NCBI RefSeq assembly: GCF_006345805.1
Contig: NC_042997.1
Span: 89,776,001 to 89,840,000 of the forward strand
DNA from: Octopus sinensis
Lineage: Eukaryota
Direction: 5' to 3'
DNA length: 64,000 nucleotides
Under the pieces are notes generated by a model. That model saw nothing but the letters and a program-made list of their open reading frames with translations, did not search any database and was not told the DNA's origin. The position numbers were made by a program, and so were the translations under genes. Shown piece after piece: positions 1 through 64,000 of this stretch (positions are counted from its first letter, which is position 1; each line of letters opens with the position of its first letter).

Positions 1-1509
1 TATACACAAAAGGTATATTGAACAGTGTTCCCGATATATAAACTGGCTAGGTGGGCATGAGTTGAATGCTTTGATTATTATTATTATTCCAGAGGTGGAG
101 GAGGAGTATGTAGACGAGGGTGGAATAAGGTGCTTCTATGCTGTTTTATTTTCAGTATATAAAAATAAAACCTTCCTCTGGGTTTTATGTAATATTGTCT
201 TTGTAATCAAAGCCACTTTGTTGCTGAGACTTATTGTCTACCCTTTTACCAATCCTGTTGAACTGAAGAACTCTTATAATATTCTCTCTATCAGTTTTAA
301 GCACATGACTTTCCTTTCAGTTAAACTACTTTCTCTTCTCACTTGTTTATTAGGTTTTTTTTTCCTTTCTCTTTGTTTGTTTCTCTCTCTCTCTCTCTCT
401 CTCTAGCAAAAGCACTCACTATACAAATTTCTTTGACAGCTTGTGTTGATTATTGATAAGTTTAATCTTGGATATATCAGCTTCAAGTTTTGCTTGTGAT
501 GTTCCGTGCTTAAAGTGAACTTTAAAAGAAATCCATGTCTTAATGGCTGTGAATGAAACAGAAATATCAATGTTTTCTTTCAGCTGATGAAAATTTCAAG
601 GTGTTCAGCTTTTGTGTAAATAACTGTTTGAAATGTAAATGGAAATGAAGTGCTTTGGTTAATCTAAATCAATTGAGAATATTATTTAACTTTAAAAAAA
701 CTGCTTGCATTATATAACAGTTAAGGTTGTGTGACAGTTTTAATGTAACAATTCTTTTGTAATCAAAATGAATGAATGCATAGAAAAACATAAAGAAAAA
801 ACGTGAAGATAAATTGATTATACTTAAGGCACTGCTTTTTTTCATGGCTCTTGTTTGAGATGGGTTTCATTTTGAAGTGTTGATTATATTTAACTTTGAT
901 TTATTTTCAGTAAATTTTAAAACTAATTTGATATTTTGTAGTTGAATTAGTCAAGCATTTTTGGAAAATATTCCATTGTTGTTTAGTAGTTTAGTAAGAT
1001 CTGAGTATTAATAATTTCTGTAATGATTTTCAAATGACTCTTCACAATTTGAAGGAGTTCTTTCTGCTTTTGTTATAACAACATAAATACCATCATGAGA
1101 GTCTTCACTGGTGAAGACATAAGTCATAAAAGTATTAAGATTTATTATTGACTACTACTGTACAATTTAGATTTCCCTTCAATCTAACTTCTTGCTGTAA
1201 GGTTTTCCTTTGCTTTCTTTCAAATAAGTACTTTGAAGACGGAATATTAAGACTTAATCTTACATGTAATTATACTGCATTTTTACCATCTTTTCCTCTA
1301 TTAGATGTGTGTGTATATATAATTTCTCACCCTAATACTGTGTAAATTGAGATGCCCCAATTGACAGGCTGCTTGTATATAATCTATTTAGTCTCTCAAA
1401 TTCAATAGTAATGTTATTTTGGTGTAGTAGTTAGCACAACTATACAGTTTACAGAAGATGGAGGCCTGAAGATGTTGTGTTGTTATATTTTACTGTCTTA
1501 TTCTATATA

Positions 1510-1707
1510 AACATATGGTTCCAAATTTTTGGGAATGGGGCAGTCAATTACATCAATCCCAGTGCTCAGCTGGTACTTATTTTATCGACACTTCAAGGAT
1601 GAAAGGCAAAGTTGATCTCAGGATAATTTGAACTCAGAATGTTAAGATGGACAAAATGCTGCTAAGCATTTTTCCCAATGTGCTAACTGTTCTGCCAGTT
1701 CACTGCC

Positions 1708-1739
<32 letters not shown>

Positions 1740-3464
1740 CTTTTCTACTAAAGGTACAAGGCCTGAAACTTTGGGAGTGGGGTGGGGACTAGTCAATTAC
1801 ATTGACCCCAGTGTTTCACTGGTATGTTAATTTATCAACCCTGAAAGTATGGAAGGCAAGTATTTTGTTGGGTATGCTAATGATTCTGCTAGTTTGCAGC
1901 CATCATCATCATCATCACAATAATGATAATAATAATAATAATAATAATGTGTGGTAGCTTTGCTAATGGTTGTCACATGAAAAAGCACCTAGTACACTCT
2001 GCAAACTGGTTGGCATTAGGAAGGACATCCAGCTGTAGAAACTATACCAAAACAAATAGTTTCTCTGACCTGTTGAATCCTGTGTAACCATCTAACCCAT
2101 GCTAGCATGGAATGCAGATGCTAAATGTTGTTGTTGTTGTTGATGATGATGATATGTGTGTGTGTGTGTGTTTGTGTGTATATATAGGTGTGTGTATTAA
2201 AGAAATAACTACATAGATTTTCATGCAGTAAATCTCAATTTACAAAATCTGGTATTAATATTTCTATTATGAAATGAATAGTTAGTTGAGACAGTCGACA
2301 TCTCTCTCTTGATATGTATGTCTTCATTCATTCATATGGAAAAATAATTTTTCTTTTTACTTTATAAAAGACTAACTATAATTAAATGATAACCTGGAGC
2401 GCTATTGTTGAAAATATGGTTTAGTCTTTAGCAATAGTATCGTATTAAAAGAATATGCTTCTGTTTGACCAAAACGTCTAGTGTGTCAGTGTTGGAATCT
2501 TTGGTTCATTTTTATATGCAGAGAATTTACTAACACAAAGGAAGTCTGGATGGAGATCACAGACAATTTTACCAAGAATAAGAATGAAATACATCTTAAT
2601 ATTTAATGTTTGATTTCACATTGTTTATAATAATGATGATAGTAAGTTATTACTATACATCTTTTTGTGGGTTGATAAAATAAATACCAGTTGAGCATTG
2701 GGGTCAATGTAATTGACTTAACCCCTCCCCCAAAATTGCTGGCCTTGTACCAGAATTTGAAACAAGTTTGCGAATCTGAAAGGATGAAAGGTAAAGTCAA
2801 TTGCGGCTGCATTTGAACCCAGGCTGTATTGACAGTTGAAACGCCACTAAACATTTTGCCAGGTGTGTTAATAATTCTACCTGCTTGCTGCCTTCAATAA
2901 TAATAATAATAATAATAATAATCCTTTCTACTATAGGTACAAGGCCTGAAATTTGGGGGAGGGGGATAATCAATGACATAGACCTCAGTGTTTTACTGGT
3001 ACTTAATTTATCAACACCAAAAGGATGAAAGGCAAAGTCAACATCAGCAGAATTTGAACTCAGAATGTAGCAGCAGATGAAGTACCACTAAGCATTTGGC
3101 CTGGTGTGCTAATGATTCTACCAGCTCACCACCTTAATAATATTTTACTCCAGTGTCACTTTGATGGCATGCTCTGCTCTCTCACTCAATAATGGTTAAT
3201 GATAATAATAATTGTTGTAATAATAATAATTGTAGTTGTAGTAATAATAATGATTTCAAAGTTTGACACAAGGCCAGCAAGTTTGGGGAAGGGGTGGTCA
3301 GTTACATTGACCCCAGTGTTCAGCAAGTACTTGCTCTATTGATCTCAAAAAGATGAAAAGCAAAGTTGGCCTTGGCTGAATTCAAATTCAGAACATAAAA
3401 ATGGATGAGATGCTGCTAAGCATTTTGCCAAGCATGCTAACAATTCTGCCAACTTGCTGCCTTC

Positions 3465-3497
<33 letters not shown>

Positions 3498-4105
3498 TGT
3501 AGCAGTAGTAAAAAAGGTAAAGACCCCCTTCAGTAATGAATGACCATGGGATTGCACCTAAAAAGTTCTCCTCCGAGGCACAAGTCCAAGCAAGATTGTT
3601 TATGGTAGACCAGCAGTCACCCATGCATATCAGCCTCCCTTCTCCACGCCACCTATGTTATCCAAGGGAAAAGCAATAGCTGATACAGCTTGGCACCAGT
3701 GATGTTGCAACTCATTTCTACTGCTGAGTGAACTGGAGCAACATGAAATAAAGTGTCTTGCTCAAGAATACAACAAGCAGCTCAGTCCAAGAATCAAACT
3801 CACTACCTCATGATTGTGAATCCAATGCTCTAACCACTGAGCCATGTGCAGTGTAGTACAAGTAATAATAATAATAATAATGATGATGATCGTTTCTATT
3901 TAAGGCATAAGGCCTCGAATTTTGGAGGAAGAGACTAGTCAATTACATTGACCCCAGTGTTTCACTGGTACTTAATTTATTGACTCTGAAAGAATGAAAA
4001 GCAAAATTGACCTTGATGGAATTTGAACTCAGAATGTAAAGATGGACAAATTGTCACTAAGCATTTTGCCCGGCATGCTAATGATTCGGTCAGCTTGCCA
4101 TAATA
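1510..4105 (-). mobile_element. Cluster of tRNA-derived SINE family A copies ((AAT)n-associated), plus one family C SINE (~3515-3848) and an RTE-tail element (~1960-2150)
   Basis: Recurrent ...ggatgaaaggcaaagtcaac...aatttgaactcagaatg...ctaagcattttgcc...attctgccag.ttgctgcctt, with a B-box-like GAGTTCAAATT on minus. About six minus-strand copies separated by (AAT)n. Confidence 0.75.
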
Positions 4106-5207
4106 ATAATATTATTCATTTGACTGGGCTTGTGTATTGGCTTTGACATAAAACCAGTGTATAAAAAACTGTCTCCCAGTTGACAGCTACCTGCAAAGGT
4201 TCTCTATCAATATGTATCTTTATGTTCTTGACAAATAATAGGATTGCACATACGAGACATTTGTGCTACTGTGTATGTATCTGTATGTGTGTGTGTGTGT
4301 AGCTTTCTTTTTGTCTACCTTTGTTTCTCTCTCACATCCTCCTACACAGTTGTTGTAATTCAGTATTATGCTTAGAACTTTTTTGTTTTGTTTTACAAAA
4401 AAATTTTGCCTCTATTATTACAATATTCATTCCACTATGCTCCTCCTGAAATGAAATGTCTGCTGAAGCAAGGCTAGACTTGATAAATATTCTGTCTGAA
4501 AGTTGTCTACAAGCTTGAAATGAGTGTTTGTGTGTGTTTGTGTATGTATGCGGTAGACTAATAGTTTTGTTTTATTTTAAAATCGTTTTCTTTTTTTTCT
4601 GCTTTTGCTTCAAATAAGAATCTGATTCATATAAATACAAGAATAGATTGGCTCTGCTTTGCTGTAAAATTATATAAATTCTAATCATAACAAAGCTGAA
4701 ATAATGTAATATTTAGGCTATCAATCACAATCAACATTTTGGTCAGGACTGGCAAAGTATGAAAGAGAGAAAGCAAGAGAGGGGGGAGGAGGAACTTTTA
4801 CCAAATGTCTTACCATCATTCTTGACAAAAATCAGTTGTTGTAATGCTAATGAAAGTTAATCATCAGAATAATATGCATATACACCATATCACAATATCA
4901 GTGCTTCAGTGGGCGTGCTTAGCGCAGTAGTTGCACCTCATTCTTCATATGTGGCTCATTTTAAAAATATTTTTTGTGTATGTCTCTCTCACAAATACCA
5001 TTGATCTCTTGAAGTTGTTAGGATTCATACTAAACTTCTGGGTCCTTATTATCCATTCTCACCACATACCTTTGTTGCTTTTGTCAATCATTTCTGTTTT
5101 TCCAATAAACATGCACTGCCTTTCAATCTCATGACTGCTGTGTTCTGTTGCTTGGTTCATATTTAGCAAAACCATTTTTCTTTCTTTATTCCTTCCTTCC
5201 TTCCTTC

Positions 5208-5238
<31 letters not shown>

Positions 5239-5422
5239 TTCTTTTCTTCTTTTACCATATCTTTGCTTTATCTGGCTGACATTGTTTGGTTATAACCACT
5301 GTTGTTGCACTGATGTACAATACATGATTTTCTATTTTTATTTTCTGTCTCTGCATATGTATGAATATGTTTGTGTTAGAGTCTGAGACAGCAAGCACGG
5401 AAGTGTGTATATGTAATCACAG

Positions 5423-5424
5423 AT

Positions 5425-5480
<56 letters not shown>
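5423..5480. repeat. (CA)n microsatellite
   Basis: Directly visible. Confidence 0.95.
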
Positions 5481-5481
<1 letters not shown>

Positions 5482-5569
5482 CACATGCACCCCCCCCCTT
5501 TGAGTAAAATTTGGTAACCAAAAAAATACAGAAGCCTGATGTGTGCATATGTGTATTTGTTTGTATACT

Positions 5570-5975
5570 TATACATTGGTTGTATGGTAAAGAAGCTTGC
5601 TTCCCAACCGCTTTGTTTCAGGTACAGACCCACTGCATGGTACTTGTACAAATGTCTTCTACTATAGCCTCAGGCCAACCAAAACCTTGTGAGTAGATTT
5701 GGTAGATGGAAACTGAAAGAACCCTTCATGTGTACATGCGTACATACATGTGTGTGTGTATTTGTGTTTGACCTCTAACTACTGATTAACAACTGGTGTT
5801 GGTTTATTTACTTCCATGTAACTAAGTGGTCCAGTGAAAGAAACTGATGGAATACAAGACTTTTAAAAAAACATAAACAACCTGAAAACATTCCTGGGGA
5901 GATTTGTTCAACTGAACCTTTTAAGGCAGTGCCCCAGCATGGCTATAGTCCAAAGACTGAAACAAATAAAAGATA
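5570..5975 (+). mobile_element. SINE family B (tRNA head, CORE-like segment, (TG)n, CR1-like tail)
   Basis: ...ggtaaagaagcttgcttcccaacc...cttctactatagcctcaggccaaccaaaaccttgtgagtagatttggtagatggaaactgaaag...aaggcagtgccccagcatggctatagtccaaagactgaaac. Confidence 0.7.
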
Positions 5976-6409
5976 AGTGTGTGTGTGTGTGTGTGTATGA
6001 GCATGTGCGTTGGTGTCTCCTCAATTACCATTAAGGTGAAGGTTGACAACAGGAAGGGCATGCAACTGTACAAATATATTGGAACAAATTCCACCTGGCT
6101 GATGCAGACATGGAAGAGTGAATGTTAATTTGACAATGCTGCTGCTGATGTGTTTACTCATTTTATCTGTTTTCTCATGCTTGCATAGGTTGAGCAAAGA
6201 TGCATTATTGAAGCATTGTTTTATATTTAAAACACCTACCTTTTTTTTTTTTCAGTAATTGATTTTTACTCAACATACTTTCAAAATAGTTGCTTTACAG
6301 GGCAATTTGTTGAAACAGTTACAGTGAGGAAACACATATCAGCCAAGCCAAAGAGTATGATCCACTATTTATGTATATGATCTACTATTTATTGCTGGAT
6401 TCAACATAA

Positions 6410-7896
6410 GGATCTGGAATTTGCTTCCTTGATGTTCATGTTGAAACTGTGAAGACAGTTTTGGTTAATCTATTCCTTGCTTAAATCTGTTAACATGAGG
6501 CCATAGCCATTGCAGTTGTTTTTGCAAAAACCTTATCCTCCAGGAATGAGTGAAGGTTTTATTGTCATAGTCCTTCCTGGGGACCCACACAGCATATTCT
6601 ACTTTTAAATTCCTTAGACTTAGACAAAAATGGTGCACCTGTTTCCAAAATCAAGAGAATTTTGGAAGCTGTTTGCAAGAGTTACCAAATGATAGTCTGG
6701 GATGAATGAATAATAAATAGCCTTAGGCATGACATTGCAGGACTTATGTGACAGTTGAGCCCAAATGGGAAGAGTAGCAGTTATGTTGTCTGGTGATTTC
6801 TCTGAGACCTTTTCTGTGATCTCAAAAGGGACAGAAAATCAATGAAATCCAATGTTACCTTAAATTGTCATCATTTTGTATCAAAGTTAGATTTTGCAGA
6901 TCATCTACAAGCATCAAGGCCTATCTTTTTAGAGATCAGTTGACTAGTCATCTTGCTCAATCTTTATACTGATAAGAATGAAGTTCAATCTTGCTTGGTT
7001 GCAATGTTACACAGCCAAACTGGCACATAATGGGAAAATACTATTAATTACCTCTCCCCTGAAATGTTAATACGAACGGAATAAAACAAGTTTTGCATAA
7101 ATCGGAGCAGTAGCTATTGAGATATTTAGGGTTTGGAGGGGGGGGGAATAAATACCCCAAACGGTGCTTAATGGGAAAATGTTCTGAATATAACTTCATC
7201 CTGAAAGGGAAGAAACTTTAACCTTTCAATTAGACACAGTGACTTGACAACGAAAAAATAGGATTTGTTTTTTGCAGTAACTGTTTCTATATTATCTTTT
7301 GTTAAACACAGTATTTTTATCATTTAGAAATATTCTTAACTGAATGTGATTTCAAAACTGAAAGTTGTTTGTACAGTAAGTATTTATATTTTAGCTTTAT
7401 TTAAACAGACAATATTTTTATGTTTTTTTAAAAATTATTTTCAAGTGAGTACCGTAACAAAAGTTATTTTGGGCATATTTAAAAAATATTTTAAAGTGAA
7501 AATGACTTGAAAAATACAGTAAATATTTTGTAAAAGACCCGTCTGTTACTTTGGTGGGAAACGATTTTTTTCCATAGGTTCTTTTTTGAGTGCATTCAAC
7601 GTATCTCACCTCTAAAGATCCGGCTGCTATTTCTAGCACGCGCCGCTACCACATAACAGCTATTTGCGATAAAGGACCCCCGAAATAGCTGTTACATAGT
7701 AGCAAGGCATGCAAGAAAAAGCAACCAAATCTTGCTTTTATTTGGAGAAAGGAGCTGCTTACACGTGATTTTGATATCACATTTGTTGAAAGCATGCGAA
7801 ATAACCTGGAAAAGGGATTAAAAACCCACAAAACAAAACTCCGTTGCTGGGAAACTCAGACTTTCCTGGTGACCCAACGGATCACAGGTAGTCTAG
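6410..7896 (+). mobile_element. Degenerate Helitron: PIF1-like helicase remnant plus 3' hairpin-CTAG terminus
   Basis: From 6422, with stops and frameshifts: CFLDVHVETVKTVLVNLFLA (cf. FFLDAPGGTGKT), AIAIAV, LPG..TAYSTFK, MIVWDE (Walker B), TLQDL...MGRVAVMLSGDF, NEIQCYLK. Hairpin GTGACCCAACGGATCAC (7869-7885) is followed by CTAG (7893-7896) and T. Confidence 0.7.
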
Positions 7897-8119
7897 TAAC
7901 TTGTTACTTGATAAAAATTTCTTTTTGGTACTAATGGCACCATACCAGCTTCTATTAGTGCTGTTGTTAAGACAACAAGCAAATTGATATTGAAAGCGTT
8001 TGTTAATTTGTAACATCATTTTCAACACCATCAACAGGCAGCTGTTACAGTCATTTCAAGTCCTACCTACAAACCAATATACTTTTTTTTTGTTGTGGAA
8101 GAAATAGTTCACTGTGCTA

Positions 8120-8420
8120 CATGTGGCTTAGTGGTTAGGGTAATCAGCTCACGGTCATGTGTTCAATCCCCAGCAGCATGCTATGTCCTTGAGCAAGACA
8201 CTTTATTTCATGTTGTTCCAGTCCACTCAGCTGCCAAAAATGAGTAGTACCTGTATCTCAAAGGGCCGACCTGTGTCACACTGAATCTTCCTGAGAACTA
8301 TGTTAAGTGTACGTATGTCTGTGGAGTGCTCAGCCAGTTGCACATTAATTTCATGAGCAAGCTATTCCATTGGTTGGATCAACTGGAAACTTCTCTGTCA
8401 TAACTGATGGATTGCCAGTT
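8120..8420 (+). mobile_element. tRNA-derived SINE, family D
   Basis: A-box-like tggcttagtggttag, B-box-like gttcaatccc, then gtccttgagcaagacactttatttc (shared with family C) and a different body. Confidence 0.55.
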
Positions 8421-9619
8421 ATTAGAACTGTCATATCTGTAGACTTCGGTTAAAACAAAAGATTCCCCAATAATGTTGTTGCAAACTTTAGATCAGTTGT
8501 GGTTATGCAAAGACAAGGAAATGGTTGAAAAGCTTATGGTATATGTCACTGAGACTACTATTCTGAACTGCATCTTGGGTTATATTGCCTTGCTAATAAC
8601 CAGTTTTTGTAGGATGCTCAAGAGTAGGCATTGCTACGATCTCTGTTTTATGCTCTGTTAGTAAAAACCCACAAACATTGTATACCCTGAGGGGCTAACA
8701 TAAAGATGTTCAGAATCCCCTAGGCTGGCATGTGAACAGATCTAACAGTATAGAGGCTGGAGATCATTGCATCCGATAATATCATTTCTTTATCACAGCA
8801 TGTATTGTAGCTGTAATATTTAGATGTGTGTGTTTCCTCAGAGCACCACAGATTTCATGTGTGATAAGAAAGATTTTATTTCCATGTGTAGTTTACTTTT
8901 CAACACTCCACTTCCTACTCATTTTTCAAATAATTTCAAGAATAAATTAGAATTATATCATGTTCAATAAGTTTCAACTGAAATAAAAATGTTTTCATAT
9001 TTACTTAATCCTGTGTTCTAACTTAATATGCTTGAATTAGACACATGTAATTTTTATAATTAAATTACGAAATGTATTAAGGTCATTGAATGCATATCTG
9101 CAACACAGTGTAGAAGACTGTGTTGACAAACAATTTCATTTCTTACATAAAAGATAATTTTTCAAGAGGAGTCCAGGAGTATTCTATTAAAATGAGTTCT
9201 TATTAAGAATAACTCTGGGTCATTTATTGCGACTTTTAATCTGGACAATGCCAAGTATCTTGCTAGTATATGTATATGTACATAAAAATGTGTGTATGTA
9301 TATATGTATATGCATGTAGTGCATATGTAATATACATACATATAAATAACCAAAATAAGAAGACAAAGAGTTTAATGATCAGTTACAAGAGTTTTGGTAC
9401 CATCCTGTTTTTTATATCATTACACATGCACACATGTGTGCAGAGGACTTCTTTCAGCTCCTGTCTAGCGAATCTACTTAAAGGTTTATATATGTATACA
9501 CACACATATATGTATGTATATATGTGTGTGCGTGTGATATGCATATATATGTGTGTGTGTATGTATGTATGTATACATGTATGTATGTATTTATATGTGT
9601 ATGTGTATTTTTATGTGTA

Positions 9620-10175
9620 TGAGGTCTGGTCATAAAGTATTGGGTCTGTTATGGTAACAGCTAAAGTATGCAGAGTGTAGCTGCTTGGCACAGATTGACC
9701 TTGAACTTTATCATGCATGTGCACTCAGTTATAACGTTCTTCTCTTCCATAGTTTATAACAGTGTTTTGAAGGAGAGCGTATAAAGTGTGGCCATTCAAA
9801 AAGCAGATTGGGTTTCAGTTGCACAGGACCTCCTCGATTGTGTTGAGAAAGACAAACTTTTTGAAAATGGTCATAACGGGTGATAAATCATGGGTCTATG
9901 GCTATGACCCTGAAACCAAGGCAGAAATCAAATCCCAACTGAAAGGAACAAGATTTCACGTTGTCAAGAATATCCAAGAGAATGCAACATGGCAGCTGCT
10001 GGCTATCCCAAAGGAGGAATTCCAGGAATGTTTCCAACAATGTAAACAATGCTGGATAAAGTGTGTGACTTAAGAAGGGAGCTAGGGGCTACTTCAAAGG
10101 AGATTAAATGCCAAATTGATATGTGTTGTAGTTTTCTTTCTACGACTCCAGCTGATACTTTTTGATTGGACCTTG
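9620..10175 (+). mobile_element. Internally deleted mariner-type element
   Basis: Remnant ITGDKSWVYGYDPETK is joined to LKGTRF...IPKEEFQECFQQ..CWIKCV. Degenerate TIRs (tgaggtctggtcataaagtatt / rc caaggtccaatcaaaaagtatc) are flanked by TA. Confidence 0.8.
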
Positions 10176-10656
10176 TATACACACACACACACACACACAC
10201 ACGTGTGTCCAACCCATGCCAGCATGGAAAACATGTTAAATGATGATGATGACGATAATATATAAACATTTGTCTATGTGAGTACATCCACATATACTAA
10301 CATATAATCATACACCTAAATTATTGATATACAGATTTACCTTTGCAAGTGTATACTTATCTATCATCATCATCATTTGTTTGTATTTATTTATGAAATT
10401 CAGATCATTGTAGGTGCGTGAGATGGTCGGCACGGTAGTGTCATTTGGTATTATCTGTGTTTGCATAAGATTTAAAGTGACAGTACTGATGCACACATTG
10501 TTGCTAAACTTCTTACGAATGTCCTCGATGTCCATTCTCTTACATGGGAATAAATCTCTGTACTATTTTTAAGGGGTGTGTTTGTGCTTGTGCATCTTCG
10601 TGTGTTATTTGGCATACGTGCTAATACAAGTATTGATTGTTGTGTGTATACCCAAG

Positions 10657-10688
<32 letters not shown>

Positions 10689-11774
10689 CATGCATGCATG
10701 TGTGTATGTATGTGTGTGTATTTATCTATATGGTTTGTGAATGTCTTTGAGTATGTACCATGATTACTTTCAGTGTGTGAATATATGTATATAAATGGTG
10801 TATGTGTGAAGAGGAAGCATGCATGTGTGTGTGTGTGTGTATGTGCATGATCACAAATGTTTTAACATGCATACATTCTAGAATTATCTTTTGTACTTCA
10901 TGACAATATATCTTCAGCATCATGTTTTCCAGAAGGTATGAATCCAAAATTCTTTAAATGGTACTTATTGTTTCACCTTGGTTTTTGGCCCCCTTGGGAT
11001 AGTGGGTGATGTTTCATTCTCTGAAGGATGCTAATTAACTATTTCTTCAAAATTATTTTTTTCCCCCATCTGATTGTCATCTGTATTGTATTATTTCACT
11101 TTGAGCTCCTCTCCCCACAATTTTCCCACTATTCCTCCTCCTCCTCCTCCAAACTGTTTATTTTCAAACCTTTCTCTTTTTGAATTCTTTCTCTTCTATC
11201 ATTCTTTTTTGTTTTCTCTTACTATTCTCTCATTCTCCAGTTTATGCTAGTTTGTTAGCAATACAATTCTACTATCCAGCTCCAATTTTCATTAACCACA
11301 ATTAAAGACAGTGCAACTACATGCCATAACAGCCTTGATTATAAGACTGAATTCAGCGCTGTAACATACTGTGTTTTAAACATGGTGCCTAGGCAGCAGC
11401 TAATGTTACAGAAATAATTTTATCCTTTGGCTTCACAGTCACAACTAACTAACCGCCACTGGTTTTGAGATTATAATCTGATACTTTGACTATGCTGTCT
11501 TGTAAGAATTGATTAAATATTGTCAGAACATTGACAACTTCCAGTGCAGATTGTGTACATAAACTCTAGGAATCCCCAGTGTACCTAATGCATTGTTTTT
11601 AAGTTCATATTTTGCACAGCATCGTTTATAGTTTCCTTTTACAACATTGATAATATGCAGTTGTCTTTTTTCTCTTTTCTTTTCTGGATGTTGTTTACTG
11701 AATAACTAATTATCATCATGGTTAGGTTTCATTTACTGAACACAATAAATAATCAATGACAGTCATTGCTAACT

Positions 11775-12060
11775 TGTGAAGTTACATACAGCTGTTGTCT
11801 AATGTGAGCTGGGTCTATTGTGGACATTGCCCCACACTACTTTTCTTTGACAAAGATCTGGCAATCTTCCTTTCTCTTTATGGTAAACTGTGTGCATTTG
11901 GTGGACAAAAATGTGAAGACTGAAAACATATTTTTCTTTGGCCAAGACCTCACTGACTTTTATTACCAGTTAAAGAGAAGGTGAGGACGGAGAGAGAAGT
12001 ACCACCAACTTGTAAATTTGTTGAAATATCAGTAACAAGGATAAGTCCATATTTGTCTGT
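11775..12060 (+). mobile_element. Old Tx1/L1-like 3' fragment
   Basis: Nucleotide similarity by eye to 13280-13570 (tggtggacaa...tttctttggccaagacctcactgac...aagagaaggtgaggacggagagagaagt). Confidence 0.45.
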
Positions 12061-12904
12061 CAGAGAAGTGAGAACCAACTTGGTCATCTTTAGAGGTGAC
12101 TGATGACTAGTATGGTGACATTGTTTAAAGGGAAGAAGTGTTGCACACTGTCAACCTCAATCCCTTGTCTATGACCATCTTCAATACAGTGGCAGGCCAG
12201 GTCAAGATGATTGGGGATGGACATAGATGTAGTGGATGACCAAGATACTTTATTTGCCTCATCTTGCTCCCTGCACTCCTCAATGTATTGCTGCAGCTGT
12301 CTTCCTCTCAATTGAATCAATGTTTCTTCTGCAGGGTCCACTGGATCCACTAATCACATGCATAAGTGGGAAAGGCCTAATATGCTAATTAACCCATAGT
12401 TAAGACCCTGACAGGTGCTACTACTCTGGATCAGAGTAGGCTTGGAAACAATAATGGCTAAGAGATGGTTCCATACTCTTCAAAACTTTGGAACACTCGA
12501 ACCAGGGCTCCACGATCAAATGCAGTTTCAAGCCATACTGAGGAGATCAAAGATAATTATAGCTTGAGTGAATGTTCATCTCTTAGCTGGGAGAGGGCAC
12601 ATGTCTTTGGCATTGAAGACAATCTGGAATCTTTGAAGTTCTCTGATTTGCTCTAGGTAATTTTTAGAATATGTTTTTATTGTTGTTAGCCTGTTTTACC
12701 ATGCCATTTGTAAAACCCTATTTTTGTAACTTGTCCTTGTAATTTCCCTTCATACCTTGCCCTTGTGGCAAAAAAAAAATCATTATCATTATTATCATTG
12801 AGGGAGATAGAGTAGCAAAATTATTAGAGCATTGGACGAAATTACCTTCAAAATTGCTGTCCTTGTGCCTATGTAAGAAACATCATCATCATCATTATTG
12901 TTCT

Positions 12905-13850
12905 GGGTGAAGAAAAGATCGAGACTGGGCACCTGGCACGTTGTTAGGCGTTAACAGCCCTCTACAAGTCAGGCAATAGATTTGGTGGATGTTCTGCTTT
13001 AGAAATTTATAGAGGATTAGTGGCAGGGAAGTGCAATGATGTTCTCGAGGAGACTGGGTGCTAGTTAGTCTGTTCCGGAGGACTTCCGGTTGGGAACTTC
13101 ATGAATAATTTCCAGATTTCCTTGGCCTGGCAGTGTTACCAGTGGGAGAGGGGCACTCCCAGTTTGAGATAAACTCTACAGACACAGATGTGCTGTCAGA
13201 CGGACTTGTCTGAGGGGTGTGCAGAGTGAGAAAACCATTCTGCATGCCCTCGTTCAGTGTCTGGGCATTACTGACTTGTGGGGTTATGTTGAACAGCTGC
13301 TGTTATGTGTGGGACAGATCCATCTGTTGGCTGAGTCTGTAGTGATGATCAAATTGCCACCCTCCATCAGTCAGGCAGGTAAAGCAATTTTCCTTTGCAT
13401 GGTGGCTGTGGCGAAAGAGGTTGTTTGGTGGACAAGGCTGAAAGCATGAAGACAGATGCATTCCTCTTTGGTAGAGCTCTCATTGACATTCACTTGAAAA
13501 GCATTCACTTGAAAAGGAAATTGAGAGTGGAGAGGGAAGTGCTGTCCTCGAGTGAATTTATTGAAAGGTCAGTGAACCTTGCGAAAATGGCAAGAGTGGA
13601 TGGTCCCTCTCTAAGTGAAGGCCTGTGAGTTGGAGAGAAGGAATTGGAGAGGGTGCATGCTCCTCTAGGGAAATCTTGCACAGTGCGGTTCCTCAATTAT
13701 CCTTAGTCCTTCCTGTACCAGGAGGGTTACATCTCTATTGCCACATTTTCTTTTTTAACCTTTGTATGCTATGCATAGGTCTCTTCTTTTTCAATGTATA
13801 CGGTGTATACTTTCTTTCATTTTTATATGTATATATGCATGTATGTCTGT
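12905..13850 (+). mobile_element. Tx1/L1-clade LINE 3' fragment (zf-RVT-like C-terminus plus 3' UTR)
   Basis: Reads NNFQISLAWQCY..RALPV*DKLYRH..C....SEKTILHALVQC..LWGYVEQLL...AKEVVWWTRLK...LKRKLRVEREVLS, with stops and frameshifts. Contains a 15-bp tandem duplication, cattcacttgaaaag x2. Confidence 0.7.
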
Positions 13851-14070
13851 GTGTGTTTGTGTCTGTGTTTGTCCCACCACCACCATTGCTTAACTACCGA
13901 TGTTGGTGTGTTTGCATCCCTGTAATTTAGCTGTTCAGCAGAAGAGACTGATAGAATAAGTACCAGGGTTACAAGGAATAAGTCCAGGGGTCAATTTCTT
14001 CAACTAAAAGGTGGTGCTCCAGCATGGCCACCGTCAAATGACTGAAACAAGTAAAAGGATAAAAGAATAC
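13850..14070 (+). mobile_element. SINE family B, 3' half
   Basis: Ends ggtggtgctccagcatggccaccgtcaaatgactgaaacaagtaaaag. Confidence 0.7.
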
Positions 14071-14239
14071 CAGAAAAACGTTCTGTACCACTAAACCAAG
14101 AAGATTTTTTTGAATATGTATGATGCATTTTAAGGTTAAATAGTAATTCTGTTTATGTTTGTGTAACTGAAATATTTTGGTTGGATTATATAGTCATTGG
14201 TATTACATTACTTTCTATATTCTGTAATTGTTACAATAT

Positions 14240-14855
14240 ACTTTTCTAAACCTGAAATTTTTGTGGGGAGGGGGCCAGTTGATTAGATTGACTCCAGTAC
14301 ACAGCTGGTTCTCAGTTTATCAATCCCGGCAGAATTTGAACTCAGAACGTAAAGACAGATGCAAACATTTCTTATGGCACCAGTACACTGTTTATTGATG
14401 CTTGCACTTTTTATATTTTCTATGAATTTTTCATGGGTCCAGTTAGCTATTATTATTATTATTGCTATGTTCTGAGTTCAAATTCCACCAAGGTCGACTT
14501 TGCTTTTCAGCCTTTCAGGGTTGATAAAATGCATTCCAGTTGAACACTGAGGCTGATGTAATCAACTCCTCCCTTCTCCCCAAAAATTGCTTCCCTTCTG
14601 ACAAAATTTGAAATCATCATTATTATTATTGTTATTAAAGGCAGTGTGCTGGGAAGAGCATTACTGAGCTTCACAAAATGCTTATCAGTATCTCTTCTGA
14701 CTTTTTACATTCAGAGTTCAAATGCTGCTGAGGTCAATTTTGCTTTTTATATTTTTGAAGTTAATAAATAAATACCAGTTGAACACTGGGGTCAATGTGA
14801 TTGAATTGTTGCTCCTCTAAAATTGCTGGCCTTGTGCCAAAATTAGAAAGAAATA
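14240..14855. mobile_element. SINE family A copies (one minus partial, two plus)
   Basis: Same consensus as 1510-4105. Confidence 0.65.
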
Positions 14856-16339
14856 TATTTTTTTATTATTATTTGGGTGGTGAATTGGTAAAATTATTGG
14901 AATGTTGGACAAAATGTCTTCTCATATTTAGCAATGTGAAATTTTTTTATTTAGCAACATATTTTGCATACAGAAAAGAAATAAAAAAAAATTAAAAGTA
15001 TAAAAGATTAAATTATCAAGAACAGATCCCAGGATGACTTCAACAAGGAAACAAAGAAAAAGAAAAAAGCAAGGGGTGGGAATTAAGCAATAAAAGATGG
15101 TGAGGGAGTGAGTTACAGGTTGTACTCCTCAGTCCAAATGGTGTGTTCAGATGTGCCCTGCAAGCATAATTGCAACGCTATTGCTGTAGACAATGGCCAG
15201 TGACACTCACTGTAATGACCACTCCATCTCATGGGGATCATTTTCCAGATGACCTGCTGTCATCCTGATTTTGTGGGGGAAATCAGCAGTGTGGGAACTG
15301 GGAACACCTGAAGTCTTGACAAAACCTGCAAAATCATGCTGAGGCTAACCTTGTCTTTGATTCTTCTGGAATCGATCAAATAATCAAGTACCAGTATGTT
15401 GTTTGTTCATGTACTGGGGTTGATATAATTGATTGTTCCCCTCCACTAAATTTCTGAGATTGAGCCTATATAAGAAATTGATAATAAACAAGAACAGATA
15501 ATTTATTCCTATTTTGAGATTTTTTAATAAAATATAAATATACTCATATGAAGCTTGGTTCACCATGATTTGTTTATGTCATATATCTTATGTTGTAGAG
15601 CTGACAAAATTAGTTTTGCATAAAAAGTTACCCTTATATTCATCAAATATGGATTTAATCACTATACTTTAATTTCAAGGAACTGTCAACTAGCAGTAGG
15701 GATTATGTTTGAAATTACTTTTGGGGCTGTATTGGGGATTAGATACTAAATTAATTTCAATGCTTTCTGCTTATATACAACTTTGTTTTTTTTTGTAATT
15801 ATTTCGTTATCTAGAATGAGTTTTTTTGCACATTCCTTTTTAATTAAATTTTGATATGAATGTTATTAGTATTTTAAGTTCCATCTTTAAAGGCTGAGAG
15901 CATCAGTATTATGGTTTTGTTGAAATTTAAGGATTATGTTCTTTATTTGTTACAATGCTGACATTTGTTCAGTTTATTAATTTCAGTGGAGGAAAAAAAA
16001 AAAAAAACAAGACAAAAATTTGTGGCTTACAATTTACTTCAGAAAAATTATAATCAGCATATTATTAACTGAATATGTTTTTATTACACCAGATTAGCTG
16101 AATGAAAATACTGTCATTAACTAACTAGAGCTGTAAATACTATAAGCTTCAACTAAATCAGTAGAAGAAAGCTCGAAAGCTAAAGGCAATAGATTAAGCT
16201 GTTTTTCCTTGTATTCATTTATTTTTCTTTTATGGCTTGAGCAGAGGAGGAAGAGCTGCACTTATGGTACTTTTCAAGGCCTTCTGTTTTCAACAGAGTT
16301 GTCTGTTAAAAACACCCAAAGAACCATGTGGTGGTGTTA

Positions 16340-16600
16340 AACCAGGTGATTGATTTTTCTTCTTCCATATGGCATGTTAGTGGCCAGAATCTTTCACCTT
16401 CTCCAGTCCTACACACAACTTAGCATGTTATTGGGTGACTCTTTCTATTGCCAGCTGGTTAGGCCATCGAATATATTTTCTCTTTGCCTTCCCCAGCTTC
16501 TACTTTTGTTTTCCAATTGTCATCAAGTACTCAAGGCTTTGCTTTCTCATATCATAAAATAAATGAACTTAGCTTATTGTTAAGAAGTTTTTTGGTGGTT
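16340..16600 (-). mobile_element. Degenerate RTE-like LINE 3' end
   Basis: Minus frame GRQRENIFDGLTSWQ*KESPNNMLSCV*DWRR resembles the RTE C-terminal GRxR..DG..W...DR..W motif. Confidence 0.4.
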
Positions 16601-16949
16601 CTTGCTTGTCTAACAAGACTAATGTTTGTTACTCTAGACCATATCTATCCCATTCCGAGTTTTCTGTATTGTCCAAACAACTGATCTTATTGAGTCATCT
16701 GTTGTTTTTAGATTTCAAACATCCTTAGAGAGAGTTGTTGCCTACTAATTGCTTGGATATTCTTTGTTGACCACAGTATTTCAACTTCTGTATTATATCA
16801 CCATTCATCATCATCGTTTTAACATCCACTTTTTCATGTTCACATTGGTTGGATGGAATTTGTGAGCCATTTTTATATTTGCACCTATAATGTCTAATAT
16901 AATTATATGGCATACTATTTGAACAACACTGTGTTAGTGCTGGTCTACA

Positions 16950-17400
16950 ATGTATAAGCTTGGAGTACTTGTAATAAGCTTCACAGTATCTGACAATCAG
17001 GTATTTCAAAGTTAACACGGCTGTTCTTTTTCAGAGCATGTGTAGAGAGCCTTCTTTTCTATGAGCAGAAACCTGGACCATGAAGAAGGAACTTCATGGT
17101 TTCCTTGACTATATGCACACTTTTGTTGCTCAATATAGTGTAGGCTTTGCTGGCTACTTCTACTATGCTGAACACAGCCAGCCTTATAACATGTTATACT
17201 TTGAAGGCTTTTTACCCTGGCAGAGGAGAAAGCACACTCAGCTACATTAATGTTATTGGCAAAAATGCATCATGTAATTGAGGACCTACTGAAGCTAATG
17301 GAGTACCAAGATACCTTGAATGAAGTAATTCATCTTGATTGTGGCCACTTGATGAAGAACAGAGTTAGAGAGGAAGGCAATAGGTTGAAGAGGGAAATTT
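16950..17400 (+). mobile_element. Degenerate RTE-like LINE C-terminal remnant
   Basis: Fragments ...L*AETWTMKKEL..., FAGY.Y.A..., LSYINVI...DLLKLM, across frameshifts. Confidence 0.45.
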
Positions 17401-17508
17401 CTGTTTTAACTTGAAATTGATGGCTGATAGAGTTACCTCTCTTGACATCGCTGGTAGTTAAGAAGACTTTTCCTAATATAACCAATAGACTGATTTGTTT
17501 GCTTATAC

Positions 17509-18880
17509 CTTTGGTTCCCAAACTGGGGTCTGCAAAGCGATTTTAGGAGGTCCACAAAGGGGGTCACCAATTTTCAGATTTTTAATGTTCAAATCCCTAG
17601 ATTTTCTGGTTTTAGCTAAAACTGGAACCATTGAACATGCACACTATACAGAACCCCTAATTTACACATTAAGAAAACCCTTAATGATAGAATGCATTTG
17701 AGGCAATGCATGCAGGGCATACAAACATGTACTTGGATGCAGGCATCCCTCTGTGGCTTTATCGATCAGTACGGAGATATGGGCACAACAAGTCTAAACA
17801 GGATTGAAAATTGGCAGTGTAACAACCCAGAATATACCCCTGCCCAGACTATACCCAGACTATAGCACTGATTATACCCACTCCAGACAACCAGACCATA
17901 GCCCTGATTATACCCACTCCAGATAGCCAGACCAGAATATGCCCCTGACCAGACTATACCTCTTGCTTGTGGACAAATAACACAGATGTACCACACTTAT
18001 AAAAATTACTTCAGAGAATATATATAAAATTTTATATTACTCAATGAAGAATTAAAAGTTACATGTAAATTTTGATTTAAACATAGCAACTTGGAATTAT
18101 CAAATGCAAAATACTTTAAAATGTACCAATATAAACCCAACATGAATGGCCACAGTTGCACAAGTCTAGGCTATGACTCACAGTATAGGTATGCTGTGCA
18201 GCATGCATGAGTCATCAATTTTTTTTCCAATCTACCTATACATTGGGTTTATATTGGTACACTGAATATTTGCAATTAATAATTCTAAATTCCTATCTTT
18301 AAATCGAAATTTACATGTAACTTTTAATTCTTCATCAATTGATATCAAATTTTATATATGTTCTGAGGCAACTTTTATAAGTGAGGTACATCTGTGTTAT
18401 TTGTCTGCAAATGTAGGGTATAGTCTGGACAGGGGAATATTCTGGGCTAGCCCAGACTAGCCCTGGGTATAGTCTGGGCTGTTACAGCAGCCGTAACACT
18501 GGCTCATTGATGACATAGTCTGCAAGAGTGGTTTATGAAGAGGTTGCAATTTGTTTTCACCATCACACATTTACGAATGCCTATATTTTCGACATATTTC
18601 TCGCAATAAACTGGATTTTGTGCATGACATGAGGGCTGCATTATCAAAAACACAGCCTAATATTGAGGACATATTACAGACCAAACAAGTTCACTCTTCT
18701 CATTGAAATTTTTTATTTTACCAGTAAAATTTTATCTCATGAAAAATTATTTTATATAAGGTCATTTTGCTTTGTTTGTCTTCTGATTTTTTCATTTTGG
18801 AGTTGGGGTCCATGAAGCCTCAAGGAAGGGTGGGTGGGGATCTGTAGGATGAAAATTTTGAAAAAGTTTGGGAACCAAGG
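17509..18880 (+). mobile_element. Non-autonomous hAT (Charlie/Buster-like) element
   Basis: 16-bp TIRs (CTTTGGTTCCCAAACT / AGTTTGGGAACCAAGG). Perfect 8-bp TSD GCTTATAC at 17501-17508 and 18881-18888. Transposase C-terminus RNKLDFVHDMRAALSKTQPNIEDILQTKQVHSSH* at 18602-18706. Confidence 0.85.
17818..18486. mobile_element. Foldback / long-TIR non-autonomous element with TGT...ACA ends (Ginger-like)
   Basis: Starts TGTAACA and ends TGTTACA. 4-bp TSD GCAG at 17814-17817 and 18487-18490. Arms 17818-18140 and 18243-18486 are diverged reverse complements with subterminal CCAGACTATA(C) repeats and a ~100-bp spacer. Confidence 0.75.
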
Positions 18881-20254
18881 GCTTATACCATTGAAGGAAA
18901 GAGAAAGAGTAAAATACAATTTGAGGTTAAAATTGTAATAAATAGATTATTATTATTATCTGATACTATATTATTGTCACAGCTGGTATAGAGATTGAAT
19001 CAAATAATAAATTATATCATTTTTTATTGACAATAAATTCATGTGAATTGAAATTTTTTAGTAACTGTAATTACACATTGGTGTAATTACAGATTTATGC
19101 CAGTAATATAAACATCAAATTTTTGAAGTAGTACTAATTTATATATTCTAAAATATGCTAAAAGAATATGTTGCATTTCTCAGGAAATAAAGAATACTGT
19201 GGTCAATTGTTGAATGAAAATCATAATTCCATGGAAATTTAATATTTCAAACATAGTGTATTTATTATTTGTATTAGATACACATATTGCTTTTTTTTTT
19301 CATTTTTAAAATATTACTCACATTTCAATAACCCATTATGAAAGGAGACCATAATAACCTAGGCAATATATATACACACATACATTCACTAGGTAGGGAA
19401 AAAAATCCAAGCTGTGTCCTCTTGAAGCACATCTGCTTATTCTGGTTTTACAACCCATTATGTAGTTATCATTGTTGTATTGATGTGAGACACATATTAA
19501 AGTTGAAAATTATGGAAATATTGTTTCCAGAGTTTATTATATATCAAAACAGGAATCTGGAAAATTTTTCAGTATTATCCACCATTACACATGTTTCATT
19601 TGCTAATAGGAATTACAAAATAGTACATGGTGGATAATTTTATGGAGCTTAGATCATCATCATCATCATAATCTATGCCCACTTTTCCATGCTTGCATGG
19701 CTCAAATGAGATTTGTTGAGGTAGCTTTTCTACAGCTTGATGCCCTTCCTCTTTCCAACTCTCACCTGTTTCCAAGTAACAGTAAATACATGAGACACTT
19801 CTTTTGCAAAATTATGGCCTTCTCCATTGCATTTGAAGACCAGTGTCAAGTGGATGGATATCTGTAGAGATGATGTACCAAGATAGTTTATTGCAACAAC
19901 ATGTCATTGTGAACTCATTATTCCTAGGAAAGTTATTTCTGGAGCATGACATTGAGTTTATGTATTATTAGATGAATGACATAACAAAGTATTTTGATAA
20001 TAGCCCATGAAAACACTTCCATTTTCCTTATCAAAAAACAAAAACATGCTCTTTATTATTTTTTTCTTTTAAACGTATTAAATGTCTATTTCTAACAAAG
20101 TAAACACTCTCCCTTTCAGAGAGCCCTTGAGAAGAAAAACTGCTGACATTTTTTATTAAAACAAGTTGTTAGAAACAATAAATAGAAAAGAAAAATATGA
20201 ATATTTTTAGGAAAGTCTTTTGGAAGAGAAAAATATATCTACAACAATCTGTCT

Positions 20255-20405
20255 CTTCCTTCCTTCCTTCCTTCTTTCCTCCCTCCCTCCCTTCCTTCCT
20301 TCCTTCCTTCCTTCCTTCCTTCCTTCCTTCCTTCCTTCCTCCCTCCCTCCCTCCCTCCCTCCCTCTCTCCCTCTCTTTCTTTCTTTCTTTCTTTTTTTCC
20401 TTTTT
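20255..20405. repeat. (CCTT)n/(CCCT)n/(CTTT)n polypyrimidine tract
   Basis: Directly visible. Confidence 0.95.
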
Positions 20406-20747
20406 TTTCTTTCATTAAGGTAGTGTAGATTAAAATGGTGTGACTTGTTCCTTTCTTTCTCTAACAGTATGTATGTCCGTGTGTTTGTTTATGAATAACC
20501 TAGTGTGTGTGTGTGTGTGTCTTGATGTCATGATATGTCTCTCTGTATTGATGCAATAAGCAACAAGATGTTTTAGTTTTCAGGGTTCCATGAACAAGAA
20601 ATGAACTGGAATTATTTTAGGCTAGGCAAAAGACTAGGCTTAAATAGTATTCTGTTTTATTTAAAGTCAGGCAATAAAAAAAACGAGACTTTTAATTTTT
20701 GTATTTTAATGATATTTTTTATTCTAAACTTATAATATTTATCTTAA

Positions 20748-20958
20748 CTCTTTAGTAATCACATTGTTTTGTCAAATATAACACTTATTTATTCACATTG
20801 TTTTGAATTATCTCATAACTCTGAGATTTTAATGATGTAATTGTTTATTTTTAGGATGACATTGTTGGGTTCATATAAGATGTTGGATCTGATCAGTTTG
20901 AACATAAAAAGAGGCAGAATATTTTGGCTGGATTTGGTCAGTTTAAATGCTTAAAGGG
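20748..20958. mobile_element. piggyBac-like MITE, family 1
   Basis: TTAA|CTCTTTAG...AAAGGG|TTAA; same internal sequence as 30271-30487. Confidence 0.6.
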
Positions 20959-21199
20959 TTAAAATTAAGTATATTTTACTATAACATATTACCATGGTTT
21001 CATCTAGGCGCGTCTTCTCTCACTCATATAAATTAAGGTTAAATCTTTTCTACACTGATTATGGATCTGAGTCACTGCATTTCCAGAATGCAAAGCCACC
21101 TGCTTGGAGGTCTTTATATCTAAATAAATTTCATCATAATTCTGAATATGAACCTTTTATTATGTTACAAATGCCAACTATATATATAGATAGATAGGC

Positions 21200-21540
21200 A
21201 ATGCAATGGGTCAGTGGTTAGTACATTGGGCTCACAATCACGAGGTAGAGAGTACAATTCCTGGATCGGGCTGTGTGTTGTGTTCTTTAGCAAGACACTT
21301 TGTTTCATGTGGCTCCAGTTCACTCAACTGTAGAAATGAATTGCAATATCATTGGTACCAAGCTGTATTGACCTTTGCCTTTCCTTTGGATAACATTGGT
21401 GGTGCAGGAAGGGGAGACTGGTATGTATGGGCAACTGCTGGTCTTTCATAAATAACCATGCCTGGACTTGTGTCTTGGAAGGTAACTTTCTAGGTGTAAT
21501 CCAATGGTTATTCATTACAAAAGGGGGTCTTTACTCTTTA
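21200..21540 (+). mobile_element. SINE family C (tRNA head)
   Basis: Reverse-complement homolog of ~3515-3848 and ~53890-54225; head ggtcagtggttag...ttcctggatc, tail gggggtctttactc. Confidence 0.65.
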
Positions 21541-22029
21541 CCCTTAATATACACAAATCAAAAATAAAACAAAAACAGGAAAAACTACAGAAGTCAAAAG
21601 GATGTACACAGTGAATGTATTATGTTGACACCCAGAGAAAGTTTAAGACTGTAAAAAAGATAGAATGTGATGTTTTGAGCTTGGATTTTCATCAGAAAGA
21701 GGAAAAAACCTTTAGAGAATGAAAACAATGGTTTAAGAAAAGTACGTGTGACATTAAACATACACACTAAAAAATGAATGAAATAATTATTTTACCTAAT
21801 CTTTCCAAATTCTTGTTATTTTCAAAACTAGTGCATAAGGTGTGTTTTTATTTGGGATTATAGTCATGAAGATGTCAGTGTTTAGATGAAAGGAGTAAGC
21901 TGGTGTTTTTGTTTTCTTTTGAGTATTGAGTGTTGAATAGAAGAATGTTTTGTCCTTACAATGTAACCTTTGAGTGAAGAAAGCACTTCTTAATTCTTTA
22001 TTGCCCACAAGGAGCTAAACATAGAGGGG

Positions 22030-22222
22030 ACAAACAAGGACAGACAAAGGGATTAAGTCAATTATATCAACCCCAGTGAGTAACTGGTACTTATTTAATC
22101 GACCCCGAAAGGATGAAAGGCAAAGTCGACCTCAGCGGAATTTGAACTCGGAATGTAACGGCAGACAAAATACCACTAAGCATTTCGCCCAGCATGTTAA
22201 CACTTCTGCCAGCTTGCCGCAC
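22030..22222 (-). mobile_element. SINE family A, little-decayed copy
   Basis: Retains many CpGs (aatcgaccccgaaaggatgaaaggcaaagtcgacctcagcggaatttgaactcggaatgtaacgg). Confidence 0.75.
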
Positions 22223-22659
22223 TCCTGTTCAAGTTTACCTCTTGCCCTACACTTTAGTGATTTTGAAAAGAAACAGAAAATTTCCTCATTTCCCCCTAAT
22301 GTTATCTCATCATTGCTGTATTTTGGTAATATTTAGCATAGATTCTAAAATTGAATAACAACAAATATACACATCATATATGCTTGGAAAGTGAATTCTG
22401 TTAAGTATATAGCTTGGATTCTGTTTTTAAACTAGCAATGAACAAATTCTCAGGAAAAATATTTTTTTCTTTCTTTACTCTGGATCACAAAACTGACAAT
22501 ATAGTTATTTTTAGATCATAATCTTGGATATTTTAGCTCTATTTATGTATCTCTAGAGTTCATATAGGTTATAAGACATAAGTAAATCAATAACAACTGA
22601 CGTTTTTTGATATAAAATTTTCAAACTCTATGTCAATTATCATTTTTATCTTTTATTTG

Positions 22660-23030
22660 TTTTAGTCATTGGACTGCTGCCATGCTGGGGCACCATCTTG
22701 AAGAGTTCAGCTGAGCAAATCAACCCTAGTACTTATTTTTTTAAAGTCTGATACTTATTGTATCAATCTCTTTTGCTGAACTGCTAAGTTATGGGGGTTG
22801 TAAACAAATCAACACTGGTTGTTAAGCAGTGGTATGGAAAGCAAACATAGACACATGCATACATACACACAATAGGCTTCCGCACAGTTTCTGTCTACCA
22901 GATTCACTCACACAGCCTCAGTCACCCTGGGGCTATAGTAAAAGACATTTTACTCAAAGTGCTGCACAGTGAGACTAAACTTGAAACCATATGGTTGCAA
23001 AGCAAGCTTCTTAACCACACAGCCATGTTT
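22660..23030 (-). mobile_element. SINE family B
   Basis: Reverse-complement match including the tail (tttagtcattggactgctgccatgctggggcacc). Confidence 0.7.
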
Positions 23031-23439
23031 GTACTTATAAAAAGTAGTATGCCCAACTTATATTTGTTTACATGCTACTTAAATTAGTTGTTCATTCATC
23101 CATCCTCTCCATCCCTTACTCCTGGGCTGGTTGTTGGGGTAGAATTATACACTTCCTCTATAGGGTCCCATCAGAAGCAACCCTTATCAGACTTTCCAGC
23201 TGGATTCCCAAGCATGACTGACTGAGATTATGGATAACAGTTTGACTTGGAGAGACTCCCTGATCTCTGAGCTCTGCACCCTGTCAACTAATGTTGCTCT
23301 AGAGATCCTTTGAAAGAACTCTATTTCAGTTGCTTGTATTCAAAATCATACTCATTTGGTTATTATACAACTTCTGTTATCTTAGGTGAGGATAAGTATG
23401 AAAATCAAGGTATATGAGGATAAGTATGAAAATTGAATC

Positions 23440-23700
23440 AAAGATAGCAAACTTGGTTTTTATTTTTACCAACCTCTCCTCTTCTGAAGATTGAATGCTG
23501 ATGCTGGTGCATTACTGTGCCAGCACTGGCAATTGTAACATCCAATTCAACTTCCTGTATTTCATCACTGATGAATATGGCCTTGAGATATTTAAACTTT
23601 TCCACTTGTCTCAGTGATGTTCTATTTACATGCAGAGTGCACTGAGAAGACTTTATTGAGAACCACTGTATCAGTCTATGCAACAGAAATTCTCATCCCT
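23440..23700 (-). mobile_element. RTE-like RT C-terminal remnant
   Basis: LRQVEKFKYLKAIFISDEIQEVELDVTIASAGTVM resembles RTE ..QVEKFKYLG..FTSDG....ELD.RIGKAS.VM. Confidence 0.6.
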
Positions 23701-23904
23701 GCTTTGCAGCATTTGGTAGTGAACCCATTCAATTGAATAAATAAATCATCATCATTTAATGTCTGTTTTCCATGCTGGCATGAGTTGGATGGTCTGACAA
23801 GAGCTGACCAGCTGGAAAACTGTCCAGACTCCAAGTATTTGTTTCAGCATGGTTTCTACAGCTGGATGCCCTTCTTAATGCCAACCACTTTACAGAATGT
23901 GCTG

Positions 23905-24112
23905 GGTGCTTTTTATATGCCACTGGCATTAGTGCATTTTACATAGAATCAACATGGGTGCATTTTATGTAGCATCAGCATGAGTGTGTTTTACATAGCA
24001 TTGGTATGTTCACATTTTGCATAGCACTTTCATGAGTGCATTTTACATAGCATCAGCATAAGTGCATTTTACATGACACCGGCACAAGTGCATTTTATGT
24101 GGCACTGGCACC
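23905..24112 (-). repeat. Degenerate ~25-27-bp minisatellite
   Basis: About 8 units like gtgcattttac(g/a)tggcaccggcacaa, the reverse complement of the RTE 3' UTR motif gtgccggtggcacgtaaaaagcac. Confidence 0.7.
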
Positions 24113-24659
24113 TGCAAGACAAAGACCTCTCAGCTGGAAGAGGGAGTGGGAGCATGGCCATAAAGGACATTCCTGTTATGTATGTATGGATGTCTGCGAT
24201 TTTACTTAGCTTGTCACGTCTAAAACAAACTTTGGGCAGCATGAAAGTTTATTAGACCTGATTGCAATACAAAAACTGGTTGCTAATGATTTAGCACCTG
24301 CATAATATTTTTATCTGGATAGTGAAAGTCTTAATCTTTGATATGTTTATTGATTTTTTACCATTGTGTATATATTATGAAATATCACTTTCTTAAAACT
24401 GGTGTCTATTTAGTTAATTAAAAAGTCTAATGTTTGTAATGTGCATTTGTAAATGAACATGTACTGAAAGCTTTTGAAATAACAATTCTTTTCATTATAA
24501 ATATTTTATAAATCTGCTGTAAGTAGTTTGTTTTTGTTTTGTGTATTGGTATTGTGTTACTCTAAACTTCATTGCAACAAAATGTTTTGATGAAGTAGTT
24601 AAAGTTTGGCAGCAGTTGTCTCATGATTTGTGTATTGCTACTACAGCAAGGAAAGCAAA

Positions 24660-24870
24660 TGCAAAATATTGGTTTCAAATTTTTGCACAAGGCCTGCAAT
24701 TTCGGGGGAGGGGGTAAATTTATTACATTGACCCTATGACTCAATTGGTACTTATCTCATTGACCCCAAAAGGATGAAAGGTAAAGTCGACCTTGGCAGA
24801 ATTTGATCTCAGAATATAAACACAAGCATTTTGCCTGGTGTGCTAATGATTCTACCAGCTTGCTGCCTTA
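24660..24870 (-). mobile_element. SINE family A
   Basis: Consensus match by eye. Confidence 0.7.
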
Positions 24871-27800
24871 CAAATGCAAAATATTAACAATAAATTAACA
24901 TTGAAAATAATATGGCGCACAATTTGGCAATTTGCTTTACAGCCAACCACATTGATATGTGCAACACTCTTGCACCATAAACCTGATTTGACTAAAGTGT
25001 TATGAGGGAAATTTTGCTAATGGAAACTGTTAGGAAGCCCATTGTGTGCATGTGTGTATGTCTGCAGTTAATAATTACCAGTGCTGGGTACTGATATAAT
25101 CAGCTAAAACCAATTCATAAAACTAGCTGCCCAGCATATCTTCAGTCTGCTAACTGCAGAACTTGTCTGAAAAATTTTCTCATTGTTTTATTTGAACTTC
25201 ATCCTTTGATCACATGTTTACTAATCATTACCCCTTGTCTTCATTATGTGTCTTATTTTTCTAAGATTTAGATTGTATGCCATACTAAAAGTCATGTATC
25301 AACACTTTTTAATCTCATGTCAACAGTTCTGAAACCATTTTTAATCCTGTACATGTCTGTTTGGCATGGTTTGTGTTTTCATTCTCCCTTTCATGATATG
25401 GCCAAGAATCAATCATGAAACCCTTTCTCTCTTTATACATGGCTAAAAGTAGCAACCTGCCACTGATTTGTTTAGGATTCTTTTTAATGGTTTCAAACTT
25501 AGCTTTCCTTACAACCTGTAGCTTCAACAGTTGAATATGAAGGAATATGAATCCTATTTTAAATATTGAGATGAGACAGGTTCCTGTACAAAATACCAGC
25601 TTATATTATAGTTCTGTGAAATAACATTATGTGTGTGGCAATTAACAAAATTTTTCTCCTCTCTTTTTTCCTCTTCCCTCCCTATTGATGTGTGTGTGTA
25701 TATATATATGTACACACACACATATATATGTACACATAGATACTTTTTTCTCCTTTTTTTCCTTCACTTTCACCTTCTTTCTTTTCTTTGTTACTTACCA
25801 TTCTTCTTCTTCCTCTTTACAATGTTCCCTCTCATCCTTCCACTCAGTTCTCACTTCTATATTTTCTACTTCTTTTCTTCCACATTTTCCCCCCCATTTC
25901 TCATTTCTTCCCTGTTTCCTTCTCTATTCTCTTTTCCTTCCTTTCTCTCTGTTTCCCATATTTACTCCATCTCTTCTTAATGTACTCTGCCTTCTCCAAC
26001 TTAACACATTAAACTTGTCTTATTATACACTCTACGTTGCATTTATGAAAGTCCTTTCTTCTTTTCCTTGATGGTAGTTGTAGCAAGAATGCTCTATACT
26101 TCTAATGAAGCTGTAGGTTTTGCTTAAATTTTGTTTAGTTTATTCTGCTAACTCAATTACTATAAAGGGGCACCCGCGCATAAACAATTAACCTATAATT
26201 GTACAAAGTCATGGGTCACTTGTCATTAATAACTAACGTTGTTGTAAGCCAAAGCCAGTAATAGTGTTATAGAAATATTATTATTCTATACCATTTTTAT
26301 ATCCCTCACCTTTCCCTTGCAATAGCTATTAAATTAAGCCTTTTTAAAAAAAAAAAAATTTTACTCATAAAATAAAGATATGGAATAAGAATACTTATTG
26401 AACAGTTTTGGTATATATTTTCTTTGTAATATACTACACACTCTTTGTTAATGTTTAGCCATGAGAATAATGATGAAATTTTACTCCAATATGTTGCTTT
26501 TTTTGTTTTGTTCATTATTTAAAAAAATAACTCAAATTCAGTTGTAAAATCGTGGATTGCAAGATTGCTAAATTTTGGACCATTTCAGTTTCTTATGTTT
26601 GGGGTATATACAGGTAGAATCACTTGTTCTTCATGTTAAATTTTAACCAGTAATTTAGGTCCCCAAGAATATTCACATGAGGTTGCTAGTAGCTTTTACA
26701 ATGTTTACTTAATTACAAATAAATCTCATGAGTTCTATATCTAAATATTACTCCAATTGATTCACTAGCATCTTTGAACATTTTCCTTTGACTACAGGGT
26801 TAGAATTTTGTTATTTTGTAAATTTACTGTACCATTAGTCAAACTTTTCCATCTTTTGAAATCCTTATACATTTTCATCTTCATGCTTACAACTTGCTAT
26901 GGTCTCCTACTTTCTGCCATGCTTCTGTGATGTTATTGCAGTGTATAAATAGTGATTGTATATTCAGTTGTAGGGTGGTTTTGGCATGATTGAACAAGAG
27001 TCTGCTGTGTTACTTCTCCCTTCTTTTTTTTTTGTGAATCTCGGCCCTCTATATATGCCAACTGAATTTTTTTGGATCAAGGTACCATGTGAAATAGTGA
27101 ACAAAAGTAGCTTAATTTTAACATGAAACTGTATTAGTTCTTTATTAAAATTTTTGTGTGCTTAATTTTGGAAAATGTATTGACTTGTTTTAATTTTTAT
27201 TTGCTGTGATAAAATATTTTATTACTTCAATTCATTTTCATGCCTAGCTCCACCGCTAAGGATATTCTGATAGTTAAACATTGCTTTACAAAGTGTAAGG
27301 AAGAGAAGTCATTTCTTCCAAAATGGGTTTCCGTTTCCATCATTACTGATACTTTTTGTAAACTAGTATTGCATGTCTTCAGTACAGCCTGTTGCACAGT
27401 CAAGTTGTTGATAACTAAATTAGCACAACTGCTACCAGGTTAATTTGATGAGAACTCAGCAGGACAAAAAAAAAAAAAACAATACTTGTCTAAGTAGCAA
27501 ATGTGCAGAGACTAAAAATTCCAGTTTTATATCTAGTGCATTGTATAACCATTGATAGTGAGGAACCTCATAGCTTTCATTAAAGCATATCTGAGAAGGT
27601 TACTCTGATATAAATAGCCTTGTGTAGAGAATGACTTTTGGCTGTTTGGGGGATCTTCAGCACCCATTCTTGAATCTAACTTATATTGATACTAAATATC
27701 TTGCCTTGATTTGACTCTGGGTCATGCCAGTTGGGTGGAGAGGTCTTGCTTATGTCATCAAGAAAGGTATGAGTACTACTAAACAATTTTATTTCTTTTG

Positions 27801-28864
27801 TATATACAAGAGATCAGTATTGCTGTTTCACAAGAATCCATTTTAAACTGTTAATAATGGCCAAGGCATGTGTGTTTATGAATAAATCCTTGTTTAACTA
27901 TATACATGATGGATTACTAATAGGATGTAATTGATTGAAGCAATTGTCTACACTTCAAAGAATATTATCAGAAAGTGGCTTGTAGATTTGTTGTAGCTGA
28001 AACTGAAATTGTTGGTGTACTATAAGAGATTTTCTGTATGTAAATTCTAAGAACATTCTCTCTTCTCTCAATTCCTGAACTACTAACACTCTATGAAGAA
28101 AAGAAATATTATGACATATTTCATGAATTTCTTTCAGATTGTAATTATTTTCACCTTTAGTGAAATGTCTCACTTTGTAAAATAATGTTTAATTAATGAG
28201 TCACAGGTTAATTCATACTGATGATTTCTAAGATGAATGATATAATACCATACATGATTACCACCAACTAGAAACTATAAGAAATATGCAGTAAGTAAAA
28301 ATAAAAAAGAAGTGAATTCAAATTTCTGATCCCACCTCATTTTTTGAAGAAATGATTATCCCTCTTGTAATAGCCATAGCTATTACATGGTTACTGTTAT
28401 AAAAAGTGCTATAGTAGTGTTTATTGAAGTTTTATTTTTTCTCAACTCTCTTGGAATAGATTTTTTTTAACAAAGTTTGGTGTGACTGAAGTGTTAGAGT
28501 TTGTTGTTTTTGAGTTAAAGACAAACGTTTTACCTGTATATTAGCATTGTTTACTGACATATTGGTAACTGCTGGCAGCTGGTGGAAATTGAAGCAAAAT
28601 ATGGATTTCTATCAAGATTGGGTGAGGTGAGGAAATGCTGAGAGTAATAACAAACAGTAGTCTGGCTTTATTTAATTTTGAGTCTTTAAAAAATACTTAT
28701 TCTGAATTGTAAATGACTTGATAAGCCTTTTTTTTAATTACAGCTGTTGTAAATGACAACAAAAATATCAAAACCCGATATTTTATTTATTGACAGCATA
28801 GATCTCTATAAAAGGATTTTATTACATATCTAGTTTTGTCATCAATAATGGTAGTAAATATATT

Positions 28865-30086
28865 TGTTGAAGCTATGGACGCATAAGAGGTGCAGCAACA
28901 TCAAAGGAAAATTAACCGAGAACATAGTTTTCGTGTGCGGCACAGGAGCAATAGACACCACAGATACTCAGAAAACAGATTCCATCACACTACAGTGAGA
29001 GAAACCAGAAGTAGTTGATGGTTTCTGCTACCTAGGTGACCATGTTAGTAGTGGAAGTAAATGCTCAGAGAGTGTCACCTCTAGAGTACGAATAGCCTGG
29101 GCAAAGTTTAGAAAGCTTCTGCCCCTACTGGTGACAAAGAGTCTCTCGCTCAGAGTGAAAGGTAGATTGTATGACGCATGTGTGTGAACTGCCATGCTTC
29201 ACGGTAGTGAAACATGGGCTGTGATTGCAGAGGACATGCGTAGGCTTGAAAGAAATGAAGCTAGCATGATCCGCTGGATGTATAATGTCAGTGTGCACAC
29301 ACAACAGAGTTAAGTGCCCTGCGAGAAATGCTGGACATAAGAAGCATTGGATGTGGCATGCAAAAGAGACGTTTGCGCTGGTATAGTCATGTACAACAGA
29401 TGGATGAAGAGAGCTGTGGGAAGAAGTGCCACTCTCAAACAGTTGAAGGGATCCGGGGTAGACATGGGATGAGGTCAAGCATGACCTTCGATCGTTGGGC
29501 TTCACAGAGGCAATGATGAAAGACTGAGATCTCTGGAGATATGCTGTGACTGCGAAGACCCAACAAATAACATGAGTTCATGGCTGTTTCCTGCACCAGC
29601 TTCACATAGTTGCCCCAGCCCATCCAAAGTACCTTGGATCGCAGGACGGCCTGCTGTGCTTACCTTGGGTTATAGGGTGACCTGCTGTGCTTGAGGAGAC
29701 CTATTGAGTCAAGTACATCAACATCAAAATTAAAATCAAATGGAAATTGTAGTTGTAATACCTGTGCCGGTGGCACATAAAAAGCACCATCCGAACGTGG
29801 CTGATGCCAGCGCTGCCTTGACTGGCTTCTGTGCCAGTGGCACGTAAAAAGCACCAACCGATCGTGGTCGCTGCCAACCTCCCCTGGCACCTGTGCCGGT
29901 GGCACATAAAAAGCATCCATCACACTCACGGAGTGGTTGGCATTAGGAAGGGCATCCAGCTGTAGAAACACTGCCAGCTGCTAGATCAGATTGGAGCCTG
30001 GTGCAGCCTCCTGGCTTCCCAGACCCCGGTTGAACTGTCCAACCCATGCTAGCATGGAAAATGGACGTTAAACGATGATGATGATG
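28865..30086 (+). mobile_element. 5'-truncated RTE-clade LINE with 3' UTR and (GAT)n tail
   Basis: Reads KLWTHKRCSNIKGKLTENIVFVC...EVVDGFCYLGD...RIAWAKFRKLLPLL...LRVKGRLYDACV*TAMLHGSETWAV...ERNEASMIRW...KRRLRWYSHV, with stops and frameshifts, ending ~29570. The tail ends ...tgtccaacccatgctagcatggaaaatggacgttaaacgatgatgatgatg. Confidence 0.85.
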
Positions 30087-30270
30087 TACTTAAATATATT
30101 GAAAATGAGAATGAAATACAGTTAAACAATGGAAAAATATGTATTTTATCATATTTTCACTAATTTAAATAAAAGTGTTTTGAGATCATATACTGAAACT
30201 CAAGCGACTGCAGCATAACAGACATAAGTTAGCCATTCAGAAACACACAAAGACCATCAACTCTACTTAA

Positions 30271-30487
30271 CCCTTTAGTGTTCAGATTATTCTATCAAAC
30301 ATAATGCTTTTTGAATTACATTGTTTTCAATTATCATGTATTATCTCATATATTAGAGATTTCGATGATGTGAATGTTTAAAGTAGAATAACATGTAGGG
30401 TAGGTGTGAGAGCCTGGATTTGGTTGGTTTAAAGATAAAACAGATGGAATATTTTGGCTGGATATGGCTGATTTAAATGCTAAAGGG
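30271..30487. mobile_element. piggyBac-like MITE, family 1
   Basis: TTAA|CCCTTTAG...CTAAAGGG|TTAA: TTAA TSD with CCC/GGG termini and a short TIR. Confidence 0.75.
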
Positions 30488-30724
30488 TTAAACATTTATT
30501 TGTAATACAATATCAAAATTTTGGTTGCTTGAATCTGCAACCTTTTCATTGACAAAACATTCTGCTGCAGAATTTTTAGTCAGTGGACAAGTCAGAGTTT
30601 CAAGTGACAAAAATTTCAAGACCATATTACAAAGAAATGTTTTAAGTAAAGTTGATGGTCTTTGTATGCTTCTCTAAGGCTAATTTATGCCTTCCACATT
30701 GCAATCACCAACTATAGGAACAGG

Positions 30725-31010
30725 TGTGGGTGTGTGGTAAAAATTTGCTTCCCAACCACATGGCTCTGGGTTCAGTCCCATTGCATGGCACCTTGGACAA
30801 GTGTCTTCTTACTTATAGCCTTAGGCTGACAAAAGCCTTGTGAGTGGATGTGGTAGACAGAAACTGAAAGAAGTCCATATTTATTTATTTATTTATTTAT
30901 TCATTTATTTGTGTGTGTGTGTGTGTTTGTTCTCCACCAGCACTTGACAACCAGTGTCATTGTGTTTATGTTCCTATAACTTAGTGGTTTGGCAAAAGGG
31001 GCTGATAGAA
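30725..31010 (+). mobile_element. SINE family B
   Basis: Head gtgtggtaaaaatttgcttcccaaccacatggctctgggttcagtccca, with a B-box-like GGTTCAGTCC. Confidence 0.7.
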
Positions 31011-31225
31011 TCCTATAGTCCATTGAAATAAAATTTCTTTTTTCATTTGATTATAATTAATAAAGTAATTTAGTTTTATAAATATTTAACAATAATTGCT
31101 ACTGTAAAAGTACAAAGGTGGAAAAATTGGCAAAAGAGGTTGACAGAGTAAGTACTAGGCTCAAAAAAAGAAAAAAAGGAAAAAATCCTGGGGTCCCTTC
31201 AAGTCACATGTGGTTACATTTTGAA

Positions 31226-31256
<31 letters not shown>

Positions 31257-31599
31257 ATATACATACATATACTTGCAATATAGGAAAACTTTGTCAAAAC
31301 CTAAGTAAACTTTAATGCTGCATTCCTAGTTGGATTACCATTCATTAGAATTTCATTTAATGTTTCTACATTTCCAACTATATTCTCATATTTATATACA
31401 TATATATAAATATTTCATCAAGGATATATTTACATATGTCCTTGATAAAGATAATTTATCTGTTGATTGTCATCTTCATTATTGTCTGCTTGTTCAAATG
31501 CTTAAAAATAATCTGATTTCTTTTGCCATGCTAGCATTCCTTTCTATTTTCTTCCTTCTTCTCATGATGTTTATGATGGTATCTGCTTTTCTATGCTTT

Positions 31600-31990
31600 C
31601 ATGGGTTTGGTGAATCCCGTCCAACACAGTGTCTTGCCATTTTTTTTTTGTCATTTTCTGTGTCACCAGAGATCAAATTCCACCACTTATACCCATGTCT
31701 TTCTCGGCCATCATCTTCCACTGTTTCCTTCCATTTGGATCTCTTGGACCACTTCACCCATCTGTTATCATCCATATGCATTTTAGAGCCATATCAATAT
31801 ATCAATATAGTTGTCACTTTTGCACACATTATCTGATTCCTTATACTCTCATTTTTCTCAATTCATCTGTACTATGACACTCATGTGCACTAATATTGCA
31901 CATTCAGCTGACAATGCTTGCTTCATTCCTCTCCTATCTTTGCACATCTTCTGCATTCAATACTTATGTTCCAATCTCATGCAGTATTGC
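31600..31990 (-). mobile_element. Older RTE 3' remnant, same type as 28865-29570
   Basis: Minus strand AILHEIGT*VLNAEDVQR*ERNEASIVS*MCNISAHE...MDDNRWVK. Confidence 0.65.
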
Positions 31991-32619
31991 ATTTGGTGAA
32001 CAAAAATGTACAATCTACCCTTCGATTGAAAAGAATCCCTTTGTTTCCAGCTGGGTAATAACACTCTTAACTTTTTCTATCCTATTCTTATTCTGGCTAC
32101 TGTGCTTTGTAAATGTTTCCATGAATTTAAAAATTTTGTTTCCCAAAATATAATGTACTTTATTGCATAGTTTGTACTGTATAATAAAAATAAATTATTA
32201 GATAAGTACATTTTTATGGTCTGTTGTTATTTTTGTAAATTAAAAAAAAGCAATTGAAAACTGATTCTTAAAATTTTTATTGCTCATTTTCATTGGGTTG
32301 GAATCAATTTTCACATTTCATATACTATAATAATTTTGAATTCACTGCATATGGAGGTTTTTATAGGATGAATCGTTTGTACTAATTGAGGCATAGCTGT
32401 ATGTATGTGATGTATGAGCATGTGAAAGCACACACACACACACACACACACTTCATAGATGGCCAAATCAGGTTCTGTGATATTACACAGAAAAATATTT
32501 CATGATCGTAAAAAATCATAAAAGTCAATGAATGAGGAAGGCTGTTCTCATTGATAGGTTTCTGACAACTTGCTATTGCACACAGATATACCAACTAATT
32601 ATGGAATATGTAGAATTTA

Positions 32620-33410
32620 CAGGAGGTGATCAATGGTTGTAACCTTTTAGAGATCTTGGATTCGCTGAATGATATAAAACCAATGGGTTTAACTTGAAGC
32701 CTTCACCTGCATTTCCTCTGAATAAAAGAATTAAATGATTGTTAATAACTTTTTATCGTGGTTAAGATTTTTAACTTTTAGAAATATAACTTCTTTGACA
32801 TTCTTTTCCAAAATGATCTAATTCTATTTATGTTAGATATTTGTTGTTCAGTATTTCTTTTTCAACTATTTCCTTAAAAATAAAAAGCCAGATACTTTGC
32901 TGCAGCTGCTTTTTCAGCACTGGTTGGTTCCCCACAGAATTTTGGCATTGTGCAACTGAATTCTAATCTTAAATCTTTCAAATCTGTCAGCTCTTGCTTT
33001 AAGTATTCTTTGGTGTTGAATTGACTTATATCATTTTTCATGGCTGTAAATATCCTCAAAGATTTTGCTTGAATTGTAGCTTCAGAAATCAGAATACATT
33101 TTTGATTACAATCCTCAATCCATACAGCAAGAAAGATTTTCCATTTTCAGCCATTCCTTATAGCTGTTTGCAAACCACAAAATGCTGATGCTAATTTATC
33201 TTTTTATTTCAGCTGCATGTTTTATATTTTGGACAGTTGATTCATGCATACCAAGACCTCTGCCAATTTTCGAATTGCTATTGCCACATGTATGGCATTC
33301 TATTGCGTCAAATTTCTACTCCAATGTAATAGTAAGTCTCTTCCTTTTTGTAGTAGAAGCATTTGTGGTACATATATTTTCAGTTTTTACTAGCTTATAT
33401 AAACCAACAA
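32620..33410 (-). mobile_element. Tigger/pogo transposase remnant (CENP-B HTH plus start of DDE domain)
   Basis: Fragments KRKRLTITLE*KFD...GNSNSKIGRGLGMHESTV, LAVWIEDCNQK.I.ISEATIQAKSL, GEPTSAEKAAAAKY, SYISK, GNAGEGFKLNPLVLYHSANPRSLKG. Confidence 0.8.
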
Positions 33411-34199
33411 TACTGGCTGTAATTGAAAACATGAAAACTGCAGCATGCTATCGTACAATGATAGCCAAAAGCAATTTGACTGATAATTCACTTGGAGCAC
33501 TTGTGATGGATAGATTTTAATTTTTGTGCATCAAAAAATTGTTTTACTAAATTGAATTTAGTTATATACTAGATGAAAAATTGTATCATATAATTTATTC
33601 TGAATTGAATTCCTATTATTTGAATTTGTATTATTTGAAACTTCAATGTTCACATGTGTATGTAAGTATTTAATGTAAAAATACTGGGAAAGCAATATAT
33701 TGGTTGTTACATAACATGCAGGAAAGTCACATAAAATTATTTAGAAAGGATGGAAGTGTAGAATATTTTAGGGTAGTTAAGAGCCAAGGTATGGGGGGGG
33801 GGAGAAACAAGATGAAATACCTTAATACTTAACCAGAGAATTTGACAAAATACAGTTGGACAAAAGTTATATTGTAGACAAGTGTGAATTTTCCAGTGAG
33901 AAAGTAGAACTGAAATTTCTGATCTTGCGCTGATGATATTGAGGGTGTGTGCTTATATATGTGTGTTTGTGTGTGAATTAAAGCTGTGAAAAGGGTTAGA
34001 ACTGTTCTACATTTAATATTGATTTCTTTATTACACTCTAGAGTAATTATATAAAGACTAAGTACAGTTAAGTCATTCTAAGATGGTACTGAAGTAGCAC
34101 TTTTTTTAAATAAAGCCATCACAATTACTGTCACCTTCTTACTACAGGCATACAACAAAACTCTTCTGAAACTCTTCACCAGTCCACTATCTCTCCATC

Positions 34200-35620
34200 A
34201 CATAACGTAACTGTTAAGATGGGTCTTTTCTGACAATCTAGCTTCTTTCTTAGCAAACTCTTCAGTATTTTCCTCTCAACAAGGATCTGTTGAAGCACTT
34301 AATGCTGATTCCCATTCTAAAGAATGACAATCTCTCTGACCCTACTAACTTTTACATTATCATTCTCACTTCTAACATCTCAAAAGTGAAAGAACAGTCA
34401 TAAATAACTAGCTACCTCATAACTTGTAACTGCTCTCTGTTATTAGGGAGCATGAGCTCAGTTTGTGCAGAGCTACATCTACTTGAGACATGCTAAAGGC
34501 TCATGGTCACTGCACTTTTCTCCATGACTAAGTAGTAAAAGAAAAAGCAGTGCATAAATGATCAGAAGACTGAGGCATTTTCCAAGGCAAACTGTAATAA
34601 CACCAAGTTACAATCATCTTTTATCTCTTATTTGTTTTAGGCATTGAACTGTGGCCATGCTGGAGCACCATTTTAAAGGGTATCATCAAACAAATCAATT
34701 CTAGTACTTATTTTTTAAGCCTGATACTTATTCTGTCAGTGTCTTTTGCTGTATTGCTAAGTTACTGGGATACATACAAAGCTACACTACTTGTCAAGTG
34801 TGGGGGACAAGCATTGTGCAAACACACACAAATACATGTATGATGGGCTTCTTTCAGTTTCTGTCCACTAAACCCAATCACAAGGCTTTGATTAAGCTAG
34901 GGTTATAGCAGATGACACTTGTCCAAGGTGCTATGTAGTGAGACTGAACCCAAGACCACATATTTAGGAATTGAGCTTCTTAAACACACAGCTACTTGTG
35001 CATCTATTGTACACATATCACAGACACAGTTTCGTACTACATGGTCTTACAAATGAATTGTATAAACTAAAACTCCGAGGATCTCTTATGACAATTTCAC
35101 ATTTACAACATTGTCAGAAGTAAATCTGAAAGCCTAGGTTTCAACTTCTGTTGAAGAAAAAACTTCAGCTTTCATTATTCTCTTGACAAATCAGTGTAAC
35201 TGACAGTGAAGTATAGCTCACAGATCTAATGCAGTGCTGCTGCTATATATGCAAACATCCTAGACCACACCTAAAAAGAATACCATCTGACTAATTGAAA
35301 AAGACTCACTACTTAACAAAATGTTGCAATCATTGGTTCACAGATGTACTGTTTCTCTTCTCTGATTCTTCTGTTCCTACTGCAAAACCTGCTGAACTAG
35401 TAAACCAATTTGTTTCTCCTTCCATCATGTTACATTATTCTTTCTTAGATCTGTAGCTTTTTGAAGACCTTCCATACCTACATTTTTCCTACAAAAGTTC
35501 AAATTGAATACCAATCACATTGATCTCCTTAGTCTGGAAGAGCTTACAAAGTCCCTACATGCTTTTAGAGTAGTATAGCTGCTTGATCTGTTAGAATTAG
35601 AAGCTAAATCTTTCAAATTA
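34200..35620 (+). mobile_element. Highly degenerate L2/CR1-group LINE remnant, interrupted by a SINE (~34620-34995)
   Basis: LIPILKNDNLSDPTNFYIIILTSNISKV (cf. VVPIPKKG...NYRPISLTS..SKV) near 34305-34390. VKYSSQI*CSAAAIYANILD near 35205-35265. Confidence 0.5.
34620..34995 (-). mobile_element. SINE family B
   Basis: Reverse-complement match with tail. Confidence 0.7.
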
Positions 35621-35785
35621 CACTGTACCATGTTCAAAACAGAAAGACATGTTAGAAAGTATGTTATGGTTGGAATGAATTTGATCATAGATCTGCTTAG
35701 TGAGGGCTGACTGTGGGCTAAACAGCAACAACAGCGATGATGCTTTCCTCACATTCTCATTAATTAGGAAAGAAAACTGTTTTAC

Positions 35786-36100
35786 TGGTCAACTTTGCCT
35801 TTCAACCTTTCAGGTCAATAAACTAAGTACCAGTTAAGCACCATGGTCAATGTAATTGACTTACCCCGCCATTGAAATTACATGCCTTGAGTTAAAATTT
35901 GAAATCAATATTAAAAAGGTCGATGTCTCAGAGTTTGATAACTTTTATTGAACTCTGAGACATCAACCTTGTTAATATTGATTTCAAATTTTAACTCAAG
36001 GCATGTAATTTCAATGGCGGGGTAAGTCAATTACATTGACCATGGTGCTTAACTGGTACTTAGTTTATTGACCTGAAAGGTTGAAAGGCAAAGTTGACCA
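35786..36100. repeat. Near-perfect inverted repeat, two 150-bp arms
   Basis: 35786-35935 is the reverse complement of 35951-36100 with only two mismatches seen. The 15-nt centre can pair further (two G-U pairs), leaving a 3-nt loop. Confidence 0.95.
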
Positions 36101-36612
36101 CTGCAGAATTTGATCTCAGAACATAAAAATGGACGAAATGTCACCAAGCATTTTGGCTGGTGTGCTAATGATTCTACCAGCTCGCTGCCTTCGACCTATT
36201 TCATATTAAAATGCAGTAAGTTTAGACATTGAAATTAATACTGTTAGAGCATCGAATTGAGGTGTTAGGTTATGGGGCAAATGCAAGTTCAAACCTCACT
36301 GGAACCATTATGTTGACTAATAAGCTTTTAACTGTCATTTTACTCAGTGACTAGCATCTTCCATACACTCTTTCACAGTTGAGTGTGTAACAACAATGGT
36401 TTAAAATATTGGCATTGGACCAGCAGATTTTTGAGATGGGGGAGTCAATTACATCAATCCCAGTATTTGACTGGCATTTATTTTATCAACCTTGGAAGGA
36501 TGAAAGGCAATGTCCACCTCAGCAGAAGTTTGAACTCATAATGTAAAGATAGATAAAATGTTGCTAAGCATTTTGCCTGGCATGTCAACTGTTCTGTCAG
36601 CTCACTGTCTTA
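35975..36612 (-). mobile_element. Two SINE family A copies (~35975-36192 and ~36395-36612)
   Basis: Consensus match by eye; the first forms the right arm of the 315-bp palindrome. Confidence 0.7.
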
Positions 36613-37204
36613 GTGTATAGCAGTAATAACATGGAAAAATCGCGGGCAGACACAATCTAGTCTTGTGTTGTTATGACGCTCTGAATCAGAACCACCGAGT
36701 ATCCATACGTTAGTCCCACCCATGCTAGCATAGAAGGTAGACGTTAAACGATGATGATGATGATATACTTTGGCTATCATTACATTTGCTAAAACATAGT
36801 GCAGCTGTTAAATAGGTTATGGTGTTACATTTACTGCAGCTCAGTGTACTTTGCTGATCAAAATGAATCATTGTTTAACCATTTTAAGACACATGCTGCT
36901 TTGGTATGTGTAGCCAAAAAGACCAAAATGTTTTTTCTCTTGAGATTGAAAATGATAGGTACATGTAGAAAACAAAATATAAAGTGCCTAAAACTCGTTT
37001 ATTAATATGTAAAACTATATATATTATATAGTTTTATATTATATCTACTGGAAGATGATCTCTAGCTATTACACTGCAAAACATTTGTTTCATTGGGCTG
37101 ATGGATCAGCTTCAAAGTCTTTCCAGCTTGTATTACTTGGTCTGATCATTTGGCCTGGGTGTCCCAAGAGAGTTAAGATCAGTTGAATTTGGTTTCTTTA
37201 TTAA

Positions 37205-37412
37205 CACTTTAGCATTCAGATTACTATGTCAAATGTAATGCTTATTTATTCATATTTATTTTGAATTAATCACACATTTTGTAGCTTCAAGATTTCAATA
37301 GTGTGTTTGTATATTTTCAGAATGACATTGTAGGGTAGGTGTGAGAGGTTGGATTTGGTCAGTTTTAACATAAAACAGGTAGAATATTTGGGCCAGATAT
37401 GGCTGGATAGGG
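37205..37412. mobile_element. piggyBac-like MITE, family 1
   Basis: TTAA|CACTTTAGCATTCAG...AGGG|TTAA; homologous by eye to 30271-30487. Confidence 0.6.
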
Positions 37413-37751
37413 TTAAGTTAAAATTCAGTGTTTCAAGAATTGAAATTTAGTTTTTTCTGTAATATTTACTTCTTTGTTTCTCTTTGTAATATTTTTGTTC
37501 ATTCTTTTTTTTAAATATTTATTTTGTTATTGTAATAGAAGGAAGGGCTCTGTTTGATTGTAATTAAATTATGTTATTGCTGATATTTCCTTAATTTTAT
37601 CCTTTTTACTTGAGGAATGGAAAAGACAAAGCTCTCATCCCACACTCCAAATCTTAGTATTGAAATTAAATGCAGTATTTGTTTCATTGGACAGCCCATA
37701 AATTTTTATGGGAGTGAGATAATCAGTTGAATTGATCTCGGTACATTATCT

Positions 37752-37757
<6 letters not shown>

Positions 37758-37814
<57 letters not shown>
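37758..37814. repeat. (TA)n microsatellite
   Basis: Directly visible. Confidence 0.95.
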
Positions 37815-37818
<4 letters not shown>

Positions 37819-37859
37819 GAAATGAAGAAAATGCTGACAAAATAATTTAAGTAAGGGAG

Positions 37860-38914
37860 AGTGTATTTAATTAGGTGAAAGTTCTTTTTACCAGTTGCGC
37901 ATTTGTTATGCTTATCAAAAGATATTTTTTTAAGTGAGATAGAGTTCCTTTCTGATAGATTTTTTTCTCATCTGACTTTATGTTGGGTTTGCTGTCTCTT
38001 ATATGTGAAAAAAGAGGCTCCAGAGTTGTTTAAGATTTGCTTGGTTTCGTGCCTAAAATTTCTTGTGGACAATGGTCAATACAATTTTGATTGGTCATTA
38101 TAAAGGGGTCACGTGAATGTTTGAATGGGTGTTGGTGTTGGGGTAAGAAAATAGGCTCCAGAGATGTTAAAATTTGGCTAGTGTCGCGCCTAAAATTTCT
38201 TATTGGTCAGAATAAAGAGGTCACATGGATGTGGTCATAATAGAGAGGTCACATGAATGTTTAGAATGAATGTTGGTGTGGGTGGTGTATGGAGTTTTCG
38301 AAAATACCATTGTTGAAAATTCTTATTGTTCAGACTGGTCAGTAGACATCATGTGGATATTTTAAATAGCTTTTTAGGAGTGTAGTTAAGGAGTGTATTT
38401 TCCGCTTGACTGAATTTGAGCTGGATAAGTAAGTTCGTTTAGGACAGGAAGAGCTATATGTGTGTGTGTGTGTTTATATGTAGGGGCGCGTGTATATATG
38501 TGTGCGTGTGTGGGTACAATTTTCAATATTTATAGTTCTGCTGGCCTTGTGCCTGTATCGGGAAGCAACGTGTTTGTGTGAAGTCAATATTTACAGTCAT
38601 TTCCAAAAAATAGTGTTGGATGTTTTGCACCCGTATCAAATTATGTGTATGTGTGGAACCATATATTTGCGTGTGTCATGGTGTTAATATCTGGGTAAAA
38701 GTGTGTGTAGGGTGTGTGCAGGTGTAAGTGTGTTTGTTGTGGGTTTGTGTTAGGGGGATGTGTTTAGAAGTGGTCTGTATTTATTAATAAGGTGGGATTC
38801 CATGGTTATTCGCTGGGTATGAGTGGCATTGTCTTTAAATTTGTAGAGGGGAAAGATTCTAAAATTGGGATGAAGTTGTGCGGCACAGGTATCAATATGT
38901 GCACTAAGTGCTAT
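37860..38914 (-). mobile_element. Penelope-like element 3' fragment (C-terminus after GIY-YIG plus 3' region)
   Basis: Minus strand 38914-38750 reads IALSAHIDTCAAQLHPNFRIFPLYKFKDNATHTQRITMESHLINKYRPLLNTSP*, resembling the Penelope endonuclease C-terminus (..SxH...C....F.I.P.Y......R...E...I....P.LN). The downstream region carries a ~140-bp diverged tandem duplication (~38005-38290). Confidence 0.6.
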
Positions 38915-39030
38915 ATTTTAAAATATATATATATATATATACGTGTGATTGATTGATTGATTCTAGTTTCAGCTTATGAGCTGTGGCCATGCTGGGGCAC
39001 CGCCATTTGGTGTTGCTACTTGGTTTCACT

Positions 39031-42000
39031 TCACGAAAGCTTTCTAGCAACTGCCATTTGGTGCATGAGAGAGTTCGATGCAGCTGCCCTCATCTGCCCC
39101 TCCTGCCGTGAAGTTGGTTCATCTGGGACACCTGACAGGAAGAGATCCAGCTTCATTTTAAAGACATCTGCATCCACCCCATGCAGGTCTCTCAGGTTCT
39201 TCGGGAGGATATTGAAGAGCTGTGGGCCTCGGAAGCCCAGGCTATCACAGAATCTTGTCCTACATCTTGATGGCAAGTTTGGAGTCCTAGGCACCACGCA
39301 GTGGCGCCCAGTTCTGGCATTTGCGTAACTCTCGATGCCAATGTTCAGGACACTTCCCTCCAGGATCTTCCAGATGTATATTATGGCATATCTTTCCCGC
39401 CTACGCTCCAGGGAATATAGTTTTAATCTCTTGAGTCTTTCCCAGTAGCTTACATTCTGCATAGAGGTTATCTTCTTCGTGTAGCTACGTTGGATCGCCT
39501 CGAGCTCTGTGATCAACTTGACACTGGATGGTGACCATAACTGAGAGCAGTAGTCAAAGTGGCTTAGGACAAGTGTCCTCCAGAGGACCATCATGGTTTC
39601 TTGTTCTCTTGTTCTAAAGGTTCTGAGGATCCATCCGGCCAGTCGTCTACATTTCATTGCCAATTTAGCAACATGTACACGAAAGGTCGCGTCATCACTC
39701 ATGTAAATACCTAGGTCACGCACTGATTGTGCCTCTGGGATTGCTATTCCTCCGGGTCCAGTGTATTCATTGGGTATTGCATTTAGTTTTGCATGCTGAT
39801 AGTATAGAGCTTGAAACTTTTCAGCATTGAACTGCATGCTATTCTTTTCGGCCCACTTGTATATTTTGTCTAGCTCACATTGCAGGTGTTTAGTGTCCTC
39901 AGGGTTCTGTATTGCCTGTGAAACTTTTGTATCATCTGCATAACTTGTGATCGTGGCTCTCTGCGTGGCTGAGGGCATGTCTGAGAGGGCCATTATGAAC
40001 AGTAGTGGTCCCAGAACAGTGCCCTGCGGAACACCGCTCACTATTTGTGTGTTAATGGAAGTGGCCCCATTGGCCACTACCACCTGACTTCTATCTTTCA
40101 GGAAGTCATGAAGCCATTCTCCCAGTTTTCCAACTATGTTGAGATCACGCAGTTTGTGACATATCATTCCATGATCGACTTTATCAAAGGCCTTTGCAAA
40201 GTCGAGATATATCACTTCCACATTTGAGTGGTTGAGCATCCGTTTCAGCACCCAGTCATAGTGTTGTAGGAGCTGAGTTAAACAGCTTCTCCCTGGTCGG
40301 AAACCATGTTGGGTGTCGGGCAGCAAGTCATTCTCTTCAAGGAAGGTGATCAGCTTCCTTCTGACTATTCGTTCCATGACCTTGCTGATGTGTGAGGTCA
40401 GAGAGATAGGTCTATAGTTCTTGGCTTCCGCTCTGCTACCTCCTTTATGAATGGGGCATATTTTACCTTCCTTCAGTTTTCTTGGGAGTTTGCCAGCTGC
40501 AAGGAAGCTCTGAAAGAGGAACTGCAGTGGTCTTGCTAGGACTCTCTTACATGCTTTTAGGAGGATTGCCGGGAATCCATCGGGGCCAGTAGCTGAGTCT
40601 GTTTTCATTTTATCTATAGCCTTGATTACATCGTCTTCCTTTATATCAATGTAATCTATCGTCGCCGCCTCTGATTTTATATCTGCAGTGGTAAAAAAGT
40701 CAGTTGGATTGCTGATTTGGAGATGCCCAAGGGGTGGAGTGAAAACACTCTTGAATTGCTCATTCAGTATTTCACTTACCCTCATTGGTTTTCCTGTAAG
40801 TGTGCCATCCTTTTCGAGGAGTGGCCCTATTCTACAGTGCACCGTAGCTGTTTCTTTGGCATACCTGTAGAAAGCTCTGGGGTTAGATTTTATGTTGTCT
40901 ATAGCCCAGGCTTCTTTGTCTGCTCTTTCCTTTTCATGGGAGAGTTGCAGACATTTTTCGATTTCCAACAGTTTTATTTTTAGGCGGGACTTTTCACTGC
41001 TTTCAATCTGTTTGTTTAGGCGATTTGAAAATTTTGTACGCCGTCTCATTAAAATTTTCCTCTCTCTGGGGATTTTGTTCTTGTGTACAGTGGCCTTTCT
41101 CTCTGGGACACATTTGTAGCATATGGCTTGCATTACAGACATGAATTGTTGAAGTTTCACGTCGATGTCTGGCGAGGAGAGACATTTAGGCCAGTTTTGT
41201 TTGAGGATCTCTTTCTCAATTTGTTTCCAGTTTGCCTTATGGTAGTTCAAGCTGGAAAGATTCTGAGGGTTTCTTGTAGGATGCATGTCCGTGCTCTCTT
41301 TTGGCCCGTACATGGTCAGCTCTATCATGTTGTGATCCGAGAGTAGTGTCGGTGTCACTTTCACATTATGGATGAGATCCATGTCATTTGTGAAGCAGAG
41401 ATCCAGTGTGTTACCTGCCCTGGTTGGTTGGAGTATTACCTGCTCCATGTACAGGGTGTTGATGAGGTTCAGGAGGGACCTCGCCTGTCCTCGTTCACAT
41501 CTTGTCATTCCTGGGAGAGAAAGGCCCTCGGGCCATCTGACATTGGGCAGATTGAAGTCTCCCATAAGAAGTACACTTATGTGTTGTTCTAATGTGGTTA
41601 GAACTTCTTCTATTTTTATAAGGCAGTCTTCAAACTTGCCCACATGGCTTGGGGCATCTGGAGGGCGATATGTAGCACACACAACTACATCAAGTTGCCT
41701 AATATGTACAATTAGTGTGTCACACACCGAGTTTGAGTATGACAAGAGGACCTGGGGTGTGAGGTCCTCACGGATGTACATAGCAACACCTCCATGACTC
41801 CTTTCTTTCCTGTCGGTCCATAGTACAGCATACTGTGGTATGTGTAACTCCGCATCTGCTATATCCGGTTTCAGGTGCGTTTCCGTAAGTGCTATGCATA
41901 AGGCTTGATTGCATGCAACAAAGTCTCTCAGGAACGGGATTTTTGTCCTGTTACTGAGTGTTTGCAGTCCTCTGATGTTCAGTAGGAGCATCGAGGTGAG

Positions 42001-42135
42001 GTGTACGTTGTTGCCGGTGGTGTCCATCCTGGGTCTGTTTGCTGTGGTGGTCTGGTATATAGTGGGTAGTCCCACCTGCGGGCTTGGGTTTGATGAAGCC
42101 AGGTCAGCTGCTGTACAATCTTTTGTGCCATGCAC
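39031..42135 (-). CDS. LINE ORF2: APE-type endonuclease + reverse transcriptase (probable start at Met 42027, MDTTGNN...)
   Basis: Uninterrupted 1034 codons. APE motifs: LLLNIRGL, IALTETHL, YRPP, MGDFNLP, TLDLCFT, SDHNMI. RT motifs: KGGSRAEAKNYRPISLTS, QHGFRPGRSC, YLDFAKAFDKVDH, GVPQGTVLGPLLF, YADD, VRDLG. CR1-type C-terminus: YSLERRRER, GPQLFNILP. Confidence 0.93.
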   Translation of the reverse strand: MHGTKDCTAADLASSNPSPQVGLPTIYQTTTANRPRMDTTGNNVHLTSMLLLNIRGLQTLSNRTKIPFLRDFVACNQALCIALTETHLKPDIADAELHIPQYAVLWTDRKERSHGGVAMYIREDLTPQVLLSYSNSVCDTLIVHIRQLDVVVCATYRPPDAPSHVGKFEDCLIKIEEVLTTLEQHISVLLMGDFNLPNVRWPEGLSLPGMTRCERGQARSLLNLINTLYMEQVILQPTRAGNTLDLCFTNDMDLIHNVKVTPTLLSDHNMIELTMYGPKESTDMHPTRNPQNLSSLNYHKANWKQIEKEILKQNWPKCLSSPDIDVKLQQFMSVMQAICYKCVPERKATVHKNKIPRERKILMRRRTKFSNRLNKQIESSEKSRLKIKLLEIEKCLQLSHEKERADKEAWAIDNIKSNPRAFYRYAKETATVHCRIGPLLEKDGTLTGKPMRVSEILNEQFKSVFTPPLGHLQISNPTDFFTTADIKSEAATIDYIDIKEDDVIKAIDKMKTDSATGPDGFPAILLKACKRVLARPLQFLFQSFLAAGKLPRKLKEGKICPIHKGGSRAEAKNYRPISLTSHISKVMERIVRRKLITFLEENDLLPDTQHGFRPGRSCLTQLLQHYDWVLKRMLNHSNVEVIYLDFAKAFDKVDHGMICHKLRDLNIVGKLGEWLHDFLKDRSQVVVANGATSINTQIVSGVPQGTVLGPLLFIMALSDMPSATQRATITSYADDTKVSQAIQNPEDTKHLQCELDKIYKWAEKNSMQFNAEKFQALYYQHAKLNAIPNEYTGPGGIAIPEAQSVRDLGIYMSDDATFRVHVAKLAMKCRRLAGWILRTFRTREQETMMVLWRTLVLSHFDYCSQLWSPSSVKLITELEAIQRSYTKKITSMQNVSYWERLKRLKLYSLERRRERYAIIYIWKILEGSVLNIGIESYANARTGRHCVVPRTPNLPSRCRTRFCDSLGFRGPQLFNILPKNLRDLHGVDADVFKMKLDLFLSGVPDEPTSRQEGQMRAAASNSLMHQMAVARKLS

Positions 42136-42518
42136 AAAAAAGATTGTTGCTCAGCAGCTGCTCTTTCGACAACATCATGTTGGTGGTTTGTGGCACGCAC
42201 AACATCTGCGTACCTCCGCTTTGGGGCAAGTGGTGCGTGGTCCATCCCTTTTCCTTGTGTTGATGGTTTGTCCATCTGCCTCGTGTCTCTGTGGCAGGGT
42301 CCCCGATGTGCAAAGCGGCAGCCTGCACCTTCCTTTCCATGCCAGCAGGAACCTCTCAGGTAGAACCTGCACACCCGTGTGCGCTGTTTGTTTCCATCTT
42401 TTGCGGTTCCACTTCTATTCCTGGTTTTTTCACCCTTTGGTCCTGCTTGAGCTTTTCCTTTAGCTCTTCCAGTCCTTCTTTTAGTTCTTCCTCCTCCCTC
42501 TACCTCTTCACCGGGTTC
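41979..42518 (-). CDS. LINE ORF1-like frame with basic Gly/Lys/Arg region and CCCH zinc finger, interrupted upstream by one TGA
   Basis: Frame is open 42518-41979: EPGEEVEGGGRTKRRTGRAKGK...RVCRFYLRGSCWHGKEGAGCRFAH (C-x7-C-x8-C-x3-H). It overlaps the ORF2 start in a different frame. Confidence 0.65.
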   Translation of the reverse strand, partial: EPGEEVEGGGRTKRRTGRAKGKAQAGPKGEKTRNRSGTAKDGNKQRTRVCRFYLRGSCWHGKEGAGCRFAHRGPCHRDTRQMDKPSTQGKGMDHAPLAPKRRYADVVRATNHQHDVVERAAAEQQSFLCMAQKIVQQLTWLHQTQARRWDYPLYTRPPQQTDPGWTPPATTYTSPRCSY

Positions 42519-43479
42519 TCAGTCTCCATGGCCCTTGCTGCCGGTTGGAGAACTATACACCTGTTTGTTGTTTACACACCTGTCTTCGTCTTTTGTTTTT
42601 TTGTAAATTCCAACTATATATGTCATTGGAGAGATCAAAAGCAAGGCCAAAATCAGTGGGATTTAGTGTCTGACTGTAAAGGAACTCCATTAAATCCAGC
42701 CAAATGCTTCATTCAGCTCACTACTGTTCCTGGCTGTTCTTTTCCAATTCCTCACATTTCCCAATATTCAGCTGGAAACATTGAGTTACCCAAATTAAAT
42801 GTGAGATATAATAACTACTTTGATTTCTTTCAGAACCCCCCCCCCCCCCAACAAAAAACAAAAGAAAATAGCATTATGCTTGAAATTGTTTTTCTTAAAA
42901 ATGGGTTTAGTTGAGGAGAGGTATTGTCTTTGATTGTTACAGAAATTTCGAGACTAAGATTGATCCTCTTGGTATTCAGTAGGGCAGTGATAAATTGTTG
43001 ACAAATTAATCTCCACTTCAAACTACCTCATTAACATCACACAGTTAACTGAACTGATTTGCATATCTCACTTACCAACTTTCTATATTCTGGCAGTTAA
43101 AAAATAAAAAAAAAATGTTTTTATGCTACAGTTGATAATTCTTTATCTAAAATGCTTGGAATATTTCAAACTTCAAAATGCTTGAATATTAATAGTTTAT
43201 TCCCATGCTGTGAGGGAAGATTTGTATAAATTTGATACTGGTCCTGTTTCACATGACATGTAACAGTTTTACTTTGGGAATGTTTTGGTTTTTACAAAAA
43301 AAAAAAAAAAAAAAAAAATCTGACTTATTACACTTTGACTTCAACTTTTTCCACACGAAACAGTTCTATGTCACTCTAGCTGTTTACAATTTTTTAAGCT
43401 ATCTCACACTCTCACAATACAATTCTATTTTACCTTAAGCTTTTCAAGTGCTTTCTGGAATTTTTCTATATGTAACTGA

Positions 43480-43830
43480 GGTTGCTGTGTGGTTAAAAAG
43501 TTCACTTGGTAGCCATGTGGTTTTGGGTTCAGTTTTGGGTGAGTGTCTTCTGTTACAGTCCCAGACTGACCAATTCCTTGTGAGTAAATTTAGTAGACAG
43601 AAACTGTGTGGAAGTCCATGACACACACACATGAATTGTGTGTAGGTGTGTTTGTGTTTGTTTCCTTCCCCATTCCTTCATTTGTTTATGAGTAACTAGC
43701 AGTTCAGCAAAAGAGACTGATAGAATAAGTACCAGTCTTAAAAAGTAACTACTAGGGTTGGTCTGATTGACTAAACTGTTCAAGGCAGGGCCCCAGCATG
43801 GCCAAGATCCAGTGACTGTCTAGTAAAAAG
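43480..43830 (+). mobile_element. SINE family B
   Basis: Consensus match with tail aaggcagggccccagcatggcc. Confidence 0.7.
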
Positions 43831-43899
43831 ATAAAATATCATTTTTGCTTTCCTGTAATTTCCACAGATTTTATCTTAACAACTAAACAACAACAGTAG

Positions 43900-44040
43900 C
43901 TCTATGTGTTATGCTGTGTGTTGATTTGATATGAACACTGTGTATCATTCACAACATCTGTGCTGTGGGTCATTTGTAACACCTATATCATGTGTCATTT
44001 GCGATATCTACGCTGTGTGCTATATGTGACATGTATGTTG
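43900..44040. repeat. Degenerate ~25-bp minisatellite
   Basis: Units like tgctgtgtgtcatttgtaacatcta. Confidence 0.55.
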
Positions 44041-44574
44041 TGTGTCATTTGTGCGCTCGCCAATGTGTGACATTTAAGAAACCAGTTTCAGTACTCTCAG
44101 TGGTGTCATTATTGTGTGCTATCTGTAACATGAACAATGCAAGCTGTCTGGAAAATGATTTCTATATGCTTAGACTTTATAACCTCAACCATTGTCTATG
44201 ATGAAATAATCCTTTAAAACTATTCCATTCTTCTCCCATCATGCTGGTGAATTAAAGTTTATCCTTTGCATTATGTATATTTGCTGCCTGTTAGAGTCTA
44301 CTTACTAAATGATTGACAATTAGATGTGGCACTTCAGGAAAGTAACACTCTATTCCACTACACATATACAATCTTGCTTTGGTTGCACACATGCACACAT
44401 ACTCACCACACACGGTATATTAGTCCTATGTACTCATGTTCCAGCTGCTTACAAAATGTTGACTATAATTACATATGCTCCAGTTCACATATCTGTACAG
44501 TTTTGTTTTGAAATGCATATTTGGACTGGCTTAAACTAATGCATAGACAAAGCAGCTGCTTAGAAAATTAATAA

Positions 44575-45265
44575 TGGTTTCAAATTTTCACACAGAACCA
44601 GCAAGGTTCAGGGGAGGGGGTATGTCAATTACATTGATCTCCAGTATTCAACTGCTATTTCTTTTATCAACCTTGAAAGGATGAAAAGCAAAGTTGTCCT
44701 CAGCTGAGTTTGAACTCAAAACGTAAAGACAGACGAAATACTGCTAAGCATTTTGTCTAATACTATAATGATTTTGCTAGCTCCACTGCCTTAGAATAAT
44801 AATAATAATGATTTCAAATATTTGCACAAGGCCAACAATTTCAGGGAAGGGGTAAGTCAATTTTATCGCTCACCACCACTCCTGCTCAACTGGTACTTAT
44901 TTTATTGTCTTCAAAAGATGAAAAGCAAAGTCGACTTCGGCAGAATTTGAACTCAGGACATGAAGACAAACGAAATGCCACTTAGCATTTTGCCTGGCAT
45001 GCTAACAATTCTGCTAGCTTGCCACCTTAGAATAGTAATAAAATTAATAATAGTTTCAAATTTTGCCACAAGGTCAGCCATTTTGAAGGAGGGGATGTGT
45101 TGATTACATTGACCTCAGTGCTCAACTAGTACTTAATTTATCAACCCTGAAAGGATGAAAGGCAAAGTCAACCTCAGATGAATTTGAACTCAGAACATAG
45201 TGACAGACGAAATACCACTAAGCATTTCATCCATTGTGCTAATGATCCTGTCAGCTGACCACCTT
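44575..45265 (-). mobile_element. Three head-to-tail SINE family A copies
   Basis: Three ~220-bp units, each starting (a)aatggtttcaaatttt-like, separated by AAT-rich linkers. Confidence 0.8.
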
Positions 45266-45544
45266 TCTTCTGTTTCCAGGTTTCATGTGTTTCTATTTAA
45301 CAAAGAAAAGATAAAAAACACAGCAAATATCTGCTGATTATCTGTAATCTCTAAACTGAGATAAGGGACATATACTCTTTTATTATGATCTGTCATTGTA
45401 ACACCACAATGTATGCTATTTATTTACATTCGTATTGGTATTTTATCATTGTAATAATCTATCATGAGGTTTTCCTTTCTTCCTGGTGTAAAAAATTGTG
45501 CTTATCGAAGTTAAATGCACATTCAGAATGTAATCTTTTATCTT

Positions 45545-45860
45545 TTACCTGTTTCAGTCGTTTGACTGTGGCCATGCTAGGGTACCACTTAGAAGGGTTT
45601 TTTAGACAAATGAATTAATACCAGGATTTGTTTTTTATTTAAGTCTAGAACTTATTCTATTGGTCTCTTTTGATGAACTGCTAAGTTGCAGGGATGTAAA
45701 CACATCAGTGCTGGTTGTCAATTAGTAGTGGCATTGAACACAGACACAAAGCTTTGGTCAGCCCAAGGCTATAGTAGAAGACACTTGCCTATGCAGTGGG
45801 ACTGAACCTGGAACCATGTGGTTGGGAAGCAAGCTTCTTACCACACAGCCACACATGTGC
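45545..45860 (-). mobile_element. SINE family B
   Basis: Reverse-complement match; tail stem-loop CAGTC-AAAC-GACTG intact (45555-45568). Confidence 0.7.
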
Positions 45861-47234
45861 CTATAATGTGTAATTATTATTTTTTTTTGCATTACTGGCT
45901 GTCTGTTAAAAAGAAACCATAACGTCACTTGCTCTCAGATTTCTTCTATGCAAACTTCTTTATAACTCTGACAATATTTTGAGAAACATAATATATCCTG
46001 ACTTTATCATCAGAGTTTTAATGATAGCTTTATATATTTGTGCACTTTCTAGTTTACCTGAATAGGACATTTACAATATAGTCATATTATTACTATGGTA
46101 TAACTGATGTAGAATATGTTACCATTATTGTACAATATTAATTCTTTCATAAAGTACAAATAGCTCTTACAGCTTCAGTTTTCTGCACTTGGTTTGGCTT
46201 TCTCTTCAGAACCTATAACTATAAATAGTCTTAGGAACTGATTCTGGATAAAAAACAAAAAAAAGTGGGGGTGGGGGAGAGAGAGAGAAAATAAAAAAGA
46301 GCTCTGCAATGGAGTGCTTTTTTCATATTTGGTACACCTTTTAGCACTTTTTTTTTCTTTTATCATGCTGGTATGTAAGCTTAGAAACAGCAACCAAACT
46401 TCTTTCAGTTCAATTGTACCATCTCAATGCATGTACCCAGCACTACATTATTTTGGATACACATCATAAATAGGACAGTCATTCTTGAAGTCCTTTGATC
46501 ATATGTTTACTCAACTAGGGTTAACCAACAATAAAAATACTAACAGATTGGTGTTTTAGATTTCATTCAGAGTAGAGCCAGCTATCTGAACACTGTACAC
46601 TCTTCTAATGGGAAACCTGATATAACTTGGTCCATTGATAAGACCACTTTTTCCACTATCAAAATGGTTTCTATTCTTACAAAACTTACTAGCTGTACTC
46701 TAACCCCCATCCAGACTAACTTGTTGCATTCACCTGCCAGCTTTATATCTCTCATACCCTGACTTGCTCTCTAAATCTTGTGATAAATGCTATCTACAAT
46801 CCATTTTAGGACCATTGTCATTTGGAACAGTTTCCTTTTTATAAAGCAGCTCAATTTCTCACTCTTCAGTCTTCACAATAACTGCATTGATTTTTAGTCT
46901 TGCCAGCTATTTAATCCAAGAAACTTCCCTTGAGTAAGTAGACAATAGCCACCAAACTGCCTGTTCCGGGCAATAGACAGTATCCTTCTGCAGTGATTAA
47001 ATGAAAGAACTATAATTTTTTTTTTTTTATTTTCAAAGGAACACTGCATAATATCTGCAATAGGATACAAACATACCTGTTTTGCGATATGCATATTTAG
47101 AATTGTATTTAAAACAGAAATTCAGATGCTAACTCCATCCCAACTTGGTCATAGCTACTTCCATAGTAAAAGTATGTAGGAGCTTTGTTGCATACTAAAT
47201 AGAATTTAACTCTGCTGGACCTCCATAGCCATTC

Positions 47235-47239
<5 letters not shown>

Positions 47240-47284
<45 letters not shown>
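47240..47284. repeat. (TA)n microsatellite
   Basis: Directly visible. Confidence 0.95.
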
Positions 47285-47287
<3 letters not shown>

Positions 47288-47818
47288 TTAGCAATTAAGG
47301 ACAACTACTTAATAAGGAAAACTTAACAAGAAATTGTCAGGTAGATGTTCTATATATATATTTATATAATCATACTGTATTTTTATAATTAAATATTATT
47401 AGGAATTGTATAAAAAAATAAAAATATTGTGTGAATTGTAGAAGTAAAAGCAATTTATTGCACATAAATTTTAAAAACAAAATCTTATATATGGAACCCG
47501 TTTGAAAATCACTGACCTAAACTCTGTGATGACACTTCACGTCAGGTAACTGGTCAGTGCTTCACCAGATCTATGCTAGTTATCTCTGTGCTTCAATTCT
47601 GCTTTACTCTTTGATCATATCTGTTCCTGCATCAAGGACTTATATCTCTCCTCACTTTGATGTAATTTTCCTTGGTAAGTTCACTGCTGCAACTCTTCTT
47701 GTTTTTCACATCCCATATCAATGCTGCCATTGCTAAAATCACATCTTTCATCATCATCAACTCTCCTCATTAATTACTTAAGAGTCAATAGTATAGGAGT
47801 CTGAAACAATCCTCTTAA

Positions 47819-48229
47819 CATTTTAGCATTCAGAATACTCTATCAAATGTAATTTTTATTTATTCACATTGTTTTGAATTAATTGTGCATTATCTCATAG
47901 CTTCAAGATTTCAGGGATGCTATAGTTTATTTTTAGAATGACATAGTATGGTAAGTATGAGAGGCCAGATCTGGCTACTTTAAACATAAACACAAACAGA
48001 GAATATTTGGTTTAACCCATTAGTATTTAAACTGACCATGTCTGGCCAAATATTCTGTTTTATGTACAGACTGACCATATTCAACTTCTCACACCTACCC
48101 TACAATGTCATACTAAAAACAAAAAACACATCATTGAAATCTAGAAGCTATGGGATAATGCATGATTAATTCAAAACAAAGGAAATACATAAGGATTACA
48201 TTTAACAGAATAATCTGAATGCAAAAGAA
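47819..48229. mobile_element. Two family-1 piggyBac-like MITEs in inverted orientation
   Basis: Forward copy ~47819-48010, then a reverse copy ~48016-48229 (ttaa|cccattagtatttaaactgacc...tctgaatgcaaaagaa|ttaa). Confidence 0.6.
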
Positions 48230-48249
48230 TTAAGAGATAAAGAGTTAAG

Positions 48250-48460
48250 CATGACCCTTTACATCCTACACATTGCCAAAACAGAATGTCCCAAATCCTT
48301 CAGATGTACTGCAGGATTTCAGTCAAAGATTTGCCAGCCTCTTCAGTCCCAGAAAATATTTCAGTCTCCAACAACTACTAATGTTCTTCAAAACTCAGAC
48401 GAGATCCATAGTGGTGCTCTGCTCCCACATTTGAACAGTGCTGCTACTACTTATAAAGTA
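48250..48460 (+). mobile_element. L2-like LINE remnant
   Basis: RKYFSLQQLLMFFKTQTRSIVVLCSHI* (cf. ..LL.LYK.QVRP.MEYCSHIW). Confidence 0.5.
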
Positions 48461-48717
48461 TAGGCATAGATTGCATCTTAAAAATGATCACTAGTTTGGC
48501 ATGAAATCACTCACATACTCCAACCTCTGGCTTGTAAATGTGCTGTTTCCTCTCTTTACATTGTCTACAACATTGTTAATTTCTTGGAGCTAGCTGGTCT
48601 TGTTCATCCTACAATCAGGAATATTTAATTTTCCAGCCTCACAAACTCTTGCCATCATTTTTCTTCTTCACTCAGATCCTTCACTGACAGCTATTTCCAG
48701 TCCTTCAATGTCTCCTC

Positions 48718-48723
48718 CTACTC

Positions 48724-48769
<46 letters not shown>

Positions 48770-48868
48770 TACTACCACCACCACCACCACCACCACCACC
48801 ACTACCACCTCCACCACCACCACCACCACCACCACAACCGCCGCTGTTGCTGCCACCACCACCACCAT
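48718..48868. repeat. Compound (ACT)n-(ACC)n trinucleotide microsatellite
   Basis: Directly visible; explains the poly-Thr, poly-Val and poly-Gly ORFs. Confidence 0.95.
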
Positions 48869-49025
48869 TAGTTTTTCTTGCAGCTGCCAACTTGTAACTC
48901 AAGAGGAGTTTAACTGTGTCAAAGTTTTTGTAACTCAAGAGGAGTTTAACTGTGTTAAAGTTTTTGGTCTTGGAGAGTCTGCAAAGGTTGTTTGTTCAGC
49001 TTTTTCGACTATGCCAATATATATA

Positions 49026-49889
49026 CAGGGTGTGGTGAATAAACTATTATCTAAATTATGCAAAAAGGAAAATGAGACTGACATCTCATTTTAACAGATA
49101 TATATATATATATATATACCAAAATTACATAGAATTATCTTGAAATACTAAAGAGTAAATTTATTCAATAAAATCGCCATTGGCTTCAACCATTACCTCC
49201 AGACAACTTCAGCATCTCCTGCAACTCTTCTGGACGGTCTTCTTGTTTAAGTGAATGCTGCCATAATCCTTACCTTCAGTTCATCTTTGGTGTTACAAGA
49301 AATTTTGCTGGTCTCTCACGCAACTATGCCCAACACATGATAATCAAAGGGGTTGTAGTCTGGGAAGTTAGGCAGCAAGATGTTAGGGGTGATGTGGTCA
49401 CAGAAATTGTCTGACAACCATGACTGAGTTCTCCTGCTCGTGTGGCATGGTGCAGAGTCATAAGGTCTTCCAGCAGCTACCCTCTTGACCCAGGTCAGTG
49501 CTATCTCCTCCAGGCACATGATGTAAGCCTCTGTGTTGAGTCTGAGGCCGTGTGGAAAGATGAATGAAAGCATAACGTCACCATCACTAGTGATCACTCC
49601 AAACACCATTATATTGACTGTATGTTTGACTTCTATCACTCTAGGTATATATCCTCAGATTGACACCCAAACACTCTAAAATTTTCATATTGGAGCTTCT
49701 GGAATGAATGCCAAGCAGTACAGCATGTCGTTTTCAAATTTCTGGCAGAGTGAATTTCCTCATGGTGCTGTTTTTTCTCAGAGACAGTGCCCAACTGACC
49801 CTACTATACTGTGTAGTCAATAAAATAAAAAACAAACAATGCACATGCGAGAAATTGAAAATGTAAAATGGCGACAATTTATCCATCAC

Positions 49890-49893
<4 letters not shown>
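49026..49893 (-). mobile_element. Deleted Tc1/mariner element of the maT (DD37D) type
   Basis: Reads IMVFGVITSDGDVM..FIFPHGLRLNTEAY...DSAPCHTSRRTQSWLSDNFCDHITPNILLPNFPDYNPFDY, with 37 residues between the two Asp. Degenerate TIRs cagggtgtggtgaataaa / rc cagtgtgatggataaa, with TA on the left. Confidence 0.8.
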
Positions 49894-49929
<36 letters not shown>

Positions 49930-49934
49930 GGTAA

Positions 49935-50200
49935 GGCTGTTGGTTGTGGCATCTGTCAATACAGAATAGCGCGGTGGCTTTTCCCCTGGATGGGTGATTT
50001 GTCCACGAAAGCTTGAGGCCCCACAATTGTACGTTGACCCTCACCTCGCCCAAGGTGGACAAGTGTTAATGTGTGGGCATGCAGTGAACCACTGTTAGTG
50101 GACCAATACTGCACCACACCAATTATAGCCGCACCCGGTGATGGTTAGATGAATCCGGCAAGCATGCAGCCTCTGGTGCAAGGTGGCACCATCCACTCGA
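49935..50200 (+). mobile_element. Probable Gypsy/Ty3 integrase core fragment
   Basis: GC- and CpG-rich island. Across frameshifts it reads RW..P.MGDLST, HL.QGGQ, NVWAC..LLGTKLHHT, G.V, matching the motif order of a Gypsy integrase core. Confidence 0.45.
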
Positions 50201-50259
50201 ATATACCGGGTGTTTAGGTGAGGTCCACGAAAATAAAACAATCGTATATATGTAAGTGT

Positions 50260-50775
50260 ATGTGTGTGTCTGTGTTTGTCCCTCACCACTGCTGTTGGTT
50301 TATTGACATCCCTACAACTTACTGGTTTGACAAGAAGAGACTGATAGAATAAGTACCAGGCATATCAAAATTAAAAAAGGCACGGGGGGGGGGTCAATTC
50401 ATCCGACAAAATTCTTCAAGGCAGTGTCCCATATTTTTGTTTGTCCACTCAGTTGTGTCTATCAGTCTGTGTGTGTGTGTGTGTGTGTGTATATATAATT
50501 CACACACACACGTATGTATGTGTCCACATTTATATCTATTAGATAAATGTTAATGTCTTTATGTGTGTTCATGTGACTGCTACTGCTTGGCAACTGGTGT
50601 TAGTGTATTTATGCCCCCATAACTTGGTAGTTCAGCAAATGTGTTCAATAGAGTAAGTACCAGGCTCAGCAAGAAACAAGTACTGGGGTTGATTCATTTG
50701 ACTTAAATTTTTTTCAAGGTGGTGGCCCAGCATTGCTGCAGTCTAATGACCGAAACAAGTAAAAGACAAAGATAA
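50260..50775 (+). mobile_element. Two SINE family B 3' halves
   Basis: gatagaataagtaccagg...ggggtcaattc/gttgattc...aaggtggtggcccagcattgctgcagtctaatgaccgaaac. Confidence 0.6.
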
Positions 50776-52693
50776 TCCTTGCTTTGATTGTATTGCTCAT
50801 ACTTTGTATATATATATATACATTCCAAAGAAATGGGTGAGTTACAAACATGTGGAGTTCTCATGTTATTTCTAGACTGTCTGTAACTAACTATACCATG
50901 CCACAGCCTTTATGGTAGAAAGAAAGAAACAATAATTCAATATGCTTCAGTCCTTTATGCAAAAAACAGAAAGCAAAACAATATAAACTGCTTATAAATA
51001 AGACAGTATTAAGTACTTATGAATAAGTATATTTTGGGCAATTTGTATGCATCTTACAGTAATTTGCCTACAGTGAAGTTTCTTTACATTCCTTATAGAT
51101 TTGTTGGAATAACTAGCTAACCTTTAAATGAAAGTTGACACTGAATAGTTTTATAACTATTTGCTCCAGACTAATATTAGTTTAACCTCATGACTTTTGG
51201 TCAGTAGTAATCCTCTTCATTGAGCTCACATAACATGTTTTTCTTTTCCTTCTCTCTCTCTCTCTTTCTCACACACACACTTTTTTTAATACGTAGTTGT
51301 GACCCAATTTCTTTGCATAATTAATTTACCATGTCTGAGAGAAGTAGTGTATTGTAGTTTGTTTGGTTTTTGTCTAGTTTATGTTCTGTAGTTTCTTTTT
51401 CTTTTTTTAATTAGAATCTTTCTTGTAAAGGAATAACAAAAATAGCTTTACATTCACATAGTTGCAACATTTTTATTACACCAAATAGAGACATTTTTTT
51501 AAGGGTTTTTCCTTTCCTTTTTTTTTCTCTCAGAAAAATGTATTTGTCTTCTGCACCATCTGGAAGTCAGCTCATTGCAGTAACATTTGTAACTATTATT
51601 TATTATAGGTCATAAGTTGAAAGTTGGTTCATTGTAGTAACATGAAGTTGTACTGTTTGCTGAAGGTGATACACTTTCAGTGTAACTTGACTTCCTTTAC
51701 TGCTTCATGTCTATTTTTCAATGCCACTCTGGCTGGAATGGACCCCCCCCCACTTTCTCTGCAAATTCAGGTATTTGCTTATTTTTGAGAGCAATTTGTT
51801 TTAACAAATGAATAATCTTTGTTGAACAGTAACTTCTTAACCTTACTGTTATTGTGCTTTATTGGGGTTTTAGTTTTAAATATTTTTTTTTGTGTTACAT
51901 TGTAGGTATATAAAAGTGACTCATGAATAATATTTTTAAGAGTTTGTAAGTTATACTGATCTGATATATAGATGTATACATGCATGTATGTATACATACA
52001 CACAGCTGTCTACGTAAAGGAGTTTCTCTGTTTTCACAGATTAACCTTTGGGGGCATTATGAAATGCTTACTTTCTGGTAGACTGCTCAAAAGTCTCTTT
52101 CTAATTTTTAGGACTGGAAAACTTGTGGAAGTACTTTCCATATGCTTGGATTATGATCTTCATAGTCAAAGATTAGGGGCATTAGATTTACAAAAGTATA
52201 TCATATAGGTGCAAATATCACAAATGCTTTCCAAATGTCAAAATTCAATGATTGATAATGCATTCCCTGACTTAAGATAAAAATACTGTGTGCATGTGTG
52301 TGTGCATGTGTTAGTGTTCATGCACACACGTACATGCATTTTTAAATGTAAATAAATCAGAAGGCGGCATGCAAAAGCTGACAATATGCAATTTTTGTTC
52401 AAAGGTTTTCCAGTTTGTTGATTTTGTCATTCATCATCGAATAGGCTGTGTGCAAATGATATCCAGTAGTTTCCCTAAATCAATGCTTTCAGGGTATAGC
52501 ACTAAATTTCGGAATGTGTTTAGTTAGATGATGTTGCTATGCATTTGTAGTATCTGTAATTTATCCTAGCACATTACTCAAAATATTCATGTTGTATAAA
52601 CCTACACTAATATGACAGAAATAAATGTTACAAAGAGAAAAAAAATTGAATACTATTTTTCTGGAATATTAATTTGTTTTGTATTTCTTGTAG

Positions 52694-52753
52694 GTAGAGA
52701 GTGACAGGCATGGGAGCTACAGATGAGCAAATGGCGGAGCCAGGAGCTATCAC
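52694..52753 (+). CDS. Candidate short exon of an unidentified host gene, possibly containing the start codon
   Basis: ttcttgtag|GTAGAG...CTATCAC|gtaagt. Purine/GC-rich 60 nt in AT-rich, non-repeat flanks. ATG 52710 (ggcATGg) gives MGATDEQMAEPGAI(T); ATG 52723 gives MSKWRSQELS. Confidence 0.5.
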
Positions 52754-53029
52754 GTAAGTACATTGAATTACACTTTAAATTTAGATAATCTTTTATTTGG
52801 ATGAAATCCATGCTGTAATTGCAATATATTAACCATTTCCTTTTGTATGTGACTGCTGAATCGATTGTTAATTTCTAGGTAATTGCATTTGAAAATAGTT
52901 AATGGTTGGAACAGTTTATTCATTTCTTCATGTTAACTGCTTGGAATAGTTTCAAAACATCAAAAAAACATGAACTGCCACCATTGTTTATCAGTAATCT
53001 AATTGTCCTCTTTTGAATTTGACATTTAA

Positions 53030-53600
53030 CCCTTTTTGATACCATCTCACTTGAGATCACCCCTGGTTTTATGATATAAACATCCTGTTTTAAAGTGACC
53101 TAAATCAGAAACTTCCATAAGAATTTCATGTTGTTCCACCTTAATAATGTCAAAGTTATTTAGGTAAATTCTTCAGTATTCGGTGCTTTCATGACTGGGT
53201 GGTTAAGAAACTCACTTTGCAACCATGTAGTTTTGGGTTCAGTCACACTACATGGCACCTAGAGCAAGTACTTTCTACTATGGCCCCAGAATAAGTAATG
53301 TCTTGGGAGTGAAATACATGTATGTGTGTGTCTTCACGAGTCTGTTTGTTTCCCCTCACCTCATTTCTCAACAACTGATGTTGGTTTGTTTATATCCCTG
53401 TAACTTTGCAGTTTGGTGAAAAAAGATCAATAGAATAAGTACCAGTTTTAAAAATAAGTATTGGGATCAATCTGATTAAAACCCTTCAGTGCAATGCCCT
53501 AGCATAGCCACAGTCCAATGACTGAAACAAGTAAAAGATAGAATATTTTCAAAATTAATTGTAGACAGTATAGTTCGTTAAAAATATGGCAATGAAAGGG
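53030..53600. mobile_element. piggyBac-like MITE, family 2, interrupted by a SINE (~53190-53540)
   Basis: TTAA|CCCTTTTTGATACC...GAAAGGG|tgaa; reverse-complement similarity to 62647-62870. Confidence 0.55.
53190..53540 (+). mobile_element. SINE family B, inserted in a piggyBac-like MITE
   Basis: Full head-to-tail match; stem-loop CAGTC-CAAT-GACTG at 53511-53524. Confidence 0.7.
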
Positions 53601-53889
53601 TGAATCCTCATTATCATCTTCATCATTGCTATCATTTTAAGCTATTGTTTCATGGTTTTATGGAATTTATATAGTATTGCCACTTATCCCAGTCTTTTGT
53701 TGTCTCTTCTGTATGTCCAGTATCTCAAGATCCAAATTTACCATGTCTTTTTACATATTCTTTGGTCTCCCTTGAGTACTCTTCTTCACTATTGTATCAC
53801 GTTCAGCCTATATTTACTTTGTCAGCACTAATACTGTCACCTCTCTTGCACATCTTGAATGATGCTTTAATGCCTTGGCACTCAATCAG

Positions 53890-54225
53890 CTTAGTAAAAG
53901 ACCCCCTTTGGTCATGAATGACCATGGGATTGCATTTAGAAAGTTCCCCTCTGAGGCACAAGTCCAGGCAAGGTTGTTTATGGAAGACCAGCAGTCACCC
54001 ATGCATACCAGCCTCCCCTTTCTATGCCACTGATGTTATCCAAGAGAATGGTGAAGGCTGATACAGCTTGGCACCAGTAACATCGTAACGCATTTCTACA
54101 GATGAGTGAGCTGGAGCACTGTGAAATAAAGTGACTTGCTCAAGAACACAACACACATCCTGGTCCATGAATCGAACTCACTACCTCATGACTGTGAGCC
54201 CATTGCTCTAACCACTGAGCCATGC
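53890..54225 (-). mobile_element. SINE family C
   Basis: Closely matches ~3515-3848 (aagacccc...atgaatgaccatgggattgca...gaggcacaagtcc). Confidence 0.7.
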
Positions 54226-54579
54226 CACACAACGCATCACATACTCATGCACACACACAAACACCTTCCTCCCTTCCTCTGTTTCTGCAAAGCTTTGATA
54301 TTCATTTCTCATTATCATGTAGTGCAGTTTCCGTCTAGCTTTTTAATGAAGAGGGTAACTTTTTTTTGCCAACAAAGTCCAGAACTCTACAAGCTTCTGT
54401 CATCCCACTACCAATAATGTTTTCACTACAACTATCTCTTGTAAGTAATTAAATCCCGGTGACAGGAAATACCAACAATATCTAACAAGTCATTTGTACA
54501 GTTCATGAAAATAGGTGCAAGTGTGACTGTGCATGCACAGGCACGACTGTGCGGGCATAGCTGAGCAGGTGGAAACATG

Positions 54580-54970
54580 TCTGTGTGGTTAGAAGCTTAC
54601 TTCCGAACCACATGGTTCTAAGTTCAGTCCCACTACATGATACCTCCGGCAAGTGTCTTCTACTATAGCCTCAGGCAGATCAAAGTCTTGTGAGTAGATT
54701 TGGTAGACAGAAACTGAAAGGAGCCCATTGAATGTGTGTGTGTGTGTGTGTGTTTATTCATATGTGTGTCTGTGTTTGTCCCTCCACCTTTGCTTGAAAA
54801 CCAATGCTGGTGTGTTTATGTTCCCATAACTTAGTGGTTCAACAAAAGAGACCAATAGAATAAGTACTAGGCTTATAAAGAATAAGTCCTGGGGTCGATT
54901 TCTTTGACTAAAACTATTAAGGTGGTGCTCCAACATGGTTGCAGTCAAATGACTAAAACAAGTAAAAGAA
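54580..54970 (+). mobile_element. SINE family B
   Basis: Full head-to-tail match. Confidence 0.75.
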
Positions 54971-56856
54971 TAGTTTAATGCATTTTCCTACTGCTGATAA
55001 CCACAGTGCATCAGTCATAGCTGAAGTTCTATTCCCAGTCAACGTGACAAATATATCTCACTATGAATTTATGTAACCATTGCTTGCACTGGGTACACAG
55101 TACCCTAAATGTCTACCTACTTCTTTTCAGGAAATTCAACAAGGTTAATTCCCAAATAATATCAGGATTTTATTTCTTCTTTTGAATACTTTGATCTTGT
55201 TGAAGTTAAAGAGGTCTTTAAACTCTAGGCTGTGCATCTAGTGTTAGAGATTTTGATGAAACTCTTGTGATAGATTCTGCTATGAGACTTAAGCCATCAA
55301 ACATATAAAGGAATTAATGTCTTATTGTTTTATGTAGATAAGTTAACTGGATAATCTCTTTCCATTGCATATTTTTCATAGCTTGATGTTTCTTTGTTTC
55401 CAAGATATTCCAGTATTATCTTAAATTGTTCATAGGCCAATGTTGCAAAATATTTTCTAATTTTTGAAAAGAGATGGGGGAAAAAAAAAAAGAAGGTAAA
55501 TTTTATCTTTCCTCATGTCTATTTTGCCACACAAATATGTTTCAATTTCTGATTCAAACAGCAATATCTGAATTTGTCAACATATTGTTGTTCATTATTC
55601 ATCTCAGCATGTTCTGCTTGTAAATACATCTTCCACACACTTTCAGCTCTCTGTCAAAAATTATGCTTTAAAAATTCTATATTCCCGAATAAAATATTTC
55701 TGTAATGATGATATAATGGGAATCTATAAACTTATCTGTTAAAGAATGCTTGAATGGATTGGTTATATACAATACTTGACAGAAATATAAAATGTTTATT
55801 GGAGATAGCTGCATTTTGAATCTATCCAATTTCTACAATAGAAGCTGTTCAGTAACCATTGTTATTGCTTTCAGTTTGTTCTCAGTATAATACAATCATA
55901 TGATATCTGTAAATTACACTGGTCAACAAAATAGACTTTTTTCTTTCATTAGAAATAAAATTAGCCTTTTCTGAATGTGTTTTCGATGCTATTCCAAATT
56001 TATCTTTTATTTTTTTTTTATACATTAGCTAGTGTAATAATGCATTAATTTTACTTTTTAGGTTTTTTCTCAATTTTCTCAATGCTTATATCTATTAAAT
56101 AACGGTTTATACAAAGTTTGTTTATTGCTCTAACTGAAATACTGAATACACTTGATTATTTCATGCATAATTAATTTTATCCAATTTTTGTATCATTGAT
56201 TTAATTAGATGCACAAGAATATACTAGCTTTTGAAAGTGTTAGGAATATATTTTCTCTCATAAACTTTGTGTGTCGTATTACATTGCAGCATCTATTTAT
56301 TATTCTTAAATCTCTAATATCATGTTTCTTTTGCATAAATATCTTCTTAGTTTCTCCTTGCTTATTGTTTACTATACCAAGGCCTACACTTTTGCTTTTA
56401 TGCCCACTTTTCCTTGCTTGCATGGGTCAGATGGAATTCATCAAGACTGATTTTCTGTGACTGGATGCACTTCCTGTCACCAATCCTCACCTGTTTCTAA
56501 GTAAGGTAATATTTCTCTCAGGCTGGACATGTTTTTCATGGAATATTTGAAATGAATGACACTGATTGAATGATGGTGATGGTTACTTAATACTATTGTG
56601 TGATGTCAATACAAGAAGACACAAACACTCATCCATATCCATGTACATGTACACAATATGAACTTCTTTTAGTCTTCATCTACCAAATCCACTCACAAAG
56701 CTTTAGTTGGTCTAGGGTTGTAGTAGAAGACATTTGCCCAAAGTGCTACTCGATGGCATTGAACCAGAAACCATAAAGTTGGAAATGCACCTTTCTAGAA
56801 AGAAATCTAAAGGAAATATATTTTAAACATCATCTATCTGTCCATTTCTTTATTAG

Positions 56857-56912
56857 CATTAAGGAATATCTCAACTCCACTTCGGCATGCAGGGAATGCC
56901 CTGCATACAGAA
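56857..56912 (+). CDS. Candidate short exon of the same gene
   Basis: catttctttattag|CATTAAG...ATACAGAA|gtgagt, 56 nt. Splices in frame to 52753 in two frames (IKEYLNSTSACRECPAYR or PLRNISTPLRHAGNALHTE). Confidence 0.45.
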
Positions 56913-57289
56913 GTGAGTATTTATTAATTCTTAAAAAATTTACACATAACCATTTAAAGACTGGTTTATCTTTTAATTTCAGTATATTGGGGGTTAGTTC
57001 AAATTTGATATCTTTTAAAATATTTATCCAACATAAATTCATTCCTTTTATTTTGCTGTAATCTTTATTTGTGAACTTTTTTGTAAAGTAACAAAATCCA
57101 CTTGAATTGACTTATAAGTAGATCTGCCTTAAGAACATTTTTCCTTAAACTAAATTTCAAATGGAGAAGTGGTAGAAATATGTTTTTGTGGTCATCTAAA
57201 TGGATAGATAAGCCACTGTTCATTCTTGGGACATATGTTGATCTTAATATCCAGTCGCATTTGATATGGTAATATGATTGCATGATTAT

Positions 57290-57500
57290 AAGGTGATGAA
57301 CTGACAGAATTGTTAGCACACTTGGCAAAATGTTTTGCAGCATTTTGTCCATCTTCACATTCTGAATTCAAATTCAGCTGAGGTTGAGTTTACCTTTCAT
57401 CCCTTTGTGGTTGATAAAATAAGTACCGGTAGAACACTGGGGTTGACATAACTGACTTACCCCTCCCCTGTCCCTGCACCAAAATTTGGAACCAATATGG
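57290..57500 (+). mobile_element. SINE family A
   Basis: Plus-orientation consensus match. Confidence 0.65.
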
Positions 57501-58599
57501 TAGCATGATTATCCATAAGCATATGGAGCAATAGTATTTTGAAATTCTTACTTGTGTACCCATTAACATACCCATAACTTTGATATTTTCACAGAGAATC
57601 CATTGATGAACACAATATTAATTGATATCAAGCAGTGTATACTTGTTACTTTGGCTCTTTTTTTGGTGGACAGGATGGGTAGTAGGAATGCATGGCTCTA
57701 CATTCTTACTGGGCATTAGAAATGCTTTCAAGCTTCTTTGTAACAAACTAATGAAGAGGTACTACTAGTCAGGTGCAACCTGAATCTGAGACAAGTTTGC
57801 GAATCATCTATTATAAAGCATGTTGCCAAATTGGTATTTCATTTATGTTTATGACTCAACTTGCACATTCTTGTCAAGTAGATTAGTTTTGAGATTAGAA
57901 ACTCAGTCTTCTCTTTTGACTTTGATAAGACTCTGTTAAGATTGTTCAAATGTTCTTGAGGAAATAATCATAGCTCCAAATTTTTTTGTCAGGTGTGTAT
58001 TCAGGATCTGTAGAAGGTCCAAGCATTTCACCAGTCACTCCCTTGTCCCTGGCTGTTTCATCATCTTGGAGAAAGGGAATGGACATCGAATGAGCATTGG
58101 GAGTAAAGGGAATGGACATTGAGGAGGTGGAGTGAGTGGGTGTTGGGGGAAAGGGAATAGCATTGCTTCATTATGGTACACAGGTTTATGTGCTGAAAAC
58201 AGGTTTAGCTTGACAATCTTGTGTTTACTCTTTGTAGACAGCCTGATTATATTAGAACTACCAAAATAGCAATCAGTATAATCATTTCTTTTTTCTCTCC
58301 CTATATTATGGGTATGGTAAAACACATTGTTCACTTCTTTGTACAACTAATCATGCAGTCCACTTGAACAAGCAGAGCCAATTTAATGTAGTGTCTGTTG
58401 TTTACCATGGTCACTTATACAACAACCAAAGTATACCTGGCATATTTTCATAAGACCCAGGGTGGTAAATGAAAGAAAAGGGTTTGGATGGTTTTTACAT
58501 TCATAGAGCACATAAATGGTAAGGATCTAAGCAAATATTCTGAAAACAAAAAATATTACGAATATAATTATAAAAAACAAAAAAGGCACAAGCATTGCT

Positions 58600-58940
58600 G
58601 TGTCGTTAAGAAGCTGGCTTTTCAACTATGTGATTTTAGATTCAATCCCACTACATGGCACCTTGAGCAAGTGTCTCCTGCTATAACCTCAGGCCAACTA
58701 ATGCCATGCGAGTGAAGTTGGTAAATGGAAATTGTGTGGAAACCTGTCGTTTGTCATACAGACTCCCATCACAGTCAGTGTTTACATCCTTATAACTTAG
58801 TGGTTTAGCAAAAGAGATTGATGGAATAAATACAAGACTTAAAAAAAGATCATATGTACTGGGACTGATTTGTTTAACTAAAACCCTTCAAAGTGGTGTC
58901 CCAGCTTGGCTATAGTCTATTGATTAAAACAAGTAAAAGG
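58600..58940 (+). mobile_element. SINE family B
   Basis: Full head-to-tail match. Confidence 0.7.
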
Positions 58941-59933
58941 TAGTCTCATCTGAAAAACTATACATAATTCTTAAAAATTAATGATAGTTTTGAAATTAGC
59001 ATCAGAATTGCTCTTTAGATGATACAGAACTGTCTTCAGAAATTCTTTGTTAGCCAGTATTATCTCTAAAACTATTTAGAATCTTATTTGCCTACAAGTC
59101 TTGTTTACATTCTTTAAATTTAATGTAATTAAAAATAAAATAAATAAAATAAATTTTATATTACAGAAAAAAATGACTGCAGTTTTAGTTTTCTTTAATG
59201 GATAAAAATATTTATCTTCAAATTCAACTCCAAAATTCTACATATCCCTTAATCTGTGAAATTAAATTTCATGGTTATTCCAGTAATGATGTTAAATATC
59301 TACCAAAAGATAGAATTGGTATTTTCTACAAGTCCCATTGCCTTGATAAACTTGACATATCTCAACAAAAAATAGTTTCAAATATGGCATTCTTCAACAA
59401 AAGTTAAAAGTAATGAAATTTTTAGTGGATACGGCATTTTCTGCTGTAAATCATTCTTACATTTGTTATGTTTATATAAAACTTTATGTAAATATAAAAC
59501 TATTTAAGTTGGACTTGTCATGTGCCAAAAAGTTTAGAGCATTTTAGAAATAAGGTTAAATTTCTAGTAGCTGCTTTGTATTCCAGCTAATGCACTTCCA
59601 TAACTTTTACCTTCTAATCCAACCACTTGTCCTAGATACATGATCTTTGCAAACTATTCAACTATTTCTAGTGGCTGATTGGTTGGCTATCAAAAGTTGA
59701 TTGTACATAGATTTACTTGATTAGTTCCATTGGTTTAATCAAATATATTTGTGTTGTCATTAGATCTCCATAGAAATTCCAATTTATTTATTACAGTGAA
59801 AGGTTGTTGGTTTTAACTCTTTAGCTATTCTCAACTTTAAATGATTACCTTTCAGCTTCGAGCAATAATCTAGACTTACAGCGCATTATCTTCTGGTACT
59901 CTCTGTAAAGGGAGAGATTATTTTATGGGATCT

Positions 59934-59937
<4 letters not shown>

Positions 59938-59998
<61 letters not shown>
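59938..59998. repeat. Compound (CT)n(AT)n microsatellite
   Basis: Directly visible. Confidence 0.95.
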
Positions 59999-60000
<2 letters not shown>

Positions 60001-61539
60001 ATAATCTCTGTTGTTAATTCCAGCTATTATAGCTTCACTTTATTTAATTGTTTAATTTAATAACTTAAATACCCAAATATTTATCATTGCCTTTGGTAGT
60101 AATTATGAAGTGATGAAAGCGTTTTTCATTTATCCTATTTTATTTTACTATTTTATATTTATTTCTTTATGTCAGCATGGTTAGAATGATTTTTGTTGAA
60201 TGCCCTTCACATTTCTAATCAATCAACAATAATTATATTTAACTTATGAAAGTGCCGCTGTACAGTCACTTGGTTTGCCAGAAATGAAAATACAGCAAGT
60301 CTTTCAATCATCCTTCACATGTAGTACCACAGCCTGTAGGCTCCCTTTGCCTCTCATCTTCAGGATTATTAGCTTCCTGTCAGATTTCATCATTGCAGCA
60401 TGAACTATGCAGCTCTCTCTGATCCACAGTCTATCCAGCCTGGTGTTCTTCAAGGTTCCATGCACACACACATACACATGTGTACATGCAACAGGTTTCT
60501 ACACACTTTCTGTCCATCAAATTCACTCGCAATGCATTGGTTGACCTGGAGCAATATGAAAAGACTTTTGCCCAAGATGCCATGCAGTGGAGCAGTTGGA
60601 TGAATATGTATTGTTTTTCAAGTAATGGCCTTTTTTATATTCCATTTTTCTTTGAAATTGCAGAGTTACTGGTTAAATTGTTAGGAGGGGATGTCAGCCA
60701 TGCTGTCATTTTTTTTTGTTTTTTTGCTCAACACATGCAAGGATGCAGAATATAAACATTCACACTAACCCTAAAATACATACATTTATATATACATACA
60801 TACATTTATACACATATATACTCACACAACTTCGATACAGTTTCTATCTGCTCCTTTCATTCTCAAAGCAGTGGTTGGCCCAAAGTGATAGTAGAAGACA
60901 CTTCTCAAGGTTCCACATAGTTAGATAGAACTGTGCCTAGAAACATGCATGCAAAGATCCTCCTATCTGCCTACTGTTTGTTTGCTTAATGTTCAGTCTC
61001 CTATGTAAGCATGACTTGGATAAGAATTGATGTTGAGGCAGGATCTTATAGCTCTTTACACTCCCTATTGCCAACCCTCACCTGTTTTTCAAGTAGGTGA
61101 TTTTTTAAAATATCAAACAGGTCCTCAAAAGGACAGAGCAATGGCTGTAATGTCAACAAGGAATGTCAACATCAGCTCCACGTTACTGAAATGATGACAA
61201 AGTAAAATATCAACATTCAAGCCCGCGCGCACACACACACACACACAGTTTCTATCTGCCAAATTCACTCTCTAATCATTTGTCTGCTAAGGCCCATAGA
61301 AGACAGCACTTGTCCAAGATGGCATGCAATGGAAATGAACCTGACACTACAGAAATGTTACTTGATGCTTCTAAAATGTGGAGCAGAATGTAATGTTTTC
61401 AAAATGTTTTCTGCTGTAATTAGTGTAATTAGTGCTCTATGCATGATAAAAAAAAATGGTAATATTAGTAACTGAAGTATATGCTTTTAATTATTTTCTT
61501 TTAATTAATTGGAGGAAGAGGGTTAGCATCCACAATCTT

Positions 61540-61880
61540 TGTAACCTTTGAAAGTTGGTGTGGTGTGAGTGATTACAGCTCAGCTTGAACTCCTGTTGGT
61601 ATTGTGTGAAAAATGTAAGTAGGAACTAATTGCAGAGATGTTCAGAGCTAGTGCAGAATTATTCAGCAAAATGTTTGGTGTGGAGTCCAGAAACTATTGA
61701 GTGTGTTAGTAGAGATTGAGAAGTAAATTAAGGGTAGAGATGGATATGTATGTTGCTAGCACAAACGTATAGGACTATATTCAGAAACAAGTAGCATATA
61801 TATGAGCCTGTGGTTATATTGTGCAGTTCAGTGAATCTTCCTCAATTAGTTGGGTCTTCTAATTTTGGTTGCTGTGTAGG
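61540..61880 (-). mobile_element. Possible L2-like 3' remnant
   Basis: Weak by-eye resemblance to L2-type C-terminal segments; heavily decayed. Confidence 0.3.
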
Positions 61881-62646
61881 ATGATTGTTGGTACCAGTGG
61901 CATCATCATCATCATCATTTTAATGTTCACTTTTCCCTGCTTGCATGGGTTGGTTGGAGTTTATTGAGGCAGATTTTCTATGGTTGGATGCCCTTCCTGT
62001 TGCCAATCCTTGTCTCTCCAAGGAAGGTAATTTCCAAGCAAGGCACGTTTTCACAGATTATTGAAAATGAATGGCTTTCATTTCCAATGTTACTCAATTT
62101 TTAAGACAAGAAGACACACACACACTGGGCTTCTTTCAGCTTCCATCTATCAAATCCACTCACAGGGTTTTGACTTAATGATGTCATTCACCTTGACTAA
62201 CTCAATTGCTATCTACTTCTCAGTCAAAAGTAAAGTATATATATATATATATATATATACTAATACCTAATTGTCATCTACTTATAAAAAAAAACTATTT
62301 CGTTGATCCTTCCCTGTGACCAGTCGGGTTAGTACAAGACTTTGGTCTTGGTTGACCTGGAGCTATAATTAAAAATACTTGCCCGAGTACCATGCTGTGG
62401 GATAGAACCCAAAACCATGTGGTTGGAAAGCAAACTTCTTAACCAAAGAGCCATGCCTATACCTACATTGTGTAGTAATAATCTAATCACTTGAGCTTTG
62501 CAGAGAATCCTCAACTAATGAGAGCTCAGGTAATTTGTGCTCCTGAAGACGGAACCTAATTTTGGGGACACAAACCTGGCGGCGTGTGACCTTGCTGTGA
62601 AAAGATATTCAGAGATCAGGAGAACTGGCATTTGTAATGATTTTAA

Positions 62647-62870
62647 CTCTTGTTACAATATTTCTGTGAAAATAATTCTGCTTTTATTTCATTTAATTTT
62701 GAAAATAATGCAGAATTTAGTAAAATAACTTTGTTGTTATTAAAACTGGTGTTTGAAACATAAACTAACATGAAATATTGATGGAAGGTTTTAATTTAGA
62801 TAATTTTAAAACGGGATGTTTTTGTATCCTAGAATCAGAGCTGGTCTCAGATGAGTTGGTATCAAAAAGG
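62647..62870. mobile_element. piggyBac-like MITE, family 2
   Basis: TTAA|CTCTTGTTAC...GGTATCAAAAAGG|TTAA. Confidence 0.55.
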
Positions 62871-63919
62871 TTAAGGACCTTTAGTTTGGAGGTGGGGGGA
62901 AAAATGTAAATATAATTGCATCAAAGCAAAAATGGAATTAGAAGTGGGAATACTGTGAATTTTCAAATAAAAACATATTGCAGAGATTTGTTAAAATAAA
63001 TAGAGAAATAAAAACTCAATCTCACCTGTGTGATCTTTCATAAAAAAAAGAGAAAAAGAAAGAGAAACAGAATTTCAAAAACTGTTGCTGATAATATATG
63101 TCACCTTTTGAAGCATTTTAGATGTATCCCCCAAATTTTTATGACTTAAATTAGTCAAAATCAATAACAGCAACTTGTAAATTGCGATTGCCTGTCAGAA
63201 TAAAGGTTATCTGCTGAACTATATCAGCCACTTTAGGTAAGTTTTAAAAGAAATATTATGTCGCAATCACTTTAGAACTAGATTTAGGTAGCAAAAAGAA
63301 AAAACACAATCAAAAGCAGTGATGAAATATTAAGGATGATCTGTTAGTATTCTTTTTTTTTTAAATGATATTCTATTTTTTCGAAAACAATTGCAGCGTG
63401 GAAGGTGTTTATAAGCCATTTAAGAAACACACAAAAGCCGTTCGATTCACTTCAACATTTAAGTTTAATTTGTCAAAATATTTTCGTCGCTAAAATCCGC
63501 GACCTGTTCACTGACAAAAATCCGTGCTTCTTTAAAAAATTCTTTGTGATTTACTACATTATTAGTATTTTTTTTTGTTTTTGAAAATTTGTTGCAGGTC
63601 AACTACTTGTGATGTTAGTACAATGAGAAGTAGTTGTAAAGCTCAAGTTGTCAAAGAAATGTTAGAGTACAGGTGGCCTAAATGTGTAATATAGACAAGA
63701 AGTGGAGTGATGGTGTGTTGTACTAACCATACTGGTTACAGGGAAGGAACACAGAAATAGGCTCTTTTTAGATAATAATTAGGTATTATATATATATATA
63801 TTTCATTTGACTGAGAAATAGATAGCAATTAAGTTAGTCAAGGTGAATGACAATATCATTAAACTTAGGCTAGTTGATGGTCCACATGATGGTCACCTCT
63901 CTATATATTACTGAGGTGC

Positions 63920-64000
63920 AGGCATGGCTGTGTGGTAAGATATTTTTTTTCTAACCACATGATTCTGGGTTCAGTCTCACTGCATGGCACTTTAGGCAAG
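63920..64000 (+). mobile_element. SINE family B head, truncated by the window end
   Basis: gcatggctgtgtggtaag...ctgggttcagtctcactgcatggcactttaggcaag. Confidence 0.65.

Follow-up and report, generated by a model that had tools for sequence, protein, structure and literature searches.

A 39-nt two-hairpin 3' module common to octopod CR1/L2-lineage LINEs and an octopus CORE-SINE, and its probable acquisition by the SINE

The window analysed here, a stretch of 64,000 nt (64 kb) of Octopus sinensis DNA, contains one copy of a CR1/L2-lineage non-LTR retrotransposon (LINE) and 10 copies of a CORE-SINE (family B), which are co-resident in one genome and end in the same 3' module of 39 nt. This module probably belongs to an octopod clade of CR1/L2-lineage LINEs from which the octopus CORE-SINE acquired it, and we infer that the SINE has been mobilised through it. 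The module is predicted to comprise two hairpins (1 and 2) with a single base between them and then the tetranucleotide AAAC, and it precedes a short tandem repeat. A common LINE/SINE tail is the textbook way in which a SINE borrows the copying enzyme of a LINE, and the octopus case is a further example of this established rule, not a new rule.

The LINE copy lies on the minus strand at 38947..42612, with an exact 3' end and a 5' end that is only approximate, because a clear target-site duplication was not found: the sole lead of the search for one is a weak ACATATATAG candidate beside a (TA)n tract. It is the only sequence in the 64-kb window that matches the proteins of its relatives in tblastn. 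ORF2 (39031..42135, minus strand) shows 1034 codons without interruption, and this single 1034-aa ORF holds, according to Pfam, an N-terminal apurinic-type (APE) endonuclease (Exo_endo_phos_2, 4e-12) and, after it, a reverse transcriptase (RVT_1, 4e-31). Translation probably begins at the Met of MDTTGNN...LLLNIRGL, the protein is 87% identical to protein P0001 and, given the intact ORF2, the copy looks young. In a PDB sequence search the closest solved structures are L1 ORF2p and R2, a generic relationship by which CR1 and L2 are not separable. The C-terminal pattern ...YCxQxWSP...LExxQR...SLExRRxRxDxI... is one that we take to resemble CR1 more than L2. When just the C-terminal 250 aa served as the protein query, the matches were mostly relatives of at most 50% identity, from marine metagenomes and crustaceans, and close relatives were few in the protein searches as a whole. 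The ORF1 frame (41979..42518, minus strand) is open, overlaps ORF2 and contains a CCCH zinc finger (CRFYLRGSCWHGKEGAGCRFAH); an in-frame ATG upstream of this finger was not found, and ORF1 of the window copy may be damaged or 5'-truncated. The CCCH finger and the downstream block ...EQQxFL..QQLxWLH are also conserved in relative L002 and in the ORF1 of relatives with 40% identity. Among the distant relatives, ORF1 of L129 shows a PHD finger (24.7 bits, cut-off 24), L128 and L131 fall below the cut-off, and the CCCH finger lies alongside; the window copy keeps just the CCCH part. Within the Jockey superfamily, ORF1s with a PHD finger are characteristic of the CR1 and L2 lineages (PMC4120745), and CR1 is marked by a 3' end that lacks poly(A) and in which a hairpin precedes a short tandem repeat (PMC4316615); the 3' end of the window LINE is built in this way and likewise lacks poly(A). 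The first-pass annotation, made from the sequence alone, had placed the LINE in the CR1/L2 group, and this assignment holds up on the Pfam endonuclease and reverse transcriptase domains and, more tentatively, on the PHD finger in the ORF1 of relatives (PMC4120745).

Read on the minus strand from 39004 to 38947, the LINE ends in GGCGGTGCCCCAGCATGGCC-A-CAGCT-CATA-AGCTG-AAAC-TAG-(AATC)4, which confirms the tail as it had been given earlier, including the (AATC)n end. The module begins 26 nt past the ORF2 stop codon and consists of hairpin 1 at 38985..39004 (GGCGGTGCCCCAGCATGGCC, folded by RNAalifold and RNAfold as GGC-G-GUGC-CCCA-GCAU-G-GCC), the spacer A at 38984, hairpin 2 at 38970..38983 (CAGCU-CAUA-AGCUG, the stem-loop of the first-pass annotation) and AAAC at 38966..38969, which the SINE consensus and 8/8 LINE tails have without variation. 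The trinucleotide TAG (38963..38965) and the terminal repeat (AATC)4 (38947..38962) follow, all of them on the minus strand, and beyond the repeat there is unrelated (TA)n-rich DNA. This terminal repeat is that of the window LINE subfamily; it varies among subfamilies, and the SINE has (AAAAGAT)n.

SINE family B is a repeat of about 330 bp with 10 copies in the 64 kb, and the tail module is at the 3' end of 10/10. The plus-strand copies lie at 5577..5975 (tail module 5925..5963), 13840..14064 (a 3' part, with the best preserved module at 14010..14048), 43542..43837 (module from 43784, degenerate and without its AAAC), 50584..50766 (a 3' part, module 50718..50756), 53195..53546 (module 53490..53528), 54576..54969 (module 54921..54959) and 58590..58942 (module 58892..58930). 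The minus-strand copies lie at 22644..23027 (module 22659..22697), 34616..34992 (module 34634..34672) and 45533..45851 (module 45551..45589), so that their tails start at 22697, 34672 and 45589, respectively. A fuzzy search of the window for the 20-mer GGCGGTGCCCCAGCATGGCC with up to five mismatches gives exactly 11 sites, which are the LINE tail and the 10 SINE tails, and the 11-mer CCAGCATGGCC with up to one mismatch occurs seven times, against 0.51 expected and with 0/100 shuffles reaching seven. The three examples named earlier (14010..14048, 45555..45568 on the minus strand and 53511..53524) are correct, and the number of copies, formerly put at about 10, is 10. The consensus of the SINE tail is GG(C/T)GGTGC(C/T)CCAGCATGGCC-(G/A)-CAGTC-(C/A)AAT-GACTG-AAAC-AAGT(AAAAGAT)1-2. 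Since the 5' arm of hairpin 2 shows GTC or ATC in 9/10 copies and the 3' arm shows GAC in 7/10, CAGTC/GACTG is the family consensus and not an accident of one copy. From their own consensus the ten copies have diverged by 12-25% and, judged by this divergence, they are old. The family B consensus contains the CORE block ACCTTGGGCAAGT; the central CORE domain has a conserved block of about 25 bp with CCTTGGG at its heart (PMC5786205). Aligned with a MIR consensus, family B scores 64.5 versus 30.9 +/- 5.3 for shuffles (maximum 46), and its head aligns with the tRNA-like head of the same MIR consensus (GTGGTTAAGA..., GGTTCAGTCCC). The CORE block and a MIR alignment above the shuffles bear out the label "CORE-like" that the family had received. 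Within the window, decayed SINE copies included, ARAGORN calls no tRNA and Rfam also gives no match.

The module is identical in the LINE and the SINE consensus at about 33-34 of its 39 positions (about 85-87%), and upstream of it the likeness is absent. To compare the tails independently of the window, a covariance model (R2) was trained on the tails of seven external LINE copies, the window sequence and the SINEs being excluded. With the filters off, this model finds the window LINE tail at 62.6 bits and 10/10 SINE tails at 46.7 to 12.5 bits (E 2e-12 to 0.04), the highest of these scores belonging to the module at 14010..14048 and the E-value of 0.04 to the degenerate one at 43784, and nothing else in the 64 kb lies under E = 0.6. 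This retrieval by a model built from LINEs, together with the identity of about 33-34/39, substantiates the earlier claim that the 3' tail of the LINE is common to the family B SINEs, and the comparison of sequences establishes that the LINE tail and the SINE tails are homologous. The terminal repeats differ: the window LINE shows (AATC)4 and the SINE AAGT(AAAAGAT)n, with a match at 8/18 positions. Among the eight LINE tails, the closest to the SINE end is that of L127, a metagenome sequence, whose GGTT(AAAAGAAT)2 matches at 15/18 positions. A LINE with the exact CAGUC/GACUG stem of the SINE was not found among the eight LINE tails.

The DNA past the stop codon was recovered for seven relatives of the LINE with 57-87% protein identity, and the module is present in 7/7; in those with an annotated ORF2 stop, it starts 1-27 nt past that stop. 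The closest named relatives of the LINE are from the octopod Argonauta hians, and the module-bearing LINEs span at least two octopod genera. The tail of L001 (87% aa identity) is GGCGGTGCCCCAGCATGGCC-A-CAGCT-CATG-AGCTG-AAAC-TAGATAAAATGAAAA, that of L002 (62%) is GGCGGTGCCCCAGCATGGCC-A-CAGC-CTTCGC-GCTG-AAAC-TTATAAATGAATAAATAAATA and that of L003 (64%) is GGTGGTGCCCCAGCATGGCC-G-CAGC-CCTAGC-GCTG-AAAC-(AATTA)n. Two tails belong to A. hians: L004 (57%), with GGCGGTGCCCCAGCATGGCC-C-CAGCC-GGCAAT-GGCTG-AAAC-TGA(ATACAAG)n, and L125 (61%), with GGTGGTGCACCAGCATGACC-A-CAGCCG-ACT-CGGCTG-AAAC-ATTTTAAAACATTAAAAC. L126 (62%) is like L125 except for GGCC and CAGCC-AACTC-GGCTG, and L127 (63%) shows GGCGGTGCTCCAGCATGGCC-T-CAGCC-ACT-GGCTG-AAAC-GGTT(AAAAGAAT)2. 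Since the module follows the stop in seven relatives, it is ancestral to the LINE clade and essentially its whole 3' UTR. The density of SINE B, with 10 copies in 64 kb, means that chance juxtapositions do happen, and the tail of the window LINE might have come from a SINE, a piece of which inserted by chance at the 3' end of this copy alone or recombined onto it. This explanation is scarcely credible, because the seven LINE copies, of 57-87% identity and from different samples and Argonauta, have the module at the same place and each its own terminal repeat, the LINE has no SINE sequence ahead of the module, and the CAGCU stem variant of the LINE differs from that of the SINE. Other LINE copies with different ends had been named in advance as the observation that would speak for such a fragment; the seven relatives end with the same module. 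As a candidate, the stray SINE fragment is ruled out by the module lying just past the ORF2 stop in seven other LINE copies. Outside these LINEs, the 17-mer GGTGCCCCAGCATGGCC gives 120 new loci in JGI metagenome contigs, all of them bacterial coding sequence and with no hairpin or AAAC, and the pattern CCAGCATGGCCNCAGN{7,11}CTGAAAC gives 0 matches in viral contigs and five chance matches in prokaryote genomes.

The eight LINE tails and the SINE consensus are predicted by RNAalifold to fold as two adjacent hairpins. Hairpin 1 shows a 3-bp outer stem (GGC/GCC), a G.G 1x1 mismatch, a 4-bp inner stem (GUGC/GCAU) and a CCCA loop, and is almost invariant across the octopod LINEs and the SINE. The minimum free energy from RNAfold is -18.0 kcal/mol for the LINE tail (z = -3.1) and -17.8 for the SINE tail (z = -2.9), and the same two-hairpin structure of minimum free energy is obtained for the LINE tail, the SINE tail, L127, L004 and L128, a relative with 43% identity. 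In hairpin 2, 95.5% of the cells are paired, versus 0-50% with the 3' arm slid by one to three columns. Pairs 1-3 of this stem are constant. At pair 4, 8/8 LINEs have C-G and the SINE has U-A. At pair 5, the SINE and four LINE tails have C-G, L001 and the window LINE have U-A, and L002 and L003, in which the stem has 4 bp, are unpaired (C.C). A separate tally of pair 5 gives C-G in four sequences and U-A in two. Two covarying pairs are reached by 17/500 shuffles and the covariation score by 1/500, and with nine sequences the covariation of hairpin 2 is suggestive. The probable ancestral stem is CAGCC/GGCUG. The first-pass annotation had read the difference between the LINE and SINE stems as a double compensatory swap in the 5-bp stem; pairs 4 and 5 have indeed each changed on both sides, but not in a single swap, and the changes are better described, on the aligned tails, as two independent compensatory transitions, that of pair 4 in the SINE lineage and that of pair 5 in the lineage of the window LINE and L001. 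In the same way, the stem-loop then put forward as the key element is conserved and covarying, but is just half of the element, the upstream 20-mer hairpin being more deeply conserved.

The support for hairpin 1 comes mostly from distant relatives, because the near-identical octopod tails cannot covary there. The tails of four LINEs with 39-43% identity were compared. L128 (43% aa identity) shows GGC-G-GAUUA-AAC-UAAUU-G-GCC, GGUC-AUGU-GACC, UAAAC and (AAATAAC)n (z = -3.1); L129 (42%) shows GGU-U-GUAG-UCAA-CUAC-C-GCC and a weak hairpin 2; L131 (40%) shows AGG-C-GGCUA-CCCA-UAGCC-A-CCU, GGGA-UUU-UCCC, UAAAAC and (CATTA)n (z = -2.7); and in L132 (39%) hairpin 1 is missing and there is one different hairpin. 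The design of hairpin 1 (3 bp, a 1x1 mismatch, 4-5 bp and a loop of 3-4 nt) has a background of 0.0016 per position in the sequences collected for the analysis and is found just upstream of the terminal repeat in 3/4 of these distant relatives, so that chance is unlikely, at roughly 10^-3. In a structure-guided alignment, hand-fitted to the structure and for this reason biased upwards, the paired cells are 86/86 in hairpin 1 and 53/53 in hairpin 2, and 26-57% and 3-55%, respectively, when slid. Because the relatives with 40-43% identity share the design but not the sequence, the design predates the octopod version of the sequence. These relatives bear on the direction of the transfer. An exchange of tails by template switching is possible in either direction, and identity alone gives none, so that the module could have been born in the SINE and captured by the ancestor of the octopod LINEs. 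Such a reverse transfer is very improbable, given that the relatives with 40-43% identity, which come from marine metagenomes, keep the succession from hairpin 1 with its 1x1 mismatch through hairpin 2 and (U)AAAC to a short tandem repeat, and that in the LINEs the module is the entire 3' UTR.

The preferred reading is thus the acquisition of the module by a CORE-SINE with a putative tRNA-derived head from a member of the octopod LINE clade. By analogy with UnaL2 and ZfL2, the ORF2 protein of the LINE would bind the 3' RNA structure of the SINE transcript in trans, the protein would then prime reverse transcription on nicked target DNA, at the terminal repeat, and the SINE would thereby amplify at the expense of the LINE. 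The two-hairpin/AAAC module would be the recognition handle in this scheme and the terminal repeat the priming site. It had been proposed earlier that the covariation pinpoints the "RT recognition element"; the parallel with UnaL2/ZfL2 (PMC1636434, PMC4176376) is what would give the covarying module this role. The window LINE copy itself is unlikely to be the driver of the SINE copies that surround it: it probably is not, because it is young and ends in (AATC)n, whereas the SINEs are old and end in (AAAAGAT)n. A relative with a (AAAAGAAT)n-type end, such as L127, or a subfamily with a CAGUC/GACUG stem is a more likely driver than the window copy. The periods of activity of the LINE and the SINE need not overlap, the SINEs being 12-25% diverged and the ORF2 of the LINE intact.

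The tail might also be a relic of the birth of the SINE, whose amplification would then have been carried out mostly by another LINE clade (e.g., RTE or Dong) that reads the A-rich terminal repeat and not the hairpins. RTE and Dong-R4 are the octopus LINEs with reported recent activity and abundance (PMC9115989, PMC13282606), the window holds one copy of the LINE family versus ten SINEs, and the terminal repeats of the SINE and the window LINE differ. However, CR1 is also among the recently active LINEs of O. vulgaris (13 families, 787 insertions; PMC13282606), and pairs of this kind normally have few LINE copies per SINE copy. In the SINE consensus, both hairpins and AAAC are intact and the stem is compensated, as expected if the master copies remained under selection for structure. 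On this evidence amplification by another clade is unlikely, and mobilisation through the acquired module remains the preferred reading. More tentatively, the module might be a deeply conserved handle of a CR1-like clade of marine invertebrates, a low-copy, ORF2-competent member of which would be the past, and possibly the present, engine of the octopus-specific CORE-SINE expansion; if this were true, the focus would move from RTE and Dong LINEs to a CR1-like driver.

The interest of the pair comes chiefly from the very large share of SINEs in octopus genomes. SINEs are the most abundant class of repeats there, with about 40% of octopus TE content (PMC8967140) and, in O. vulgaris, 11.6% of the genome (PMC13282606), and their expansion is considered octopus-specific. 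Octopus SINEs are mainly classified as "tRNA-Core" and "tRNA-Deu" (PMC8967140), the label "tRNA-Core" being used also in PMC13282606, and a LINE partner would allow the better classification tRNA-Core-CR1-like. The literature that could be searched names no LINE partner for an octopus CORE-SINE, and an earlier description elsewhere is possible. The proposed partner clade and its 39-nt two-hairpin handle offer retrotransposition assays a defined target for mutation, hairpin 1 being a testable structural element beyond the stem-loop described before, and the handle is also a marker by which the co-activity of the LINE and the SINE may be dated.

Three groups of known systems are comparable with the octopus pair. 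In the stringent LINEs, the ORF2 region between the endonuclease and the reverse transcriptase binds the cognate 3' stem-loop (PMC4176376), and the common tail of eel UnaL2/UnaSINE1, its internal mismatch and bulge included, is needed for retrotransposition, a SINE with this tail being mobilised in trans (PMC1636434). UnaL2/UnaSINE1 and zebrafish ZfL2-1 and ZfL2-2, which belong to the L2 clade and have partner SINEs, show, like the octopus elements, a short conserved 3' tail in both the LINE and the SINE, formed by a stem-loop and then short tandem repeats, with no poly(A). An internal stem mismatch is conserved in both cases: a U-U with a bulged C in UnaL2 (PMC1636434) and a G.G in hairpin 1 of octopus. 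The tail of UnaL2/ZfL2 is recognised by the ORF2 protein (PMC4176376), and recognition of the octopus counterpart would follow by analogy. In contrast, the primary sequences are unrelated, and the octopus module is predicted to form two adjacent hairpins and not one long stem. The second group comprises amniote CR1 and its SINE partners (e.g., turtle Pol III/SINE), which share with the octopus LINE an ORF2 with APE and reverse transcriptase and, tentatively and in its relatives, a PHD-type ORF1 (PMC4120745). CR1 has a conserved 3' hairpin and microsatellite (PMC4316615), and in amniote CR1, as in the octopus LINE, the 3' UTR is very short, combines a hairpin with a short tandem repeat and is conserved across subfamilies (PMC4316615). 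The terminal repeat is a conserved octamer in amniote CR1, whereas in the octopus clade it varies by subfamily (AATC, AAATT, AAAAGAAT, ATACAAG and others); the hairpin sequences also differ, and the host is a mollusc. The third group contains the CORE-SINEs. The bivalve CORE-SINE/CR1 and CORE-SINE/L2 pairs were called on tails of 35-61 bp with 72-95% identity (PMC11481361), a range that includes the 39 nt and about 85-87% of the octopus pair, which is a cephalopod family. Octopus itself has a tRNA-derived SINE with a CORE domain, known since 1994 (Ohshima and Okada) and cited as OR1 in PMC4824008 and as OR2 in PMC4758252, and family B is comparable with it by its octopus host, its CORE block and a putative tRNA-like head.

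Each LINE subfamily shows a different short tandem repeat unit after the AAAC that closes the two-hairpin module, while the hairpins are unchanged among the subfamily tails compared. The units found are AATC, AAAAGAAT, AAATT/AATTA, ATACAAG, AAAACATT, AAATAAC and CATTA, and the tails in question lie at 737-796 in L127, 3168-3221 in L001 and 3169-3240 in L003, three relatives of the window LINE, and at 5393-5460 in L004, a relative from Argonauta hians. The terminal repeat unit appears to evolve fast, and it may set the subfamily specificity of priming. In the window LINE, the (AATC)4 end adjoins a (TA)n tract, which masks any target-site duplication; low-complexity DNA, part of it (TG)n/(GT)n-rich and part (TA)n, is dense in the 3' flank (38440-38760 and 38920-38946). 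Just upstream of the presumed 5' end, homopolymer runs of about 17 G and about 27 T are found at 42830-42850 and 43290-43320 (minus-strand reading).

The window also contains a second SINE-like family, family A, even more numerous than SINE B. Self-BLAST of the window gives 14-16 partners for each copy. Family A lies at 1523-1859, 2650-4114, 14466-14873, 22048-22218, 24665-24893, 30721-30881, 35787-36611, 44568-45265 and 57297-57468, frequently with at least two units arranged head-to-tail (e.g., 14466-14873 and 44568-45265). Its 3' end is unlike that of SINE B and has no two-hairpin module, so any LINE partner of family A would be a different element. Next to the SINE B copy at 34616-34992, a 38-aa reverse-transcriptase-like fragment (34284-34397), with 45% identity to protein P0006, is probably the remnant of another, old LINE.

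In the ORF1 frame of the window LINE (41979-42518, minus strand), CRFYLRGSCWHGKEGAGCRFAH is a zinc finger of the CCCH type and is accompanied by the conserved block ...RRYADxVR...EQQxFL..QQLxWLH, both shared with its relative L002 and with ORF1 of the 40%-identity relatives. No upstream in-frame ATG was found in this frame, and a different frame of the region contains a short ORF, METENPVKR*, which together suggest that ORF1 may be frameshifted or 5'-truncated, alongside an intact ORF2. ORF1 is longer, at least 360-520 aa, in L128 (2-1075), L129 (2-1138) and L131 (2-1204), distant relatives that show 39-43% identity in ORF2 and come from marine metagenome assemblies, TARA ocean among them, or Logan assemblies. 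The ORF1 domain types given in PMC4120745 do not include the CCCH finger, which these three ORF1s contain together with a PHD finger and a Q-rich C-terminus.
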